A stretch of DNA of 64,000 nucleotides from Vermamoeba vermiformis. Lineage: Eukaryota. The stretch covers positions 248,001-312,000 of the forward strand of contig JBEWZL010000278.1 of NCBI GenBank assembly GCA_045837725.1. Reading direction: 5' to 3'. Under the pieces are notes generated by a model. It worked only from the letters and a program-made list of their open reading frames with translations, did no database searches and was not told the DNA's origin. Shown here in pieces: positions 1 through 64,000 of the stretch. Position numbers and translations under genes: made by a program. Position 1 is the stretch's first letter, and each line of letters begins with the position of its first letter.

Positions 1-2608
1 CATGCATATAAATACTCGTACTAACGCTGTGGCCAGTTCAAAAGCAAAAAGAAGTCAAAGAGGAGTCCGAGGAAGAGATTGATGACGCATCAGCAGACGT
101 GAGTTCAGACGACGAGGATGACGATGAGCTGTCAGGACTCGGCGGCAGTGACTATTCGGGCGATGAAATGGAAGACGAGAATCAAAAGGGATTCGTGGCG
201 CATGGTGGCAATGAGAGTGATGACGAAGACAACTTGGAATTTTTGGAGCTCAAAATGTACGAGAAACGTCAAGAACACATTGCTAAGCGCAAAGAGGTCA
301 TTGCGGCTACTGCTGCTTCTATTGTAGAAGACCCTGAGAACAGAGTACGTAACAGATCTAGATCTGACATGAAACATGAATATTAACGTCATCCTATTTA
401 GATCAAGCGCTTGAAAGAGCTGCGAGATTTGTCCAAAGACTCGAGTGACGCTGTGAAGAAATTGTTGATTTTGTCCGAACTGGCCGTGTACAAAGACTTG
501 GCTCCTGGTTACCGCATCGTTGTGCACCACGAGGATGATCCTAAAGTCAAGGTAATATTGCCTAATTTGGTAATATTGTGCATAGCTAACGTCTTGCTGT
601 AGATTTCAAAAGACGTCAAAAAATTGCGTGAATACGAAGCCACCTTCTTGGCCGCGTATCAGAAGTACTTGCAATACTTGGACCACTTGATCAAGAGTGC
701 TATGCGCAATGAGTCATCTGATGTTAGCGAGAGCTCATTGCCTGCTATTGCTATTCGCTGCTTGACGCAATTGTTGTTGGATCTGACCTTCTTCAACTAC
801 CGATCTAACATCATTCAAACACTCGTCCCTCTCATGAACTCGCACATCGAAGTGGTACGTATACATAATGCCTCATAATAGTATGATATATGGTATTAAT
901 CATGCCTTGTAGTTCAGTGATCTCGCTTGCAAAGGCATGGAAATGTTGTTCAAGAAAGACACGCAAGGTGACGCCAGTTTGGAAGCAGTGAGAATCATCG
1001 CTCAAATGATCAAAGCTAAGGGCTACTCTGTTAGACACCAGGTATATTATAATGTACTAATATTGGAGGACTTTTGTCTAACTCCAGTACCAGGCTTTGA
1101 GAACGTTTTTGCAATTGCACTTGACCGAAGAACTCGATGAAGGAGATGACATTATTAACCCTGAAAACAACAAGTTCAACAAGAGGTTAAAGATGACTAA
1201 GCGAATGAAGAAGAAAAAGAAAGAAGAAAAAGAATTGGAGCGAGATCTGCGTCTGGCGGAAGCTGAACAAAATCGCGAGGAAAAGAAACAAAACGTAAGA
1301 ATTAATCTAGTCATTGTAAGCCTTACTAATATCATATTATAGCAAAAAGAAATTCTCAAGGCAATCTTCTTGACGTACTTCAGAATTTTGAAGAAAGCCA
1401 GAGGATCCAATTTGTTGCCTTATGTACTCGAAGGTCTTGCGAGGTAATAATCTACAACAATACCATTCTCTGTCCATATTCTAACGTATAATAGATTCTC
1501 GCATTTAATCAACTTGGAGCTGTTAGTCAACTTGTTGCAAGTGTTGCGCGAGTTAATTAGTTCCAAGAAATTGTCGCTCTTGTCATCATTGAACTGCGCT
1601 TTAACTGCGTTCCAAGCACTCAAGATGGAAGGTAATATAACAACATAATATTGCCATATAAGGAAAAGTTATCTCATCAGCTCATATCTTTAGGTGACAC
1701 GTTGAGCATTGATTTGAAAGATTTCTACACCGAGTTCTACGGCATTTTATTGAAATTAGTCACATGCTCACCAGCAGAACAAACAGAGCTGATCCCGATC
1801 ACCATCAGTTGTTTGCAGCTGATGTTATACGAGCGCAGACAGCTCTCGATGGACCGTGTTGCTGCTTTCATCAAGCGCGTGCTGATCATTTCAATGCACT
1901 TGCAGCCCAATGCAGCCATTGCCATGCTCGTCGTTGTGCGTGATTTGTTAAGAGTAAGTCTTTTGGTGTTATATAAAGTGCGTGCCAAGTGATTAATGTT
2001 GCTGTTTTAGAAATATCCTAAAGCCCAACAACTGCTCGACAGTGAAGTGACTAACTCTGGTGAATATCTCGCTGATATTGATGACCCTGAGCACTGCAAT
2101 CCATTCGCTTCTCAGACTTGGGAGTTTGGTTTGTTGGTTGTAAGTCAACTTTTCAATTGAAATAAGGTGTCATTTTGGTAACTTTTTCTGCCAGCAACAC
2201 TACCATCCTACACTTGCCAAACTCGCACGCGTAGTCGTATTGCAAGAACAAGTCAATGTTAGCAAGACAGCGCACGCACTCGTCGAGAAGTTTGACTGGC
2301 TCGGACCGAATGCCGGTTCAACAGTCATGACAGGTGTCACCAGCCCTACTCCGCATGTGCTGCAGACCAATATTGAAAAGTATCAGAAGAAATTGGAGCA
2401 AGCTACAAGTGCCCGTGCTCGCGCTAGAGTCCCTGTCAAGGCTTGGTTCGTGCAACCTCAGCTAGATGTTGTCAAGTCATCGTTCATGAACGGCTTGGAA
2501 CAGCGATACGAACGAATAATGAAGAAAGTGAGCGACGCTGATGAATCGAAATTGTTCCGCGATGTGTATGAAGATGCAGTCAATACTTTGCAAGTTGTAG
2601 ATGATTAA
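1..2608 (+). CDS. NOC3: Nucleolar complex protein 3 homolog (NOC3, CBF/Mak21 domain); multi-exon, 5' end outside the window
   Basis: Spliced ORFs give [58 protein letters not shown] and [11 protein letters not shown]. Stop at 2606-2608. Confidence 0.9.
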
Positions 2609-2693
2609 ACAAGACTAAAACGACTAATAAAACAAAAAAATTGTTAATTTTAACTTCAAAGTGATATTTACACGCATAAATGCTCGCTTAGAA

Positions 2694-4953
2694 TTATTTG
2701 TCCTTCTTAGTCTCGACAGTGGCAGTGTTGTCCGCAGCACCGTCAGTCGGGGCAGTAGTCTCGCCGTTAGCTGTGGTCTCTTTGACTTCAGGACCTTCGA
2801 CGGCATCATCGCCCTCGCCGAATGTCTCAATGCGCGAAGTGTCAACAGGGTAGATCCAGCGTTGGTACAAATAGATCAAGAACACAACATCTGAGTAGGA
2901 TATTAGTAAATGAACTCAAACTAACAATTGAGTACTTACCGTCACGGAAACACTTCAGTCTGTGCATAGTTGGCATGCGAATAATGAACGCGAACAAGTC
3001 ATCGATGAAAGTGTTGAGAGCACGATAGATCAATGCGCGCCATGGCAAGTGAGCGACAGACTTGCGCTTGTAACTGAGTACCAATTGTTAGCATTCCTTT
3101 AGTGAGTTACCTTATCACTTACTTGATGAACAGCTGCGGAGTCATGGCGATGAATCCAAAAGTGTAAATGAAGCCAGCGGCAGTGGAAATGATCCACGAG
3201 TACCAGCTCTTGTGTGTCTCGTACAACACGGAATAGACGGCATAACCAATGAGCAGCGGATACAAGGCCCAGCTCAAGTACTTCATGGCATCGAGATCGT
3301 GTTGTTTGGTCGATGTGGAATATGAATTCTTGTCGGTCAGTTTGATGTACGGCAGTCCTTTCCATTTGTGGAATGACACGTGGACAGCACGCGTGACTTT
3401 CCAGCCTTCGATCAACAGACCCACACCTGTGCTGCCGAGCACGAGCCAGCTAGTCTCGTTGTCGAGCAAGTACAAGAAGATGATCACATTGCTCACAAAG
3501 TTGATGTACAATGTGCGCACTGACAGGCCTTCCATGGACTTTCTCTTGCGCCAGAACTGAATATCTAATGACGGCAGTTAGTTCACTTGCCAACTCAATT
3601 GACACGTGTCACTTACCGTTCTTGAACGCCAAAGTGTCAAAAACAGTGTGCAATGTCGAGACGACCATAGTCAATACTAGGATAGCGGGGTGATTGTCCA
3701 TTAACATGCGCTGAAGAAAGTCAAAGTCAGCACTACATTACCGCAAAACAGATCTGGTCTAACAAATCTCACCTTCAACTCTTCAGATTCGCCCTCTTCA
3801 GCTCCGAACATTGTCTTTTGCATGTTAAATGATTCTTCCATTTGCACGTAAAAGCTGAACTTCATAAGTGAAATAGGCTCGAATGTCATGTCGAGGGGCA
3901 GTGACTTGACGGTGTCGTTGAGCAGCGACAAGTGTTCGCGCATCAACCAAAAATCATTCACAAAGATCGATGGCTTGTAATTGCCATAATTGTCGAACTC
4001 AAAGTCTAATTAAGGTCGTTAGAAATGCATTATAAAGGATCAATTCGGGGTACTTACGAGGAGCGAGAGGTGGCGGCACAGTACCGCGCTTGTATTCAGT
4101 GTGATCTTGCAACAAATTGAGCGTCAAATTGCCCTTCCAATAGCTCACTAATTCTTTCACTTGCGAGCTCTGAATAGCAAAGTCAATCGCAAGTACTACA
4201 GTAATAATATCGTATTGTCGGCTGTACCTTATCAGTTTGAACGACAGTCTCTTCCTCGCCTGTAATTAAATTTTTCTTGGTGACTTCTTTGGGCTTGGGC
4301 AAGTACTTGTTCAACACTAGGGACTAAAGTTAACGAGCGATCCACGTCATCGATAATCATCTCGCACTTACAAACTGTTTTTTGCAAGATAATGTCCTTA
4401 GAATTAGGCACAGGCTTTTTGCCAGCCTTGGTGAAGAAAATATGGGCCCAGATCGTGCCATTGTGTTGCATTTTCTGAATTTTGAAAAATATTTAGATAA
4501 TTATTCTGAGGGGCATATCTTAATTATATTTACGTACCTCCGTCGGCGTTATAGTTATTAATTTATGTCTATTATTTCCTTCACTCCAATCACCGTAGAT
4601 CAAACTTTTCTCGTGCCAAATAAGTGAGTTAGGATTGGCCAAATAATCTTCCTTTTGATCTTCCGTCATATAGACGTATAAGTCCTAATAAAGCGATTAT
4701 TTAATTACTGCAATTTTGGGATGACGTTGTCCGATCTCGGATCTGCGGAGTAAAAGCATACCATACGGCTGTGAGGCATCAAAAGATTTCTGTGAGCAGG
4801 TAATGGTTGTCCTGTTTGCGGATCTACTGTACTCGTATTCTTAAAAGGCGATCCAAAGAGCAGCAAGTAGATGCTGCCAAAGAAGATCAACCTGTTCAGG
4901 ATGGATCCAATAGAGAACCCTCCTCCTTGTTGCTGTTGTTGTGCTTGAGCCAT
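2694..4953 (-). CDS. CLPTM1: CLPTM1-family membrane protein (lipid scramblase-like); multi-exon
   Basis: Motifs NGTIWAHIF, NDFW, SMEGLSVRT, LYLLDNETSW, FGFIAMTPQLFI, KSVAHLPWRALIYRALNTFIDDLFAFIIRMPTMHRL and YLYQRWIYPVD. ATG at 4953. Confidence 0.93.
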
Positions 4954-5009
4954 TCTCGAGGACAGAATAGAAAAAACACGTGGCGTTAAAGTTTTTGTTA
5001 CAAAACTCG

Positions 5010-5066
5010 TTTCGCGCCAAAACATGATTTTGGTTTTATTTGAATTTTGACCGCCTTTTTTTCAAA
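5010..5066 (+). promoter_or_regulatory. E2F-like site plus CHR-like elements in the CLPTM1/CAP-D3 bidirectional promoter
   Basis: TTTCGCGCCAAAA at 5010-5022, TTTGAA at 5039-5044 and TTCAAA at 5061-5066, upstream of a mitotic gene. Confidence 0.5.
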
Positions 5067-5144
5067 TTGATCGCTGAGAGGCAACACATCAGAGTATCTG
5101 TCCACGGGTAATCTGCTTTTATTTATTTATTAAACTACGCCAAA

Positions 5145-8100
5145 ATGTCGAAGCAATCAAAGAAACAGTTCGATCAATTGTTGAATCTGCTAACTGAGCT
5201 GAATATTCAGCGCGTGGATTCAGATTTTGTTGAAGATTTATGGCGAGGAGAGATTGACGAAGACAATATTACCGCACCTAAGGTTACAGAAGATACACTA
5301 ACAGATGTCCTCACTGAAATTACTAGCAACAAATATTTGCCCAAGGAAGCTGCCACTCCTTCTAGCGTTGGCAGATTATGGACTTTAATGACAGAGCGGG
5401 AGATGCCTCCTAGAAATTTGGTCGCTCTTCTCTATCAAATTATTCGTGCATCTAAAAACTCCGAGCTCTCGTTTTTGGCTGCACACATTTACATTGCTAT
5501 GCTTCAACTCCCTGGTAGCAATGTGTACAACGTATTTAATCCTTTTGTGTTCCGCACAGTCCTCAACCTTGTGCGCGAATGGACTGTCAGAGGCAACTCG
5601 AAAAGTAAGCGATCCGGATCGTTAATATCTCTATCGTACTAACCTTAAGAATAGAACGCAAACAAAAGAACTTTTTTGACGAAGAAATTGAGGAACCTAA
5701 GGAAGAAATGGAAGTCGAAGAGGAAGAAGATGATGTAAGATTACTGGATCTTAAAATAATTCAACTAACCCCCTTACAGAAGAAACAAGACCAATCAGTC
5801 AATATTCAACGTGTTATTGGCTTGTTGGAGACCATGAAGCGATTGTTCGTGACTTACGCCATGGACAACCACCAAGAGTCTGTGATCAATGCCGTGGAAG
5901 TCCTCTCTGAAGCTACTCGCTACACGTATGACGATGGCACTGTCAAGAAGTACGTATTTGATATGACTATAGTACTATATGATACTAACTACTATTTGCT
6001 CACAGGAAACGAGCTCGAACTGGTAATTAGCCTCTTCAAAAAGTTTGTTCTAATGTGACGACACTAACTTCCATTCAGTTGAACACCCCGAGTCCGTGGT
6101 GAAGATGTGGGACCACTGCTACAGCGTGCTCAAGTCACTCTTGCACCCAATGCACGGGGCTACTGAGCACAACCTCGGCATTGTGTTCAAACACTTGCTC
6201 GGCAATGTGCTCTTGACATTTGACGCCGTGAATGGCGCGAGTGTGCCCAAGACCTATCACGCAATCAGATCGAAGGCCCTCACATTCATCAAGCAAGTCG
6301 TTGAGAGCGAGCCTGAAGACAAACAAACCTCTGCAGCCTTGCAAGTCTTGTTGCAATACGTGTGCATGCGTGCGCCTGAGAAAGCTGAGTACCGACACTT
6401 GGCTGCCAAGTCCATCAACGAGCTGTTCGACTTGTTGCAAAATGAAGACAAGACTCGGTTTATTCGATTCGTGGACAAGTACTCGAAGAACAAGAAGGTA
6501 AGTGCAATGCAAATATGGGGTTGTATTAACGATATCATTAGACCAACTACCGCATGTTCGCTGTTGAGACTGCTCTTGATATGATTAATGACAAGGCACG
6601 TGAGGAGACTTTGAATGAAGCTCAACAGAGTGACTTGAGCAGCTTGTTGAACATTATCATGGCGCGATCATGTGACAAGTTGGTGGGCATTCGGTCTAAG
6701 GCCCTGTCTGCCATCACATCTATGCTCGATGCTTTCGAGACTTACGGCCCATTCAAGCAATGTATGTCATAATATTGATGTTCTACTCGAGTACTAACAC
6801 AACGATCAGTGTTGACGGCTACATTCACCGCGAGTCAAGCCAACAATTCCTTGCTCAACACACCGGGTTCAGTGTCTGTTGCCACTCCTCCTAACTCCAA
6901 CAGTCCCAAGACCCCTACCGCAGCTACTCCAAGCACACCCAACACAAACGCTCAATCACCAAACACACCTGTCACGCCTGTCACTCCTGGCCAATCAGTG
7001 TCACTTTGGTCTCTTTTGGCTCGTCGTGCTCAAGATCCCAAGTGCGCCGTACGTCGTTCAGCAGTCACTGCACTTGCAGCCCTCGGTGCAGTTACAGTGC
7101 CCCCTGCTGGCCCTACTGCTTCACTTCTCGCTCAACGTGCTGCTGATCCTAGCCGCGCTGTTCGTCGTGCAGCTCTTGCCGCTCTCGGAAGCTTTGCAGC
7201 TCGTGAAGGCGGTGCTTGGTCACGTGCTTGGGTCGTCGCTGCTTGGCCTCGTGCTTGCGACACTGAAGCTTCAGTTGCTGCTCAAGTCCTCAACGACTTT
7301 ACGACCATTGTCATCGACCGCGTGATCAGCAATTATCAAGACGACACTCTCTGGCAATTGATCGAAGACGCTGATCAACCCTCCAGTGACATGGGCAAGT
7401 ACATGCAAAAGATTTGCGCGTTGTTGGCCAAAGAAAAGAAGTTGCCCCGCAAGTTGGTCACAAACTTGGAGCACGCCATCACCAAGACTTCACGTCGCGG
7501 TCCTTGGATCTTGTTGGCCTATGTGGCTCCTTACTGCGCTGAGCAAATCACTCACAAGCTCGTTGCTGATCGATGGAACAAGTTGAAGAGCACTGACAAA
7601 GGTAAGGTTATCGACAATATGCTAGGTTGATAACTAATGCATATTACAGACGAAGTTGATGACGACAAAGTCAAAGTGCTTCGTATTCTGAGCTACATTG
7701 TGGGTTCGATCGACTCGAAACTCGGCGAAGCATTGTTCGAAGATCTTTTAAACAGACTCGAGAAGTTCAATCACAAGCCTATTCTCATTCAGAACTACAT
7801 TCAAACGTTGTCAAAGCTCACTCAACGTCAACAAAGCAATGCCAAGAATGCTAAGATCACTTACCCTTGGGCCAAGAAGCTGTTGGAGACTTGTGACGAG
7901 GCTCTTGCGCGCATCGTCTTGCCCGCTGCTGGAGCTAACGCACAAAGCAGTCAATCACAAGGCAAATCTGCACCTGTCTCGTCCTTTGACGCATTGGAGC
8001 GCTATCTCTTCACTGTTGGAGAATTGGCTCAATTGTGCCCTGAAAGTATCTCCAAGCGATTGGTGGCTGTGATTCAAACACTCATCTCACCTTCACTCAC

Positions 8101-10166
8101 CTTGTTTGACTCGCCTGTCCCTCACTCATTGACAGCTCATGCCTTTGTGTCCTTGGGCAAGTTGTGTTTGAACGACCCTGCCCTCGCCAAGCAATGTGTC
8201 GCTGTCTTCGCCAAAGAACTGCACACCTCGCCCCACCCCACTGTGCGCAACAATGTGATGGTGATCATGTGCGATTTGTGCATTAGATACCCCTCATTGG
8301 TCGACAACTACATTCCCAGTCTCACACTCTGCTTGCGCGACGAGAATGAACTCGTGAGACGTCAAACACTTGTCATGTTGACGCAACTGATCCAAGAAGA
8401 CTTCATCAAGTGGAAGAGCGGCTCATTGTTGTTCCGCTTCGTGCTCTCGTTGGTTGACGATTCGCAGAACGTTCGTGACTACGGTAAGATTAGTTTGAAA
8501 TTCTCCTTCTCGACATTGTTACTAACGGTTTTTCCAGCTCGTGTCTGTTTGGAAACTTTGATGACCAAGAACAGCAATGTCAGTCACATGTTCTATTTGC
8601 AGTTCATCGAAACTATCTTCTGCTTGAACGACTATCGCTTGCACACTACTTACAACCAATACCCGCAGTCAGAGAAGGAACGCATCTTGTTCTCACTCAA
8701 GGGCAGTGGCGACAACAAGGAGTACGTAGAAAAGTGAAGTAATTTGGAGCCATGTACTAATTGCTTTTGTAGCAAACGCATGTCAATTTACACCATGTTC
8801 TTGGAGCACATGAGCGACGATGAAAAGTTCAATTTGACGTCGAAACTCTGTCTCGAGGTGCTCGGCGGTGTAGTCGAAGGCAAAATGGCCCTTCAACAAG
8901 CTCAACACGTGCTCTCCGATGCCTTGTCTATTCTCACCAGCAAAGAGATCAAGTTGGGCGCCACAACTGCCAAGGACGAAGATATTGACGAAGATGAGAA
9001 CCCTGAGGCTCAAAAACTTGCTGATGCCAAGGGCAAGATCTTGTCCAAGTTGGTGAAGAAGAACGTGATGGAGAACATTGTGCCCATCGTGTTGGAACTC
9101 AAACAGCTCTTAGAGACCAATCGCTCACCTTTGTTGGGCAACTTGATCGAGTACTTGAAGGAGCTCATGAAAGAGTACAAAGATGAAGTTGAAGAGATCC
9201 TCGTGGACAAGAAGTTGATCAAAGAGTTGGAGTACGAATTGCGTCAATTCAAGCCTCAAACAGTCAACACATTCAAGTCTCCCGCACCTCCTTCAGCCAC
9301 CAAACAAATTCCCATGGCTTCACCTCGTCCTGTCATCGCTGCTTCACCTGCCAAAGGACGTCCTTCGCTTGCTAACTTTGCAGTACCGAAGTTGCGTAAG
9401 AGAGTCAGTCTGGCCCTCACCTCGTACACCCCTTCACCTGCACGCAAGAATGTGAGTGATGTTCGTCGTGCCTTGCTCGAAGAAGACAAGCCCGAGTCTG
9501 TTGAAAAAGACGGTGAGACCGAGAACAAGAGCGAAGAACCTGTGTTCCGCATGCCCACCACTCCCTTCAGAGGCGGTGCTCAATCCGCTGATCTGCGCAT
9601 GCCACCATTGCCTTCACCTGGTCGACGCGACTGGCCCACTCTTCGTCGTCCTCGCAACACGAGCAGTCCCACGAAAGAAGACTCGAGACCTCAGCCCGAA
9701 GAGACATCCTGAAGAGCCCAAGGTCGCTGTCAAGCGTCAAGGCACCAAGCGTAAAGCTCCTGAAGCTCCCTCTAGTCCTCAAGCACCTGTCAGTCCTGTC
9801 CGCAAGAGATCTGCTCGCGGTGCTGCCACTGAATCGACTTCGAACACTCGCAAACGAAAGCGTGAAACAGCTGTCAAAGAGACCACTGCGACTAAGAAGA
9901 ACACACGCAAGAAAGTTGAAGAGAGTGACGACGAGATTAGTGACTTGTCCAGCGACGAGGATGAAGTTGTCAATGACAAGGCCGTAAGTGACGATGAAAT
10001 TAGCGACGTGTCGAGCGATGAAGAAGAAAAAGAGAATAAGACCAATGTAAATAAGACCACCAAGACACGCAGCGCACCTGCCAAGACTAAAGCTCCCGTT
10101 AAAGCGGCTGCACCCAAAGCGAAGGCCCCAGCGCGTCGTTCTACTCGCAAAGTGCGCGATGATTAA
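5145..10166 (+). CDS. NCAPD3: Condensin II complex subunit D3 (CAP-D3); multi-exon, with a +1 frame discontinuity at 9710
   Basis: HEAT repeats plus Cnd1-type motifs AHAFVSLGKLCL, VRNNVMVIMCDLCIRY, LIQEDFIKWK, KRMSIYTMFLEHM, KKNVMENIVPIVLELK. The main frame stops at TGA 9710-9712, and a K/R/S/D-rich tail continues in +1 to TAA 10164-10166. Contains a 17-nt microexon at 6006-6022. Confidence 0.88.
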
Positions 10167-10353
10167 GTCAAACAGAAGACGTTTGAATTGATCTTTTTCT
10201 ATTTTGTTTAGTCCTCTTGTATCATAGTAAAACACTTTTAATGAATGAAACTTCACTTTGCATGAACACCTTCAACGGCTTTATAAATAATTCGCACTTA
10301 TATACAATGATGCTAAATAATACAATTGAAATACAATGATCTCTTCGACGCGA

Positions 10354-11287
10354 CTACTCTTTGTGTGTTTTTCTAAAATGCTCGCCAACGTTAGGTGGTG
10401 AGTCTCGGTCACGTGCTCGTTCTCGTCCGCCAGAATAATGCAAGTCACCGTTATGATTGTTGTACGCGCGTGATGAGTCAGACCCTGACCCTGACCGCTT
10501 GCGTCCCGAGGATTGTGTGCGCGGTTGTTCGGCGGGAAAAGGATCAAAATTGTGTCCGACGGACTGCGTGAGTTGATTGACTTGCTGCAGTGACCTGTCG
10601 ATCAGTCGGTGTGCGCGCAGATGTGTTGTCTCGTAGACCCAGCCTATAAATGCAGCGATTAAGAGCGACAAGATATAGTTCACTAGTCGCACTTCTTTGC
10701 GGCGGTGGATCTCGGTATCGAAATTTTGTTCGATGACGGTGACGGGGATGTCGTGCGGCGAGTAATAGAAATAAAGCACTTCTACGATGGCGAGCAGTGT
10801 GGTCATCAGTCCTGGCAGTGCTCCAGCCATAAAGAAGGCGTAAATAGGCAGCATTTGGAGATTGATCTCTTGCAGGGTGCGGAATCCGCCCAAACCAACC
10901 GAGAACAAAGCATTGATGCATATAAGCTCCAAGCACGATACATATGCGACAACATGCAGCGAGTTCCTGAACTTGGCGTATTTGATGAAGAAAGGATTGG
11001 CGCCGAACATTATGGCTCCAAGCAGCGTCAGCACCGTGATCTGAGGGTTTCTGAAGTCAGGCACAAAAAAAATAAATATAAAAAAGAATAGCAGTGTTGA
11101 GCCCTGCAGAAGATTGCAAGCTACCAGCCGTCGACAAAGATCCTTTAATTTAAAAATTAAGAAAATGAACAAATAATTGCAATTCGCTTACCAAGTCAAT
11201 ATTTTTCATTTGTCTGTTCGGTATAAAAAAATCCAAGCTGTCCAGCGTCGTGCCAGTCAGACGAGCGAGCAATGTAGATTCGCCCAT
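10354..11287 (-). CDS. Uncharacterised multi-pass (about 5-6 TM) membrane protein; 2 exons
   Basis: ATG at 11287 with a short intron near 11143-11192. Several hydrophobic helices are followed by an amphipathic helix and an S/G/R-rich tail. Confidence 0.7.
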
Positions 11288-11453
11288 TGTTGTTCTATCA
11301 ATGAATCATGAATTTGTCGTGATAACAGGAGTACTATTGTGTGCGCGTATTGTTTTATGAATTATTGAATTACAACGAGCGAGTGTGGGCGAACAATTAT
11401 TTTTTTGCTGCTATTTTAAGCACCAGACCGCATCCAATGCATGACTTGTAAAT

Positions 11454-12082
11454 ATGGACATTGAAGCTCAAATACCAGCTGAATTCGATGAAGATCTGCG
11501 AGGGTCGACAGCCGAAGAGGCATTTCTATATTCCCTACATTATTTATTAGGGATCGAGATCGTGTACGAATACTACACAACGTATAATTCTTTTGTATTA
11601 TTTATTCGCTTATCACAAATGGTATGTAATGAATACACATTATTATTCTATTTTACTAATTTTCGAAATTAATTTTCAATTTTTTTGCTGACGTTTCTTT
11701 CATTAAAATTTCCTCCCCTTGCCTTCTTATTTCAAATAGCATCATATTAACTATATTCAGATAATGATGTTACGCGTTCAAAAATCACATTCTGAGCGGC
11801 GGAGACAAGCAGCGCAAGACAAAGCAGGTGCCATATTTATGCTGACGATGCTGCTCAATATTCCGATATTGCTGTTTCAACTTGTATATAGAAAAATGCA
11901 ACCTGTAGTTATAGTATTTGTAGGCACTGGTACGTACACGAGCAACATCATTAACACCTCTATTAACACGCATGTATTTGACAGTCGCACATGCCTCGTT
12001 GTTTCATATATTGGTCGTGGACTTGTTAATAGGCGCACTGTGTTATATATTGATTAAAATGCGGTCACAAATTGCGAATTAA
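11454..12082 (+). CDS. Small membrane protein, possibly DUF1746 (Dsc4/Vld1-like); 3 exons
   Basis: Spliced product FLYSLHYLLGIEIVYEYY..SFVLFIRLSQ...NIPILLFQL...VIVFVG...ILVVDLLIG. The pattern recalls DUF1746 from memory only. Confidence 0.5.
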
Positions 12083-12205
12083 AAGATTATTTAACAACCC
12101 TACAGACTTGTTCAAGGATTAATATCAGCAGAGTAATTGACAGCGCCATTGACTATGTTACAAATTTATTGTTGTCCATAATTAAGCTCGTATATGAGCT
12201 CACTA

Positions 12206-15117
12206 TTAAGCTAATTGCAGCTCTTCAGATTGATTCAAAAAGTGCTGAATAAAATTCGCCTTTCGTTTCAATGTGGCCTCGCTCTCTTTGGGCACATTAG
12301 GAGGCTTGTGAATAAGCACACTTGAGAACACAAATGCTGAATAAGAGGCGATTAGAATACAGTCCATGCCTTATAAGGCTAAATTCTTAATTAGCCCTCC
12401 TTACCTAACTTCTCCGCGGTCAATTTGTTCTTCGTCTCACGCTGCAGCACCACGCGCAAGAAAGCCATGAGATAATAGAACACATTGAAGTGCACTTCAG
12501 GCAGTGTGGACACGACTTGTTTGGACAGCGGATATGATTGCGCGGAGTCGAGGGCCTGTTTGTACTTGTCGAGCGGAATAACTGACTCGGGCAAACTTTC
12601 CAAGAATCTAAACGACAGGTCAGTTAATAAGAACGGCTTTGAATAACACAGTAGACTCACGTGACCAGTGTCTCAGCCATGGAGTGAATGTTTTCAATCT
12701 TGTTGAACTCAGAGCCCGTGTCCAAGGCCTCGCGAATGGCTTCAATCTCCTCTTGATCTCCCGACTCTAAAAATAGATCCTCTTCTTCCAGCGCATTCTT
12801 GTACAAATAATCCACGATGCGCCACAACTCTTTGGGGATCTTCAGCTTGACAAACTTTTCAGTCTCAGGCAGTGCAGGGCTGTCTCGGACGGGATGAGGA
12901 TAGCGCACGAGTTGATTCAAACTGCAGCCGAATGACGACTTCATGTAATTGCCGCTGATCAGAATGAAGTAGTCTTTGCCGTTCTCCAAGTGCAGCACTA
13001 AAATATCTTCCAGCTTGTCTTGGCCTGAATTGAGCTCAGGAGCAGTAGCACGGTCAACATTGATGATGAATGCGATTTCAATGGATTGGCCAGGGACGAG
13101 CATGCCAAAGGGCGGATGGATCTGCAGCCAGGGCTTGCAAATGTTGGTGTCATTGGGCTTGGCAATGAATTTGAATCGCACAACGACCTGCAGGATGAAT
13201 GAGCCCTAGTCTTGAATGCTATCATTCAAGATAGTATTTGCTTACCTTTCCAGAGTTGGTCAATGTCACAAATTGTTTTGCTGGCACTCCGAAATGAACA
13301 TTGCCGAAGTTAGCCTCGCGTGATCTGTGAGGTCGGTTAATACGGCTAGCGATACGACATTCCATATATGGCAGTGGCCACACTCACGAGATGGTTGCAT
13401 CGGGCTGAATATCGTTCTCGAGTCTGTCGAGTTGTTTGACAATGTCTGAATAGACCACGGACTTGGCAGACTGCACGATAGACTTGACAATGACCTGGAA
13501 CATGGCTGACACGGGTCTGTGATCGCTGCACAACAGCTCGTGACGGCCGTAGCGCAGTGTCTTGATGTCATCGCCCTTGAACAGAATTCTATCGCACCAC
13601 GCTGGAATACGTTTCTTTTCACTTGGGGCACGGTGTTAGTGCACACGATACGTTAATAGCATTAGCATCGCTCACCCATTGTCATATTCAGTGCTGCCAT
13701 TAGCGTACTTGTAAGTCGGTGCAAAGTTGATGGGCGGTTCAACCCAGCCATCTGCAAACACTTTTTTCTGTTTCATTTGCACCATCATCTAGCCACAGTC
13801 AGCGACACTGAGTTCATTGCATGGTGCGTGACTTACTTGATCAGCTGCCAGCAAATGAGGCCAATCTTGTTCTGCAATCTTTTGACGCACTTCAGCATCG
13901 GGCAAGTCAATGCGATAGTTCAAATCTCCGAACCAGAAGATGCGACTGAGGACTGATTAGCATACACTGTGTGATATTGCTAGCATCATATAACTCACTC
14001 GTGCTCGCCAATTGAAGTCTGCACGCCATCAACAACGAAGTACGTCTTGGCCGCAATATCGAGGTAGTCTTGATTTCTGCGCTGCACATTGGTTTGATGC
14101 GCGTTGAAGTGGGCGTTGATGAAGCAAAATGTCGTGTCGTAGAACTTGAAGCGCACTGCTGCTGCGCCTTTGTTGCCCTAATTAGCGAAGTGAGCATATG
14201 TTCAACTCATAATATGACACCCCAATACGTACCATGACACCCATGATGCCTGTAGTGGTGATGGTGGATTGCACTTCAGATATTTTGCTCACGTGTTTCT
14301 TGTTGACAAACACGATCAACAACACACCGACCAGCTGTTTCGTCGTCACCTGTCACACGTGTCAATGTTGCTGTGCTGTGTAATGAATTCAAATAGCCCG
14401 TACCAAATAGTACTCGACGAGTTCAGGCTTGGCATTCAATGTTTGAGCAATGGCCTCGCTCCACGGCGCAGATCTCGAAACCATTTCACGCAACAAGAGT
14501 GACTCGGCACTCATATCGAGCTCTTGCAAACTACACGCAAAGTGATTGGTCAATATCAATGTGGTCGTATTATCGTGGTGCGTACCCAATAGCGACAATG
14601 TCAGGCGGATTGTCGTTGTAGCTGTTGAGCCACGGCGCGAGTGACTCCACGCCTGGCTTCTTGCTGTTGATGTTCCACGTGCCCACATATATACTAGCAA
14701 CCGTATTAATAGGGGACCACAGAACGGTGACACGCAAAATTGAAATAAAGTTGAATAACATCGCCGTAATATTGTTCTTACGTTGTATTAATTTTTTCTG
14801 TAAATTCGTCCTGTCGTTCTTTCAAACCGTGTGCAATCCACGATTTTTTCAAATTTTCCCAGACTGCATCTGTAATTTCTCTATTTTCCGCCAGTTGTTT
14901 GTTAAAAAAATCAACTAATAATGGTACCAAATTAATAAACGTAGATAAGCAATATTATTACAGTGAACTACGCCTACGTACTTTCCGGGGTAACAACAGC
15001 TGCTGTTCCGTTCTTAGGCTCTGTAAATATTATTTATGAGCATGACAATGGTTATAATGAATATTGATCCATAATAAAGCAGCACGTACCACCGCCTGAG
15101 TTTGAGGTAACGCTCAT
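12206..15117 (-). CDS. OCRL: Inositol polyphosphate 5-phosphatase with ASH and RhoGAP-like domains (OCRL/INPP5B family)
   Basis: YVGTWNIN, PDIVAIG, LQELDMSAE, FWFGDLNYRI, PINFAPTYKY, PAWCDRIL, SDHRPV, LEDILVLHLENGKDYF and IPKELWRIVDYL. Spliced 5' exons run from ATG 15117. Confidence 0.92.
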
Positions 15118-15812
15118 TGCAAATCTACGCAAATTCGTTAATTTCGAATGTTAAATCGCTATAATGATATCTAATGTGCACGAATAAATTGCAGAATTTA
15201 GGCAGAAGGTTTTGGGCCTTTTCAAAACTCGGATCTAGATCTGAATCCACCCTCGAGGCTTACCAGCACCAATTAATTGTCTAACGATAATATTATAGCA
15301 AGCCCGTGATATCTAAGGCTTGTTAGTGCTGCAATGCAAGACAATTTCAAATAAAATAACCGAGCACGCAAATTCCTGACAGTTGAGCGCCTCAACACCT
15401 TTTGGCCTCCGTTCGCACGAGCATAGGCTTATATATATCAAAGTCGACTCGAATGAACCTTTTCATTCCTACGAAAGATCTTCAGGGAAATCGGTGGGAA
15501 AGTGATCGGATGTCGGTTAGTTTGTAAATCCATCCTAGCGTATTACAGAAGGTAGGATACTTGTGAATGTCTTACAGGCTCTTAATATGCGTTAAAATCA
15601 CCTCGCACCCTTTCGTTAAACAGCCGTCAATCCACTCTTTGATTCGCTGAGTTTTCGATTCAATTTCGAACTTTTATAAGCACGAGCACAAGAATACTTC
15701 ATTTTGGTAAAGAAAATCGCTAAGAAGCTTGATAAGTGTCAAGTTACATACGTTTGCTACTGCAGAATAGTAAAGCACCAAGCTTCGAACGGATTGCGAA
15801 ACAAATCAAGTC

Positions 15813-17683
15813 ATGCTGAATTACTTTTTCTCCTCGGGATCCTCAAAGTCCACTAACAATAACGGTATGTATTTTTATAATAACAAAAGGCTTAAAATCA
15901 TTGGCAAATAAGATTTTCAACAATATTTGCGGACTCGATCGGAAAAGAAATTAAGCTCACGAGCCAATGCAAATTAAAATTAAGCCTTGCTTTGTAATTA
16001 AAATTGTTTATAATGTCAGAATTTCTCACTCATTTATCCATAGAACCTGAACAAAAGAAGGAAGATCAAACCAAAGCTCTCGATCAGGATGATTTCGTTG
16101 ATATTTCTGTGCAGCAACAACAACAGCATGCAAAAGACAAAATCGACGAGATGTTACAACGAAGCTTTGTTATTCTCGATGACTACAAGCCTGCACAAGA
16201 GGTCAAGTCAAATCCGGAATTAAATCCACAGCAGAATTCCTCGTCGGTGATTACTTTTGATCCCGTGCCTCCTCCTCCTCCCCAAGCACCCCCTCAAGCG
16301 CCCCCCGCGCCTTCATCCTCAATTCTCTCCTCTTCACCTCCCAAATCCGAGAGTTCCGGTTGGAGTCCTTTCGAATTTATCGAATCCACCATCAGAACGC
16401 ACATGAGCAGCCCTCCCCCTGCGCCAGTCATTCAACTTCCCCCTCCTGAGACCAAGCCTGACAACACCAACTTCTTCTTTGCTGCTGGCTTTGCAGGCTC
16501 GTTGCTCATCTCGTTCTTCGTTGCGATCTGGCGCACCAAGCTGATCAACGCATTCAATCTCCTCTTGTGGTGCGCAGGACTCGTGACCATCACCGTGGTG
16601 ACACCTGTCTTCGTGCTGCCTCACTTCAAGAACAGCACCAAGCTGGGCATGTTCATCGTGCTCGTGACCGGCTATCTCTTGCACGCCCTCGCAGCCTCGC
16701 ACTGGTGGCTCGCACTCTACGGTGCAGCACTCGTCTTCTCGCAGTACAAAGAGGATCACGACAAGGTAAGGTGTGCCTCCAGCTCCATTAGTGCTGACTC
16801 CTAGCAGTCTAAGGCCGCAGTCACTGTGCCATCAGGTCGTGCTTGGATGAACACAATGACGCGTCAGATCTTGGGCTATTTGACTGGCCTCGATGTCGAT
16901 GAGTTTGACATTGGCTCCACGCTGCCTACTTTCAGAGAAATCTCGCTCGCTGAAAAGTCCTCCATTGGTGGCCCTGGATTCGTACGTACCGTGCTCTTTA
17001 TCTCTCTGACAGCCGCGCTAACATCACCGCTAGAACATGCAAGTGTGCTACAACTACAGCACTGATGACAGCACCAAGATCAAGCTCTGGGTGCCTGTCA
17101 CTGTGCCAGGCTATGGTGCGCTCAAGATTCCGTTGTTTGTCGCTGGCCCTCAAATCGCTGGCAAAGTAAGTAGCACCGTTGTCATGTAGTACTTGCCACT
17201 AACTCTTGCGTTCAGATGCGTTTTGACGGTCGCATTGAGAAGTGTGCGTACATCAACATCAAAGATCAACAGCCGCTCAAAGTCGAAGAGAATTTCTTCG
17301 CCCTCGCCATGTCATTCGATGCCATTGAAGAGATCCACATCTCCACCATCAAAGTCTTGCTCGCGCCCAAGTGGGAGTGGTTGCAATGGTTTGACCGTGT
17401 GAAGCGTGAGATGAAGTCGTTCATCAACAGCGTGCTCAACACGGAACAAATCACCGTGCACCTCTTCGACAAGAACTTTGTCTACGTGGGCAGTGTGCTG
17501 CGAAAGAAGAGCGAGACTGAGAACACGTGGACCACACAGGACGTCGTGGAAGAAGTCAAAGTGTGCAAGAAGTGCTCGCGCAAGTACTTTGCTGCGAGTG
17601 CGATGTGCTGCTGCGACAAGATCGAGCCCATTGCAGCGACGTACATCAGTGGCCATGAACTCCCTCCGACTGAATCGTGCTAG
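15813..17683 (+). CDS. Membrane protein with TM helices and a probable SMP/TULIP lipid-transfer domain
   Basis: ATG 15813, with intron 15865-16043 joining in frame. A Pro-rich region and 3-4 TM helices precede WMNTMTRQI...LDVDEFDIGSTLP, which resembles an SMP start. C-terminal CxxC..CCC. Confidence 0.6.
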
Positions 17684-17899
17684 ATTTAGTGACCTGCGAA
17701 ATTATTGTACATACCTCCCCGACCGTAAATATTGTAAATCTGTTATATATCTAATTATACTTACTGCAGTGTATATACTTCAGTCCTTAAATAAACTCAT
17801 ACACTTAATTGAAAATTTCGCTAGTTCCGCATGTTTACTTTGTGTCGTGAAACACAAAGATTAAATATCTACATTTTGAACATTGTGGTGGTGATTTCC

Positions 17900-20729
17900 T
17901 TATTTGGAAGGTGTGGCTGTACTATTGTTAGCGAACAACTCCTCCGCAGCCTTGCGCGAGAAGTACGGCAAGTACTTGGGCTCGTACAACATCTGTTTGA
18001 TGTACGGTGCAATTTTGGCGCGGTCAAGTAGCTCGCGCACAGGTGGATCGAGATTGAACATCTCAGTCACGGTGTTCAAGAACTTCTCTAGTCGCTCGAT
18101 TTGATGGTGACCAACGAGTTCAGCGACAACAAGATTGAATAGCCTGTGGTCCAATGCAATCTTCCTCTTCTGCATATCTTCAAAGACTGTGTCAAAGTAG
18201 GCGAGGTCACTCTTCAGCTGCAGCAGTATGGTGAATGTGAGTGTGTCGGGCTGCACGCGGAATCGTGAGAACATGTTCTTGCACACACTCAGCGCCACAT
18301 CGGGTCGCTTGCCATTTCTGCACACAGCGAGCAGCGTGTTGAGTGTGACGAGGTCTGGTGTCAGCGAGTAGGGCGGGTTCAACATCTTTTCAAGCAACTT
18401 CTTGGCCTCTTCGATGTTGTCCTTGCACGCGTCAATAGCAATGTTGAATGTGTAGACTGACGGGCGCAGCTGTGCGTTAGAACCTTGTTCGTGACCCTTC
18501 ATCATCATATCCAGCAGTCTGTTAAACACTTCCATATTGTTCGCACTACGGGCGGCTTTGAGTGTCAGATCTACAATAGTTGCGTCGAGTGGGAATGGTG
18601 GCGAGTGCGAGCTCTCAAAGTACTTAGAATAGAGTGCGAGTGCTTCATTGTACAGCTTCTGATCGTTGAGTGCGCGCAAGAGAATGATGAACGAGACCGA
18701 TGTGTGACTGATGCCGCGCTTCATCATGTCTTGGTGCAGACCTAGCAGCACCTTGCGCAATCGCTCGCTGCCTGCCTCGCTCGTTCTCTTGTTGCGTGAC
18801 CTAAGAATATATTAGCGCGCATTCAATAAAGCGGGTCGTAAAGCGATGCAATTTAATATTAATTCGAAGAAATTGGACGAAATTGGTACTTACTTGAAGA
18901 ACAATTTAAACAAGGTAGCATAATTAACTACTTCTGCATAATTCTGTTCTTGAATCTTCTCGAAGATCTTCAATGCTTCATTGAAATCACCGCTCTAAGT
19001 CATCATTGTACCGTTAGCTCACTTCAGATCTGTTACCTTTGACATACCTCGACCGCGATGTTGAGAAGAATATTGTAAGTGGCTCTGTCCAACATTATAC
19101 CCTCTTGAACCAACTTGTCTCTGTATTCAAATGCCTCTTTTGCCATTCTCTTGCGCGCATAAACGTGCAAGATAGAGTTGTGCGTCATGATCTGCGGCTG
19201 TGTCACTGCTTTCATCTCGTTCAACAGCGAGAAGGCCGTGTCAACATCGGGGTCAGCAGAACGAGAATAAGCACGCAGCAAGAGTTGATAGTGTTCTGGT
19301 CGCCAGATATTCGTGTCTTTGAATCGCTGTGCTATCACTGCACAAATCTGATACTCGCCGCGCTCAGCCAAGTGCTTCATGAGCACGTGCACCATCACGC
19401 GCAACACTCTGCGGAGTATTCGGTCAATCAAGGGTATTGTAACAATTATCCGCGCTGCTTACCGTGACGACGAGGTCTGTTTTGACAACAATTCAGTGGA
19501 CATTTCGAAGGACTTGAGTGCCTCGTGCACTTGTCCTTGATGCAAATACGCGCTGATCAGTGCCTCACAGGCCTAAAAATAGATTTGTGAACATCATCAA
19601 CGCTGTATAACTCCACTGCACGTACTCTAATGATCACTGTTCGCTCGCTCGTTTTAGACAATTCTCCTATGATCTCATTCCAAGTACTTTGCACCGTTGG
19701 AACATCGCCACGTGTAGCTGCAATCTAAATATGGTAATCAGAATCTTTCACAAATCTTTAAATAAGACTTTGACGTGATTGCACGGCCAATCAATGAATA
19801 ACGAGCCTGCATTACGTACCAACATCTTGTTCACTGAATTCACCAGCTGTTCGCGAGGGCCAAGTGTCCGCTCATCAACGTCATTTTGAAACTCGATCGC
19901 CTGACTCGCGAATCCATTGGTTGCGAATATAGGAATGACTTCTAAATACAAGCGCGTCAAATCTACACTTTTCAAGGACTTGGGCTTCTCTTTGACATAT
20001 TTGACAAGTGCGCGGAAATATGTCAAAGCTTCATCTCTCTTCTTCGCGCGAATGAGTGTCTTAATATATAGCAAATAGATCTCTGTCGTGGGCTGTATAT
20101 TTGAACGTAATTAGACATTGGCATAAATAAAAGTGCAGGACAAAGACGCACTTGTTTGTTGGCCTTATGAATCGTTTGGACTATAGTGCGCGCTACTTTA
20201 TGATCGCCCGTCTTTTCGCACACGTGCATAATTAGTTCATAAGTCTCTGAGTATTGACACGCTATTAGAACGAGTTATAACGCCAGATCTACTGGTACTT
20301 GCCGTCTGTTGGCTTCACGCCGTCTGCTGTCATTTGTTGTAAAATTTGTGCAACGCTTCCATAGTCCTTAGATGCTATTAATTGGTTCATACGGTCGTGG
20401 TACTTTTTCTGGGGCTCTAAAAATAGGAAAAAAATTGTTAAACCCCGTGTACGAATTAAATAAGGTCTGTAATTGATCGTGCATCATAGAAAAATACCTA
20501 ATAAAATTTAAATATTTTTTTAAATACCTTCTCTGCCAGTTTGATTGACTAATTGCTGCGAGGAGTAGCATCTTGTGGGCGTCAACAGATTTGAACTCGG
20601 TAAAAATCGAGGAGCTGACCGAAGGCTGAACAACCCCGAAGAGCTACTTTGGACGCCAGCCCGAACACTTCGGCCAAGTGTTGCAGATTGACAGCTCAAC
20701 AGTCGCTTGGACAGAAAGCGAAGAGCCAT
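17900..20729 (-). CDS. Pentatricopeptide-repeat (PPR) protein, probably mitochondrial
   Basis: N-terminus MALRFLSKRLLS is R/S-rich like a transit peptide. 35-aa repeats include PSVYTFNIAIDAC, PDLVTLNTLLAVC, PDTLTFTILL and THNSILHVYA. Confidence 0.88.
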
Positions 20730-20986
20730 CGAGCTGTAATAACGAGAGCTAAATTTAACGGAGGTAGGTGAGAACTACCCAGCAAGCTCGAAATTTGTCA
20801 GGTGTGTGACAATCGAATAAAATTTAACTCACCCAATCAGATCGCAGTTTGAACCAGTTGTTGACCAAACGTTGACCAAAAACAAAATAATCACGTGTCC
20901 AAAATTGGAACCAAAAAAAATCTCGCGTTCAGGTTCGTGTTATTGCTCAATTTAATTCCAACAACTACACACACTCCAACGCAAGC

Positions 20987-22696
20987 ATGTCCAAGTTCGT
21001 CCGCAGCTCAAAGTTCCGTCACGTTTTCGGAACTCCCGGCAAGAAGGAAGAATGCTGGGACGGCATCCAGATGTCCAAGAACGCCTGGGACTCCAACTAC
21101 TTGGATGTTAACGGCAAATACATCGCTGTTTGCTGGCAAACCGCTGGTGGTGGTGCTATTGGTATCTTGGATGCTGCCAAGCCTGGTAAATTGGGCAAGG
21201 TTGGCCTGTTCACTGGCCACAAAGGACCCGTTTTGGATCTTCAATTCTCTCCCTTCAACGACAACCTCGTCGCCACTGTCTCTGAAGACACCACCGTTAA
21301 AATCTGGCAAATCCCTCAAGGTGGTTTGACCGAAACCTCTGAAGATGCTGCCCAAACTTTGTCTGGTCACGGCCGTAAAGTTGGTACTTGCAACTTCCAC
21401 CCCTCTGCCAACAACATTTTGGCCACCTCTGCCTTGGACTTCTCCGTCAAGATTTGGGATATTGAAGCTGGCAAGGAACAGTTCGCCGTCTCTGGCCACA
21501 CTGGTATCATCCAATCTTGCGTCTGGAACTACGACGGTTCTCTCTTGGCCACTTACTGCAAGGACAAGAAGGCCCGTGTCATCGATCCTCGTAGCAGCAC
21601 TGTCGTCAGCGTAAGTTATTTATTCCCCTTTTTTTAAAATTTTAAAAACTCAATTTCACAACAAAAAGATATTTTTTTTGTATCCGTTCAATTTTGGATT
21701 TAATGATTGAATTTATCCGCTCTATTGTTATTATCGCGCTGTGTTATTAAAATTGGAATGATAAAATTCTAACGTGCTGTATTTGATTTATAGGAGGCTG
21801 AAGTTCACCCTGGTGTTAAGGGTGGTCGTGCCATCTGGTTGGGCAACACTGGCCGTTTGTTCACCGTTGGTTTCTCCAAGACTGCCGAGCGTCAATACGC
21901 CGTCTTTGACCCCAAGAACATGGGTTCTCCTTTAATCGAACCTACTGGTAAGTTGCAACATCTTCGGCAAAAAAAGTTTTAATCGTTGGGGGTTATCTGC
22001 ACCCGAAAATTCAGTAACATTATAATATGTTAATTGAAGATATAATTGTCGAATTATTATTTGATTGCTAATTGCAAAGTTTGGACCTTTTTTTGTTCTT
22101 CATCTAACCGAAAAATCTTTTTTTCAGGTATTGATAACAACTCTGGTATTATTATGCCTTTCTACGACGCCGATACTGGTGTTCTTTTCTTGGCCGGTAA
22201 AGGTGACGGTAACATCAGATACTACGAATACATTGAGGACCAAATCTACTTCTTGACCGAATACAAGTCAGCCGTTCCTTGCCAAGGCATGGCCTCATTG
22301 TCCAAGCGCAATGTTGACGTTAACACCAACGAGATTGTTCGATTGTACAAGGCCACCGCCACCGTCGTCGAGCCCATCTCCTTCAAGGTGCCCCGTAAAT
22401 CCGATCTCTTCCAAGACGACTTGTTCCCTGACTGCCCCTCTGCTGAGCCCGCTTTGTCTGCCAGCGAGTGGTCCAGTGGCAAGACTGCTGCTCCTAAACT
22501 CACCAGCCTCAAGCCTGGTTTCGTTCAAAAGGAGACCAAGGCCAGCACTTTCAACCCCGTCAAGCAAGAGTCTTCTGGTCCTCAAACCGAAGCTGAATTG
22601 CGCGCTGAATACGACAAGTTGAAGGCCCGTGTTGCTTATTTGGAAGCTGAAGTTATCAAGAAGGATGCTCGCATTAAGGAGTTGGAGAACAAATAA
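20987..22696 (+). CDS. corA: Coronin (WD40 actin-binding protein with C-terminal coiled coil); 3 exons
   Basis: MSKFVRSSKFRHVFG, GHKGPVLD, LFLAGKGDGNIRYYE and VPRKSDLFQDDLFPD. Strong high-expression codon bias. Confidence 0.97.
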
Positions 22697-22886
22697 GAAA
22701 ATTAATTTATTATATCATCTAATATTGGCCTACGAGTCGAATATTTGCTAAAAAACCTTGTTACATTACGAAAATAAATGTAGTTGTTAAATTAAAATAC
22801 AGCGTGTACTTTACAAAATCTTTATTGATTCGTGTGTGCAACGCGAACACAAATGTGAGCTAGATAATCATCATAAGATTGCAATA

Positions 22887-23575
22887 TTACTGAGCAGTCT
22901 TAACGAGAGTAGCGCGCAAGTGTTGTTGATTGGGCTGTTGCACTGCTGCCATGCTGAGCGTGACTTGTAGCTGGTCTCCATTCCACACATAGACGCGTTG
23001 TAGCTGCGCGACTTGTTTGGCCGTGCTAGTGAGGCCAATGCTGCGCGAAGTAGTGCTGAGAGTGAGCGGTGAATACAGCGGCAAGTCACCTTCAGCTACT
23101 TCCGATACACCTGCAGCATTGTTAGTACTGAATGTTTTGGTGCACCAAACAACCACAGTACCTGAATTATGTGCGATCACGAATTGCGCGTCTAATTTAG
23201 GGCCTTTATTGGGCAACAGCGTCAAGAAGCCTGACTCGAAGTGCATTGGCTTGTCGAAGTTTGGTTGGCCGTCTTCAGCGACAGCGTATGATTTCTTGCA
23301 AATATTATTTTGTATAATTTTCAAAATTAATGTCTTACTTGATGATATTGAATGATCGGTTTGGAGGGCAGCGCTTCAAATCTGAAATATTCAAATTTTT
23401 AATTAATTGAGATTATTCGTGATCGAACCTACTTTGTCTCCTCCCAATATTTAAAATTGGTTATCGTAGGATAGCTTCCTTCTCCAAAGCCAGTGTAAGT
23501 GCCGAGGATAGAGCTGACTTTCTGCAATGACGGATGCAATTCTGTTTGCACGGGCGCGGGTTGTTTACTGCACAT
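22887..23575 (-). CDS. Nitrobindin / THAP4-like heme-binding beta-barrel (DUF1794)
   Basis: LHPSLQKVSSILGTYTGFGEGSYPTITNFKYWEE, PMHFESGFL, IAHNSGVSEVAEG and QQHLRATL. Confidence 0.85.
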
Positions 23576-23907
23576 TTTGGTTGGTGATTATGTTACCGCG
23601 GTTTGATGGTAATTGGTAATAACACTTAATCGGAGTTAGCGGTCAATCACGTGTCGGTGGATTTAAATTTTCCGACGCTTAGAGGGAAAGAAGATTTGGC
23701 ATGGTTTAATTATTTATTGAAGAATTTCGCTTATCTATATAAATTAATCGCGAATGATGTTGGTCACTACCTAAGCAGCTTCGATGTACGGTCACGTGTC
23801 AATTCGTAGATTTCACTCAAATTGACTCGGTACAACAAATTGGACCTGTTAATTTCAACGCAATTAATTGCTTTGTATATAGAATAGAATGTCACTCGGC
23901 ATTACTT

Positions 23908-26559
23908 ATGATATTACTCGTTAATCTTGTCAAAGTTCTGTTGGGAGTTTTGGCTGGATCCACTTTGGTCTCCGGTACATTTATTCCCGCAGGTCAAGTC
24001 GAAGTCTGTACACAAGTGAATGATACATTAACGTGAGTATATTATTTATGAAGAAAATTATTAGGTACTGATTTTGTACTAGTTGTCGCAACAAATTTTT
24101 GATTATTGGCTACGTGACCGATTACTCCGCCGACTGGTCTGTGCAGTTCATGTTAAATGCTAGTAAGTATAATATGGGACAATACATCTTGTTATAGATC
24201 TAATGATTAACTAGACACTACTTATTTGGATCAGTACAAGAATGTGTGGCAGCTGAATCGGCCGATTTATCTGACTGTGCAGGCTCAAAATCAGCGAATA
24301 GGTGCGCAATAATATGACTGTATTAATATTACATGGCTTATTGACTTGTCAGAATATGGTTTGACACCGCTCGCTATAAACAAGAACGCGTATCAAACAT
24401 TGAGCAACTACTATGACGTGGGGTCAGTACAGCAGGCCTATGTTACTGTCATTTATAACATGTCCTAATCATTATAACGTCCTAATCAACGCCATATTCA
24501 GCTTCTGTCCCACCAATGCCTATTGTTGCAATGGACAGAGTGGTCGCTGGGCCTTCAAATACAATCAAAACAGCACTGACTACTACACATTTGCGATCAA
24601 ACCACCCAAGTTTGTGGTACGCTGAGTACTATCATATTATAGTATGCCACTCTGCTCACCTGTCTGCAGTTCAATGTCGTCATCACCGCCACACAAGACT
24701 CTGTCACGCGTCAATTGACACTGAACGAGTCGCGCATGAATGCCTCACTTGCCTGCTGTCGATGTGAGTACTGCGCGTGCAATTCTATTTGACAGCATTG
24801 TAGTGTAACTCTCATCATGCAGGCGAGTGTGTTGCTCGCAGTGCCCAATGCGCTGCTGATCGACTTTGGCCTCTATTACACGCTCATCAGCACACCTGAC
24901 ACGCAGCTCAGTGAAGGATTTTTAGTGCCCAAATCAGCGCTGAGCAGCGAGGTGAACAAGATTGGTGTCACTTATCAGAGCTACTTTCAGAAGCTCAGTG
25001 TGGAGAATGTGAACTGCGTGCCGATCGTCGATGGCTATTACTTTGCGGTCAATGGTGGTCCGCCCTACGATCAGTTCGCCACATTTAGGAATGCACGTGT
25101 GAGTGACAGCTTGAACAACTGTCTCTACAGCACGTCACGCTCGTCACTCGCCTATTCAGCCAGTGCACGCGAGGTATGGCCGCGAGACTAGTCAGCGATA
25201 GTATATTAACAGCGCGCTAGTCCTTTTTGTGTCGCGATGCAGGGGTGACAGAAGTGCTGTTGGAGCTCGATGCCTCGGAGTTCAAGCTCGTCAAGCTGTA
25301 CGGTATACCTGTCGTCACGGGCAAGGGGCTGTTTCAGTTCGAGTACACTGATAGCTTTGCGCAGTTCTGTAAGGGCCAATACATGGTGTGATATGACACA
25401 TTGCTGATCACTGACAGATGTTGATGTGTCCAATCGAGCGACGACCAGCGCAGCATTCACCTTCACCAACACACGCTGTTGTTATGTCGTTAACAGCGCA
25501 CTTCAATGCAATGTAAGACACTTGTATCTGTTGTAGCGGCTTATAATATTAATATTACGCTCAGCAAAATGCACCGTTTGACGCACAAGTGACAGCTGCA
25601 GCACCACTCGACACTGTGCGCACTATACTGCCCTCACCGTCTATAGTAAGTTCTGCTATTGGGCTAGCGATCAGTCCTAATCACCCTCCCTATTAGTACT
25701 TCATCAGCGCGGCAGGACTGTGCGAGTTCATTCTCTCGCAGCACGGTGAGCAGTCATTGGCCTTCAACATCTCCTTTGACACCTCGTCCTGGTTTCAAAA
25801 CACTCAGCCCACCACTGCCGAATGTCAGCCTCCCTATACGCAGGTCATAGTCGATGGTGTCGCGTACTGTCAGAGTCCCTGCACCATTGACCAAATATGG
25901 AACAGTTCGATTGCGCAGTGTCAAGCAGTGAACTGTTTGCAGAAATATCTCGGCGCCAAGTCGTGGTACAACAAGAAGACTGGCCAGTGTGAGCCAGCAG
26001 CAGTGTGTTTGGAGGGCATCTATGACGCACTCAACAACCTCTGCATCAACAACAATGACATTCCCACCGCACCATTCGGCATCGATCCCAACATGACATT
26101 CCCGCCCTCCACTGCTGCACCTGCCGCGCTCAATTGTGGTCCGAATGGCGTGCCCGTGGGTGATGTGTGCAAGTGCAAGGATGGCTGGACCACACCGCAG
26201 TCAGGACCGCAAGTGAAGAAAGAAGATATTCCGTGGTGCAGCGAATTCGCGCAGACTCAGCTGGTGAATGTGCAGGGCGAGGACGAGATCAATCCCCTCA
26301 CGGTGGTAGGTACTGATAGCACTTGTATTGTATCGACTAACGGAACTAGATCTTGGTGTGCGGTCTTATCTTCTTGTTCTTGCTGTGCTGCATCAGCTGT
26401 TGCGTCTGTTGTCTCAAGAAGTGTTGTTGTTGCTGCAAATGCTGTCTCAAAGTGCGCAACAAACTGAAGCACTCCAAGATCGGTGGGAAGCTGCGCAAAT
26501 TGAAAGTGAAGCGAAGGAAAAAGAACAAAAGAACGCCCAGCACTGACGTCGAGAAGTGA
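23908..26559 (+). CDS. HAP2: Divergent HAP2/GCS1-like class II membrane fusogen (fusexin); 12 exons, about 690 aa
   Basis: Exons 23908-24032, 24083-24162, 24215-24301, 24353-24422, 24502-24616, 24670-24763, 24823-25173, 25221-25368, 25418-25512, 25565-25645, 25697-26305 and 26350-26559, with one extra nt near 24750. A signal peptide is followed by colinear HAP2-like motifs: GQVEVC..TCRNKFLI, LNRPIYLTV..YGL, YCC, YTFAIKPPKFVFNVVI, LVPKSALS.EVNKIGVTYQSY, TEVLLELDASEFKLV, FEYTDSFAQFYVDVSN..AAFTFTNTRC and CEFIL...ISFDT. Then a TM helix, a poly-Cys stretch and a polybasic tail. Confidence 0.78.
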
Positions 26560-26689
26560 TTATCGGTATCGTGACTTCATTCGGACACGAATAGCACTGC
26601 GCAGGTAATGAGCGGCGGATGGGATGAACACATGCGCAACGATGCGTCTATTAGCCACAGTTATTTGTGTTCATAAAAACAATGTTTCT

Positions 26690-29388
26690 TTATTTAGCAA
26701 TGCGCGATGCTTCTTCTGACTCGCGCAGTTCGTGTTCGGAGAGAGGTCTGAATTCGTAGTGACCCATGCCGTCAAACTTGAGCACGCGGTCGTGGTACTT
26801 CCAAACAGATTTGCGATGCGCGACGGTGATGACGGTGATGTTGAGCTGTTTGCAGCGCTGATACAAGAAGGCTTCAATGTCGAGTGACAGCTGTGACGTG
26901 CACTCGTCGAGAATGGCGAACTTGGGGCAGTGATAGAACAGACGCGCCATGGCAATGCGCTGCACATCAGGGTGAGTGACACGTGTCAAACAGCGAGCAG
27001 CAACGTACCTGTTGTTCACCCATGGACAGCACTTCATTCCAGTCGTTCTCTCTGTCCCAGCCCTCGCGCTTGACCAAGTAGCTGAGCTCCACTTCTTCCA
27101 TCAGGGCATTCAGCTTGGGATCGAGCTCTGCTTTCTCTGCTGCTGTGTACACCTGGCACGTGATTGGTCAGTACGTGACACGTGTCAAATAGCGGTGCGT
27201 ACCTTGATGTCGGGATAAATGATCTGATCGCGCAGTGTGCCAATCGTCAAATAGGGCTTTTGCGGGATGTAGAACATGGTGCTGACAGGTGGTCTGGTGA
27301 CAGTGCCGCGCTGAGAAGCGTCAGTGAGCACGCGATATATATACAGCACTTAGTATCGTACCTTGAGCGGCCACAGACCAGACATGATGCGGAACACACT
27401 CGACTTGCCACTGCCGTTCGGACCTGAGATGAGCAGATTGGTGCCTGGCGCCACTTCAAAAGTGAGGTCTGGCACGTGATTGGTTAGTGATTGAGGTCAA
27501 AGATTGACACGTGTCACTTACTGTCCAGCAACAGCACACCATCAGGCGACACCACCGCGACGTCGTGGAATGCAATATGTTCGCCAGTCAATCGCTTGGC
27601 CGTGGGTCCATCGCCAATCACCGTGTCGTCGTCGAGCACATTCAGCGCACTCAGACTCGTGTAGTGCGTCAACACCTCGCGCAGTTCTGACACGCGTGCG
27701 GTGTAGCCAGCGAGCTGCGTGATGTTCTTGTACAGCACAATCAGCTGACCAATCGCGCGTGCCAAGTTGATCAAGATGTGACTGTTGCGCACGTAGTCGC
27801 CTGTGATCTTCGAGGTGTCGAGATTTCCTTGAGATTTCCCTTTGCCAATGCTGCCGAACACAGGACCCGCGACCACAGCGTAGCCAATCATGGTGGCACC
27901 GTACTTGACGAGCCAGCTGTCAATGACGCCGAGCCAGGCCTGTTTGGTGAAGATGTTGCGCATGTGGCGGTAGAGGCGATCAAATGACACGTCCATCACC
28001 TGACGCTCTTTCTTTTGGCCACCAAAAAAGGCAATTTCTTCCGCGTAGTTGATGGCACGGCTGTGCACGTAGCGATAATCACCCTCCAAGCGCTGCTGTT
28101 CGGCAGTGAGGCGCGGGAAGGAGGGCATGATGAGACGCAGAATGAAGGCACTGATCGCGTAGTAGAGGTACATGGTGAAGGGGCCTGTCACGCCCACCAC
28201 TGCCGCTAGCTTGGCACTCAGCAGCACAATGTCCAGCACGGGCTGTGCGGTGTTAGTTCCATGGTGCTAGATACATATATATAGGTGTGTATATATTACC
28301 ACTGCGTACCTTGAATGTCGTGCCGTACACTGTCGAGAATGCTGTCGCGAATTTGTCCGTGTCCTGCGTGATGCGCTGATCGCTGTGTGACAGGTGTCAG
28401 TTAAAGTGTCAAAGTACAGTGCAGCGCGTGACACGTACATGTTGTCAATGTCCGAGCCCATGGATGACGCGCGATAGAACGCCATGCCGTTGAGATACTT
28501 CTCGTGCAAGTCACGTGACAGCCGTTGACGGAAGTTGAGCTGCAAGAGATTGGTGAAGTACTTGAGCGCGCTGTTCACCACTGAGGCCGGCACTGCAAAC
28601 AGCGCCAGTCGCAGCACACCGAGCACAAAGCCGCGCTGATTTCTGCTGACGAGCATGCGCGCATTGCCACCCGCTGCGAGAGGTCAGTTTGAGCACGATA
28701 GAGCGCACTTGTACGTACTGATTTCTGCGATCTTCAGCGTGAGGAATGTGCGCGCGACGAGGGCAATGGTGAGCATGAAGAGCTGAAAGGCCTCGCGCGA
28801 GAATGGACCGGGCACAATGACTTGGATCAGACGGATCAGCCGCACCAAGAATGTCGCATCCACCGCTACTTTGCGACGTCGAGGCACCGATTCAGTAGCA
28901 GCAGGACCTTGTGCTTGTTGAGGACCATTTTGAGTCACGCGCGGGTCCTTGGCCTCGTGACTGGATTTGGTGTAGAGTTCTGCTTGCTTGCGGTCAAACT
29001 CGCGTATTAAGCGCTTGATCTTGCGTGTTGCGAGCCATGTACCGCTGCTGGCGATAGATGCAGCCTATAATAGTATTATTAAGGATTATTCTAGACAGAG
29101 ACGCTATGCTTTGCTTTCACTTTAATTTTGAAGCAGATTTCGTCAAAACTTTATATTAGGGCCTGAATCTGCACCATGTATTATTTGTAATTTATTGTAA
29201 TACCAGCGACATTAATAATAATTGAAATTAACAACCAGAAAATTTCAAAAGCCAGCTGGGATCCAAAGAAAAACCAAAGCATTGCTATGGATTGTGATCG
29301 TATTAATATTGCATATGTATATTACCGATAATAGGACTGCTATCGTCTTTTTTCTTGCAGCGAGGTATTGTTGAATTTGTGTCGACAT
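26690..29388 (-). CDS. Peroxisomal ABC half-transporter, subfamily D (PMP70/ABCD-like)
   Basis: EAA-like motif [23 protein letters not shown], Walker [10 protein letters not shown], signature [17 protein letters not shown] and Walker B ILDECTS. Confidence 0.93.
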
Positions 29389-29687
29389 GTTACAGCATGA
29401 GATCTGTCGCTATATGGAGTTATATAATGACCAATGAAATATATACAAGGCTGGCCTATGAGAAAATAAATACAATCAAATGAATAATGACTGAAAACTT
29501 AGCCGAGGCTCCGTCTGAGTGAAATTTCACCAATCACGTGGGACGGTTACGTCGAACGGCGCAGGGCAGTTGTTTGATTATATTAACACATCAACCTGCT
29601 AGTGAATCAGCACACCTTAATTAATTGGTTTTTAAATACTGACACTGCGACATTGGCTGGATTCACAACACAGATCCACGATCGCGA

Positions 29688-31742
29688 ATGGAGCACAATC
29701 ATTTTACGTTTACAGCTAGTTGGAATCCACCTCCTAAATATAGGGATCGGTACGTCATCTTGAAAATTAATTAACAATTAGTGGCTAAGTCAACAGATAA
29801 ATAATTAATTATTCTGAAAATAATCGCATAATTAGTTGCCGTTAATATTGCTGGCTCTTAATAACACCTGTTATACAGTACTCCACAAGAATACGCCAAT
29901 GATTTGCTGGCATTCTCGCTCAAATACCGCGCCATATTCGAAGGACGCATGATCCGCTTCTTTTTAGACCAAATATGGCAATTAATTCCGCACGAGTGGC
30001 ACGCAGCCCTGGTCGAGTGTCCCTACGAGCACTATTTGGACCTGCATCAGCACGTGCGCGAGGACTGGCCCGAGTCGTTGAAGCAGTTCTTGAATGAGGC
30101 ACGTGACTTGTCCATGCCACGTGACATCGCGTCCGAGCTGCTGATTGACAGGCCAGATTTCAACGAGATGTACGGCATGGACGCATTCGCGACTGGAATG
30201 AATGAAAAGAAGTTGCATGAAGTGGAAATTTTGGCAAAGTTAATTCATGAAGTGAATGACACGTGTCAAATCGAGACTCTCATCGACATTGGTGCTGGCA
30301 AGGGCTACGTGTGCAATGTACTGGAATATTTCTACAACCATCACGTGATTGCTGTCGAGGGCAATGGTATGTCATTAGTCTTGTCATTATTTCTTAATTT
30401 AGTAATTTCCTCATTTAGATTGCCACGCACAACGCGCTGATGCCCGTTCAGCTAAAGTACAGCGACACTTGTATTTGCGACAATTGCAGCAGAAGTACGG
30501 TGAAGGTCCGTGATTGACACGTATCAAGTTCATAGCAGCTATTTGACACCATTCTATTAATAGATGCGGAGAAGGTGCGTGCTGGCATGAAAGAGTTTCA
30601 TGAAAAGCCCAGTCACGTGACAACGTATTTCCTCAAGTACAACGAGACGGACGTGAAAGATTTTGATCACGTGTTCGAACAGAGTTACAAACAGTTCAGT
30701 GAACAGAACGCGTTCAGTGAAACAAACTCTGCACTCACTCCCGCAGCGCGCATTGGACTGATCAGTCTGCACGGTTGCGGAGATTTGAGCTGCACGCTAC
30801 TCGATCTGTTCATGAACTGGTCACGTGCGGAGACTCTGGTGTAAGTATTGCCATATTTGGACATATGTTTTAATCACCCGCTCTGCAGCTGCGTACCGTG
30901 CTGCTTCAACAAGCTCAAAGAACGTAAGTTGATTTCTATAATTAGTGCACAATGTGACACGTGTCAAACGCAGGTCCCGACGGCAGTGTGACAGGCTTCC
31001 CACTGAGTTCAGTGCTGCAAGGGCGTGTCAATTCTGAGCGCACACTTGGTCTGGTCGATTGTGCCACGGTAAGCAGCCCTAACTGATTGCCTAAAATAGC
31101 AACTCACTTCTATATTTGGTAAGGAATCTACGGCGCAATGGGCTCAGGGCAACACACGTGACGTCATTGTGAGACTGGCCACCGCTCAGCACCGCGCCAT
31201 ATTAGGTAAGTCCTACACTGCGCACCTCTCACTTTGACACGTGTCACAGAGAGTGCGTTGCGCGCCTTCATTCCCGACCAATCACTCGTGTTCTGCGTCA
31301 AAAAGACACGTCAAAAGGCACACTTTGCAGACTTCAATCGCTATCTCGCGTACGTGTTCTCGGAACAGAAGCTAAAAATAGCTGTGCAGGTCGACGGCAA
31401 GAACAAGTAAGTGACACGTGTCAAACTGCAGCTCGTACTCATCCACTGTGCAGTCGAGGGCCACTGTTGCCCGAAGAGATTATTCCAAATTGGGCGGAGA
31501 TACAGCCGGAGATTGTAGCCCTGGCCGAGCGACTGCACGTGGAGCACGCACGTGACGACAAAGCAATGCTGGCGTACTGCACGCTGCAAGTGGTGCTGGC
31601 CCCAGTGCTGGAGAGTCTGATCGTGCTCGATCGCTACTTGTACCTCACTGAGCGCGGCGTGCAGTGTCACGTGCTGCCCGTGTTCGATGCGGCCACCTCT
31701 CCGCGAAATCTCGCGATCATTGCGCGCAAGACTCACCAATGA
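29688..31742 (+). CDS. METTL25/RRNAD1-like SAM-dependent methyltransferase
   Basis: GMNEKKLHEV, IDIGAGKGY, SLHGCGDLS, VPCCFNKL, GFPLS and LAPVLESLIVLDRYLYL..PVFD...SPRNLAIIA. Confidence 0.88.
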
Positions 31743-31851
31743 GTTTATTTTCACTGAACGGACTGTAATCTTTTGTACATAAATAGTAATCGCGTCTATT
31801 TTTGGTCCCCCGATAACTCCGTGTAGGACATCGAACTGTGACAACATTGCC

Positions 31852-33466
31852 TTATTTGGTAACTTCGTCCAATTTGGTCAGTGCCTTGTTCACCATCCAG
31901 CCCTGGCACTTGTGCAATATCTGGCGGAATATCTCCACGTGATTGCGACTCAGTGCGGGGTACTTGCTAATTAAGGCAAAGAGGAATGCGGAGAATTTCG
32001 GTGAGGTAGACAGACACGTGACTTGTCTTTGCAACTGTGCCACGAGCATGTCAAACAGCGACGTGTCAAACTCGAGCTTGGAGTTGAGAAAGTGATGCAA
32101 CAGCTGCACGGTGAGCTCACTCCACTGCACGGCACTCGACAGCAGCGTGCTATTTTTAGCGTCAGTTACTCGTCAGTGCTGTCACGTGCTGTTCTTACCT
32201 TAAAAAGGATATATTTTCTTCGGCGGGCAGTGCATCACGTGTAGTGCGCTGAATGATCTCGAATTGAATCGTGCCTAAAATAGCAGTCAGCGTCAATGCC
32301 ACTGCCAAATAAGGCAAGTCATACCGCTGGCAGGGTTGAGGGCGAGTGGCACCAAGACCGCGTCCAAAAATGGTTTGGGATGCAATCTGGCGAGGGAGAT
32401 CAAGAGTGCGAGCAGTGTTCTGCTGGCGGGGAAGTGCAGCTGACTGAGGCGCGGAGTGAGCACGTGATCGACCAGGGCTCTGCACCGCACGTAACTCACA
32501 TCGGACACGAGCACACTGTTCAGCGCACGTGACACGACTTCATCGCTCTGACGCGACAGCTCTAACACCTCACATGCCTTGCCTAATTTGGCAGGTGATG
32601 AAATTTCGCGCAGAATTGACCAATCAGCGCTGTCTTCAGTTTGACACGTGTCTTTCAGCTCTTCTAATCGGGCCATAATGTCAGCGTCGAGCGTGTCATC
32701 TTCGAGTTCAGTCACGTGCATGACAGTGTTGTCAACATCACGTGTCTCGTTCACTGAATTATGTTCATGAATCAGACGGTGCCACTCCACATCCGAGTCA
32801 TCCATCTCCTCATCAATCACCACCGATCCACTCGCTGCGTACTCCTCTAAAGTCACGTGCTCACTAGCGCTCTTATACTCACGCAGCTTGTTGCTCACTG
32901 CGCGATGTCGATCTGCTGCGAGAGTGCGCGCAAGAGTCGCTGGTGTTGTTAGTACTGCTAGAGGACTATGAGTGTCATTACCTTGCGCTGTTGTATCGCA
33001 CCAATGCAGGGCATATAAGCGCAGAGTAGAGGAGACTTGGTCGTTGTAGCGGTAACTCTTGTTGTACAGTGCGCGAGTCAGATCTTGTTCTGTGCGACTC
33101 ATCTGCGACCAACAGCGAGCTAGTTTGGTGATTATGCTCTCTTGTAGCATGAGCGGCAGTGTTGCTAGCTTGGTACTGGGCCTACGTCAAGTGAAGTTAG
33201 ATCCGGTAAATTTCCAAGTATTTTTAAAAATCAACGCGAATTTATTACGGATTATAATGTGCATAGTATTGAAAACCATGTAGTATTAAATGTGCTAAAA
33301 ATAATGCGCAGTGAATTACGTACTTGCCATCGCAGATCACAATGAGCCCGCACTGTTCGATCAGTCGTACAAACTCAGCTGAGTCCCAATCACGCTGTCG
33401 GAGCCATATATAAATACTCTCTATTGTAATATCCATGCTCTCGCTCGTCGAGCACGTGACCTGCAT
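31852..33466 (-). CDS. FANCE: Fanconi anemia group E protein-like (FANCE C-terminal helical domain)
   Basis: C-terminal LSQLHFPASRTLLALL..FLDAVLVPL..GTIQFEII, W.E.....L...L and SPKFSAFLFALISKY match the FANCE C-terminal pattern. The start is 33466 or 33436. Confidence 0.72.
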
Positions 33467-33617
33467 TGGTGTGCAGATCTGAACATTATTTCAAATAACG
33501 CGAGTCAACTGCAAAACACATTGCCAATCACTTAGTGTTGAAGACGCATATATAATATCACTACATGACGTGTGATTATTGATGGCAACCGCATTTTGTT
33601 CTGGGAATGACGAATAA

Positions 33618-35530
33618 ATGGATCCAGATCACTCACAACAAGATAAAAATTCACCGATCGAGGCCTCGCAGAGTGTCAATGAAGTGCGCTTTAATAATCT
33701 ATCGATGCCAATTTATTCTAATATTTTCAGGGTACTCCGTGTCCGATCTGCTTCACCCCGTGCACATCCAGCGGTGACCATCGCTTGAGTTGCTTGCCCT
33801 GCGGTCACATCTACGGCAAGAGGTAACAAACAGTGCGCATATACATGGTACGATACTGACTCGCGCCTAGTTGCATCACCAAGTGGCTGAAAGAAAAGAA
33901 GATGTGCCCGCACTGCAAGAGCAAAGTGAGCAAGGTGACTCAGGTGCTGGCACTCTACGCACCCAATGCACGCGTTGTGGCCGTGGAGAGCGAGAACAGC
34001 GCTCAGGTGCGCATTCGACAGCTGCAAGACGAAGTGAAGGCCATGCGCGAGCAGACCAAGCGGTTGTTGGACGACAAGCACAGCTTGACGCAGCAGATTG
34101 CTTTTCTAAAAAAGGAAACTGTGCCACCCAACCCCGCCAGACAGCCTCAGAATAGCACTGCAGTGACCGCAGCCCTGGTAGATGTCCACAGCACACTGCC
34201 CCTGCACGGTGTGCACGTGGAGCTGTATCACGTGATGCGCGTGCCCAAAGTGCGCTCAGTGGCACAGTGCCAGTCACGTGATGTGCTGTTGATGGCCATT
34301 GAAGAGCCCAAGACTGGTCGCGGAGGGGTGTTGAAGATGAGTCTGCTAGGTGCGTGTACCTATACTAAGACTGGTCACGTGATAGTTAATCTTTGCAACT
34401 ATTCACTTGCAGATCCGAGCAGCACGCAAATCACGTGGTGTCACGACAAGATGATTGGCATGATCAAAGTGCATCCACATCTCCCGCTGTATCTCACGGC
34501 CTCGCAAGATCACACGGTCAAGTGTCACTCGCTGGACTCCAATTTGACACTCAACACCTGGACCTGTCACCTGCCAGGTACGACTATACCATATATAGTT
34601 CTCTATCTCACCGCTGTGCCAGTGTGGTCTGTGGAGTGGGATCTCGATCACGACACGCTGTTCTACGTGGGACTCAGTGACGGCGCGCTGCTCTTGTTTG
34701 ACACCTGTCACACGGGGGCTCCGAGACTCACCGTGACAGCTGCTGGCAAACAGCCACTCAATTGGCTGCACTACATTCGCGCGCACACGCACCCTGCACC
34801 GCACAGTGCCGCACAACCGCGTCACGTGCCAGCGGGATTATTCGGCGCATCGACCAAGTGCTGCTATTTTTGGGACAAGAGTGCGCTCTTGAAGGCCTAT
34901 GTGGTGCCAGTGCCGTTAAAATTAGCCGCCATGCCCGACATTGCGCACGTGGCGTGGGAGGCGAGCACGGCGAGTGTGGTGCTGTCACTTGTCAAGTGCG
35001 CGGAGTGGCCACGTGGCTGTCACGTGATTGCGCAGTTTAGTGGCACGACGCCAGCAGATCTCACCATCCTGCGCACCTATCAGCCGAACTGCGAGCCCAA
35101 GCGACTGAGTCACGTGCTGCAAGTGGCACTGCCGAGTGGTTCAGTGAACGGCGTGGCGCGCAGTGAGCTGTTGATGATCGCGAGTGACGAGGACAAGCGT
35201 CAATTGCTCGTCTATCACGTCAATTCGGGGCGTGATGTGCAGCGCATGGAGTGGCAGAGTGCCAGCGAGCTGTACCACAACAAATACGTCGCGCACACCC
35301 TCGATCTCACTGGTTCAGTGAACAGCGCTGATCTCGAGCACAAAACTGCGCAGGTGAGCAGCAGCACACCTTCCAAATTAGTACTGGTCCGCAACTACGT
35401 GATGCCGAGTCCCGTGGATCTGAGCTACTACAGCGCTAATAATAGCCACACTGAACCCACTGGTCCTTATTTGGTAGCGCTCAGCGATCACTATCTCGCG
35501 GTGTATCGCATCAAATACGACCAAAAATAG
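33618..35530 (+). CDS. RFWD3: RFWD3 (FANCW)-like RING + coiled-coil + WD40 E3 ubiquitin ligase
   Basis: RING CPICFTPCTSSGDHRLSCLPCGHIYGKSCITKWL...CPHC followed by LYA, a coiled coil, and WD motifs LTASQDHTVK and PVWSVEWD..FYVGLSDG. Confidence 0.85.
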
Positions 35531-35582
35531 CACACTCCTCTTGTACGATAGTTGTAAATACACGAATCTATTTATAGCACCA

Positions 35583-37273
35583 CTACGCGTACGAAGCAGG
35601 CGCCAAGAACACCCTGGCCCCTTGCCACTTGAAGGTGAGCACGCCGTCGAATGCCGTTCTGGGCACTCCAGCCTTGGCGTCGTCGATCAGTCCGACCTGG
35701 CGCGAGTAGTCGCTGAGCTCTGATTGGCTGCGGTAGATCAGCTTCACGTCACCAGGGCCACTGATCTCGGCCACACTCGACACCACGCGCGCACGTGCCA
35801 GTGTGGCTTGGAACTCGGGGGTCCAGCGGTCTTTGAGCAAGTAACTCAAGTCCTTGCTGTGCCAGTCCACTGCGCGGTCATTCAGCTTGATCGGCTTCAA
35901 GTGCTTGTCGTAGAACTGGCCGCCACTCGCGCCATTCTCGCCGAACGTGTACGTGCGACTCACCTCGGGGCGAATGCAGTCGCGGTTCTGTCAGCAGTCA
36001 GCTTCGTCATTGCCTAATTTGGAAATACATACGCGACGTTGCGCAGGTTCGCGCAGCCAATCGTCCCAATAGCCCGCAGGCCACTTGTCTTTCAGCTCAT
36101 TCCACAGCTGCTTGCTAAGTACAGAGTGGTCAGTGACACGTGTGACAGGTGTCAAACTGTGACTCACGTCAACATCCAGCCCAGTCCTGGGAAGAAATTG
36201 CTGCGGTACACGGCCTCGCTGTCATCCACCAACTTGCCCAGTCCGTTGTCGTTCCACGCTGTGACACGTGTCAATCAGAGGTGCGCACACACAGTCACAT
36301 TGGAGAGGTACTCACCCGAGATGCAGTAGAGCGATCGATCGGTGAACAAGAGCCACTGCAGCGCGGCAAAGTACGTGAAGAAGTCGGGTGCCACTTCAAT
36401 GTCCTCTTCGAGCAGAATCACCGAGCTGTACTGCAGCGTGTCAAACACGTGACTCAGCGCGAACTTGTAGTGTCCAGCGATCTACCAGGGTCAGCAAGGC
36501 AGACTGCAGTCACGTGACACTTACCTGATAGTACGCGGCTTGATTCTGCGGCACGTGCGCGGGCAGTGTGCGATTGGTGCGCTGCAAGTGAATGAGCGGA
36601 TGTGTCTCGCGCATGCGTGTGATCAGCGCAGTCACTTCGGGCTTTTGATCGTCTTGCGATACGATCACTGGGAAATTCTCCGTGGGCACTTGACTAAATA
36701 AGGAAATGTTATCTTCCTTTGCAGAACTCGGTGACTCGCGTACCTGAAGATCGAATTCAATGCGCGCTCCAAGTACTGTGGCCTATTGTAGGTAAATATG
36801 ACAATTGGAATGGGGTAGCGCGGCGTGGTTTCGATTAGTGGTGCGCGCGTAGTCTCTGGGCTTCCTTTGTTCGCTGCATAGTAAATATAATTAATATATG
36901 AGCATCATTAGTACCACTAAGTGTAACTAGCAATTATTAAATTATTACGCGCAGGAACAATTCAGTTACAAGATTAATACTGACGCGGATGCAGTCCCGT
37001 ACCTCTCGCCACCACCAAGTCCACGGTGAGTCGCTCTACTTTGTGCTCGAGCTCTTCGTATTGTCGCTTCAGCTCTTCGCGTCGCTTGGTCTCAGTTTTG
37101 AGCTCATCCATCAATTTATTCACGCTCTTATTGGACTTGTCGCCACACGCCTCGCCAGTGGAAGGTGCGAATAGGAAGTTAATAGTTAAAAATAATAGTG
37201 CGCCAGCGCCGATCAGAATAAATATTTTCGAGCGCAGCGAAATTGCGCGTCCTCTTTCGTGACGACCAATCAT
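35583..37273 (-). CDS. MGAT1: Alpha-1,3-mannosyl-glycoprotein beta-1,2-GlcNAc transferase I (GT13)
   Basis: Type II TM anchor and coiled stem. Motifs [56 protein letters not shown] and SRTYTFG. Confidence 0.93.
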
Positions 37274-37434
37274 CGTTGCATTCCTATGTACACTAGTGTT
37301 GTAACTGCATGCAATAATGGGTGACGTTGAAGAGCAGTGCGGGGGATTTAATGTCGGGGGCGGGGAACAAATGTCGGGGCTACAGGGAAAGTTGTTGCCC
37401 GCAGTGGTCGTATTATTGTACAATAACAGTAACG

Positions 37435-40400
37435 ATGAGTCAACCTCAGGACAAACCAGTTGATACATCAGCTGCAACTGCTAGTCCTGGCTTGGATGCA
37501 GCAGTCGAGTACTTAGTGCAACAACGACTGTTGCTGACAGCCCTCGAGCTGCATCAAGAACTGCTCGAGCGCGGTGAAGAGAATAAGAGCTTGAAGCAGC
37601 TGTTCACCACTGGCAAGCTGCTCGATGAACTCAATGACAATGCAACCCATCCACTCAATCAGCAACTGGTACGTCGACCAGTCGTGCGCAGTACGAACAG
37701 CTATCAAGAGATGGACTCGCGCGTAGCACTGTTGGAATATGAGCTGCGTCAAGAGCGACAGACCACACAAGCACTGCGACAAGAGCTCTCACTGCTCTGG
37801 AATCGCAAAAAGAAAGAGGATCAAGCTACCGCCTCTGAAGGCGAGGCTGCTTATTCGCAATTAGAAAAGAGAGCACTGTCTTATTTAATCAAAAAGTTTT
37901 TATTGGATCAAGGCTTGAAATTAACCGCGATCAGTTTGACCGAAGAGGTAAGCACGACTAGCTCACTAAAATATTAGCAAAAATATATGCATTGTTTATA
38001 TGTGAATATGCGCATTATCAAACACTGCAGTCGCAAATTGAACGGCGACTACTATTTAATTGAAATAGAAAAAATCGGCTAATTTCAACTTACGCACCTT
38101 CACCATCGCATATTGACCAATCACGTGCATTGTAGCTCGAAGATTCTATGGACACGTGGACGAGTGTCGGACAGATGTTTGGTATCAACACTAAAGAACC
38201 CCCAAGTCTGATGTCGATCTACCGCTACTTCTACAACAGCGGCGAGAACAAATACGAATTCGGTTTCAAGGTACCTGCCCACGCACTGCGCGTGTACTGG
38301 TTGCACAGCTAATAATAGCCCCACAGGACGCACTGGACAAAGCCACGCGCGACAATGCGGCGCTGAAAGAACAACTGCGCGCCAAAGAAGAAGAGCTGCA
38401 GCGCGTGAAGCGTGACAACTTGAACGAGATTGAAGCACTGCACGCACAACTCACGCAACTCGATGAGCCCGTGCAAGCAGTGGTGAAGGGCGACATCATC
38501 TCGCTGGACGAGTTCAAGGCCCGCGTGACGCAGCTGAAGAGTGTGACCTCGCGCGAACAGAGTGGCAGCAGTGCGAGTGGTGCTCAGAGTGACAAGGCGA
38601 GTGTCAAGGACAAGAAAGACAGCAAGCCCAGCGAACACAGCGACAAGGAGGACAGCAAGCCCAGCGAACACAGCGACAAGGACAAGAAGATGCGCGTCAT
38701 CAAGAAGCGCGACTTGACCTCGCTGTTCCCGCGCGAAGAGGTCGGTGATGACACGAGCAAGCGCATCTCCGAACAGGTGACCAAGCTGCGCGTGATGGAA
38801 GAGAACAAAGAGTCGATCATTGACGTGCTGTCCACTGCACTGCCCTACATTGTCAGCGGTGTTATATTGAAGAAGCGCGAAGAGCTGATCCCCGTGCTGT
38901 TGATGGCCATCAGATTCCACCCTGTGGAAGAGAAGCGCACACAGCTCACACAGCTGCTGTTCAATCTCGTCAAGATACCCACCGAACACCAGCGCAAGTC
39001 GATATTGGATGGCTGGGAGTGGCTCGCACACCTGCAAGGCCCCGATCGTGTGGCGCAAGAGCTGTTGCCCTCGTGCTGGGAACAGATCAACAACAAGTAC
39101 GCTGAGCGTCGTGTGCTGGTGGCAGAGTGCGCGGGCAGATTGGGCAATGCAGTCACCGCGGAGATGCGTGCCTCGCTGCTCGTGTCCATCGTCACCTCGC
39201 TGTTGGGCGACACTGAGGCCCCTGTGCGCCGATCAGCCACCGCGAACTTGGCACGTCTGTTGCTGCCACGCCCTGACGACATTGAAGCTGCGCGTGTGGA
39301 CGAGAAGAAGTACAAAGATCTGCGCGACTTGTTGATGAAGACACTGCACGACAGCGACACGGAGGTGAAGAACATTGCGCGGCAAGTGCTCCTGCCCGTG
39401 TTCACGGATTGGGTGGAGCGCGAGGAGTACTTGTTCCCGAAATTCGCCAACTCGCTGCTCGAGGGCATTGGTGCTATTGTCAATGTAAGTACTGGTCACT
39501 GTTTGACACGTGTCACTCACCGTGCCGCAGAGACTTGCAAGCTTCAAGCGTCAAGACAAGAGCAAGCGCATTGAAGCCAAAGACACGCGCGAGCTCGAAC
39601 TGCACTGTCAACTGCTGAGCTACGTGATCAAGCACGGCCACGACTCGGTGATGACCAGCGCACCGTTCTATCGCAACGAAGAGATCGAAGAGCTGCACGA
39701 CACGGAGGTCAAGCTGCCTTCAGTCCCACACTTGGCTGCAGCGAGCAGTGCCGTGACTGCCGCAATCACACCAGCCAATGTCGTGAATGCTGCCGCGAGT
39801 TCTGGCGCGGACTATTTGACCGTGTTCAAGCCCAATGAGCGCCAATTCATTCGCAAGAAGTTTGACGATTTTATTGCCACACTGTACAGCGCTGAAGACA
39901 GTTACAAGACGTGGGGACCATTTGATTGGATGATCAACGATCTGCTCAACAAATTGATGGGCTACGTCATGGCAATTGACACGTGTTATGGTGACGTGGT
40001 CTATCAGCTCACCAATGTTGTCGCCACGCTGTGTGTCACCTTCACACCGGCATTCACTGAACGCGTGGTCAAGTCGAAGATTGAACGCCAGCTCAAACAG
40101 GTCAACACTGAAGAGGGTAAGTAGCCAGGTGTGACACGTGTCAATCAGCGGTGTCTAACGGTGCCACAGAGGACACGGATGTGCGCGAGATGAAGCGCGA
40201 GAGATTGGTGCAGTTCTACTTGGTGGGCGTGCTGTCACACTTGAAGAGCGAGGTGTTGATGGGCTTCTTGAAGGAGCTGTTGATGAACATTGCCCTCGGT
40301 GAGAAGGGCTGGAGCACCAAGAGCATTCAACTGCTGAGCGACAGTGTGGTGATGATCTGTCAGCAGAGCATGGAGAAGAAGGAACAAATTCTCAACATGC

Positions 40401-41250
40401 TGTGGGACCTGGTCGTCAATCCCTCGAGTGAAGTGCGCTTTGTGGTGATCAAAGTGATGCAGGCCATGATCACCATTCTCACGCACAACGAGCTCATGAA
40501 CAGAGTACTGCCCGCACTCGTCACCATGAGCTCCGATCCTGATCGCAAGGTGCGCATGGGCACCATCAAGACATTCACGCACTTGGCCTCCAACACCACC
40601 GACGAGGCCGTGCTTGCCAAGGTCGCCATTCCGCTCGAGAGCTTCTTGAACGACAGCAACTCCAAGACCGTGGTCGAGACACTCAACACACTCGTGCCCA
40701 TCATCCCCAATGTCTCGTCCAAGTTCCGCGACAGTTGTAAGTATCACGTGCTTGTTCGTGTTGCAGACGCGTGACTGACAGGTGTCAAACAGTCATCTTG
40801 AGCACGCTGATCAAGGTCACTGAGAACAACAACAGCAACAAGAAAGAGAGCGAGCGACGTGAAGTGGCCAATGCGCTGTTCGAGGCCTACCGCGCCTTCA
40901 ACGGAGTGCGCATGAACAAAGAGACTACGCAGCAGTTCATTCGCGGCCTCAAAGCCCTGCAGCGCGATGTGGATCTGCTCGGTCAGAATCGCAGTCTGCT
41001 CGGCATGATGGTGTCGGACATGGAGAAGGCACTGCAGTCCGCGAACAGACAAGAGACCGCACAACCTGCCGCGAGCAATCCACTCGGCATCAATCTCAGC
41101 ATGCTGGGCCTCGGTGGTGGCACTGTGACACCTGCCACTCAGACACCGGGCACTGCGGGCACTGCTGGCACACCCAACCCTGCACAGCCCAATGATCCCA
41201 ATGCACACGGCTTCATGGGCAACATGCTGTCGTACTTCAAGATGAATTAG
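37435..41250 (+). CDS. RELCH: RELCH/KIAA1468-like LisH, coiled-coil and HEAT-repeat protein
   Basis: LLLTALELHQELLERG, RVALLEYELR, LEKRALSYLIKKFL..LTAISLTEE, KREELIPVLLMAI, LFNLVKIP, ELLPSCWEQINNKY.ERRVLVAE and RVLPALVTMSSDP. Confidence 0.88.
38618..38683 (+). repeat. 33-bp in-frame tandem duplication (DSKPSEHSDKE/D x2) inside RELCH
   Basis: 38618-38650 and 38651-38683 are identical except for the last base. Confidence 0.95.
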
Positions 41251-41410
41251 TGCAATGTCTTTATTTGGGCATGCGCTACTGAGAGTAAAGCTATTTTTGT
41301 ACATAACTGCGCGTCATCCAGTAATACTGTTCACTGAACGAAGTGTCATCCGCGAGTTCGTGTCAATCCATGACATAGCAATGAGCACGTGATGTGCTAT
41401 AAATAGCTCA

Positions 41411-42567
41411 CTATTCCAAGAAGTTCTTGTACTGTGCAGGTGGGGGTGTCATGTGCTTCGGAACAAACTCCGCGCTGGTGACGCTAATTTTAGGCCGTGA
41501 CAGCAGTTTGGGAGTGACTGGCACTGGTGGCACTGCTGGCACGGGATTTGGTGGCGTGGTGGCACTGGTCTTCGGCTGCACGGGCTTGGGCTTGGCTGCG
41601 TTGTTATTGTTGTTATTTCCTTTTTTGGATCGCTCGCGGCGTTGAGATTTCTTCGGAGCAGTCTCCGTTGCAGAACTCTGACCACCAGCGTGAGGGGTCT
41701 GACCACCGCTCTGTGCGGCATTCTTCTTGAGCACGCGCTTGTACATGTTGCTGCTATTATTAGCACCACTGCTCGGCTCTGCTTTGTGCTCGCCCTTCTC
41801 ACTGCGCGCGTGCTGCTTGCCGCGACGATTGTTCCGCCGCGCATTGCGCTCCGCTTGTCTTTGCCGTTGTTTCTGGGCCTTGGCGCGCAGTTCATCGAGC
41901 AGTGGCGTGGAGGTCGGTGGTGCTGGTGGCATGCTGGTCGCGCGCTTGGTCACGTGCTCCTCTGGAGGCGGTCCCTGAACAAATGCAATGTAATCGGGCT
42001 CGGTGCTGATCGTGTTGAGCAGAGGGTCGCGCGGAGCAGTGGCAGCGAGTTCAACGCGCTGATAGGGCGCCCATTCGAGCTGCGCTTTGTGTTCAATGCC
42101 CTTGCTGTCCACAAATGCGTGGCCGTTGTACATCTGGTGGAACTTGTGCAGCGCATCGAACGAGACAAAGTTGAGGTAGGCACGCGAGGGTATTTCACGC
42201 GTAAGACTGCAGTATATTAATATGGCGTAATTAAGGGACAGTGCTCGTACTCAATGCACGATCAATATGCTGCATTGGAGCTCTTAATAGTAATAAAATG
42301 TGTTGTAATAATAGCGAGCGATTTTTAATAATACCAATTACGAGCTTCTATGATATGATTGCACAATACTTACGTCTTCTTGCCGGGCTGATAATAATAG
42401 AAATTGATCTGCGCGAGATGTGCCTCGATTGTCTTTTTGAAGTCTTCTTCGCTGAGATTGTACGGCAGTTTGCGCACTACTACTTTAGTCTTGCTGCGCG
42501 GTCGAGCATTGCTGTTGGTACTCACAGCACTGGTATTGTGCGCGCTAGTCGTGCTTGTGGTGCTCAT
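41411..42567 (-). CDS. UPF3: Nonsense-mediated decay factor UPF3
   Basis: KVVVRKLPYNLSEEDF, YYYQPGK, PSRAYLNF, YNGHAFVDSKG, LEWAPYQRV and TPLLDEL. Confidence 0.9.
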
Positions 42568-42669
42568 TCTGGGCCGCAGATGTGATTAACTCGCGCGTGC
42601 AGCACCACGACTCATTGGTGGGGCTAGTTATAACTTATAGTAGTATTGCGTTGTAATAATTTGATTATC

Positions 42670-43977
42670 ATGTTTGCTACACGCGCAGTGCTCAACAAAC
42701 TGCGAACAAGCAGATCCCTGCAGCACCATCTGCTCAAAAAGGTTTGCACGCACCCAGCTAAATAATAGCAACCATTATATAATATTCCTGCAATATATCA
42801 GATATTATTTTTGACACTACTGACCGCTGTGTGTCCTCAGGCGCGCAAATCTGACTGGCGCGTGGTGCTGTTCGGCACCGATCAGTTCTCCGTGGCAGTG
42901 GCGGAACAACTCCGAGTGCGCGGGTGTAAGTCACGTGCTCAGCCCTATATTTAGCACTCACCAGTGTACCGCAGCCCAGTCCGAGTCCCCGACGCGTGTG
43001 AGTCTGTCAGTGGTGGTGCCGCAAGAACAGCGCTCAGTCAGCGCAGACCGCAAAGGCACACCTCTCGTGCACCCCTTGCGACACTGGGCACGTGCGCACC
43101 GTGTCAGCGCGTACACCTGGCACGAGGGGGGCGTGACTGAGGCGAGTGACACGTGTCAATTCGTGAACTCCATTGCAGACCTGGTGCTGGTAGCCTCCTT
43201 CGGCATGCTGGTGCCGAGTCACGTGATCAGTGGTGCCACCAGACCCCCGCTCAATGTGCACCCCTCGCTCTTGCCGCACTACTCGGGGGCTGCTCCGATT
43301 CGACGCGCCATGCTCCAGGGTGACACGTTGACAGGTACGCATTGACACCCCATTGACACTCTCTTCTGACATGTCACGTGACAGGCGTGTCAATCATCAC
43401 GCTGCACCCGACCAAATTCGACCAGGGCCTCATTGTCGATCAACTGCCGCTCCCGATCGATCCGTTCACTGAACCGTACCATCACGTGCTCACCAAGTGT
43501 GCGGTGCTCGGTGCAGACATGCTGATCGATCGTGTGTTGCCCAACTACGATGCCTATATTAGGCAAGCGCGACCACAGCCCGCGGGTCAGTACCGCCGCG
43601 CACCGAAGATCAAGCCTGACGAGGGTGTGATCACGTGGCAGTCAATGAATGCTAGACACGTGACCTGTCACTTCAATGCCCTGGGAGACAATCCAGGCGT
43701 GTACTGTCAACTGACAGCACCCCACGTGACACGTGTCAATCTGTTGCAAGTGTCACTCGCTGAAGACTCGCCGTTGACAGCAATCAGTGCCGCACAGGTG
43801 CCAGGTTCCGTGCTGTACGACAAGTCACGTGCTCGTCTGCTCGTCACGTGCGCGGAGAATTCCGTGGTGCAAGTGTCACGTGTGCAACTCGCTGGACGCC
43901 GCGCATTGACAGCTGTAGACTTTGCGAATGGTCAACGAATGGTCAACGGTCAGGTGTATCCCAAGCTGTTTCAGTGA
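42670..43977 (+). CDS. MTFMT: Mitochondrial methionyl-tRNA formyltransferase
   Basis: LFGTDQFS, VASFG, LNVHPSLLPHYSGAAPI, TGVSII..FDQG, APKI and FANG. R-rich N-terminus. Confidence 0.9.
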
Positions 43978-44142
43978 AACTAAAGTCAGTGCACCGCGAC
44001 GATTTAAGGGCCAGGGACGACGAACATCAGTTTTGTTGAAATTTCAAAAACCGCTCGGTTTGTGAATTAAATCAGAATTGCCACAAGTGCAGCACAATAG
44101 CTGTAGATAACTTGCAATAGTATAGCGATACTATATATTCAT

Positions 44143-46298
44143 ATGGCGCAAGTAGAAATTGAACGTCCGATCAGGGTGGACGATCGGAAGATGAGCCAAG
44201 TCCCTCCGCCAGAGTGGTATCCACTGAGCACTGCGCAGCTGTTTGGCGCGCAATTTGATCTGGACGCGTACTGGCACGCCGCGAGTGTGGAGCAACAAGT
44301 GCGCGCAGTGCCGGACATTAAGGTGCTCAGAGAACACTTCAATCGCGAGGGCCGATTGCTCCCTGAACACGTGGCTATTATATTACACGAGGCAGAATTG
44401 TTGTTGAGGTATTTAATTATTTATTTCAATTTTTGAGCCAGATCTGACGGTTAAATTCGGCTCAGAAAAGATGAAACTCTGCTGCAACTCAAGGCCCCCG
44501 TGACCAGTAATCATTTAATACGCGCATATTCAGTACACTGCACTAACACTAATCCTTCGCCCTAGTATTTGGAGACATTCACGGCCAATATTTTGTAAGG
44601 CGCAGCAGATGCACCCAAGTACGCAACTGACCGACGATTGATTACTAGGACCTGGTGAATATATTCAATGCACTCGACACCTTCAACACACTGCCGCACG
44701 CAGCGACGCAGTACCTGTTCCTCGGCGACTACGTGGACCGCGGAGGTTTCGGGCTGGAAGTGGTGCTGCTGCTGCTGGCCCTGAAGATCAACTTTCCTAA
44801 TAAGGTATTTCTGCTGCGCGGCAATCACGAGTGTCGTCTGCTCGCCAAGCACTTCAACTTCTACAAAGGCAAGTCGTGCTGCACTGTATAGCGCTAGTAC
44901 TCATGCCACCACAGAGTTCATGGCCAAATTAGGCAATCAGTGGACTTCAGTGAACGTAGAACTCATGCAAAGCTTGCAACACTTGCGCGCGCAACATTTC
45001 AGTGAACCGCGCGTGTCAATCAGTGACGTGTCAGCCTTCCTGTTCGAGCACGTGATGGTCGCATTTGATTGGCTGGCACTCGCGGCCGTCATCGTCAACC
45101 AGGGCCAGAAATTCTTCGCGTGTCACGGGGGCCTGTCACCACAACTGACACGTGTCACTGACATTCAGCAGTTAAAGGTAACCTTGGTACCAAATAAGGA
45201 ATCGTGGCAATAATTTAACATCACGTGACAGCGGGGTGAAGAGCCTTCCAAAAAAGGAGCGATATGTGACCTGTAAGTGCTGCGGTGGTATATACCTAGC
45301 CTAATATACTCATGTCCATATTAGGATGTGGTCAGATCCGCTCGAAGACAACACGGCCAAGGGGCTGTCAGAGAGTGACATGCGCGAGTGGCTCGAGGTA
45401 GAATTCGTTGAAAATCCGTATCGCGGCTGTGGCCAGGTAGACACTTCTAAATTTGGTAGTCACGTGACTGAACAGGTGTACGACAGGTCTACGGCTATGC
45501 GGCTATAAATAGATTTCTGACCGAGAACGATCTGACCATGATCGTGCGTGCTCACGAAGTCAGTCAGGTAATTCATGAACGGCGATCGATCAGCTGCAAA
45601 GATGTCAGTGTGTAACTCTCATGTGATCTTTGCAGACAGGCTACGAATTTCACTGGCTCGAACAGCAGTCGCAGCGCACTGAGCCCCTCGTCGTGACGCT
45701 GTTCAGGTGAGTGCTAAAAATAACTCGTTCATGAATCGCTGACCCACGTGCAGTGCCCCGCACTATCTGGACATGTTCAAGAACCAAGCAGCTGTGATGC
45801 ACGTGCTCGACCAGGGCTACAAGTTCGCGCAGTTCAAGCACGTGCCTCATCCCTTCACACTGCCCTCGTCCATCAACGCCATTGCGCACACCTTGCCCGA
45901 GGTCACTGAGAAAGGTACGTTCACTGAACTACGTGTGACACTTTGACACTGATCACGTGACAGTGGTGGAGGTGATTGTGACCATTCTGAATCTCATCAC
46001 ACCGAGCGAGGAAGAAGTGCTTGAAGAACAGGATGCCAAGCGTGCCCGTGCACTCAATTTGTTCCGCAGCAAAGTGTTGCAAGTCACGCAGCTCAAGCGC
46101 GCAGTGCAGAGCATTCGTGAGGCGCGCAATCACGAACTGGCCCTCTCTGTGCAGGGCGATGTGGGATTTGAAAAGGCAAAAGAAATTGACGCCAAGAACG
46201 AGATGATTCCTGGGGCACAACCAGCCGCAGTGCCAGAGAAGGACAGCATTCAGTTCAACTCCGCTCTTTCATTTTGGAAGAAAATAGCCAAGAAATAA
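44143..46298 (+). CDS. Calcineurin A-like Ser/Thr phosphatase (PPP family), divergent
   Basis: [39 protein letters not shown] and FSAPHYLD. The C-terminus has a CaM-binding-like helix and the autoinhibitory-like [15 protein letters not shown]. Confidence 0.85.
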
Positions 46299-46369
46299 AT
46301 TGCAAGGTGTAAATAAATGTTGTAGAGCTTGCATAAGGCCCTGGATCTAAACTTCTTTTGCTTTTGAGC

Positions 46370-47016
46370 GGCGGACGTCCTGTCCGCCAAAAATTTTTCA
46401 TCCGTCCGTGGACATTGCGTCCGTCCGAGGTCGCTGCGTCCGCTGATGTTAGTAATTGACCAACTTATACCAAACTCGGCCATTAGCATCAGTGGACCCA
46501 AGAAGCACTACTATTGGCGTCAGGAGGCTTTGGGCTAACCGCCAGAGGCTGAAAATGGCAATGTTCTGCAAAGAACTTAAGTACTAGAACTTTGTTCTAT
46601 TGGCTGCAATACCATTGAAACTTTGGAAACACCTAGACCTATCACTATCTAACAAGAAAATATAAGTAATCATCAAAGATATTGTAGTGGCAGCAATTTG
46701 TAAATTTTCAGCATTAAGTATGAACCCACCCACCAGCACATGTTTGGTACAACACAACTATATGTATTTTATGCAACCCTGAACTTTGGCTACAATACAT
46801 TGTCACCTAGCTATGAAATTTTTTTTGAATCATCCATGCTTTTTTATGTTGTAACTTTGTCCAGTTGGTGGCAAACCTTGTTATAATGAAGGGATATGCT
46901 TAATCATATACATGGCATATAGAAATCTTATTAAAATCTTCATACTATATGATGTATGGTCGGCGGACGCACGGTCCGTGGCGGACGTCCAATTTTTGCC
47001 GGACGGGACGTCCGCC
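46370..47016. mobile_element. MITE-like non-autonomous DNA element
   Basis: 26-bp terminal inverted repeats at 46370-46395 and 46991-47016 (24/26 match), flanked by AGC on both sides (46367-46369 and 47017-47019). No ORF. Confidence 0.55.
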
Positions 47017-47277
47017 AGCCAGTACAAGCTGTTGTCACCATCTATGACACTTGTGCCAGCAAATCTAAGTGTCAGTCTGTTAGTTATGGTGAGAAAAAAA
47101 GAGTGATTCTCCCCTTGAATTTTACCAATGGAGGTCCAGTGTGGCCGGCCAAGCCTTTGTGGCCAGGTATGTATGTATGGTACAAGGCACCAACTGGTGT
47201 GTCTGTACATATGAGGCATTAATATACATATTACTGAAGCATTGAGTGATAACAAACCACTAGTAACTGACATTCAG

Positions 47278-47330
47278 AAAAATAAAAAAATGGCAGACAG
47301 CAGGAATTGAACCTGGGACTGTATGGCTAC
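47278..47330 (-). other. tRNA-derived fragment (B-box/T-arm, 3' TGCCA, oligo-T)
   Basis: The minus strand reads CCAGGTTCAATTCCTGCTGTCTGCCATTTTTTT. No complete cloverleaf can be built. Confidence 0.4.
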
Positions 47331-47925
47331 TCAGAGGAGGTTGTCTTGCTCAATTTGAGCAGGACGTCCAGATTTGGACAGGGAGTCCGGACCTGGACAG
47401 GGCGTCCGCCGTCACTAGGTTCTCATGGAATAAAAGGCTAATAGCACCTAATTGTCGTGGATACCTATATTTCGGATGAGTTTGATGGTTTCCTTGCTGG
47501 CCAAGCTCTAGGGATTGAGCTGAGGAAAGTTCCTCAGTTTTTGAAATCAAGCTCCAAATGGCTCAGGTAACAAAGATTTTGTTATTTTCTTGATAAAGAC
47601 GCTGAAATTACATCCATTAGCCAAAATATCCAACTTTCCAATGTATGGTGATTACAATTCTTTCTCTATCTCCAGTGGCTGGAAGCTGATGTGATGGGAA
47701 GTTCATACCTAGTAGTATCCTATATATGCTCTACCTACTGCAGCAAACAGAATTGAATTTCGTTAATTACTAACTTCAGCGGACGCCCTGTCTGCATCCG
47801 GACGCCTGCCCCAGACGGACACCCTGTCCGCGGACGGACGCCATGTCCCTGGACGGACACCCTGTCTATGGACGGACGTTCCGTCTAATTTGGGCAGGAC
47901 GACCTCCAGATTTTTTCTAAGTCCA

Positions 47926-47970
47926 ATAATAAAAAATCCATGCAGATACCAGGAATTGAACCCAGGGTAA
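47926..47970 (-). other. Second tRNA-derived fragment (B-box/T-arm, oligo-T)
   Basis: The minus strand reads CTGGGTTCAATTCCTGGTATCTGCATGGATTTTTT, similar to the 47278-47330 copy. Confidence 0.4.
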
Positions 47971-48196
47971 CCACACCCCCATACAAACATACCTTAAAAT
48001 TTTGCCATGACACAATCCCAAAGATTGTTTGGAGCAATTTACCACCTGCTGGCAAGTGTTGTAGCCAAAGATCGCTGATGCATAGTATAGTTGTGAGGTA
48101 CCAAAAGACCGTGAACATTTCAGTGCTGCTCAACAACATCTTGGTACGTCACGTGATCGGTGCTGATTGCCAAATTAAGTAGCTGGGAGAGCATTT

Positions 48197-48419
48197 GGTG
48201 GACATCTCGTCCTCCAAAAATTTTTTGTCTGTCTGGGGTCACTGCGTCCACCGATGTTAGTAATTGACCAACTTACACCGAACTCTGCCATTAGCACCAG
48301 TGGACCCAACAAGCCAACTGGTGGCATCGGGAGGCTTCAGGCTAAGCGCTGGAGGCTGAAAATGGCAATGATCTGCAAAGAACTGAAGCACCAGAACCTT
48401 GTTCTATTTGCTGCAATAC
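48197..48419 (+). repeat. Diverged direct-repeat copy of 46370-46612 (left part of the MITE-like element)
   Basis: Shared blocks GATGTTAGTAATTGACCAACTTA, CCATTAGCA.CAGTGGACCCAA, GAGGCTGAAAATGGCAATG.TCTGCAAAGAACT and TTGTTCTATT.GCTGCAATAC. Confidence 0.9.
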
Positions 48420-49543
48420 GACCGCACATGGCTGGATAGGAAGACAATCCTGGGTCTGAGCCCCTAAAAGAACTTTGTCATTTTTGACTAATACTACTTT
48501 AACTTTGCAGTTGCTGCTTGCACTATGTAGATCAAGTATTCACAGATTAGGCGCAGCCTTTGTGAACGTACAGCAGATAATGGGTTGATCAGGTGTCCAT
48601 CGCCCTTGCATGGAAGAGGGGTCCTCCAAAAACCGGGTGTCCTTAAAAGTTAGTAGCTAACAGAATTGTTCCAGTTTGTTTTATTATAATGACATAATGA
48701 AATAATAGTTGGTATATGTTAGGTTTGTAGTGATGTGTGTTGATGTCAAGTAAAAAAAAGATATAAAATCTTGAGTCTTCAAAGAACTTGCCTCAGAATT
48801 CAGGGTATTGGCCGCTGTTTCCAAACTCACCCTTCAAAGGCTGCTCCTTTGCTATCTTGGCACAGTGTGGGAGGGCTCATACAGGCTGCAGCCTTGCAGA
48901 TCTGTTTGGACATGCACCACTATGAGAGCAACACAGTCAAGCCAAAGCTATATCTCAACCCACTAATCGATTATCACAATGTGTGCCTCACATGCTGCCT
49001 CTAATACGGGCTACAATGCTTGAACCGTCATTACAAAGCAATCCCCAGGTTCACCATCAGACACAGGTTCTTCAAGGTAATGCTTTCATCAAGCATCTCA
49101 TTGGTATTTGATTCAATTGCTGCTAAGCTCTGTGTTCTAAATCAGCCAGTGTGACTTCGAAGGGACTATCCCTCCAATTCAAAGTTTGCAATTCTGTGGT
49201 GTGCTACTTGTTGAGCCAGTACAATACACTCTTCTGGAAACGTACCAGTACTGGTACTGCTTGAATGGTGCAACATACTTCACGTCAGATTAAATCTTTG
49301 GATGGTTTTTTTTTTATTGCCCCCCTCTGGGATTTTTTTTTTTTCTTTTTTTTTTTTCTGGGTTTTTTTTTTAAAAAAAAAATAAGAGTTTACATGACTC
49401 ATTTATCAGCTGACTTTGAAGTTGTTGCTCACCAGCACCATTCATACCCAATTGAGGCCTGGCTAGCATGCAGGTAATCCGTTTAACGCTCATCCCGACT
49501 ATTAATGTACACCGTTTATGCGCTATTTACAATTAACTACATC

Positions 49544-51058
49544 CTATTCATCGTAGCTCTTCTTCTTAGACGGTCGATTGAACACAGGTGCAGTGCCAGT
49601 GAGTTTCTGTTTGAGTCGCTGATTGAGGTCCTTGTCGCGCCGCATCTCCTTGTCCAGCAGCGAGGTGTCTTCATTCACCAAGTGCGTCCACTTCGATCTG
49701 CTCGCCTTGCCGTAGTTCTTCACCTGCATCACCTTGGGCATCATGTCCTTGCTGAACATGGCGTCCTCACCCGTGGGCGCAGTGAAGTCGTGCGTGGGCA
49801 AGAGGTCCTTGAGCTCGTCGCTGTAGTAGGCACCCTTGTGATAGTACTTCTGCAAGAACTTGATCTTCTTCTTCTCCTTGTTCTTGCTCGGATCCAGTTT
49901 GTTCTCGGCCTCCACCTCTGCATCGCTCATGGCGCGGCGTCGTTCAATCTCGCGCTTCTCGAGTTCGTGTTGCTCGCGCTGCTCTTTGTCGCGCTTGATG
50001 CGCTTCAACTCTCTGATGCGCCACAGTTCATATTCGTGCTGCAGTAGTGTCTCGTCTTGCTCGTCCTCCTCCGACATGAGATCTGCATCGTCCTCGTCCG
50101 CACCAGCAGCAGCTTGACTCTCTTGCGCGAGGTCCTGTTCAATGGTCTGTTTCAACAGGCTCACCGTGCTCTCTTTCTTCACTTGTTGACGCACCGCATC
50201 TAGCTCTGCGCGCGCGAGTTCTTCGGCTTCAGCTGCGCGCTCTGCTTCAGCGATGGTCTCGCGCTCCTCCCTGCACAGCAGTATATTAATACGCGCCCTA
50301 TTCTCACTCGAGGTCACTTACCGCTTGACAAAGTGCGGTCGGATCGCAGTGGCGCGGTGCGGCAAGAAGAGCTCCTCGTCACTCTCTTCGTCCTCCTCGT
50401 CCTCGCCACTCTCCTCGTCTTCTTCGTCCTCGTCGTCATCGTCCTCCATCACTGGCAGCAGCTCTTCTTGTTCCTCCGCTGCCATCCGCTCTCTGATCCG
50501 CGCACGACGGGCCTCCACATCCTCGTCGTCCGATGTCTCCTCGTGCACTGCAGCACTCACTGGTGCACGTACCTCTGTAGGAGCAGGTTCGATGATCTCT
50601 GCGCGCACTGGACGACGTACTGGCTCGTCTTCATCCGAATCTGCGTGTCTGCGTCGCTTGGCTACCAGATCGTCTTCAGCACTGTGCGCGACACTTGCTA
50701 GTCGCTTCAATCGTCTGTCTTCTTTTGGACCAGTGCTTGCTGTCACTTGAGGGGCCTTGGGCTCTGAAGGCGCTGTGATTAGTCAATGAAAAAGTCGGAT
50801 CCAAAATAATAAAATAATTATTCTGTATTATTGAATATTTATTAACTCTCTATACCGCGTCATTCGTTACTGATTGATTGCATAAGCGCTAAAATAAATT
50901 TGAAATTGAATTATTATTGTTATTATTGACACGATAAGGTCAGATCTAACCAGCAACACTGCAGTACACGCATACAGTACACTACACATACCCTCTGATT
51001 GTGCAAAGTCAGGCACTTGGCCCGCACGATAACGCCGCACTACAGGCCGTGTGGTCAT
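49544..51058 (-). CDS. MFAP1: Microfibrillar-associated protein 1 (spliceosomal B-complex factor)
   Basis: VRRYRAGQVP, DRRLKRL, RPHFVKR, EYELWRIRELKRIKRD, KFLQKYYHKGAY and PKVMQVKNYGKASRSKWTHLVNEDT. Confidence 0.94.
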
Positions 51059-51115
51059 GGTTCAGTACTGTGCATTAATAACACTATTAATTTATTCACA
51101 ACAACACCGCACACG

Positions 51116-52311
51116 ATGACCACCACGCGCACACTCGACTACACCATCAACACGGCAGAGGGTGCTGCGAGCATTGAGCAGGGGGTGCGACACGTGCTCT
51201 GCTTGGCACTCGATGAATTTCAAGCTGCAGATCGCAACGCCTTTGTGCTGCTGCCTCTCACGCAGGGAGTGACTAATATTCGTAAGAATGCGCGCATAAT
51301 ATGCTCTGAATTATGTCCCTATTTATAACGCTGCAAGACTAATGCTGCGCTAGTGTTCAAGTGCAGTCTGAACAAGCCAGATGGAGCTGTCACTAAAGTG
51401 CTCGTGCGCATTTACGGCGCTGGAACTGAAGCGATTATTGACCGTGATAAGGAAATACGCGTACGTATGATATACACGCGCCTGTGTGAGCAGATCTGCT
51501 AACGGCAATCCTAACTGCTTGCCATAAGGTACTCAAATTTCTTGGCGAGCACGGAGTGTGTCCACCAGTGTACGCCACCTTCAAGAACGGCATGGTCTAT
51601 GGCTATGTGCAGGGCCGTTCATTGCAGCCCACGCAGCTCGCAGACAAAGCCGCGCAGATCGGAGCAGCCATTGCGCGCTTACATCTGCTCACACCGCTCT
51701 CACTGCGCGAACAGATCCTGCCGATCAATGAGCCCATGAGTGATGCACACGCCCCCTGTCAACAGTTCACCACACTGCGCTCGTGGCTCAAAACACTGCC
51801 CGATCAAGTCGGCGAGTTCTCCAAATCTGAGCTTGAACTCAAAGTCAACTGGCTTGAATCACGTCTCATGGCGCGTCATATGCCCACAGTATTCTCGCAC
51901 AACGATCTGCTCGGTCCGAACATCATTCTCACACCTGACGAGCGCATATTCTTCATCGACTACGAGTACGCGAATTACAATCTGCGCGGATTTGACTTTG
52001 CGAATCACTTCTGCGAGTACGCGGGCTTTGAACTCGATTACTCGCGCTACCCTGCCCTCGAGACTAGACGCGCAGCAGTGCACGGCTATCTGACCGAGAG
52101 CAAAGCAGATATGTCGCAGGTGGATGCGATGGTGCGCGAGATTGAAGAGTGCGTGCCGCTGTCGCATCTGTTCTGGGGTGTGTGGGGCCTGGTGCAGCAC
52201 GGCATATCGACCATTCAGTTCGATTACCTCTCTTATGGACGCACTCGACTCAGTTATTATGAAACCACGCGTCAGATCTTGTTGACCGAAGAGGAGAAGG
52301 CCAATAAATAG
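51116..52311 (+). CDS. Ethanolamine/choline kinase
   Basis: LTQGVTN, VLVRIYGAGTE.IIDR, Brenner motif FSHNDLLGPNII, FIDYEYANYN.RGFDFANHFCEYAG and SHLFWGVWGLVQ. Confidence 0.93.
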
Positions 52312-52425
52312 ACTTGTATAATCAACGCGTCCTAGTATATGCACACGGTTCAATCAAATTCGTTTATACACATCGTACTCATGCTGTTCTATGTTACATC
52401 CGCGAGCCCATTCGGTCCCTCGCCT

Positions 52426-53249
52426 TTACAATGCAGTGCCGCGCTCCAAGTTCTCTTTGATGTCTGCAGTGTACTTATCAAATGCACGCGCTATCTTCTT
52501 GTTGAAATTGCGATTGCGCTCGTTGATGAACGTCACATCTGCATCCTCGTTGTGCGTGCGACGGCGACTGAATTGAGAACGTCTGTTAGCTTGTTCCTCG
52601 AGCTCCTTGACCATGGCATCAACACGCGCGTCATCAGGCTGATGTTGCTGCAAGTACTGCATCGTGTTAATCTCATCGCCGTGCTCGCCAATCTGATCCA
52701 GCTGCGCGTCGTATTCATCGGCTGAGAACTTGGCTTTCTTCGAGCGCTTTTTGAATGACTCGTATATAGCCACATCACCAAACACTAAATAGGCAACGAT
52801 CGGTGAGTAAGGCGTGGTTACAAGGTACATCTAAGCGACTTACAATCCTCGGGTCCTCCTTTGCGCTTCTGAGCCTTGTACTTCTTCTCGACATCGCCTG
52901 CAGTCACATTCAAGCGACTGCGACGATCGAGCTCCTCTTTCTCCTCGGCAGTCTTGGGCTCCTTTTTCTCTTCGTTTTCTGGTTCTGCACGGATGCGAAT
53001 CTGTCCCGTAAATGAGTCTGTATTTTTGTTCTCTTCTACTGTCAACTTTTTAGCATCCTGTCGAGCCTTATTAATTTTTGCTTGCAGTGCACGCAATTTA
53101 TCTTCAGTGCTGGCGGCTGCAGGGGCAGATCCAACCGCTGGCTTTTTCTTCAATTTTGACGCATCGAATTCAGCTAATAAGGAGGGCTTGTCATCGAAGC
53201 CAGTGCCTCGCTGTGCATTCTGCGCATTATCACTCAACAACAAGTCCAT
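52426..53249 (-). CDS. SYF2: Pre-mRNA splicing factor SYF2
   Basis: C-terminus FSRRR...DVTFINERNRNFNKKIARAFDKYTADIKENLERGTAL. Confidence 0.93.
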
Positions 53250-53397
53250 CGCTCTTCTTGTGCTTGTTGCTCGTGTCAAAATAATGCACAGCAAGCAGAA
53301 TTATGAAATTTAATTGAGCACGTGACTGATGTGGCCTCAGGAATAGCGCCAGGAGTGCGTAATATTTTACTTATCGCACTACTAGACACCAGACATC

Positions 53398-54732
53398 ATG
53401 GCAACTAATTTATTTGCTCCCCAAGCTAGCGCAGCGCAACAGGTAAATCTGAGTCACCATTGGCGTCTCACTCAACCAATGCCCAATACTAATCTCTGTT
53501 ATTATCACACTTGCAGAAAGATGTGCTCGTTGAATTCAAGGCTGGACGCATGTTCAAAGACTCTAACACCAAGTGGGTCCGTCCAGATAAGAGAAAAGGT
53601 CAAGTGCAATTGAAGCAGGTAATTATTCATCGCATTTCTATATTATACACACATGGTTGCACGATAATTAGGTGTTAATAATCGAAATTGACAATTTAAA
53701 AATTAAAGAAAAATTTTTCGATCAATTCCAAAATTTATTTCGCAATGGAAATGAGGCCTTAATGGTAATTTCAGAGCGGCGAAGACGGTTTGATCCACTT
53801 TGTATGGAAGGACAGATCCACTGGCATTGTTGAGACGGTAAGACAAAATGACCACCGATCTGACTCGCGTACTGACAGTACTCTACTAGGACTTGATCAT
53901 CTTCCCCGAAGAGGCATCGATGCGTCGTGTGAATGAGTGCAAGACAGGTCGCGTCTACTTGCTCGAGTTCAAGACCTCCGATCAGAAGCTCTTCTTCTGG
54001 ATGCAGGAGAGCAAAGAAGACAAGGACCAAGAGTACGCGGACAAGATCAATCAGTACATCAACAACCCTCCTCAACCTGGTCAAGCTGCTGGTGGCATGG
54101 GTCTCGAAGGACTCGGCAATCTCGATCAGCAACAGCTGCTGCAGATGTTGACCGGTGGATTGGGTCGTGGTGCTGCCGGTGCACCCACTACCAGCACTCG
54201 TCGCGCTACTCCTGCCACACCCTCGACCCCTGCGAGCACTCAGCCCACCGCAGCACCCACCAGTGCCCCCAGTCAAGCCAGCAGTGGTCAAGGTGCGGAT
54301 GTGCTCTCGTCCATCTTGCAGAGCATGGCGCAACAACAGCAGCAGCAGCAAGAACGCGGTCCCAAGCTGAACGATGTGCTCGCTGTCGATGAGATCGTCA
54401 AGACAGGTGTGCTCGCAGACCCGGCAGTGCAAGAGCAGTTGCTGCAGTTCTTGCCCGCCGAAGAGCGTGCAGATCCGTCGCGCAGCAACGAACAAGTGCT
54501 CGCCAGTGTGCTGCGCTCACCGCAGTTCAGACAGGCAGTCACTTCCTTCGCTGTCGCACTCAAGCAAGGCATGCACGGTGGTCCGCAAGGTCAGCTCGCG
54601 AATCTGTTGCGCTCGTTCGGTCTCAATCCCGATCAACTCAGCGCCGATCAAGCCACGGGCGGCAATGTGAGTGCTGTGGAGGCATTCTTGCGCGCCCTGC
54701 AACAGCTCGTCGACAAGAAGGAGAACAAGTAG
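53398..54732 (+). CDS. RPN13: Proteasomal ubiquitin receptor RPN13/ADRM1
   Basis: Pru domain LVEFKAGRM..VRPDKRKG, HFVWKDR, DLIIFP, GRVYLLEF and FFWMQE. DEUBAD-like LRSPQFRQAV..F..AL. Confidence 0.93.
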
Positions 54733-54836
54733 TGCTCTGAACTGGCATCGGAGGCTTGCTTATTTGTACATACGCTATTACATCACAAATAAACGACTGC
54801 TACTTATACAACTGTGCCTAGCACGAGTGAGCCGAT

Positions 54837-54861
54837 TTTTGGCGCGCAATTTCCCGCCAAA
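54837..54861 (+). promoter_or_regulatory. Paired E2F-like sites upstream of the Wee1-like kinase
   Basis: TTTTGGCGCGC at 54837-54847 and TTTCCCGCCAAA at 54850-54861. Confidence 0.55.
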
Positions 54862-55079
54862 TAAAACAAGCTCGCTCTACAGAACCAAAAAACGGTCACC
54901 AAGGGCTGCAGGTCATTTGTCGCCACACTCTCGTAGCTATCACACGCCACTCAAGTGCGCGGAACGAATAGAAATCGAAGCAGAAGTTTTTTTGGTCTTT
55001 TTCAAAACGATCCCATCCGGACTGCAATACATCATCAGCAAAAATTACGGACAATACTAATAACAAGCACAGTAACACC

Positions 55080-56971
55080 ATGTGGACTCATTCATCGCCT
55101 GTGTCGGTGAGGAGTCCGCGTGGGTTCAACAACACAACGACGTATCCGCAACCCAATAGTCCCAGTCAAGGCGAGCTCTATCCAGTATCGATCAGTGTAC
55201 CAACACCGCATCAATCTGCGTTTGAAGGCAATACATTTTCGGAGAAGAAACGAAGAGCTGGATCTTTAAAACAATGTCCCGAGCCCCCAACCAAATCCCC
55301 AGTTTCGAACAAGAAACCTAAGATAGGCCAAAGGGACGAACACGGTACGTAATAAAATTGATTTTTTCGTTGCAATTAAATTAATTACGTCAATTTACAT
55401 TCAAATTTCGCTCCATCTAATTACCAACCGACGACATATTTCCGCCGACATTTCTACTCCATAATTGCCTTAATTTGATTATATGCATGTCATGAAGTCG
55501 TGCATTAATATTCGCACGACAATTCCTATGATTATACATGATTTGCCAGAGATCTGTTTGCATCTCTGGAACTCGGTACTGACAAATGCTGTATTTAGTT
55601 TCAGTGCGCAGTCGCATCACCCAAGACTTTGCTATTACACAAAAGCTAGGCGCAGGATCATTCAGCACTGTACATCTGCTGCGTCGTTACAACAGCAACG
55701 AATACTACGCGCTGAAGGAGTTTGGCAACAAATACAAGCACGGTCATATCGCCGACAGGGCTAGAGCGCGTATGGAATACCAATATGGACTCAGTCTAGG
55801 CGATCACCCGCACACTGTCAAGTACCTGCAGCTGTACGAAGACGAGTCAAATCTGTTCATTTTGATGGAATATTGCGCGCGCGGCAATCTCGAACAGTTC
55901 CTCAAGCAACACTCAGTATCACCCCTCAAGAATGATTGGGGCGAGCAACTCATTTGGCGATTCATTCGCGATCTGCTGTCTGTAAGTAGCGCCACACGAC
56001 TGCTCTCCCGCGCAAGGTACTGACGGAGTGCATGTGCGACTGTAGGGCCTAGAACACATTCACCAGAAGAACTACGTGCACTTAGATCTGAAGCCCTCGA
56101 ACATATTCATCACTGAGCGCGGCACTCTCAAGGTACGCGCCACTCGTCCTATTCATACGCACTCACCTCACCACCGCAGATTGGAGACTACGGCGTGATG
56201 CGCACAGCAGATGAGATCAAGAACAAGATGCTGAACAGCGATCCATCAGTGTCCTACAACGACATTGAAGAGTTCAAGCACATGATTGAAGGCGACTCGC
56301 GCTATTTGGCCCCCGAGTTCCAACAGTCGCCCAATGCACTCAACACCTCAGGATCGACTATTAGAACCACGCGATCACGTGCTCGAACGTCCATGATTGG
56401 TCCGTGGTCCGACATTTGGGCCCTCGGACTCATCGTGCTCGAACTCGCCCTCGACATTATCATCCCTGCAGGGGGCTCGGAGCAGTGGTCCACCTTGCGT
56501 GCTGGCACTCTGCCCGACACACTCGAGCAGTCCTCCATCTCCCCTGCCCTGCGCGAGCTGATCAAGTGGATGCTGATGCCCAATCCCAACGACAGACCCA
56601 CAGCCACACAGGTCTTGCAGCACTATCGCAGTCGCGTGAATGACGACAGCATTGCCGTGGACTTTGACAGCTTTGTCAAGCGCGACTCACGCGCCGCACT
56701 GACCAACAGCGTGGGACTGCGCGACTCGATGGAGATTGAGGCCTGGAACAGCGAGATCTCCACGCACTATCAGGCCTCGTTTGATCGCAAGGCCGTCAAG
56801 CCCAAGCGCGAGGTCAATCTCGCAGCGAGCGGTGTGTTCATGAACGACGAGTCGAGCAGCGAGGAGAGTGACCTCAGCGCAGTGACACCTGTCAATCCCG
56901 CACCTCTGCTCAATCCGACCATGCCCATCATGCCGCGCAAACTGTCATTTGCAGACATGGACGATGACTGA
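55080..56971 (+). CDS. WEE1: Wee1/Myt1-family protein kinase
   Basis: LGAGSFSTV, YALK, HLDLKPSNIFI, KIGDYG, EGDSRYLAPE, SDIWALG and P.GG.EQWSTLRAG. N-terminal CPEPPTK. Confidence 0.87.
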
Positions 56972-57347
56972 ATCACGTGCTTGCTGACACTGACTTGATT
57001 CACTGAAATCACGTGACTTGACGTGATGGACCGTCCGACCAGTGGGATCGATCGACCTCCCCACAGACCGTTTGACTCCTCTCACACAGGCCTATGCCAC
57101 TTGCCTTATTTGGAAGAATTGCCGTTGGGTGTTCCATCTTAAGCGGTCTATTTTTAGTGCACTTACATTCACCTCACACCCAGTTCAATGCACTCGCAGA
57201 TCAATAAACACAGCTTTCGTTCGCTCCAGGACTATTTTTAGCTGCTCCTCGATCAGTTTTCAATTTTCCAAATTAGGCAACTTCTCGAAGAACGGATAAC
57301 AAAATTTCACTCTGAACAATGATTATTTGTAGCCACCAGAGAGCGAA

Positions 57348-58676
57348 ATGACCTCGCGTAAGAGACAGTACGAAGTGTGGCCATCAAATAATCGCTTTTA
57401 CTGCGATGGTCGCTGTCTCTCGGGACCAGATCGCAAGGCTTTTGTTGGCACCATCTTGTTTTTCATCATTCCCAAGCCTGTAGTGCTCGCCATTATGTAT
57501 GTATTTAATTATATTTATTGATGATGTTATAATTGCCGGATAAATCATTCCAATAATGTAAATTACTAATTATTAATTTAAATAATTCAGAATCCCGAGT
57601 TTGATGACCTTTCTGCCTTACGCGTGGATATTGTACATATTCGATTCATTAATATGGATTCAAGTGCTTGTATTTTTATTTATAGCGGGTTGTATGGACC
57701 CTGGCATTATTCCTCGCCGTCCAGATCCTGTATCAGGCTCGGATGGTACGTTGTAGCGAATCAATAGAATAGATATGGAAATTATGCTCATACATTAGGA
57801 TTACCAACGATAATTCTACGACTATAGTGCGGTAGATATCGATTTAATATCAATTTTAAATATTAATACTAACTTACCCAAGACAAATGTTCACCGCGAT
57901 TCCGTGATGAATACAGCACTATATTAATGACTAATATCACATATATGATAGACAATCCATTTGCTTTTGAAGACAAGCGACCTCCGCCATTCAAAACAGT
58001 GACCGTGAATACTGTCAAGATGCAGATGAAATACTGTGGTACGTGCCTTGCATCCTTACACCTTATCTTATAGATACTACACGTACTGGTATCTCAAATT
58101 TCAGTTCGCTATTATCCGAACAGCGGATGTATCTCGTGTACTGAGCTCCGTTATATTCCAGACACGTGCAACATCTATCGCCCCCCGCGCACCGTGCACT
58201 GCGGCATATGCAACAACTGCGTCGATCGCTTCGACCACCACTGCCCTTGGATCGGCAACTGCGTGGGCAAGCGCAACTACCGCTACTTCTTGTGGTTCGT
58301 GACCATGGCGCTGCTGAACATTGTGTGGGTGATGGCCCTCGCTGCGACCGATCTGGGTCTGCGACTAGTGGCGAGTGGGCTGTCAGGTCTGGATGCCTTT
58401 GTGGACATTGTGCTGTCCAATCCCACCGACATACTCGTCATCCTCTACACACTCGTCGCGGGGGGATTCGTGGCCGTGCTGTTCTTCTTTCACCTCTACT
58501 TGGTGTCGCAGGGCATCACCACCAACGAGCAGATTAAGAAGCTCTACAAGGGCAAGAAGAACCCGCACACGCACGGCTGTTGTCGCAACTGGGCCCACTT
58601 GTTCTGCGCGCCTGCCTATCCCAGCGCCATTGCACCGCGCGACTACGTGCCACTCGCTGGCGACACCGCCGTGTAG
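57348..58676 (+). CDS. DHHC palmitoyl-acyltransferase (ERF2/ZDHHC9-14-18-like)
   Basis: [69 protein letters not shown] and NP...G...N. Confidence 0.94.
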
Positions 58677-58766
58677 CTGTGACGAGGTGCTTGTGAATTG
58701 TAAATAAGACAACGTTTTTATTAAAAAAAAACACTTGTATAGCAGCACTAGACTACTTAGTTCGAT

Positions 58767-61631
58767 TTAATAACGTCCTTGCAAGATGGCTTCAATCGAC
58801 TGTTGCAACATGGGCACGAATCCCTCGGCATTGGTCTTGCAGCACATGACTGCTTTGTTGCCCTCGAACAAGAACTCCACCAACATCAACAAGTCGTTCA
58901 TCAAGCGCACGGACATGTACACGTACTCCTTGCCGTTGTCGGGGTTTCTGCTCTTGGCAATGAAGAACACGTTGAAGGACTCGAGCTTCTGCAGCAAGAG
59001 GTGCACATCGCTGGTGTAGAGCTGTTGCACTTCAGTCGTCTTCTCGCTGCTAATGCTGCGCCACATGTCCAAGTACGCGCCCTTGTCGAGTCTGCCGTTC
59101 TCAGTGAACACGACGTGCAAGCTGAGCGGAATGTTGAAGAAGAAGCGCACACCGGCATTGACTGCCACACCAGCTTGAATGTAGTTGGCGAGACCAGCAC
59201 CGGGCACATTGGAGGTGTTGCACTTGAAGCTGTAGTCGATCGATTGACCGGGCATCAAAGTCAGCTGCGGGTTCTCCACAGCAGGTGCGAGATTGAAGAT
59301 GTTCTTGTTGAACTTGAGCACAAAGTTGCTCATCGGTGCTTGGCTCTGATTGATCAGCGTGCTCTCTAACACCACTTCACCGTTGCGGCGCACAAATGCA
59401 GCGCGAATTTCAAGGCCTTGACCCTGACTAGCAGCGAGCACGACACTCTTCTCGACACCCTTGCTGGGAGCAGTGCCCATCAAGAAGGACAGATCATCGC
59501 CCAACAGATTGACGGGCTGTTGTGGCACGACGCCAGTTCTGGGCAGGGACTGATTGACCTCTTCCATGTCAAAGATCGCTTCTTCCTTAGCGCGGCGACT
59601 CTTCTTCTTGGCACTGCCGTCACCTCCAGCAGCACGACGCTTCTGCACATTGCGCATCTTGGGCACAAAGGTCTCAGCAGGGCGGTGATAGACTGAAGCG
59701 AGAGTGCTGATGTTGTTGATCAGCTCGTCGAGCACTGATTGGTCCAAGTAGTGGCTGTCATCGCGGATCAGAGGCTTCTCGGCCAACACGACCTTCTTGG
59801 CAGCCTCAGCATTGGTGGCCAAGAGACGCCAGTAGAGGAAGCCTCTGTCGCGGAGATCAGGATTGTCGCACTCTTGCGTGGCAATCTTGAGCACGGACTC
59901 GACCAGCTGTTGCGTGCTCTTGGGACGGCGCAAGAAGAGCTTCACAACTGCAGTCAAGAGCTGCAATTGCACGGCCACGGGCTCGTCTTTGAAGCTCTCG
60001 GCGAATGTTTGCAACAATTCAGCGGCGTTGTCAATGCGATCAGCGTACTCGCCAATGATCCAGATCATCGAGGCCTTGGCTTCAGGCTCGTCCAAGGACT
60101 CCAAGTTCTCGCACAGCGTGGAGATGATGCTCTCGTATCTGTTGGGGTACTTGCGGAAGATGTCCTTGATGACAATGATCGTCTCTTGCACCACGTAGTT
60201 CACTTTGGTCTCGGTCTTGATCAGCTCCAGCAGCACGTGCACGCACTTCTCAGCGGCCTTCTCGAGCTTGATGGCGCAGCGACCAATAGCGCGCACAGCC
60301 TTGCGCACAAACTCAACGTCCACTTCAGAGGCGTACTCTTTGAACTCGAGCAGCACTTGATCGATGTTCTTCTCGTTGGCCAGCATGATCATAATCTCCA
60401 ACTTCTCCATCTTCACGTAGATAGGGTCGTTGTACTTGCAGAAGAAGACGCGCATCTCGTTCTGCAGCACCGTGGGTCGTTTCTGCAAGATGAGAGCAAT
60501 GTTGCGCAGTGCCACGTACTGGATCTCGGGCTCCTTGGAGAGCAAGGTGACGAGTGGAGGACCCAACTTCTTGCAAATGTTGCGCACGACATCTTGATTG
60601 CTGATCGAGTCGAGGTACTTCATGAGCACGCGAATCGAGGACAGCACCACGGCACTGTTCGCGTGTTGCAGACGAGGCGCCACTCGTTCAGCAATGGTCT
60701 CAGCCTCGCGCTCATCGACTGGCGTGTAGCGAGAGAGGGCATTGAGGATGTAGGCCTGACCCCATTCAGTGCACTCGTCCAGCGCTGCCAACAACTTGCT
60801 GAGATTGCTGCGGTTCACTGAAAACACTTCCACACTCGAAATTTCATCGATTTCACTGAGCGCAGCGACAGCGTTAGCCACCACCATGGGATTGCTGTCA
60901 GCTAACAACTCGCGCAGCATTTCTAAGAAACCTTGTTCCTCAGCCAGCGAGGGGTTGATGTCGAACAGCTTGGCCACGCAGATGGCTGCTGTCTTCAACA
61001 CGTACGGATCTCGGTCCTGAACTCGGGTAAGCGCGTGATTGGTGGAGCAATTTCAGTATTGTTACGTACGCGAAGGGCTTTGCGCAAGGGCTCGCAAAGA
61101 TACTCGACGATCTTGTCAACACGGATGCAACCCATGGTACGGATGGCAAGAGCACGAATAAGGGGGTTGGGGTCTTCCGAATCCTACTCAATATAGTTAA
61201 TATTGTATTACACGGGTACCGAATGTATTTAAGAACGGGACGCCAATTTTCAAAAAAAAAAATAAATGAAAAAATTAACCGAGTTATTTGAAAATTACCT
61301 TGACGAATGTGTTAACGGCCAAAATTGCGCGGTCAGGTTGAGTCTTGGCATAATTCATCAAATAGAGATACACCAATTTTTTGAGTTCGAGATTGTTAGT
61401 TTGAATGCAATTTAAAACGTCGGTGAACAGGCCAGAGACATCTTTGCCAACAGTCATAGCAGCAATGACCTTTTTAACTGCATCTTTCTTCTTGTCTTCT
61501 TTGAAGCTGTTCAGCTCTTCTTTGAGCTCGAACATCTCACCTGCAGATCAAGTTAGTTCACACTGCCCCATGAACAGTGCGTATTAAACAGTACCCTTCT
61601 TGGTGGGATTGAAATATTTAGAGTCAGTCAT
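58767..61631 (-). CDS. AP-1/AP-2 complex beta adaptin
   Basis: [61 protein letters not shown] and a C-terminal beta appendage. Confidence 0.96.
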
Positions 61632-61782
61632 TGCTCCTCTTGTGCTGTGTGCAAGTTCTACGTCAGTAAAGAATGACGCAAAGATTTTTATCAATTTTTC
61701 ACACCCGAACATTTGTTCCCGAACCAGAGTGGACCCCGAATTGAACTCCCCGAACATAACGTCAATGTCGTGTTTATTCGTT

Positions 61783-63016
61783 CTAATACGGACGATCGCG
61801 TCGCTCACGACGTCTGTCGCTGTACCCTGTTCCCCCGCTGGGATAGTTCCCTGAGGCCCCAAAGTCACGTGGCACATCGGTGGAGTGATCGGAGGGCCGT
61901 ACAGCACTGCATCGCTGACACCTGTCACGCTTGGAGAAGTTGAAGTGTCCGCACCTGTCAAGTCACATCAGCACGGAGATGACACGAGCACCACACAATG
62001 TACGTACTTGGGGTCCGGACAGTGCCAGTCAGCACCGCGACGACGCGTGTCATCCGCAGCACTGTGTCGCGTGTCAGAGGGGCGATAGGACGGTCGTTCA
62101 TATTGGATGTAATCGCGGCCCTCACTGCTGCGCTGATTGTACTCTGTGCCGTAGTCACGTGACTCGCTACCCTGTCCGTCTGATCACGGCGCTCTGATCA
62201 CGTGACGCACTCTGATCACGTGGTGCGTGACACAAGTGACACTCAGTGCGCCAAGAGAAATTCAGATTCTTGCAGCCATTGGGATTGTTGCAGATCCAGT
62301 CTCCGTCGCGCTTTTCTGGCGGTCCCCCTCTGCGACCTGTTGGGTGCAAAATAACTGTATTTAGGACCCACATTATGTACAGATGTTACGTAGGAGTGCT
62401 GAGTCGTCTCTCAAGATTGCAAGAGAGTTCAGATCAAGTCGGGTAATTTTCGAAGAGAAAAATAATAATAAATAATTGAAAATAATATGAGGTCATAGTA
62501 ATTACTTGAATATTGTTCCCTATCACGTCTACCATGCCCGCCAGAGGATGACCTATCATCCCTGCCTCTCCGGTCAGATCTGTCACTTGACTCCCCTCGC
62601 CCACCATAACCATAGTCTGCACCGTGGGACCGCGCTCTTGCAGGCTCATGATAGCCACCGTTACTGTAACCTGCATTGTTGTTGTTGTTGGGATAACTCG
62701 GGGCACTCGATGCGGGTAGGGTGCTCTGAGGGCCCAACTGCTGCACCTGTTGCAGTGCTAGCAGCAAGTTCAAAGCTTGAGGACTCTGCGCGATGAGTGA
62801 CGCGACTTGAGTGAGATCGAGCTGCGGTGTTGCTGCTGGCACCGTGGGTATACCGTACGCCGTGGTATTGGCGCTGTTGTCCGCTGCATATGCACTGTAC
62901 GATGTGTTACTGCCGCTATTATTATTAGTGCTAGTATTATTGGTCCCTCGTGCATAATCCTGGTTATAATACTCGCGAGATGAGCTGTAGGAGTGTTGAT
63001 CTGAATAATTACTCAT
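61783..63016 (-). CDS. FET (FUS/EWS/TAF15)-like protein: low-complexity N-terminus, two RanBP2-type zinc fingers, C-terminal PY-NLS, no RRM seen
   Basis: S/Y/N/Q/G-rich N-terminus, [52 protein letters not shown], ending RRERRDRPY* (TAG 61783-61785). Needs a short intron or an indel near 62180-62210. Confidence 0.75.
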
Positions 63017-63580
63017 GTTCAGCTCGTTGATCGTGTGATATGGGTGATAGATATGCTAATGAGATATATATACAATTAATTCTACGACGTGAATTGATTC
63101 GCGTGGTGTTGTTCACTTGACAGGCACTATTAAAATGACTCGATGGCGCAGTAATCAAATCGAACCCAAGCCCGCGTCCTTCACTGAATACCACGTCCAC
63201 CACTTTCACGAGATTCAATCCCTGATTCAATTAGGGGATCCGACAGCATTCGTTTTGGTGAACAAATAACAAAGGTTGTTTTGGGAGCTCATTTCCTTCC
63301 TGACTGATGCAGAGGCCAAATAGTTATGTTGCGCGAGCTGCGCTAAGGGTGTGGTCAGTTGTCACTAACCAGTGCCGCTAGCCAATGGATGGTTCGCCGT
63401 GAAGCAGGGAAGAGTACTTGACCATCAACTCCGCCACTGAGGAGGTGGGAGGTCTCGAGCCATAGCAGGAAGAGTCGTTGTCACTCGCACCAGCGGCGAC
63501 TTGTCTATCAGCAGCGGTACTCCATCACCTTCCCGACGCGTCGTCAGAGATGAGCTCCAGCAGTGTTTGCTGGGGGCGTA

Positions 63581-63740
63581 GTGACGCTATCCAACAACGG
63601 TGGAGTGTGCAACTGCCGGATGCATCATCAACCAACGAACTCCAGTCCCTGTCATTGTTGGGGATTGGTGACGCTATCCAACAACGGTGGAGTGTGCAAC
63701 TACCGGAGCATCATCAACCAACGAGCTCCAGTCCCTGTCA
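63581..63740. repeat. Two near-identical ~74-bp direct repeats (period 87 bp)
   Basis: 63581-63654 and 63668-63740 read GTGACGCTATCCAACAACGGTGGAGTGTGCAACT.CCGGA(T)GCATCATCAACCAACGA.CTCCAGTCCCTGTCA. Confidence 0.9.
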
Positions 63741-64000
63741 CTCGACAATAGCACGCTGAGCTTGTCCAGCAGCAATTCCGTGTCCTTGCCGCTCCCTTGG
63801 GCAGTCAGTTACCGCACTACCTCTGCATTACAATTCCAAACCACTCCCGACCTCACAGCACCGCTCAACAGTAACTTTGCCATTCCAGTGACTGTCACCA
63901 AGACTACGAATGCGTTCTTGTTGACTACCAACTTGCACTTCCAATCTTCCGAGTTTTGACGTGGATTGCCTTTCGGTTTGTAGTGCGCAAGGTGAGTTAA

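Follow-up and report, generated by a model that had tools for sequence, protein, structure and literature searches.

The 12-bp palindrome TGACACGTGTCA occurs in 14 exact copies in the window, the whole 64-kb stretch of DNA analyzed here, and 13 of them lie within 26977-45157. It shares this region with four other classes of symmetric words, which are located in the bodies of nine consecutive genes. We interpret these words, with moderate confidence, as selected putative binding sites for dimeric DNA-binding proteins, which would act from within transcribed regions. A first-pass annotation had described the palindrome as saturating a domain of about 19 kb. Its observation was confirmed, with all coordinates of the perfect copies verified, and its interpretation was supported in part. 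The six one-mismatch variants that it had placed were also verified; a seventh, at 2328, had been overlooked. The gene models used below are heuristic, and the gene names are from Pfam.

Perfect copies of TGACACGTGTCA:
3600..3611, outside the block, in a CLPTM1 intron (gene on the minus strand, model intron 3565-3616), fused to the 5' splice site (gtaagTGACACGTGTCA)
26977..26988, middle of ABCD intron 26960-27008; RNA joint 26959>27009 in X21 and X23
27176..27187, ABCD intron 27153-27202, intron end ...CTGACCAATCACGTGCCAG; RNA joint 27150>27201 (cut +2)
27505..27516, fused to the 5' splice site of ABCD intron 27469-27521; RNA joint 27454>27522, with 14 other letters between, from the diverged strain
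30257..30268, methyltransferase exon, reads N-D-T-C-Q; exact in the orthologue in L003
30955..30966, near the 3' end of intron 30924-30973; RNA joint 30923>30974; exact in L003 and L005 despite flanking indels
31235..31246, fused to the 3' splice site (TGACACGTGTCAcag) of model intron 31206-31249; exact in L003 and L005, the remainder of the intron being unalignable
31412..31423, fused to the 5' splice site of model intron 31407-31453; exact in L003 and L005
36262..36273, fused to the 3' splice site of a GNT-I intron (minus strand); RNA joint 36259>36318
39504..39515, HEAT-gene model intron 39485-39530; 39492-39524 is 91% complementary to 26968-27000 over 33 nt (pair I1)
40132..40143, HEAT-gene model intron 40117-40169; an RNA loose end at 40169 fits the intron 3' end
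43147..43158, formyltransferase exon, reads S-D-T-C-Q
43727..43738, formyltransferase exon, in the Formyl_trans_C domain, reads V-T-R-V-N
45146..45157, PPP phosphatase exon, reads L-T-R-V-T; the same gene has a Metallophos domain

Variants with a changed centre:
2328..2339, outside the block, model exon of gene 1693-2593
28388..28399, TGACAGGTGTCA, ABCD intron 28383-28438; RNA joint 28381>28439
34699..34710, TGACACCTGTCA, RFWD3-like exon; 34696-34714 (19 nt) is perfectly complementary to 36139-36157 (pair I24)
36143..36154, GNT-I intron 36115-36167, adjoining a second near-copy at 36134; RNA joint 36114>36168
40776..40787, near the 3' end of HEAT-gene intron 40737-40792; RNA joint 40736>40793
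56883..56894, outside the block, protein-kinase exon
61916..61927, outside the block, unannotated sequence beyond beta-adaptin

The excess of TGACACGTGTCA is non-random. Dinucleotide shuffles gave an expectation of 0.01 copies, and none of 100 shuffles reached 14. The Markov expectations were 0.54, 1.5 and 5.9 copies for orders 5, 6 and 7, respectively; they are conservative because the models were trained on the same 64-kb window, and the enrichment survived even at order 7. All seven variants carry a single central C/G change (TGACAGGTGTCA/TGACACCTGTCA). No other one-mismatch variant recurred in the window, and the CpG-decay forms with a CATGTG or CACATG centre were absent from it. Among the TGACANNTGTCA occurrences in the window, only the centres CG, GG and CC were found; therefore, a TALE dimer site with a free centre is not favoured.

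Ten of the 14 perfect copies are located in introns of about 50 nt and four in exons, in agreement with the earlier description. The reading of the exon copies as DTC (30257 and 43147) and TRV (43727 and 45146) is consistent with the ORF frames, and the 43727 exon has Pfam support. Relative to the host transcript, the oriented perfect copies showed no bias (seven forward, five reverse). The palindrome had been called nearly absent from several neighbouring genes, and indeed no 12-mer was found within the condensin, PPR, coronin and beta-adaptin gene spans.

Four other word classes peak together with TGACACGTGTCA at 26.7-46.3 kb, namely CACGTG words (E-boxes of the GTCACGTGAC type, frequently as CCAATCACGTG), CC(W)6GG, CTA(W)4TAG and TTCASTGAA. 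All five classes are reverse-complement symmetric. The membership of the palindrome in such a co-localized set had been overlooked by the first-pass annotation; its domain proved to be a block with sharp boundaries, about 20 kb long, but it is not palindrome-specific, since the four other classes peak there. The block and its surroundings are as follows.

26696..46290, word-rich block of nine consecutive genes: ABCD transporter (-), Methyltransf_32 (+), unknown (-), RFWD3-like (+), GNT-I (-), HEAT-repeat (+), UPF3 (-), Met-tRNA formyltransferase (+), PPP phosphatase (+)
29056..29885, AT-rich divergent-promoter spacer between the ABCD and methyltransferase genes; one CACGTG and one CTA(W)4TAG in 830 nt, neither kept in the relative
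46291..49546, right block boundary; poor in words and lacking a convincing ORF, with 19-nt tandem repeats scattered through it

The block holds 125 of the 178 five-class words of the window and 79 of its 110 CACGTG; over 20 kb, the five classes together amount to roughly one word in every 150 bp. Intron density is 16-39 words/kb in the block versus 0-7.6/kb in the flanking genes. By location, the words reach about 15/kb in introns, 5.4/kb in exons and 1.6/kb in promoter spacers, and the 3' spacers also bear words. In the genes for the strongly conserved ABCD, HEAT and GNT-I proteins, the exons have 0.7-2.5 words/kb and the introns 16-39/kb. Because the words are nearly confined to introns in such genes, their placement follows tolerance. 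The enrichment is specific to these words: nearly every one of the top-enriched 8-mers of the block is a CACGTG, TGACAC or TTCASTGAA word. Palindromic 8-mers outside the ACGT-core and W-rich classes occur at 4.4/kb in the block and 3.4/kb outside, and no general palindrome excess remained in the block once the specific words were removed.

Conservation was investigated with the metagenome contigs L003 and L005, which carry orthologues from a relative that is about 73% identical. TGACACGTGTCA was retained at all four alignable sites, compared with 8.7% for all 12-mers, and TTCASTGAA at four of four, compared with 14.6% for 9-mers. CACGTG was retained at 15 of 27 sites (24.9% for 6-mers), CC(W)6GG at 5 of 7 and CTA(W)4TAG at 4 of 5, in some cases with changes only at the degenerate W positions. 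Intron interiors are 89% identical within words and 49% outside (p=3.6e-12); at third codon positions, the values are 81% and 63% (p=0.004). The orthologous word positions were kept while the neighbouring intron was scrambled, which marks the words as functional sites under purifying selection. The word counts in the window and the relative are also close (palindrome 4 v 4, CArG 4-6 v 5-6, TTCASTGAA 3-4 v 3-4, CACGTG 21 v 15), and no new palindrome copy was found in the relative in the approximately 5 kb compared. Judging from these alignments, this is word turnover with the density kept, as in binding sites under stabilizing selection. The exons contain 49 CACGTG versus 20.6±3.0 under synonymous shuffling, a number reached in none of 300 shuffles, and the control words CAGCTG, GACGTC and GCGCGC showed no such exon excess within the block. 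The copies in both orientations and in introns and exons of different frames, the excess beyond the synonymous shuffle and the third-position conservation bear out the earlier claim that the signal is at the DNA level.

TGACACGTGTCA is predicted to be the site of a sequence-specific dimer, for which an E-box/G-box-type bHLH or bZIP is the likeliest kind. A protein that recognizes two inverted TGACAC half-sites would be another possible reader, and the binder may be a bHLH, bZIP or TALE protein. The palindrome would act as double-stranded DNA, neither as RNA nor as a mobile element. Together with the four other words, it would form dense heterotypic site clusters within the transcribed parts of the block (introns, 3' regions, and coding exons to the extent that the encoded protein permits), kept out of the AT-rich promoter spacers. 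The most probable role of such clusters is to determine the transcriptional state of their host genes and of the genes nearby, with the clusters serving as intragenic or downstream-of-start regulatory modules comparable to the signals of intron-mediated enhancement (IME). We infer the binding of proteins, their identity and the effect on transcription, whereas the data show the excess of the words, their DNA-level nature, their specificity, their location in gene bodies, their block-wise distribution, the purifying selection at orthologous positions and the upkeep of their density.

Several observations count against the binding-site reading. The divergent promoter spacers are nearly empty (1.6/kb), which is unusual for transcription-factor sites, and the density is far above the needs of ordinary promoters or enhancers. 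The recurrent centre CAGGTG breaks the ACGT core needed by bZIP. Some copy pairs have 19-33 nt in common across unrelated genes, which is beyond what a 12-bp site explains. Words are found as far as several kb from gene starts, some of them in last introns; for instance, all three copies in the ABCD gene fall in its 3' half. No function unites the nine genes; therefore, a classical regulon is not evident.

The words share the CACGTG core and dyad symmetry with the E-box/G-box sites of bHLH/bZIP dimers, including the plant ABRE-type GACACGTGTC, and, like binding sites, they are preserved across species. The second class, GTCACGTGAC/TCACGTGA, matches the flank preference of the USF/Cbf1/TFE type. 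They differ from E-box/G-box sites in their spread across introns and coding exons, their near absence from promoter spacers, their density and the core-breaking CAGGTG variant. In the literature, among the matches listed, the 10-bp core GACACGTGTC appeared only in plant bZIP/G-box-type motif contexts (motif discovery, stress) or in primers. As described in a study of Arabidopsis, the IME motif TTNGATYTG is active in introns, the 5'-UTR and coding exons but not when placed upstream of the start; its action does not require splicing and is limited to about 1 kb from the start (10.1101/269852). As reported there, it is likewise a short DNA motif in transcribed sequence with the same positional logic. 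However, its sequence is unlike ours and non-palindromic, it is not reported there as block-wise, and our words reach last introns and 3' spacers. For our words, an effect on expression is predicted.

A regional chromatin mark is a possible, though doubtful, alternative. The words would recruit an architectural or licensing factor that sets a multi-gene state (anti-silencing, insulation, or condensin/cohesin loading) and not the regulation of single genes, as motif clusters do in recruiting dosage-compensation complexes. The contiguity of the block over nine functionally unrelated genes, its ends at gene boundaries and beside a repeat-bearing non-coding stretch, the co-localization of several word classes, and the filling of gene bodies with avoidance of promoters are consistent with such a mark. 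Intron-embedded PATC DNA of C. elegans is proposed to maintain gene activity in repressive surroundings (PMC4947018), so that silencing-protective intron DNA is known. PATCs, as described there, resemble our words as a DNA-level feature in the introns of a regionally distributed gene subset; however, they are phased A/T tracts, while the words are discrete GC-containing palindromes that also involve exons. Word-rich blocks next to word-poor genes are also present in other contigs of the lineage, and they cover at least two adjacent genes (MnmE and Vta1 in L015, two genes in L002 and two in L010), in a sample that was selected for the word. However, the block structure was seen in one window and a few short contigs only, and the words resemble ordinary transcription-factor sites, not structural DNA. 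The spacing is clustered (CV 1.53), with neither 10-bp nor nucleosome-scale periodicity in the window, which speaks against the nucleosome mark suggested by the first-pass annotation. It had also suggested a methylation mark; CpG decay has no trace in the window.

A replication origin, a centromere-like element or a recombination-hotspot cluster, in which CACGTG-binding and MADS-type sites would mark a chromosomal element, is unlikely. CDEI/Cbf1 and Mcm1 act at yeast centromeres and origins, and factor-dependent hotspots are known in fission yeast. Dense clustering over one region and a slightly higher GC content of the block would fit. However, GC3 and masked intron GC do not distinguish the block from its right flank, and the block genes are spliced and expressed. 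Hotspot motifs tend to erode, whereas these words are conserved, and a unique chromosomal element would not recur as similar blocks do in several other contigs of the lineage, although those contigs had been selected for containing the word.

HIP1 (GCGATCGC) of cyanobacteria is a genome-wide short palindrome that is hyper-abundant in coding as well as non-coding DNA, with a conservation that exceeds codon requirements. TGACACGTGTCA resembles it in these respects, but it is confined to gene blocks and has four companion words and conserved orthologous positions. Self-propagation of the HIP1 kind, which the first-pass annotation had offered, or biased gene conversion or repair, by which copies would accumulate without benefit to the cell, is quite unlikely. 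The occurrence in several frames, the strong flank preference, limited to this window, and the pairs with 19-33 nt in common, which could reflect ectopic conversion, would be compatible with it. The patchy distribution by gene block, the lack of a general palindrome excess and the retention of orthologous copies without new ones argue against it, and a single conversion bias would not yield four unrelated classes with the same distribution and conservation.

An RNA-level element is very unlikely. The self-complementary word would form pre-mRNA hairpins or pairs between introns, with effects on splicing, intron retention or back-splicing. Any two copies within one transcript are mutually complementary, most copies are intronic, transcribed DNA carries the words while promoter spacers have few of them, the TGAC portion of the palindrome can pass for a CTRAC branch site, and splice-site fusions occur (gtaagTGACACGTGTCA three times, TGACACGTGTCAcag twice). 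However, shuffled sequences fold almost as well as the palindrome-bearing introns (mean z -0.74, n=12); the small difference is approximately the trivial contribution of a 12-nt palindrome, and strong RNA folding was not found. RNA reads from two runs confirmed the splicing of motif-bearing introns. Among the 15 of 35 joints listed, 13 agreed with the model introns, either exactly or to within a few bases, and two led to a correction of the model; all 15 are ordinary skips, with no back-joint among them. The reads came from a diverged strain with uneven depth across the block and are silent on co-expression. The introns of the flanking genes are spliced in the absence of such words, no orientation bias exists, and five symmetric classes with freely varying W positions of the CArG type fit the recognition of duplex DNA.

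Small mobile element remnants (MITEs or introners), whose joined terminal repeats would make the palindrome and which could create introns, are hardly tenable and largely refuted: many copies look like a mini-intron GTRAG-TGACACGTGTCA-AWCAG in the G...A orientation, even on the non-transcribed strand, and one 33-nt pair is 91% alike, but the asymmetric G...A flanks of 12 of the 14 copies recur in only one of nine unique independent copies in related metagenome loci, the copies otherwise have no shared flanks, terminal repeats, target duplications or longer repeat family, four lie in conserved coding sequence and others at orthologous positions in the relative, the introns are common to the RNA-source strain 5-10% diverged, and intron length is equal inside and outside the block.

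Two of the companion classes match the site patterns of MADS-box proteins, which we take to be of the SRF/Mcm1 type for CC(W)6GG and of the MEF2 type for CTA(W)4TAG. The pattern is exact, and the C/G anchors are held while the W positions change; the companion words differ from such sites in being intragenic. Some CTA(W)4TAG copies coincide with a 3' splice site, and some members of this class may be a secondary result of the AT richness of intron ends.

The window contains 14 copies of the 12-bp palindrome TGACACGTGTCA, 13 of which lie within 26977–45157. The first-pass annotation had counted these copies by eye, and all of its coordinates were exact on recount. Dinucleotide shuffles give an expectation of 0.01 copies. 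Markov models of orders 5, 6, and 7, which were trained on the same window and already include the word's own sub-words, give 0.54, 1.5, and 5.9 copies, respectively. The annotation had allowed that the enrichment might vanish under a high-order Markov model. Because these models still expect only 0.54–5.9 copies against the 14 seen, the enrichment stands. The sole recurrent one-mismatch form is a central C/G change (TGACAGGTGTCA or TGACACCTGTCA). It is present in seven copies, including those already annotated as variants and one at 2328 that had been overlooked. Among the sequences matching TGACANNTGTCA, the centre is CG in 14, GG in four, CC in three, and nothing else; GC is absent. A search of the window for CpG-decay forms of the 12-mer (CATGTG, CACATG) found none. 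A 14-mer with G...A flanks was considered as the true unit, since 12 of the 14 copies in the window carry these flanks. However, they are present in only one of the nine unique non-seed copies of the metagenome loci, a count that omits contigs L013 and L004 (other organisms) and takes the duplicates L005 and L018 once. Therefore, the 12-mer was taken as the unit.

The palindrome is not the only word that is concentrated in this stretch; several classes coincide there. CACGTG forms the core, with dyad symmetry, of all 14 perfect 12-mers, and it occurs 110 times in the window (24–77 expected from Markov models of orders 1–4), with 79 of these copies in 26.9–46.3 kb. GTCACGTG/CACGTGAC (49 copies), CACGTGAT (frequently as CCAATCACGTG), CC(W)6GG, CTA(W)4TAG, and TTCASTGAA each peak in the same stretch. 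In the following, "words" denotes five symmetric classes that include CACGTG and the last three of these, and "block" denotes the word-rich run of nine consecutive genes at 26696–46290. In the eight block genes that were scored, introns contain 16–39 words/kb, while those of every flanking gene contain 0–7.6. The domain that the annotation had proposed is thus supported, with a sharp split from gene to gene and the words concentrated in 26.7–46.3 kb. After removal of ACGT-core and W-rich words, palindromic 8-mers in general are not enriched (4.4/kb in the block versus 3.4/kb), and the excess therefore belongs to particular words.

Genes inside and outside the block.
Block: ABCD transporter, Methyltransf_32, unknown, RFWD3-like, GNT-I, HEAT-repeat protein, UPF3, Met-tRNA formyltransferase, PPP phosphatase
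Outside the block: CLPTM1, condensin, OCRL, PPR, coronin, MFAP1, choline kinase, Rpn13, kinase, beta-adaptin

No common functional theme is evident from the Pfam names of the word-rich genes in the block and the metagenome loci. Base composition was rejected as the cause of the block, as neither GC3 nor word-masked intron GC separates word-rich from word-poor genes. On the left, the block begins between the ends of two genes that converge (26556 and 26696). On the right, it is bounded by a 3.2-kb stretch without a convincing ORF (46291–49546), in which 19-nt units repeat in tandem at 46401, 47360, and 47780–47878 and a T-run lies at 49333.

To build spliced gene models, a small dynamic-programming finder was trained on the long ORFs of the window, and the genes were named by Pfam on in-frame exon references. 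The introns are approximately 50 nt long and have the form GTAAGT...CTRAC...YAG. Among the splice joints listed for the RNA reads, 13 of 15 agree with a model intron to the base or nearly so; the model was corrected at two introns (30924–30973 and 31068–31122). Most reads of the two RNA runs (in X21, 993 of 1181; in X23, 1380 of 1629) are only 90–95% identical to the window, and their depth is biased by how closely the sequences agree. Scans of the window against Rfam and for tRNA genes gave no matches.

Ten of the 14 perfect 12-mers are intronic and four are exonic, and the reading frames of the latter agree with those given in the annotation. The copy at 30955, first counted in a model exon, is intronic according to an RNA joint. 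Fusions of the 12-mer to splice signals were found as gtaagTGACACGTGTCA (three times) and TGACACGTGTCAcag (twice). When the 12-mers are oriented relative to the host transcript, both directions are represented (7 versus 5). Several longer arrangements were observed around splice sites. An extended CArG-type word (TTGCCTAATTTGG / CCAAATTAGGCAA) occurs five times in the window (for example, at 32305, 32582, 35998, and 44925) and often starts approximately 10 nt past a 5' splice site. The final 19–20 nt of two ABCD introns (27153–27172 and 27469–27488) are identical, CTRACCAATCACGTGCCAG, and within them a branch site, CCAAT, an E-box, and the 3' splice site follow one another; CAATCACGTG occurs eight times in the window. 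The AG of the 3' splice site is supplied by CTA(W)4TAG in the introns 19573–19625, 30495–30563, and 32150–32198, and this class may be partly a by-product of AT-rich intron ends and not a separate site.

Words and 12-mers by compartment inside the block (some intron coordinates were set by hand).
5' divergent-promoter spacers: 1.6 words/kb, 0 12-mers
3' spacers: 11.5 words/kb, 0 12-mers
Introns: 15.2 words/kb, 12 12-mers
Exons and other transcribed DNA: 5.4 words/kb, 5 12-mers

In the genes for strongly conserved proteins (ABCD, HEAT, and GNT-I), the words are nearly confined to introns, while the less constrained block genes have 9–13 words/kb in exons as well. The exons of the block genes contain 49 CACGTG, compared with 20.6 ± 3.0 after shuffling of synonymous codons within each gene, and none of 300 shuffles reached 49. 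The model exons contain five 12-mers, at least one of which (30955) was later found to be intronic, compared with 0.3 after shuffling. The remaining word classes behave similarly. The control hexamers CAGCTG, GACGTC, and GCGCGC showed no comparable exon excess inside the block.

A metagenome scan with the extended word GTRAGTGACACGTGTCAA yielded 20 contigs. Two of them, L003 and L005 (98.7% alike), are orthologous to 28433–33364 of the window with 75–78% identity by blastn and 72.8% over the window bases. In this alignment, the introns are scrambled and indel-rich next to the words, while the words themselves are retained well above background.

Words of the window kept in L003/L005, with the background for all words of the same length.
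12-mer palindrome: 4 of 4 (background 8.7%, 12-mers)
TTCASTGAA: 4 of 4 (background 14.6%, 9-mers)
CACGTG: 15 of 27 (background 24.9%, 6-mers)
CC(W)6GG: 5 of 7 (background 12.4%, 10-mers)
CTA(W)4TAG: 4 of 5 (background 12.4%, 10-mers)

Three CC(W)6GG or CTA(W)4TAG words (29969, 30554, and 30936) were retained despite base changes, all of which are W to W. Within intron interiors, identity is 89% in words and 49% elsewhere (p = 3.6e-12), and at third codon positions it is 81% in words and 63% outside (p = 0.004). Single words have been lost and gained, yet the overall totals are preserved between the window and its relative. This comparison indicates that the words are under purifying or stabilising selection, which argues against mutational accident, recent insertion, and purely selfish spread. 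The proposal that the signal acts at the DNA level is supported by the exon excess over synonymous shuffles, the presence of both orientations, and the conserved third codon positions. In the divergent-promoter spacer between the ABCD and methyltransferase genes, approximately 29 nt (29107–29140) are conserved in the relative and the remainder is scrambled; the conserved part is possibly an element of the core promoter or of the start site. Contig L002 was considered as an orthologue of the beta-adaptin side, but tblastn gave no match. A search among the loci for further diverged orthologue pairs found none, the other matches being 99–100% duplicates.

The best-supported reading, which we infer from sequence and its conservation, is that the words are selected candidate binding sites for dimeric DNA-binding proteins. 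Reverse-complement symmetry is common to the five classes and is expected of duplex DNA that is read by dimeric proteins. On this reading, a bHLH or bZIP dimer would use the 12-mer as an E-box/G-box-type site or, alternatively, the 12-mer would consist of two inverted TGACAC half-sites, and the sites would form dense heterotypic clusters within transcribed DNA. The 12-mer shares with E-box/G-box sites the core, the symmetry, and conservation over neutral neighbours. The variant core CAGGTG/CACCTG (seven copies) fits the CANNTG of bHLH proteins but breaks the ACGT of bZIP proteins. However, E-box/G-box sites usually lie in promoters or upstream, while the promoter spacers here are word-poor and lack the 12-mer. 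Dimers of TALE homeodomain proteins bind TGACAGCTGTCA, in which the centre between the half-sites is not read. The annotation had suggested such a site; its inverted half-sites (TGACA..TGTCA) are found in all 21 copies (14 perfect and seven variants), but an unread centre does not agree with the restriction to CG, GG, and CC. The window contains 117 TGACAC/GTGTCA half-sites, with enrichment in the block. The companion words CC(W)6GG and CTA(W)4TAG match MADS-box sites in having fixed anchors and free W positions. A plant IME motif is reported to act from introns or exons within approximately 1 kb of the start and not from upstream (10.1101/269852). This is the closest documented logic, and the words share with it only the location downstream of the start. 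IME is confined there to approximately 1 kb, whereas the words extend farther: the 12-mers of the ABCD gene lie 1.5–2.1 kb from the 5' end of the model gene, and those of the HEAT gene lie 2–3.3 kb from a putative start near 37.4 kb. In a full-text search of the main articles, the exact 12-mer appeared only in two virology papers, apparently as a primer. The 10-mer core appeared in 23 papers, among the matches listed only in plant motif contexts or as primers. A similar search of main articles on intragenic or intronic palindromic CACGTG in protists returned nothing relevant and no description of the word or its layout.

If the words are protein-binding sites, as their conservation argues, the block offers a very clear example from nature of genes that carry regulatory information within themselves. 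Such a regulatory layer would bend codon choice and overlap splice signals in 50-nt introns with scarce spare room, and the signal turns on and off from one gene block to the next. It would offer a compact, testable system for the constraint of DNA-binding proteins on coding sequence, the action of regulatory sites from transcribed DNA, and the specification of multi-gene domains in small eukaryotic genomes. The word-rich introns have a recognisable signature and may therefore help annotation in this lineage.

Binding sites as such do not account for the spared promoters, the high density, and the sharing of words by unrelated neighbours, and this leaves room for a regional chromatin-state signal. 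We regard it as improbable, though worth stating, that the lineage carries a regional word code, in which selected symmetric words recruit factors that set the state of a block instead of regulating single genes. A vocabulary headed by TGACACGTGTCA would be spread at approximately one word per 150 bp over the introns, 3' regions, and coding exons of whole blocks and kept out of the promoters of their genes. The recruited factors would set a chromatin or transcriptional state, such as licensing against silencing, insulation, or elongation-coupled control. PATC intron DNA (PMC4947018) provides an analogy. A regional code would give eukaryotes a sequence-specific equivalent of PATC DNA, or of the motif clusters to which dosage-compensation complexes are recruited, and if the words mark chromatin blocks, they would represent a novel type of domain signal encoded in sequence.

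The other mechanisms agree less well with the observations. A self-accumulating palindrome like HIP1, proposed in the annotation, would be found in coding as well as non-coding DNA more often than codon usage predicts, as is the case here. However, the even, genome-like spread of HIP1 irrespective of gene is missing in this window and the short contigs: a single 18-kb stretch holds 13 of 14 copies, and the flanking genes have none or one. A transposon, MITE, or introner origin was rejected. Among the 14 copies, the 45-nt flanks show no relation and share no terminal repeats or target duplications. The four copies compared are all orthologous in L003/L005, where a mobile element would show presence and absence, so that the copies are not fragments of one transposon family. 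In addition, a strain 5–10% diverged uses the same splice positions, which speaks against element-created introns. A repeat search of 26–47 kb gave no families beyond the word itself with a few added bases, with the exception of one pair (26968–27000 and 39492–39524), which is 91% complementary over 33 nt in the introns of two unrelated genes. This likeness exceeds the needs of a 12-bp site. Both members are antisense to the host gene and read like CAG/GTGAGT...ACAG around the palindrome. A perfect 19-nt pair was also found (34696–34714 and 36139–36157). A nucleosome mark, also suggested in the annotation, does not agree with gaps that are clustered and not periodic (CV 1.53), apart from a weak bump at 120–160 bp. 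RNA hairpins are a weak candidate, as the folding of palindrome introns is little improved over that of shuffles (mean z −0.74, n = 12).

The initial observation is thus confirmed and extended, while the function suggested here is inferred from sequence. On other contigs, 2–6 kb blocks rich in all word classes adjoin word-poor genes. These loci were chosen for carrying the word; therefore, they show only that it extends beyond the block of the window.

Genes in the metagenome loci.
Word-poor: proteasomal ATPase, RPN7, ABC ATPase
Word-rich: MnmE, Vta1, carboxyltransferase, unknowns

Several short matches to metagenome contigs stop exactly at word copies, which we read as word copies elsewhere and not as rearrangements. 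L013:1-660 is a 36-nt minisatellite of approximately 18 units, each with TGACACGTGTCA or a CpG-decay form (TGACATGTGTCA, TGACACGCGTCA), and this contig is probably from an unrelated organism caught by the pattern. L007:324-469 and L010:4509-4658 have 154 nt in common at 84%, and these contigs are otherwise unrelated. The RNA runs share a species label with the closest-matching DNA source, yet their reads are mostly 90–95% identical over 24700–44699 of the window; therefore, this label spans clearly diverged strains or cryptic species.
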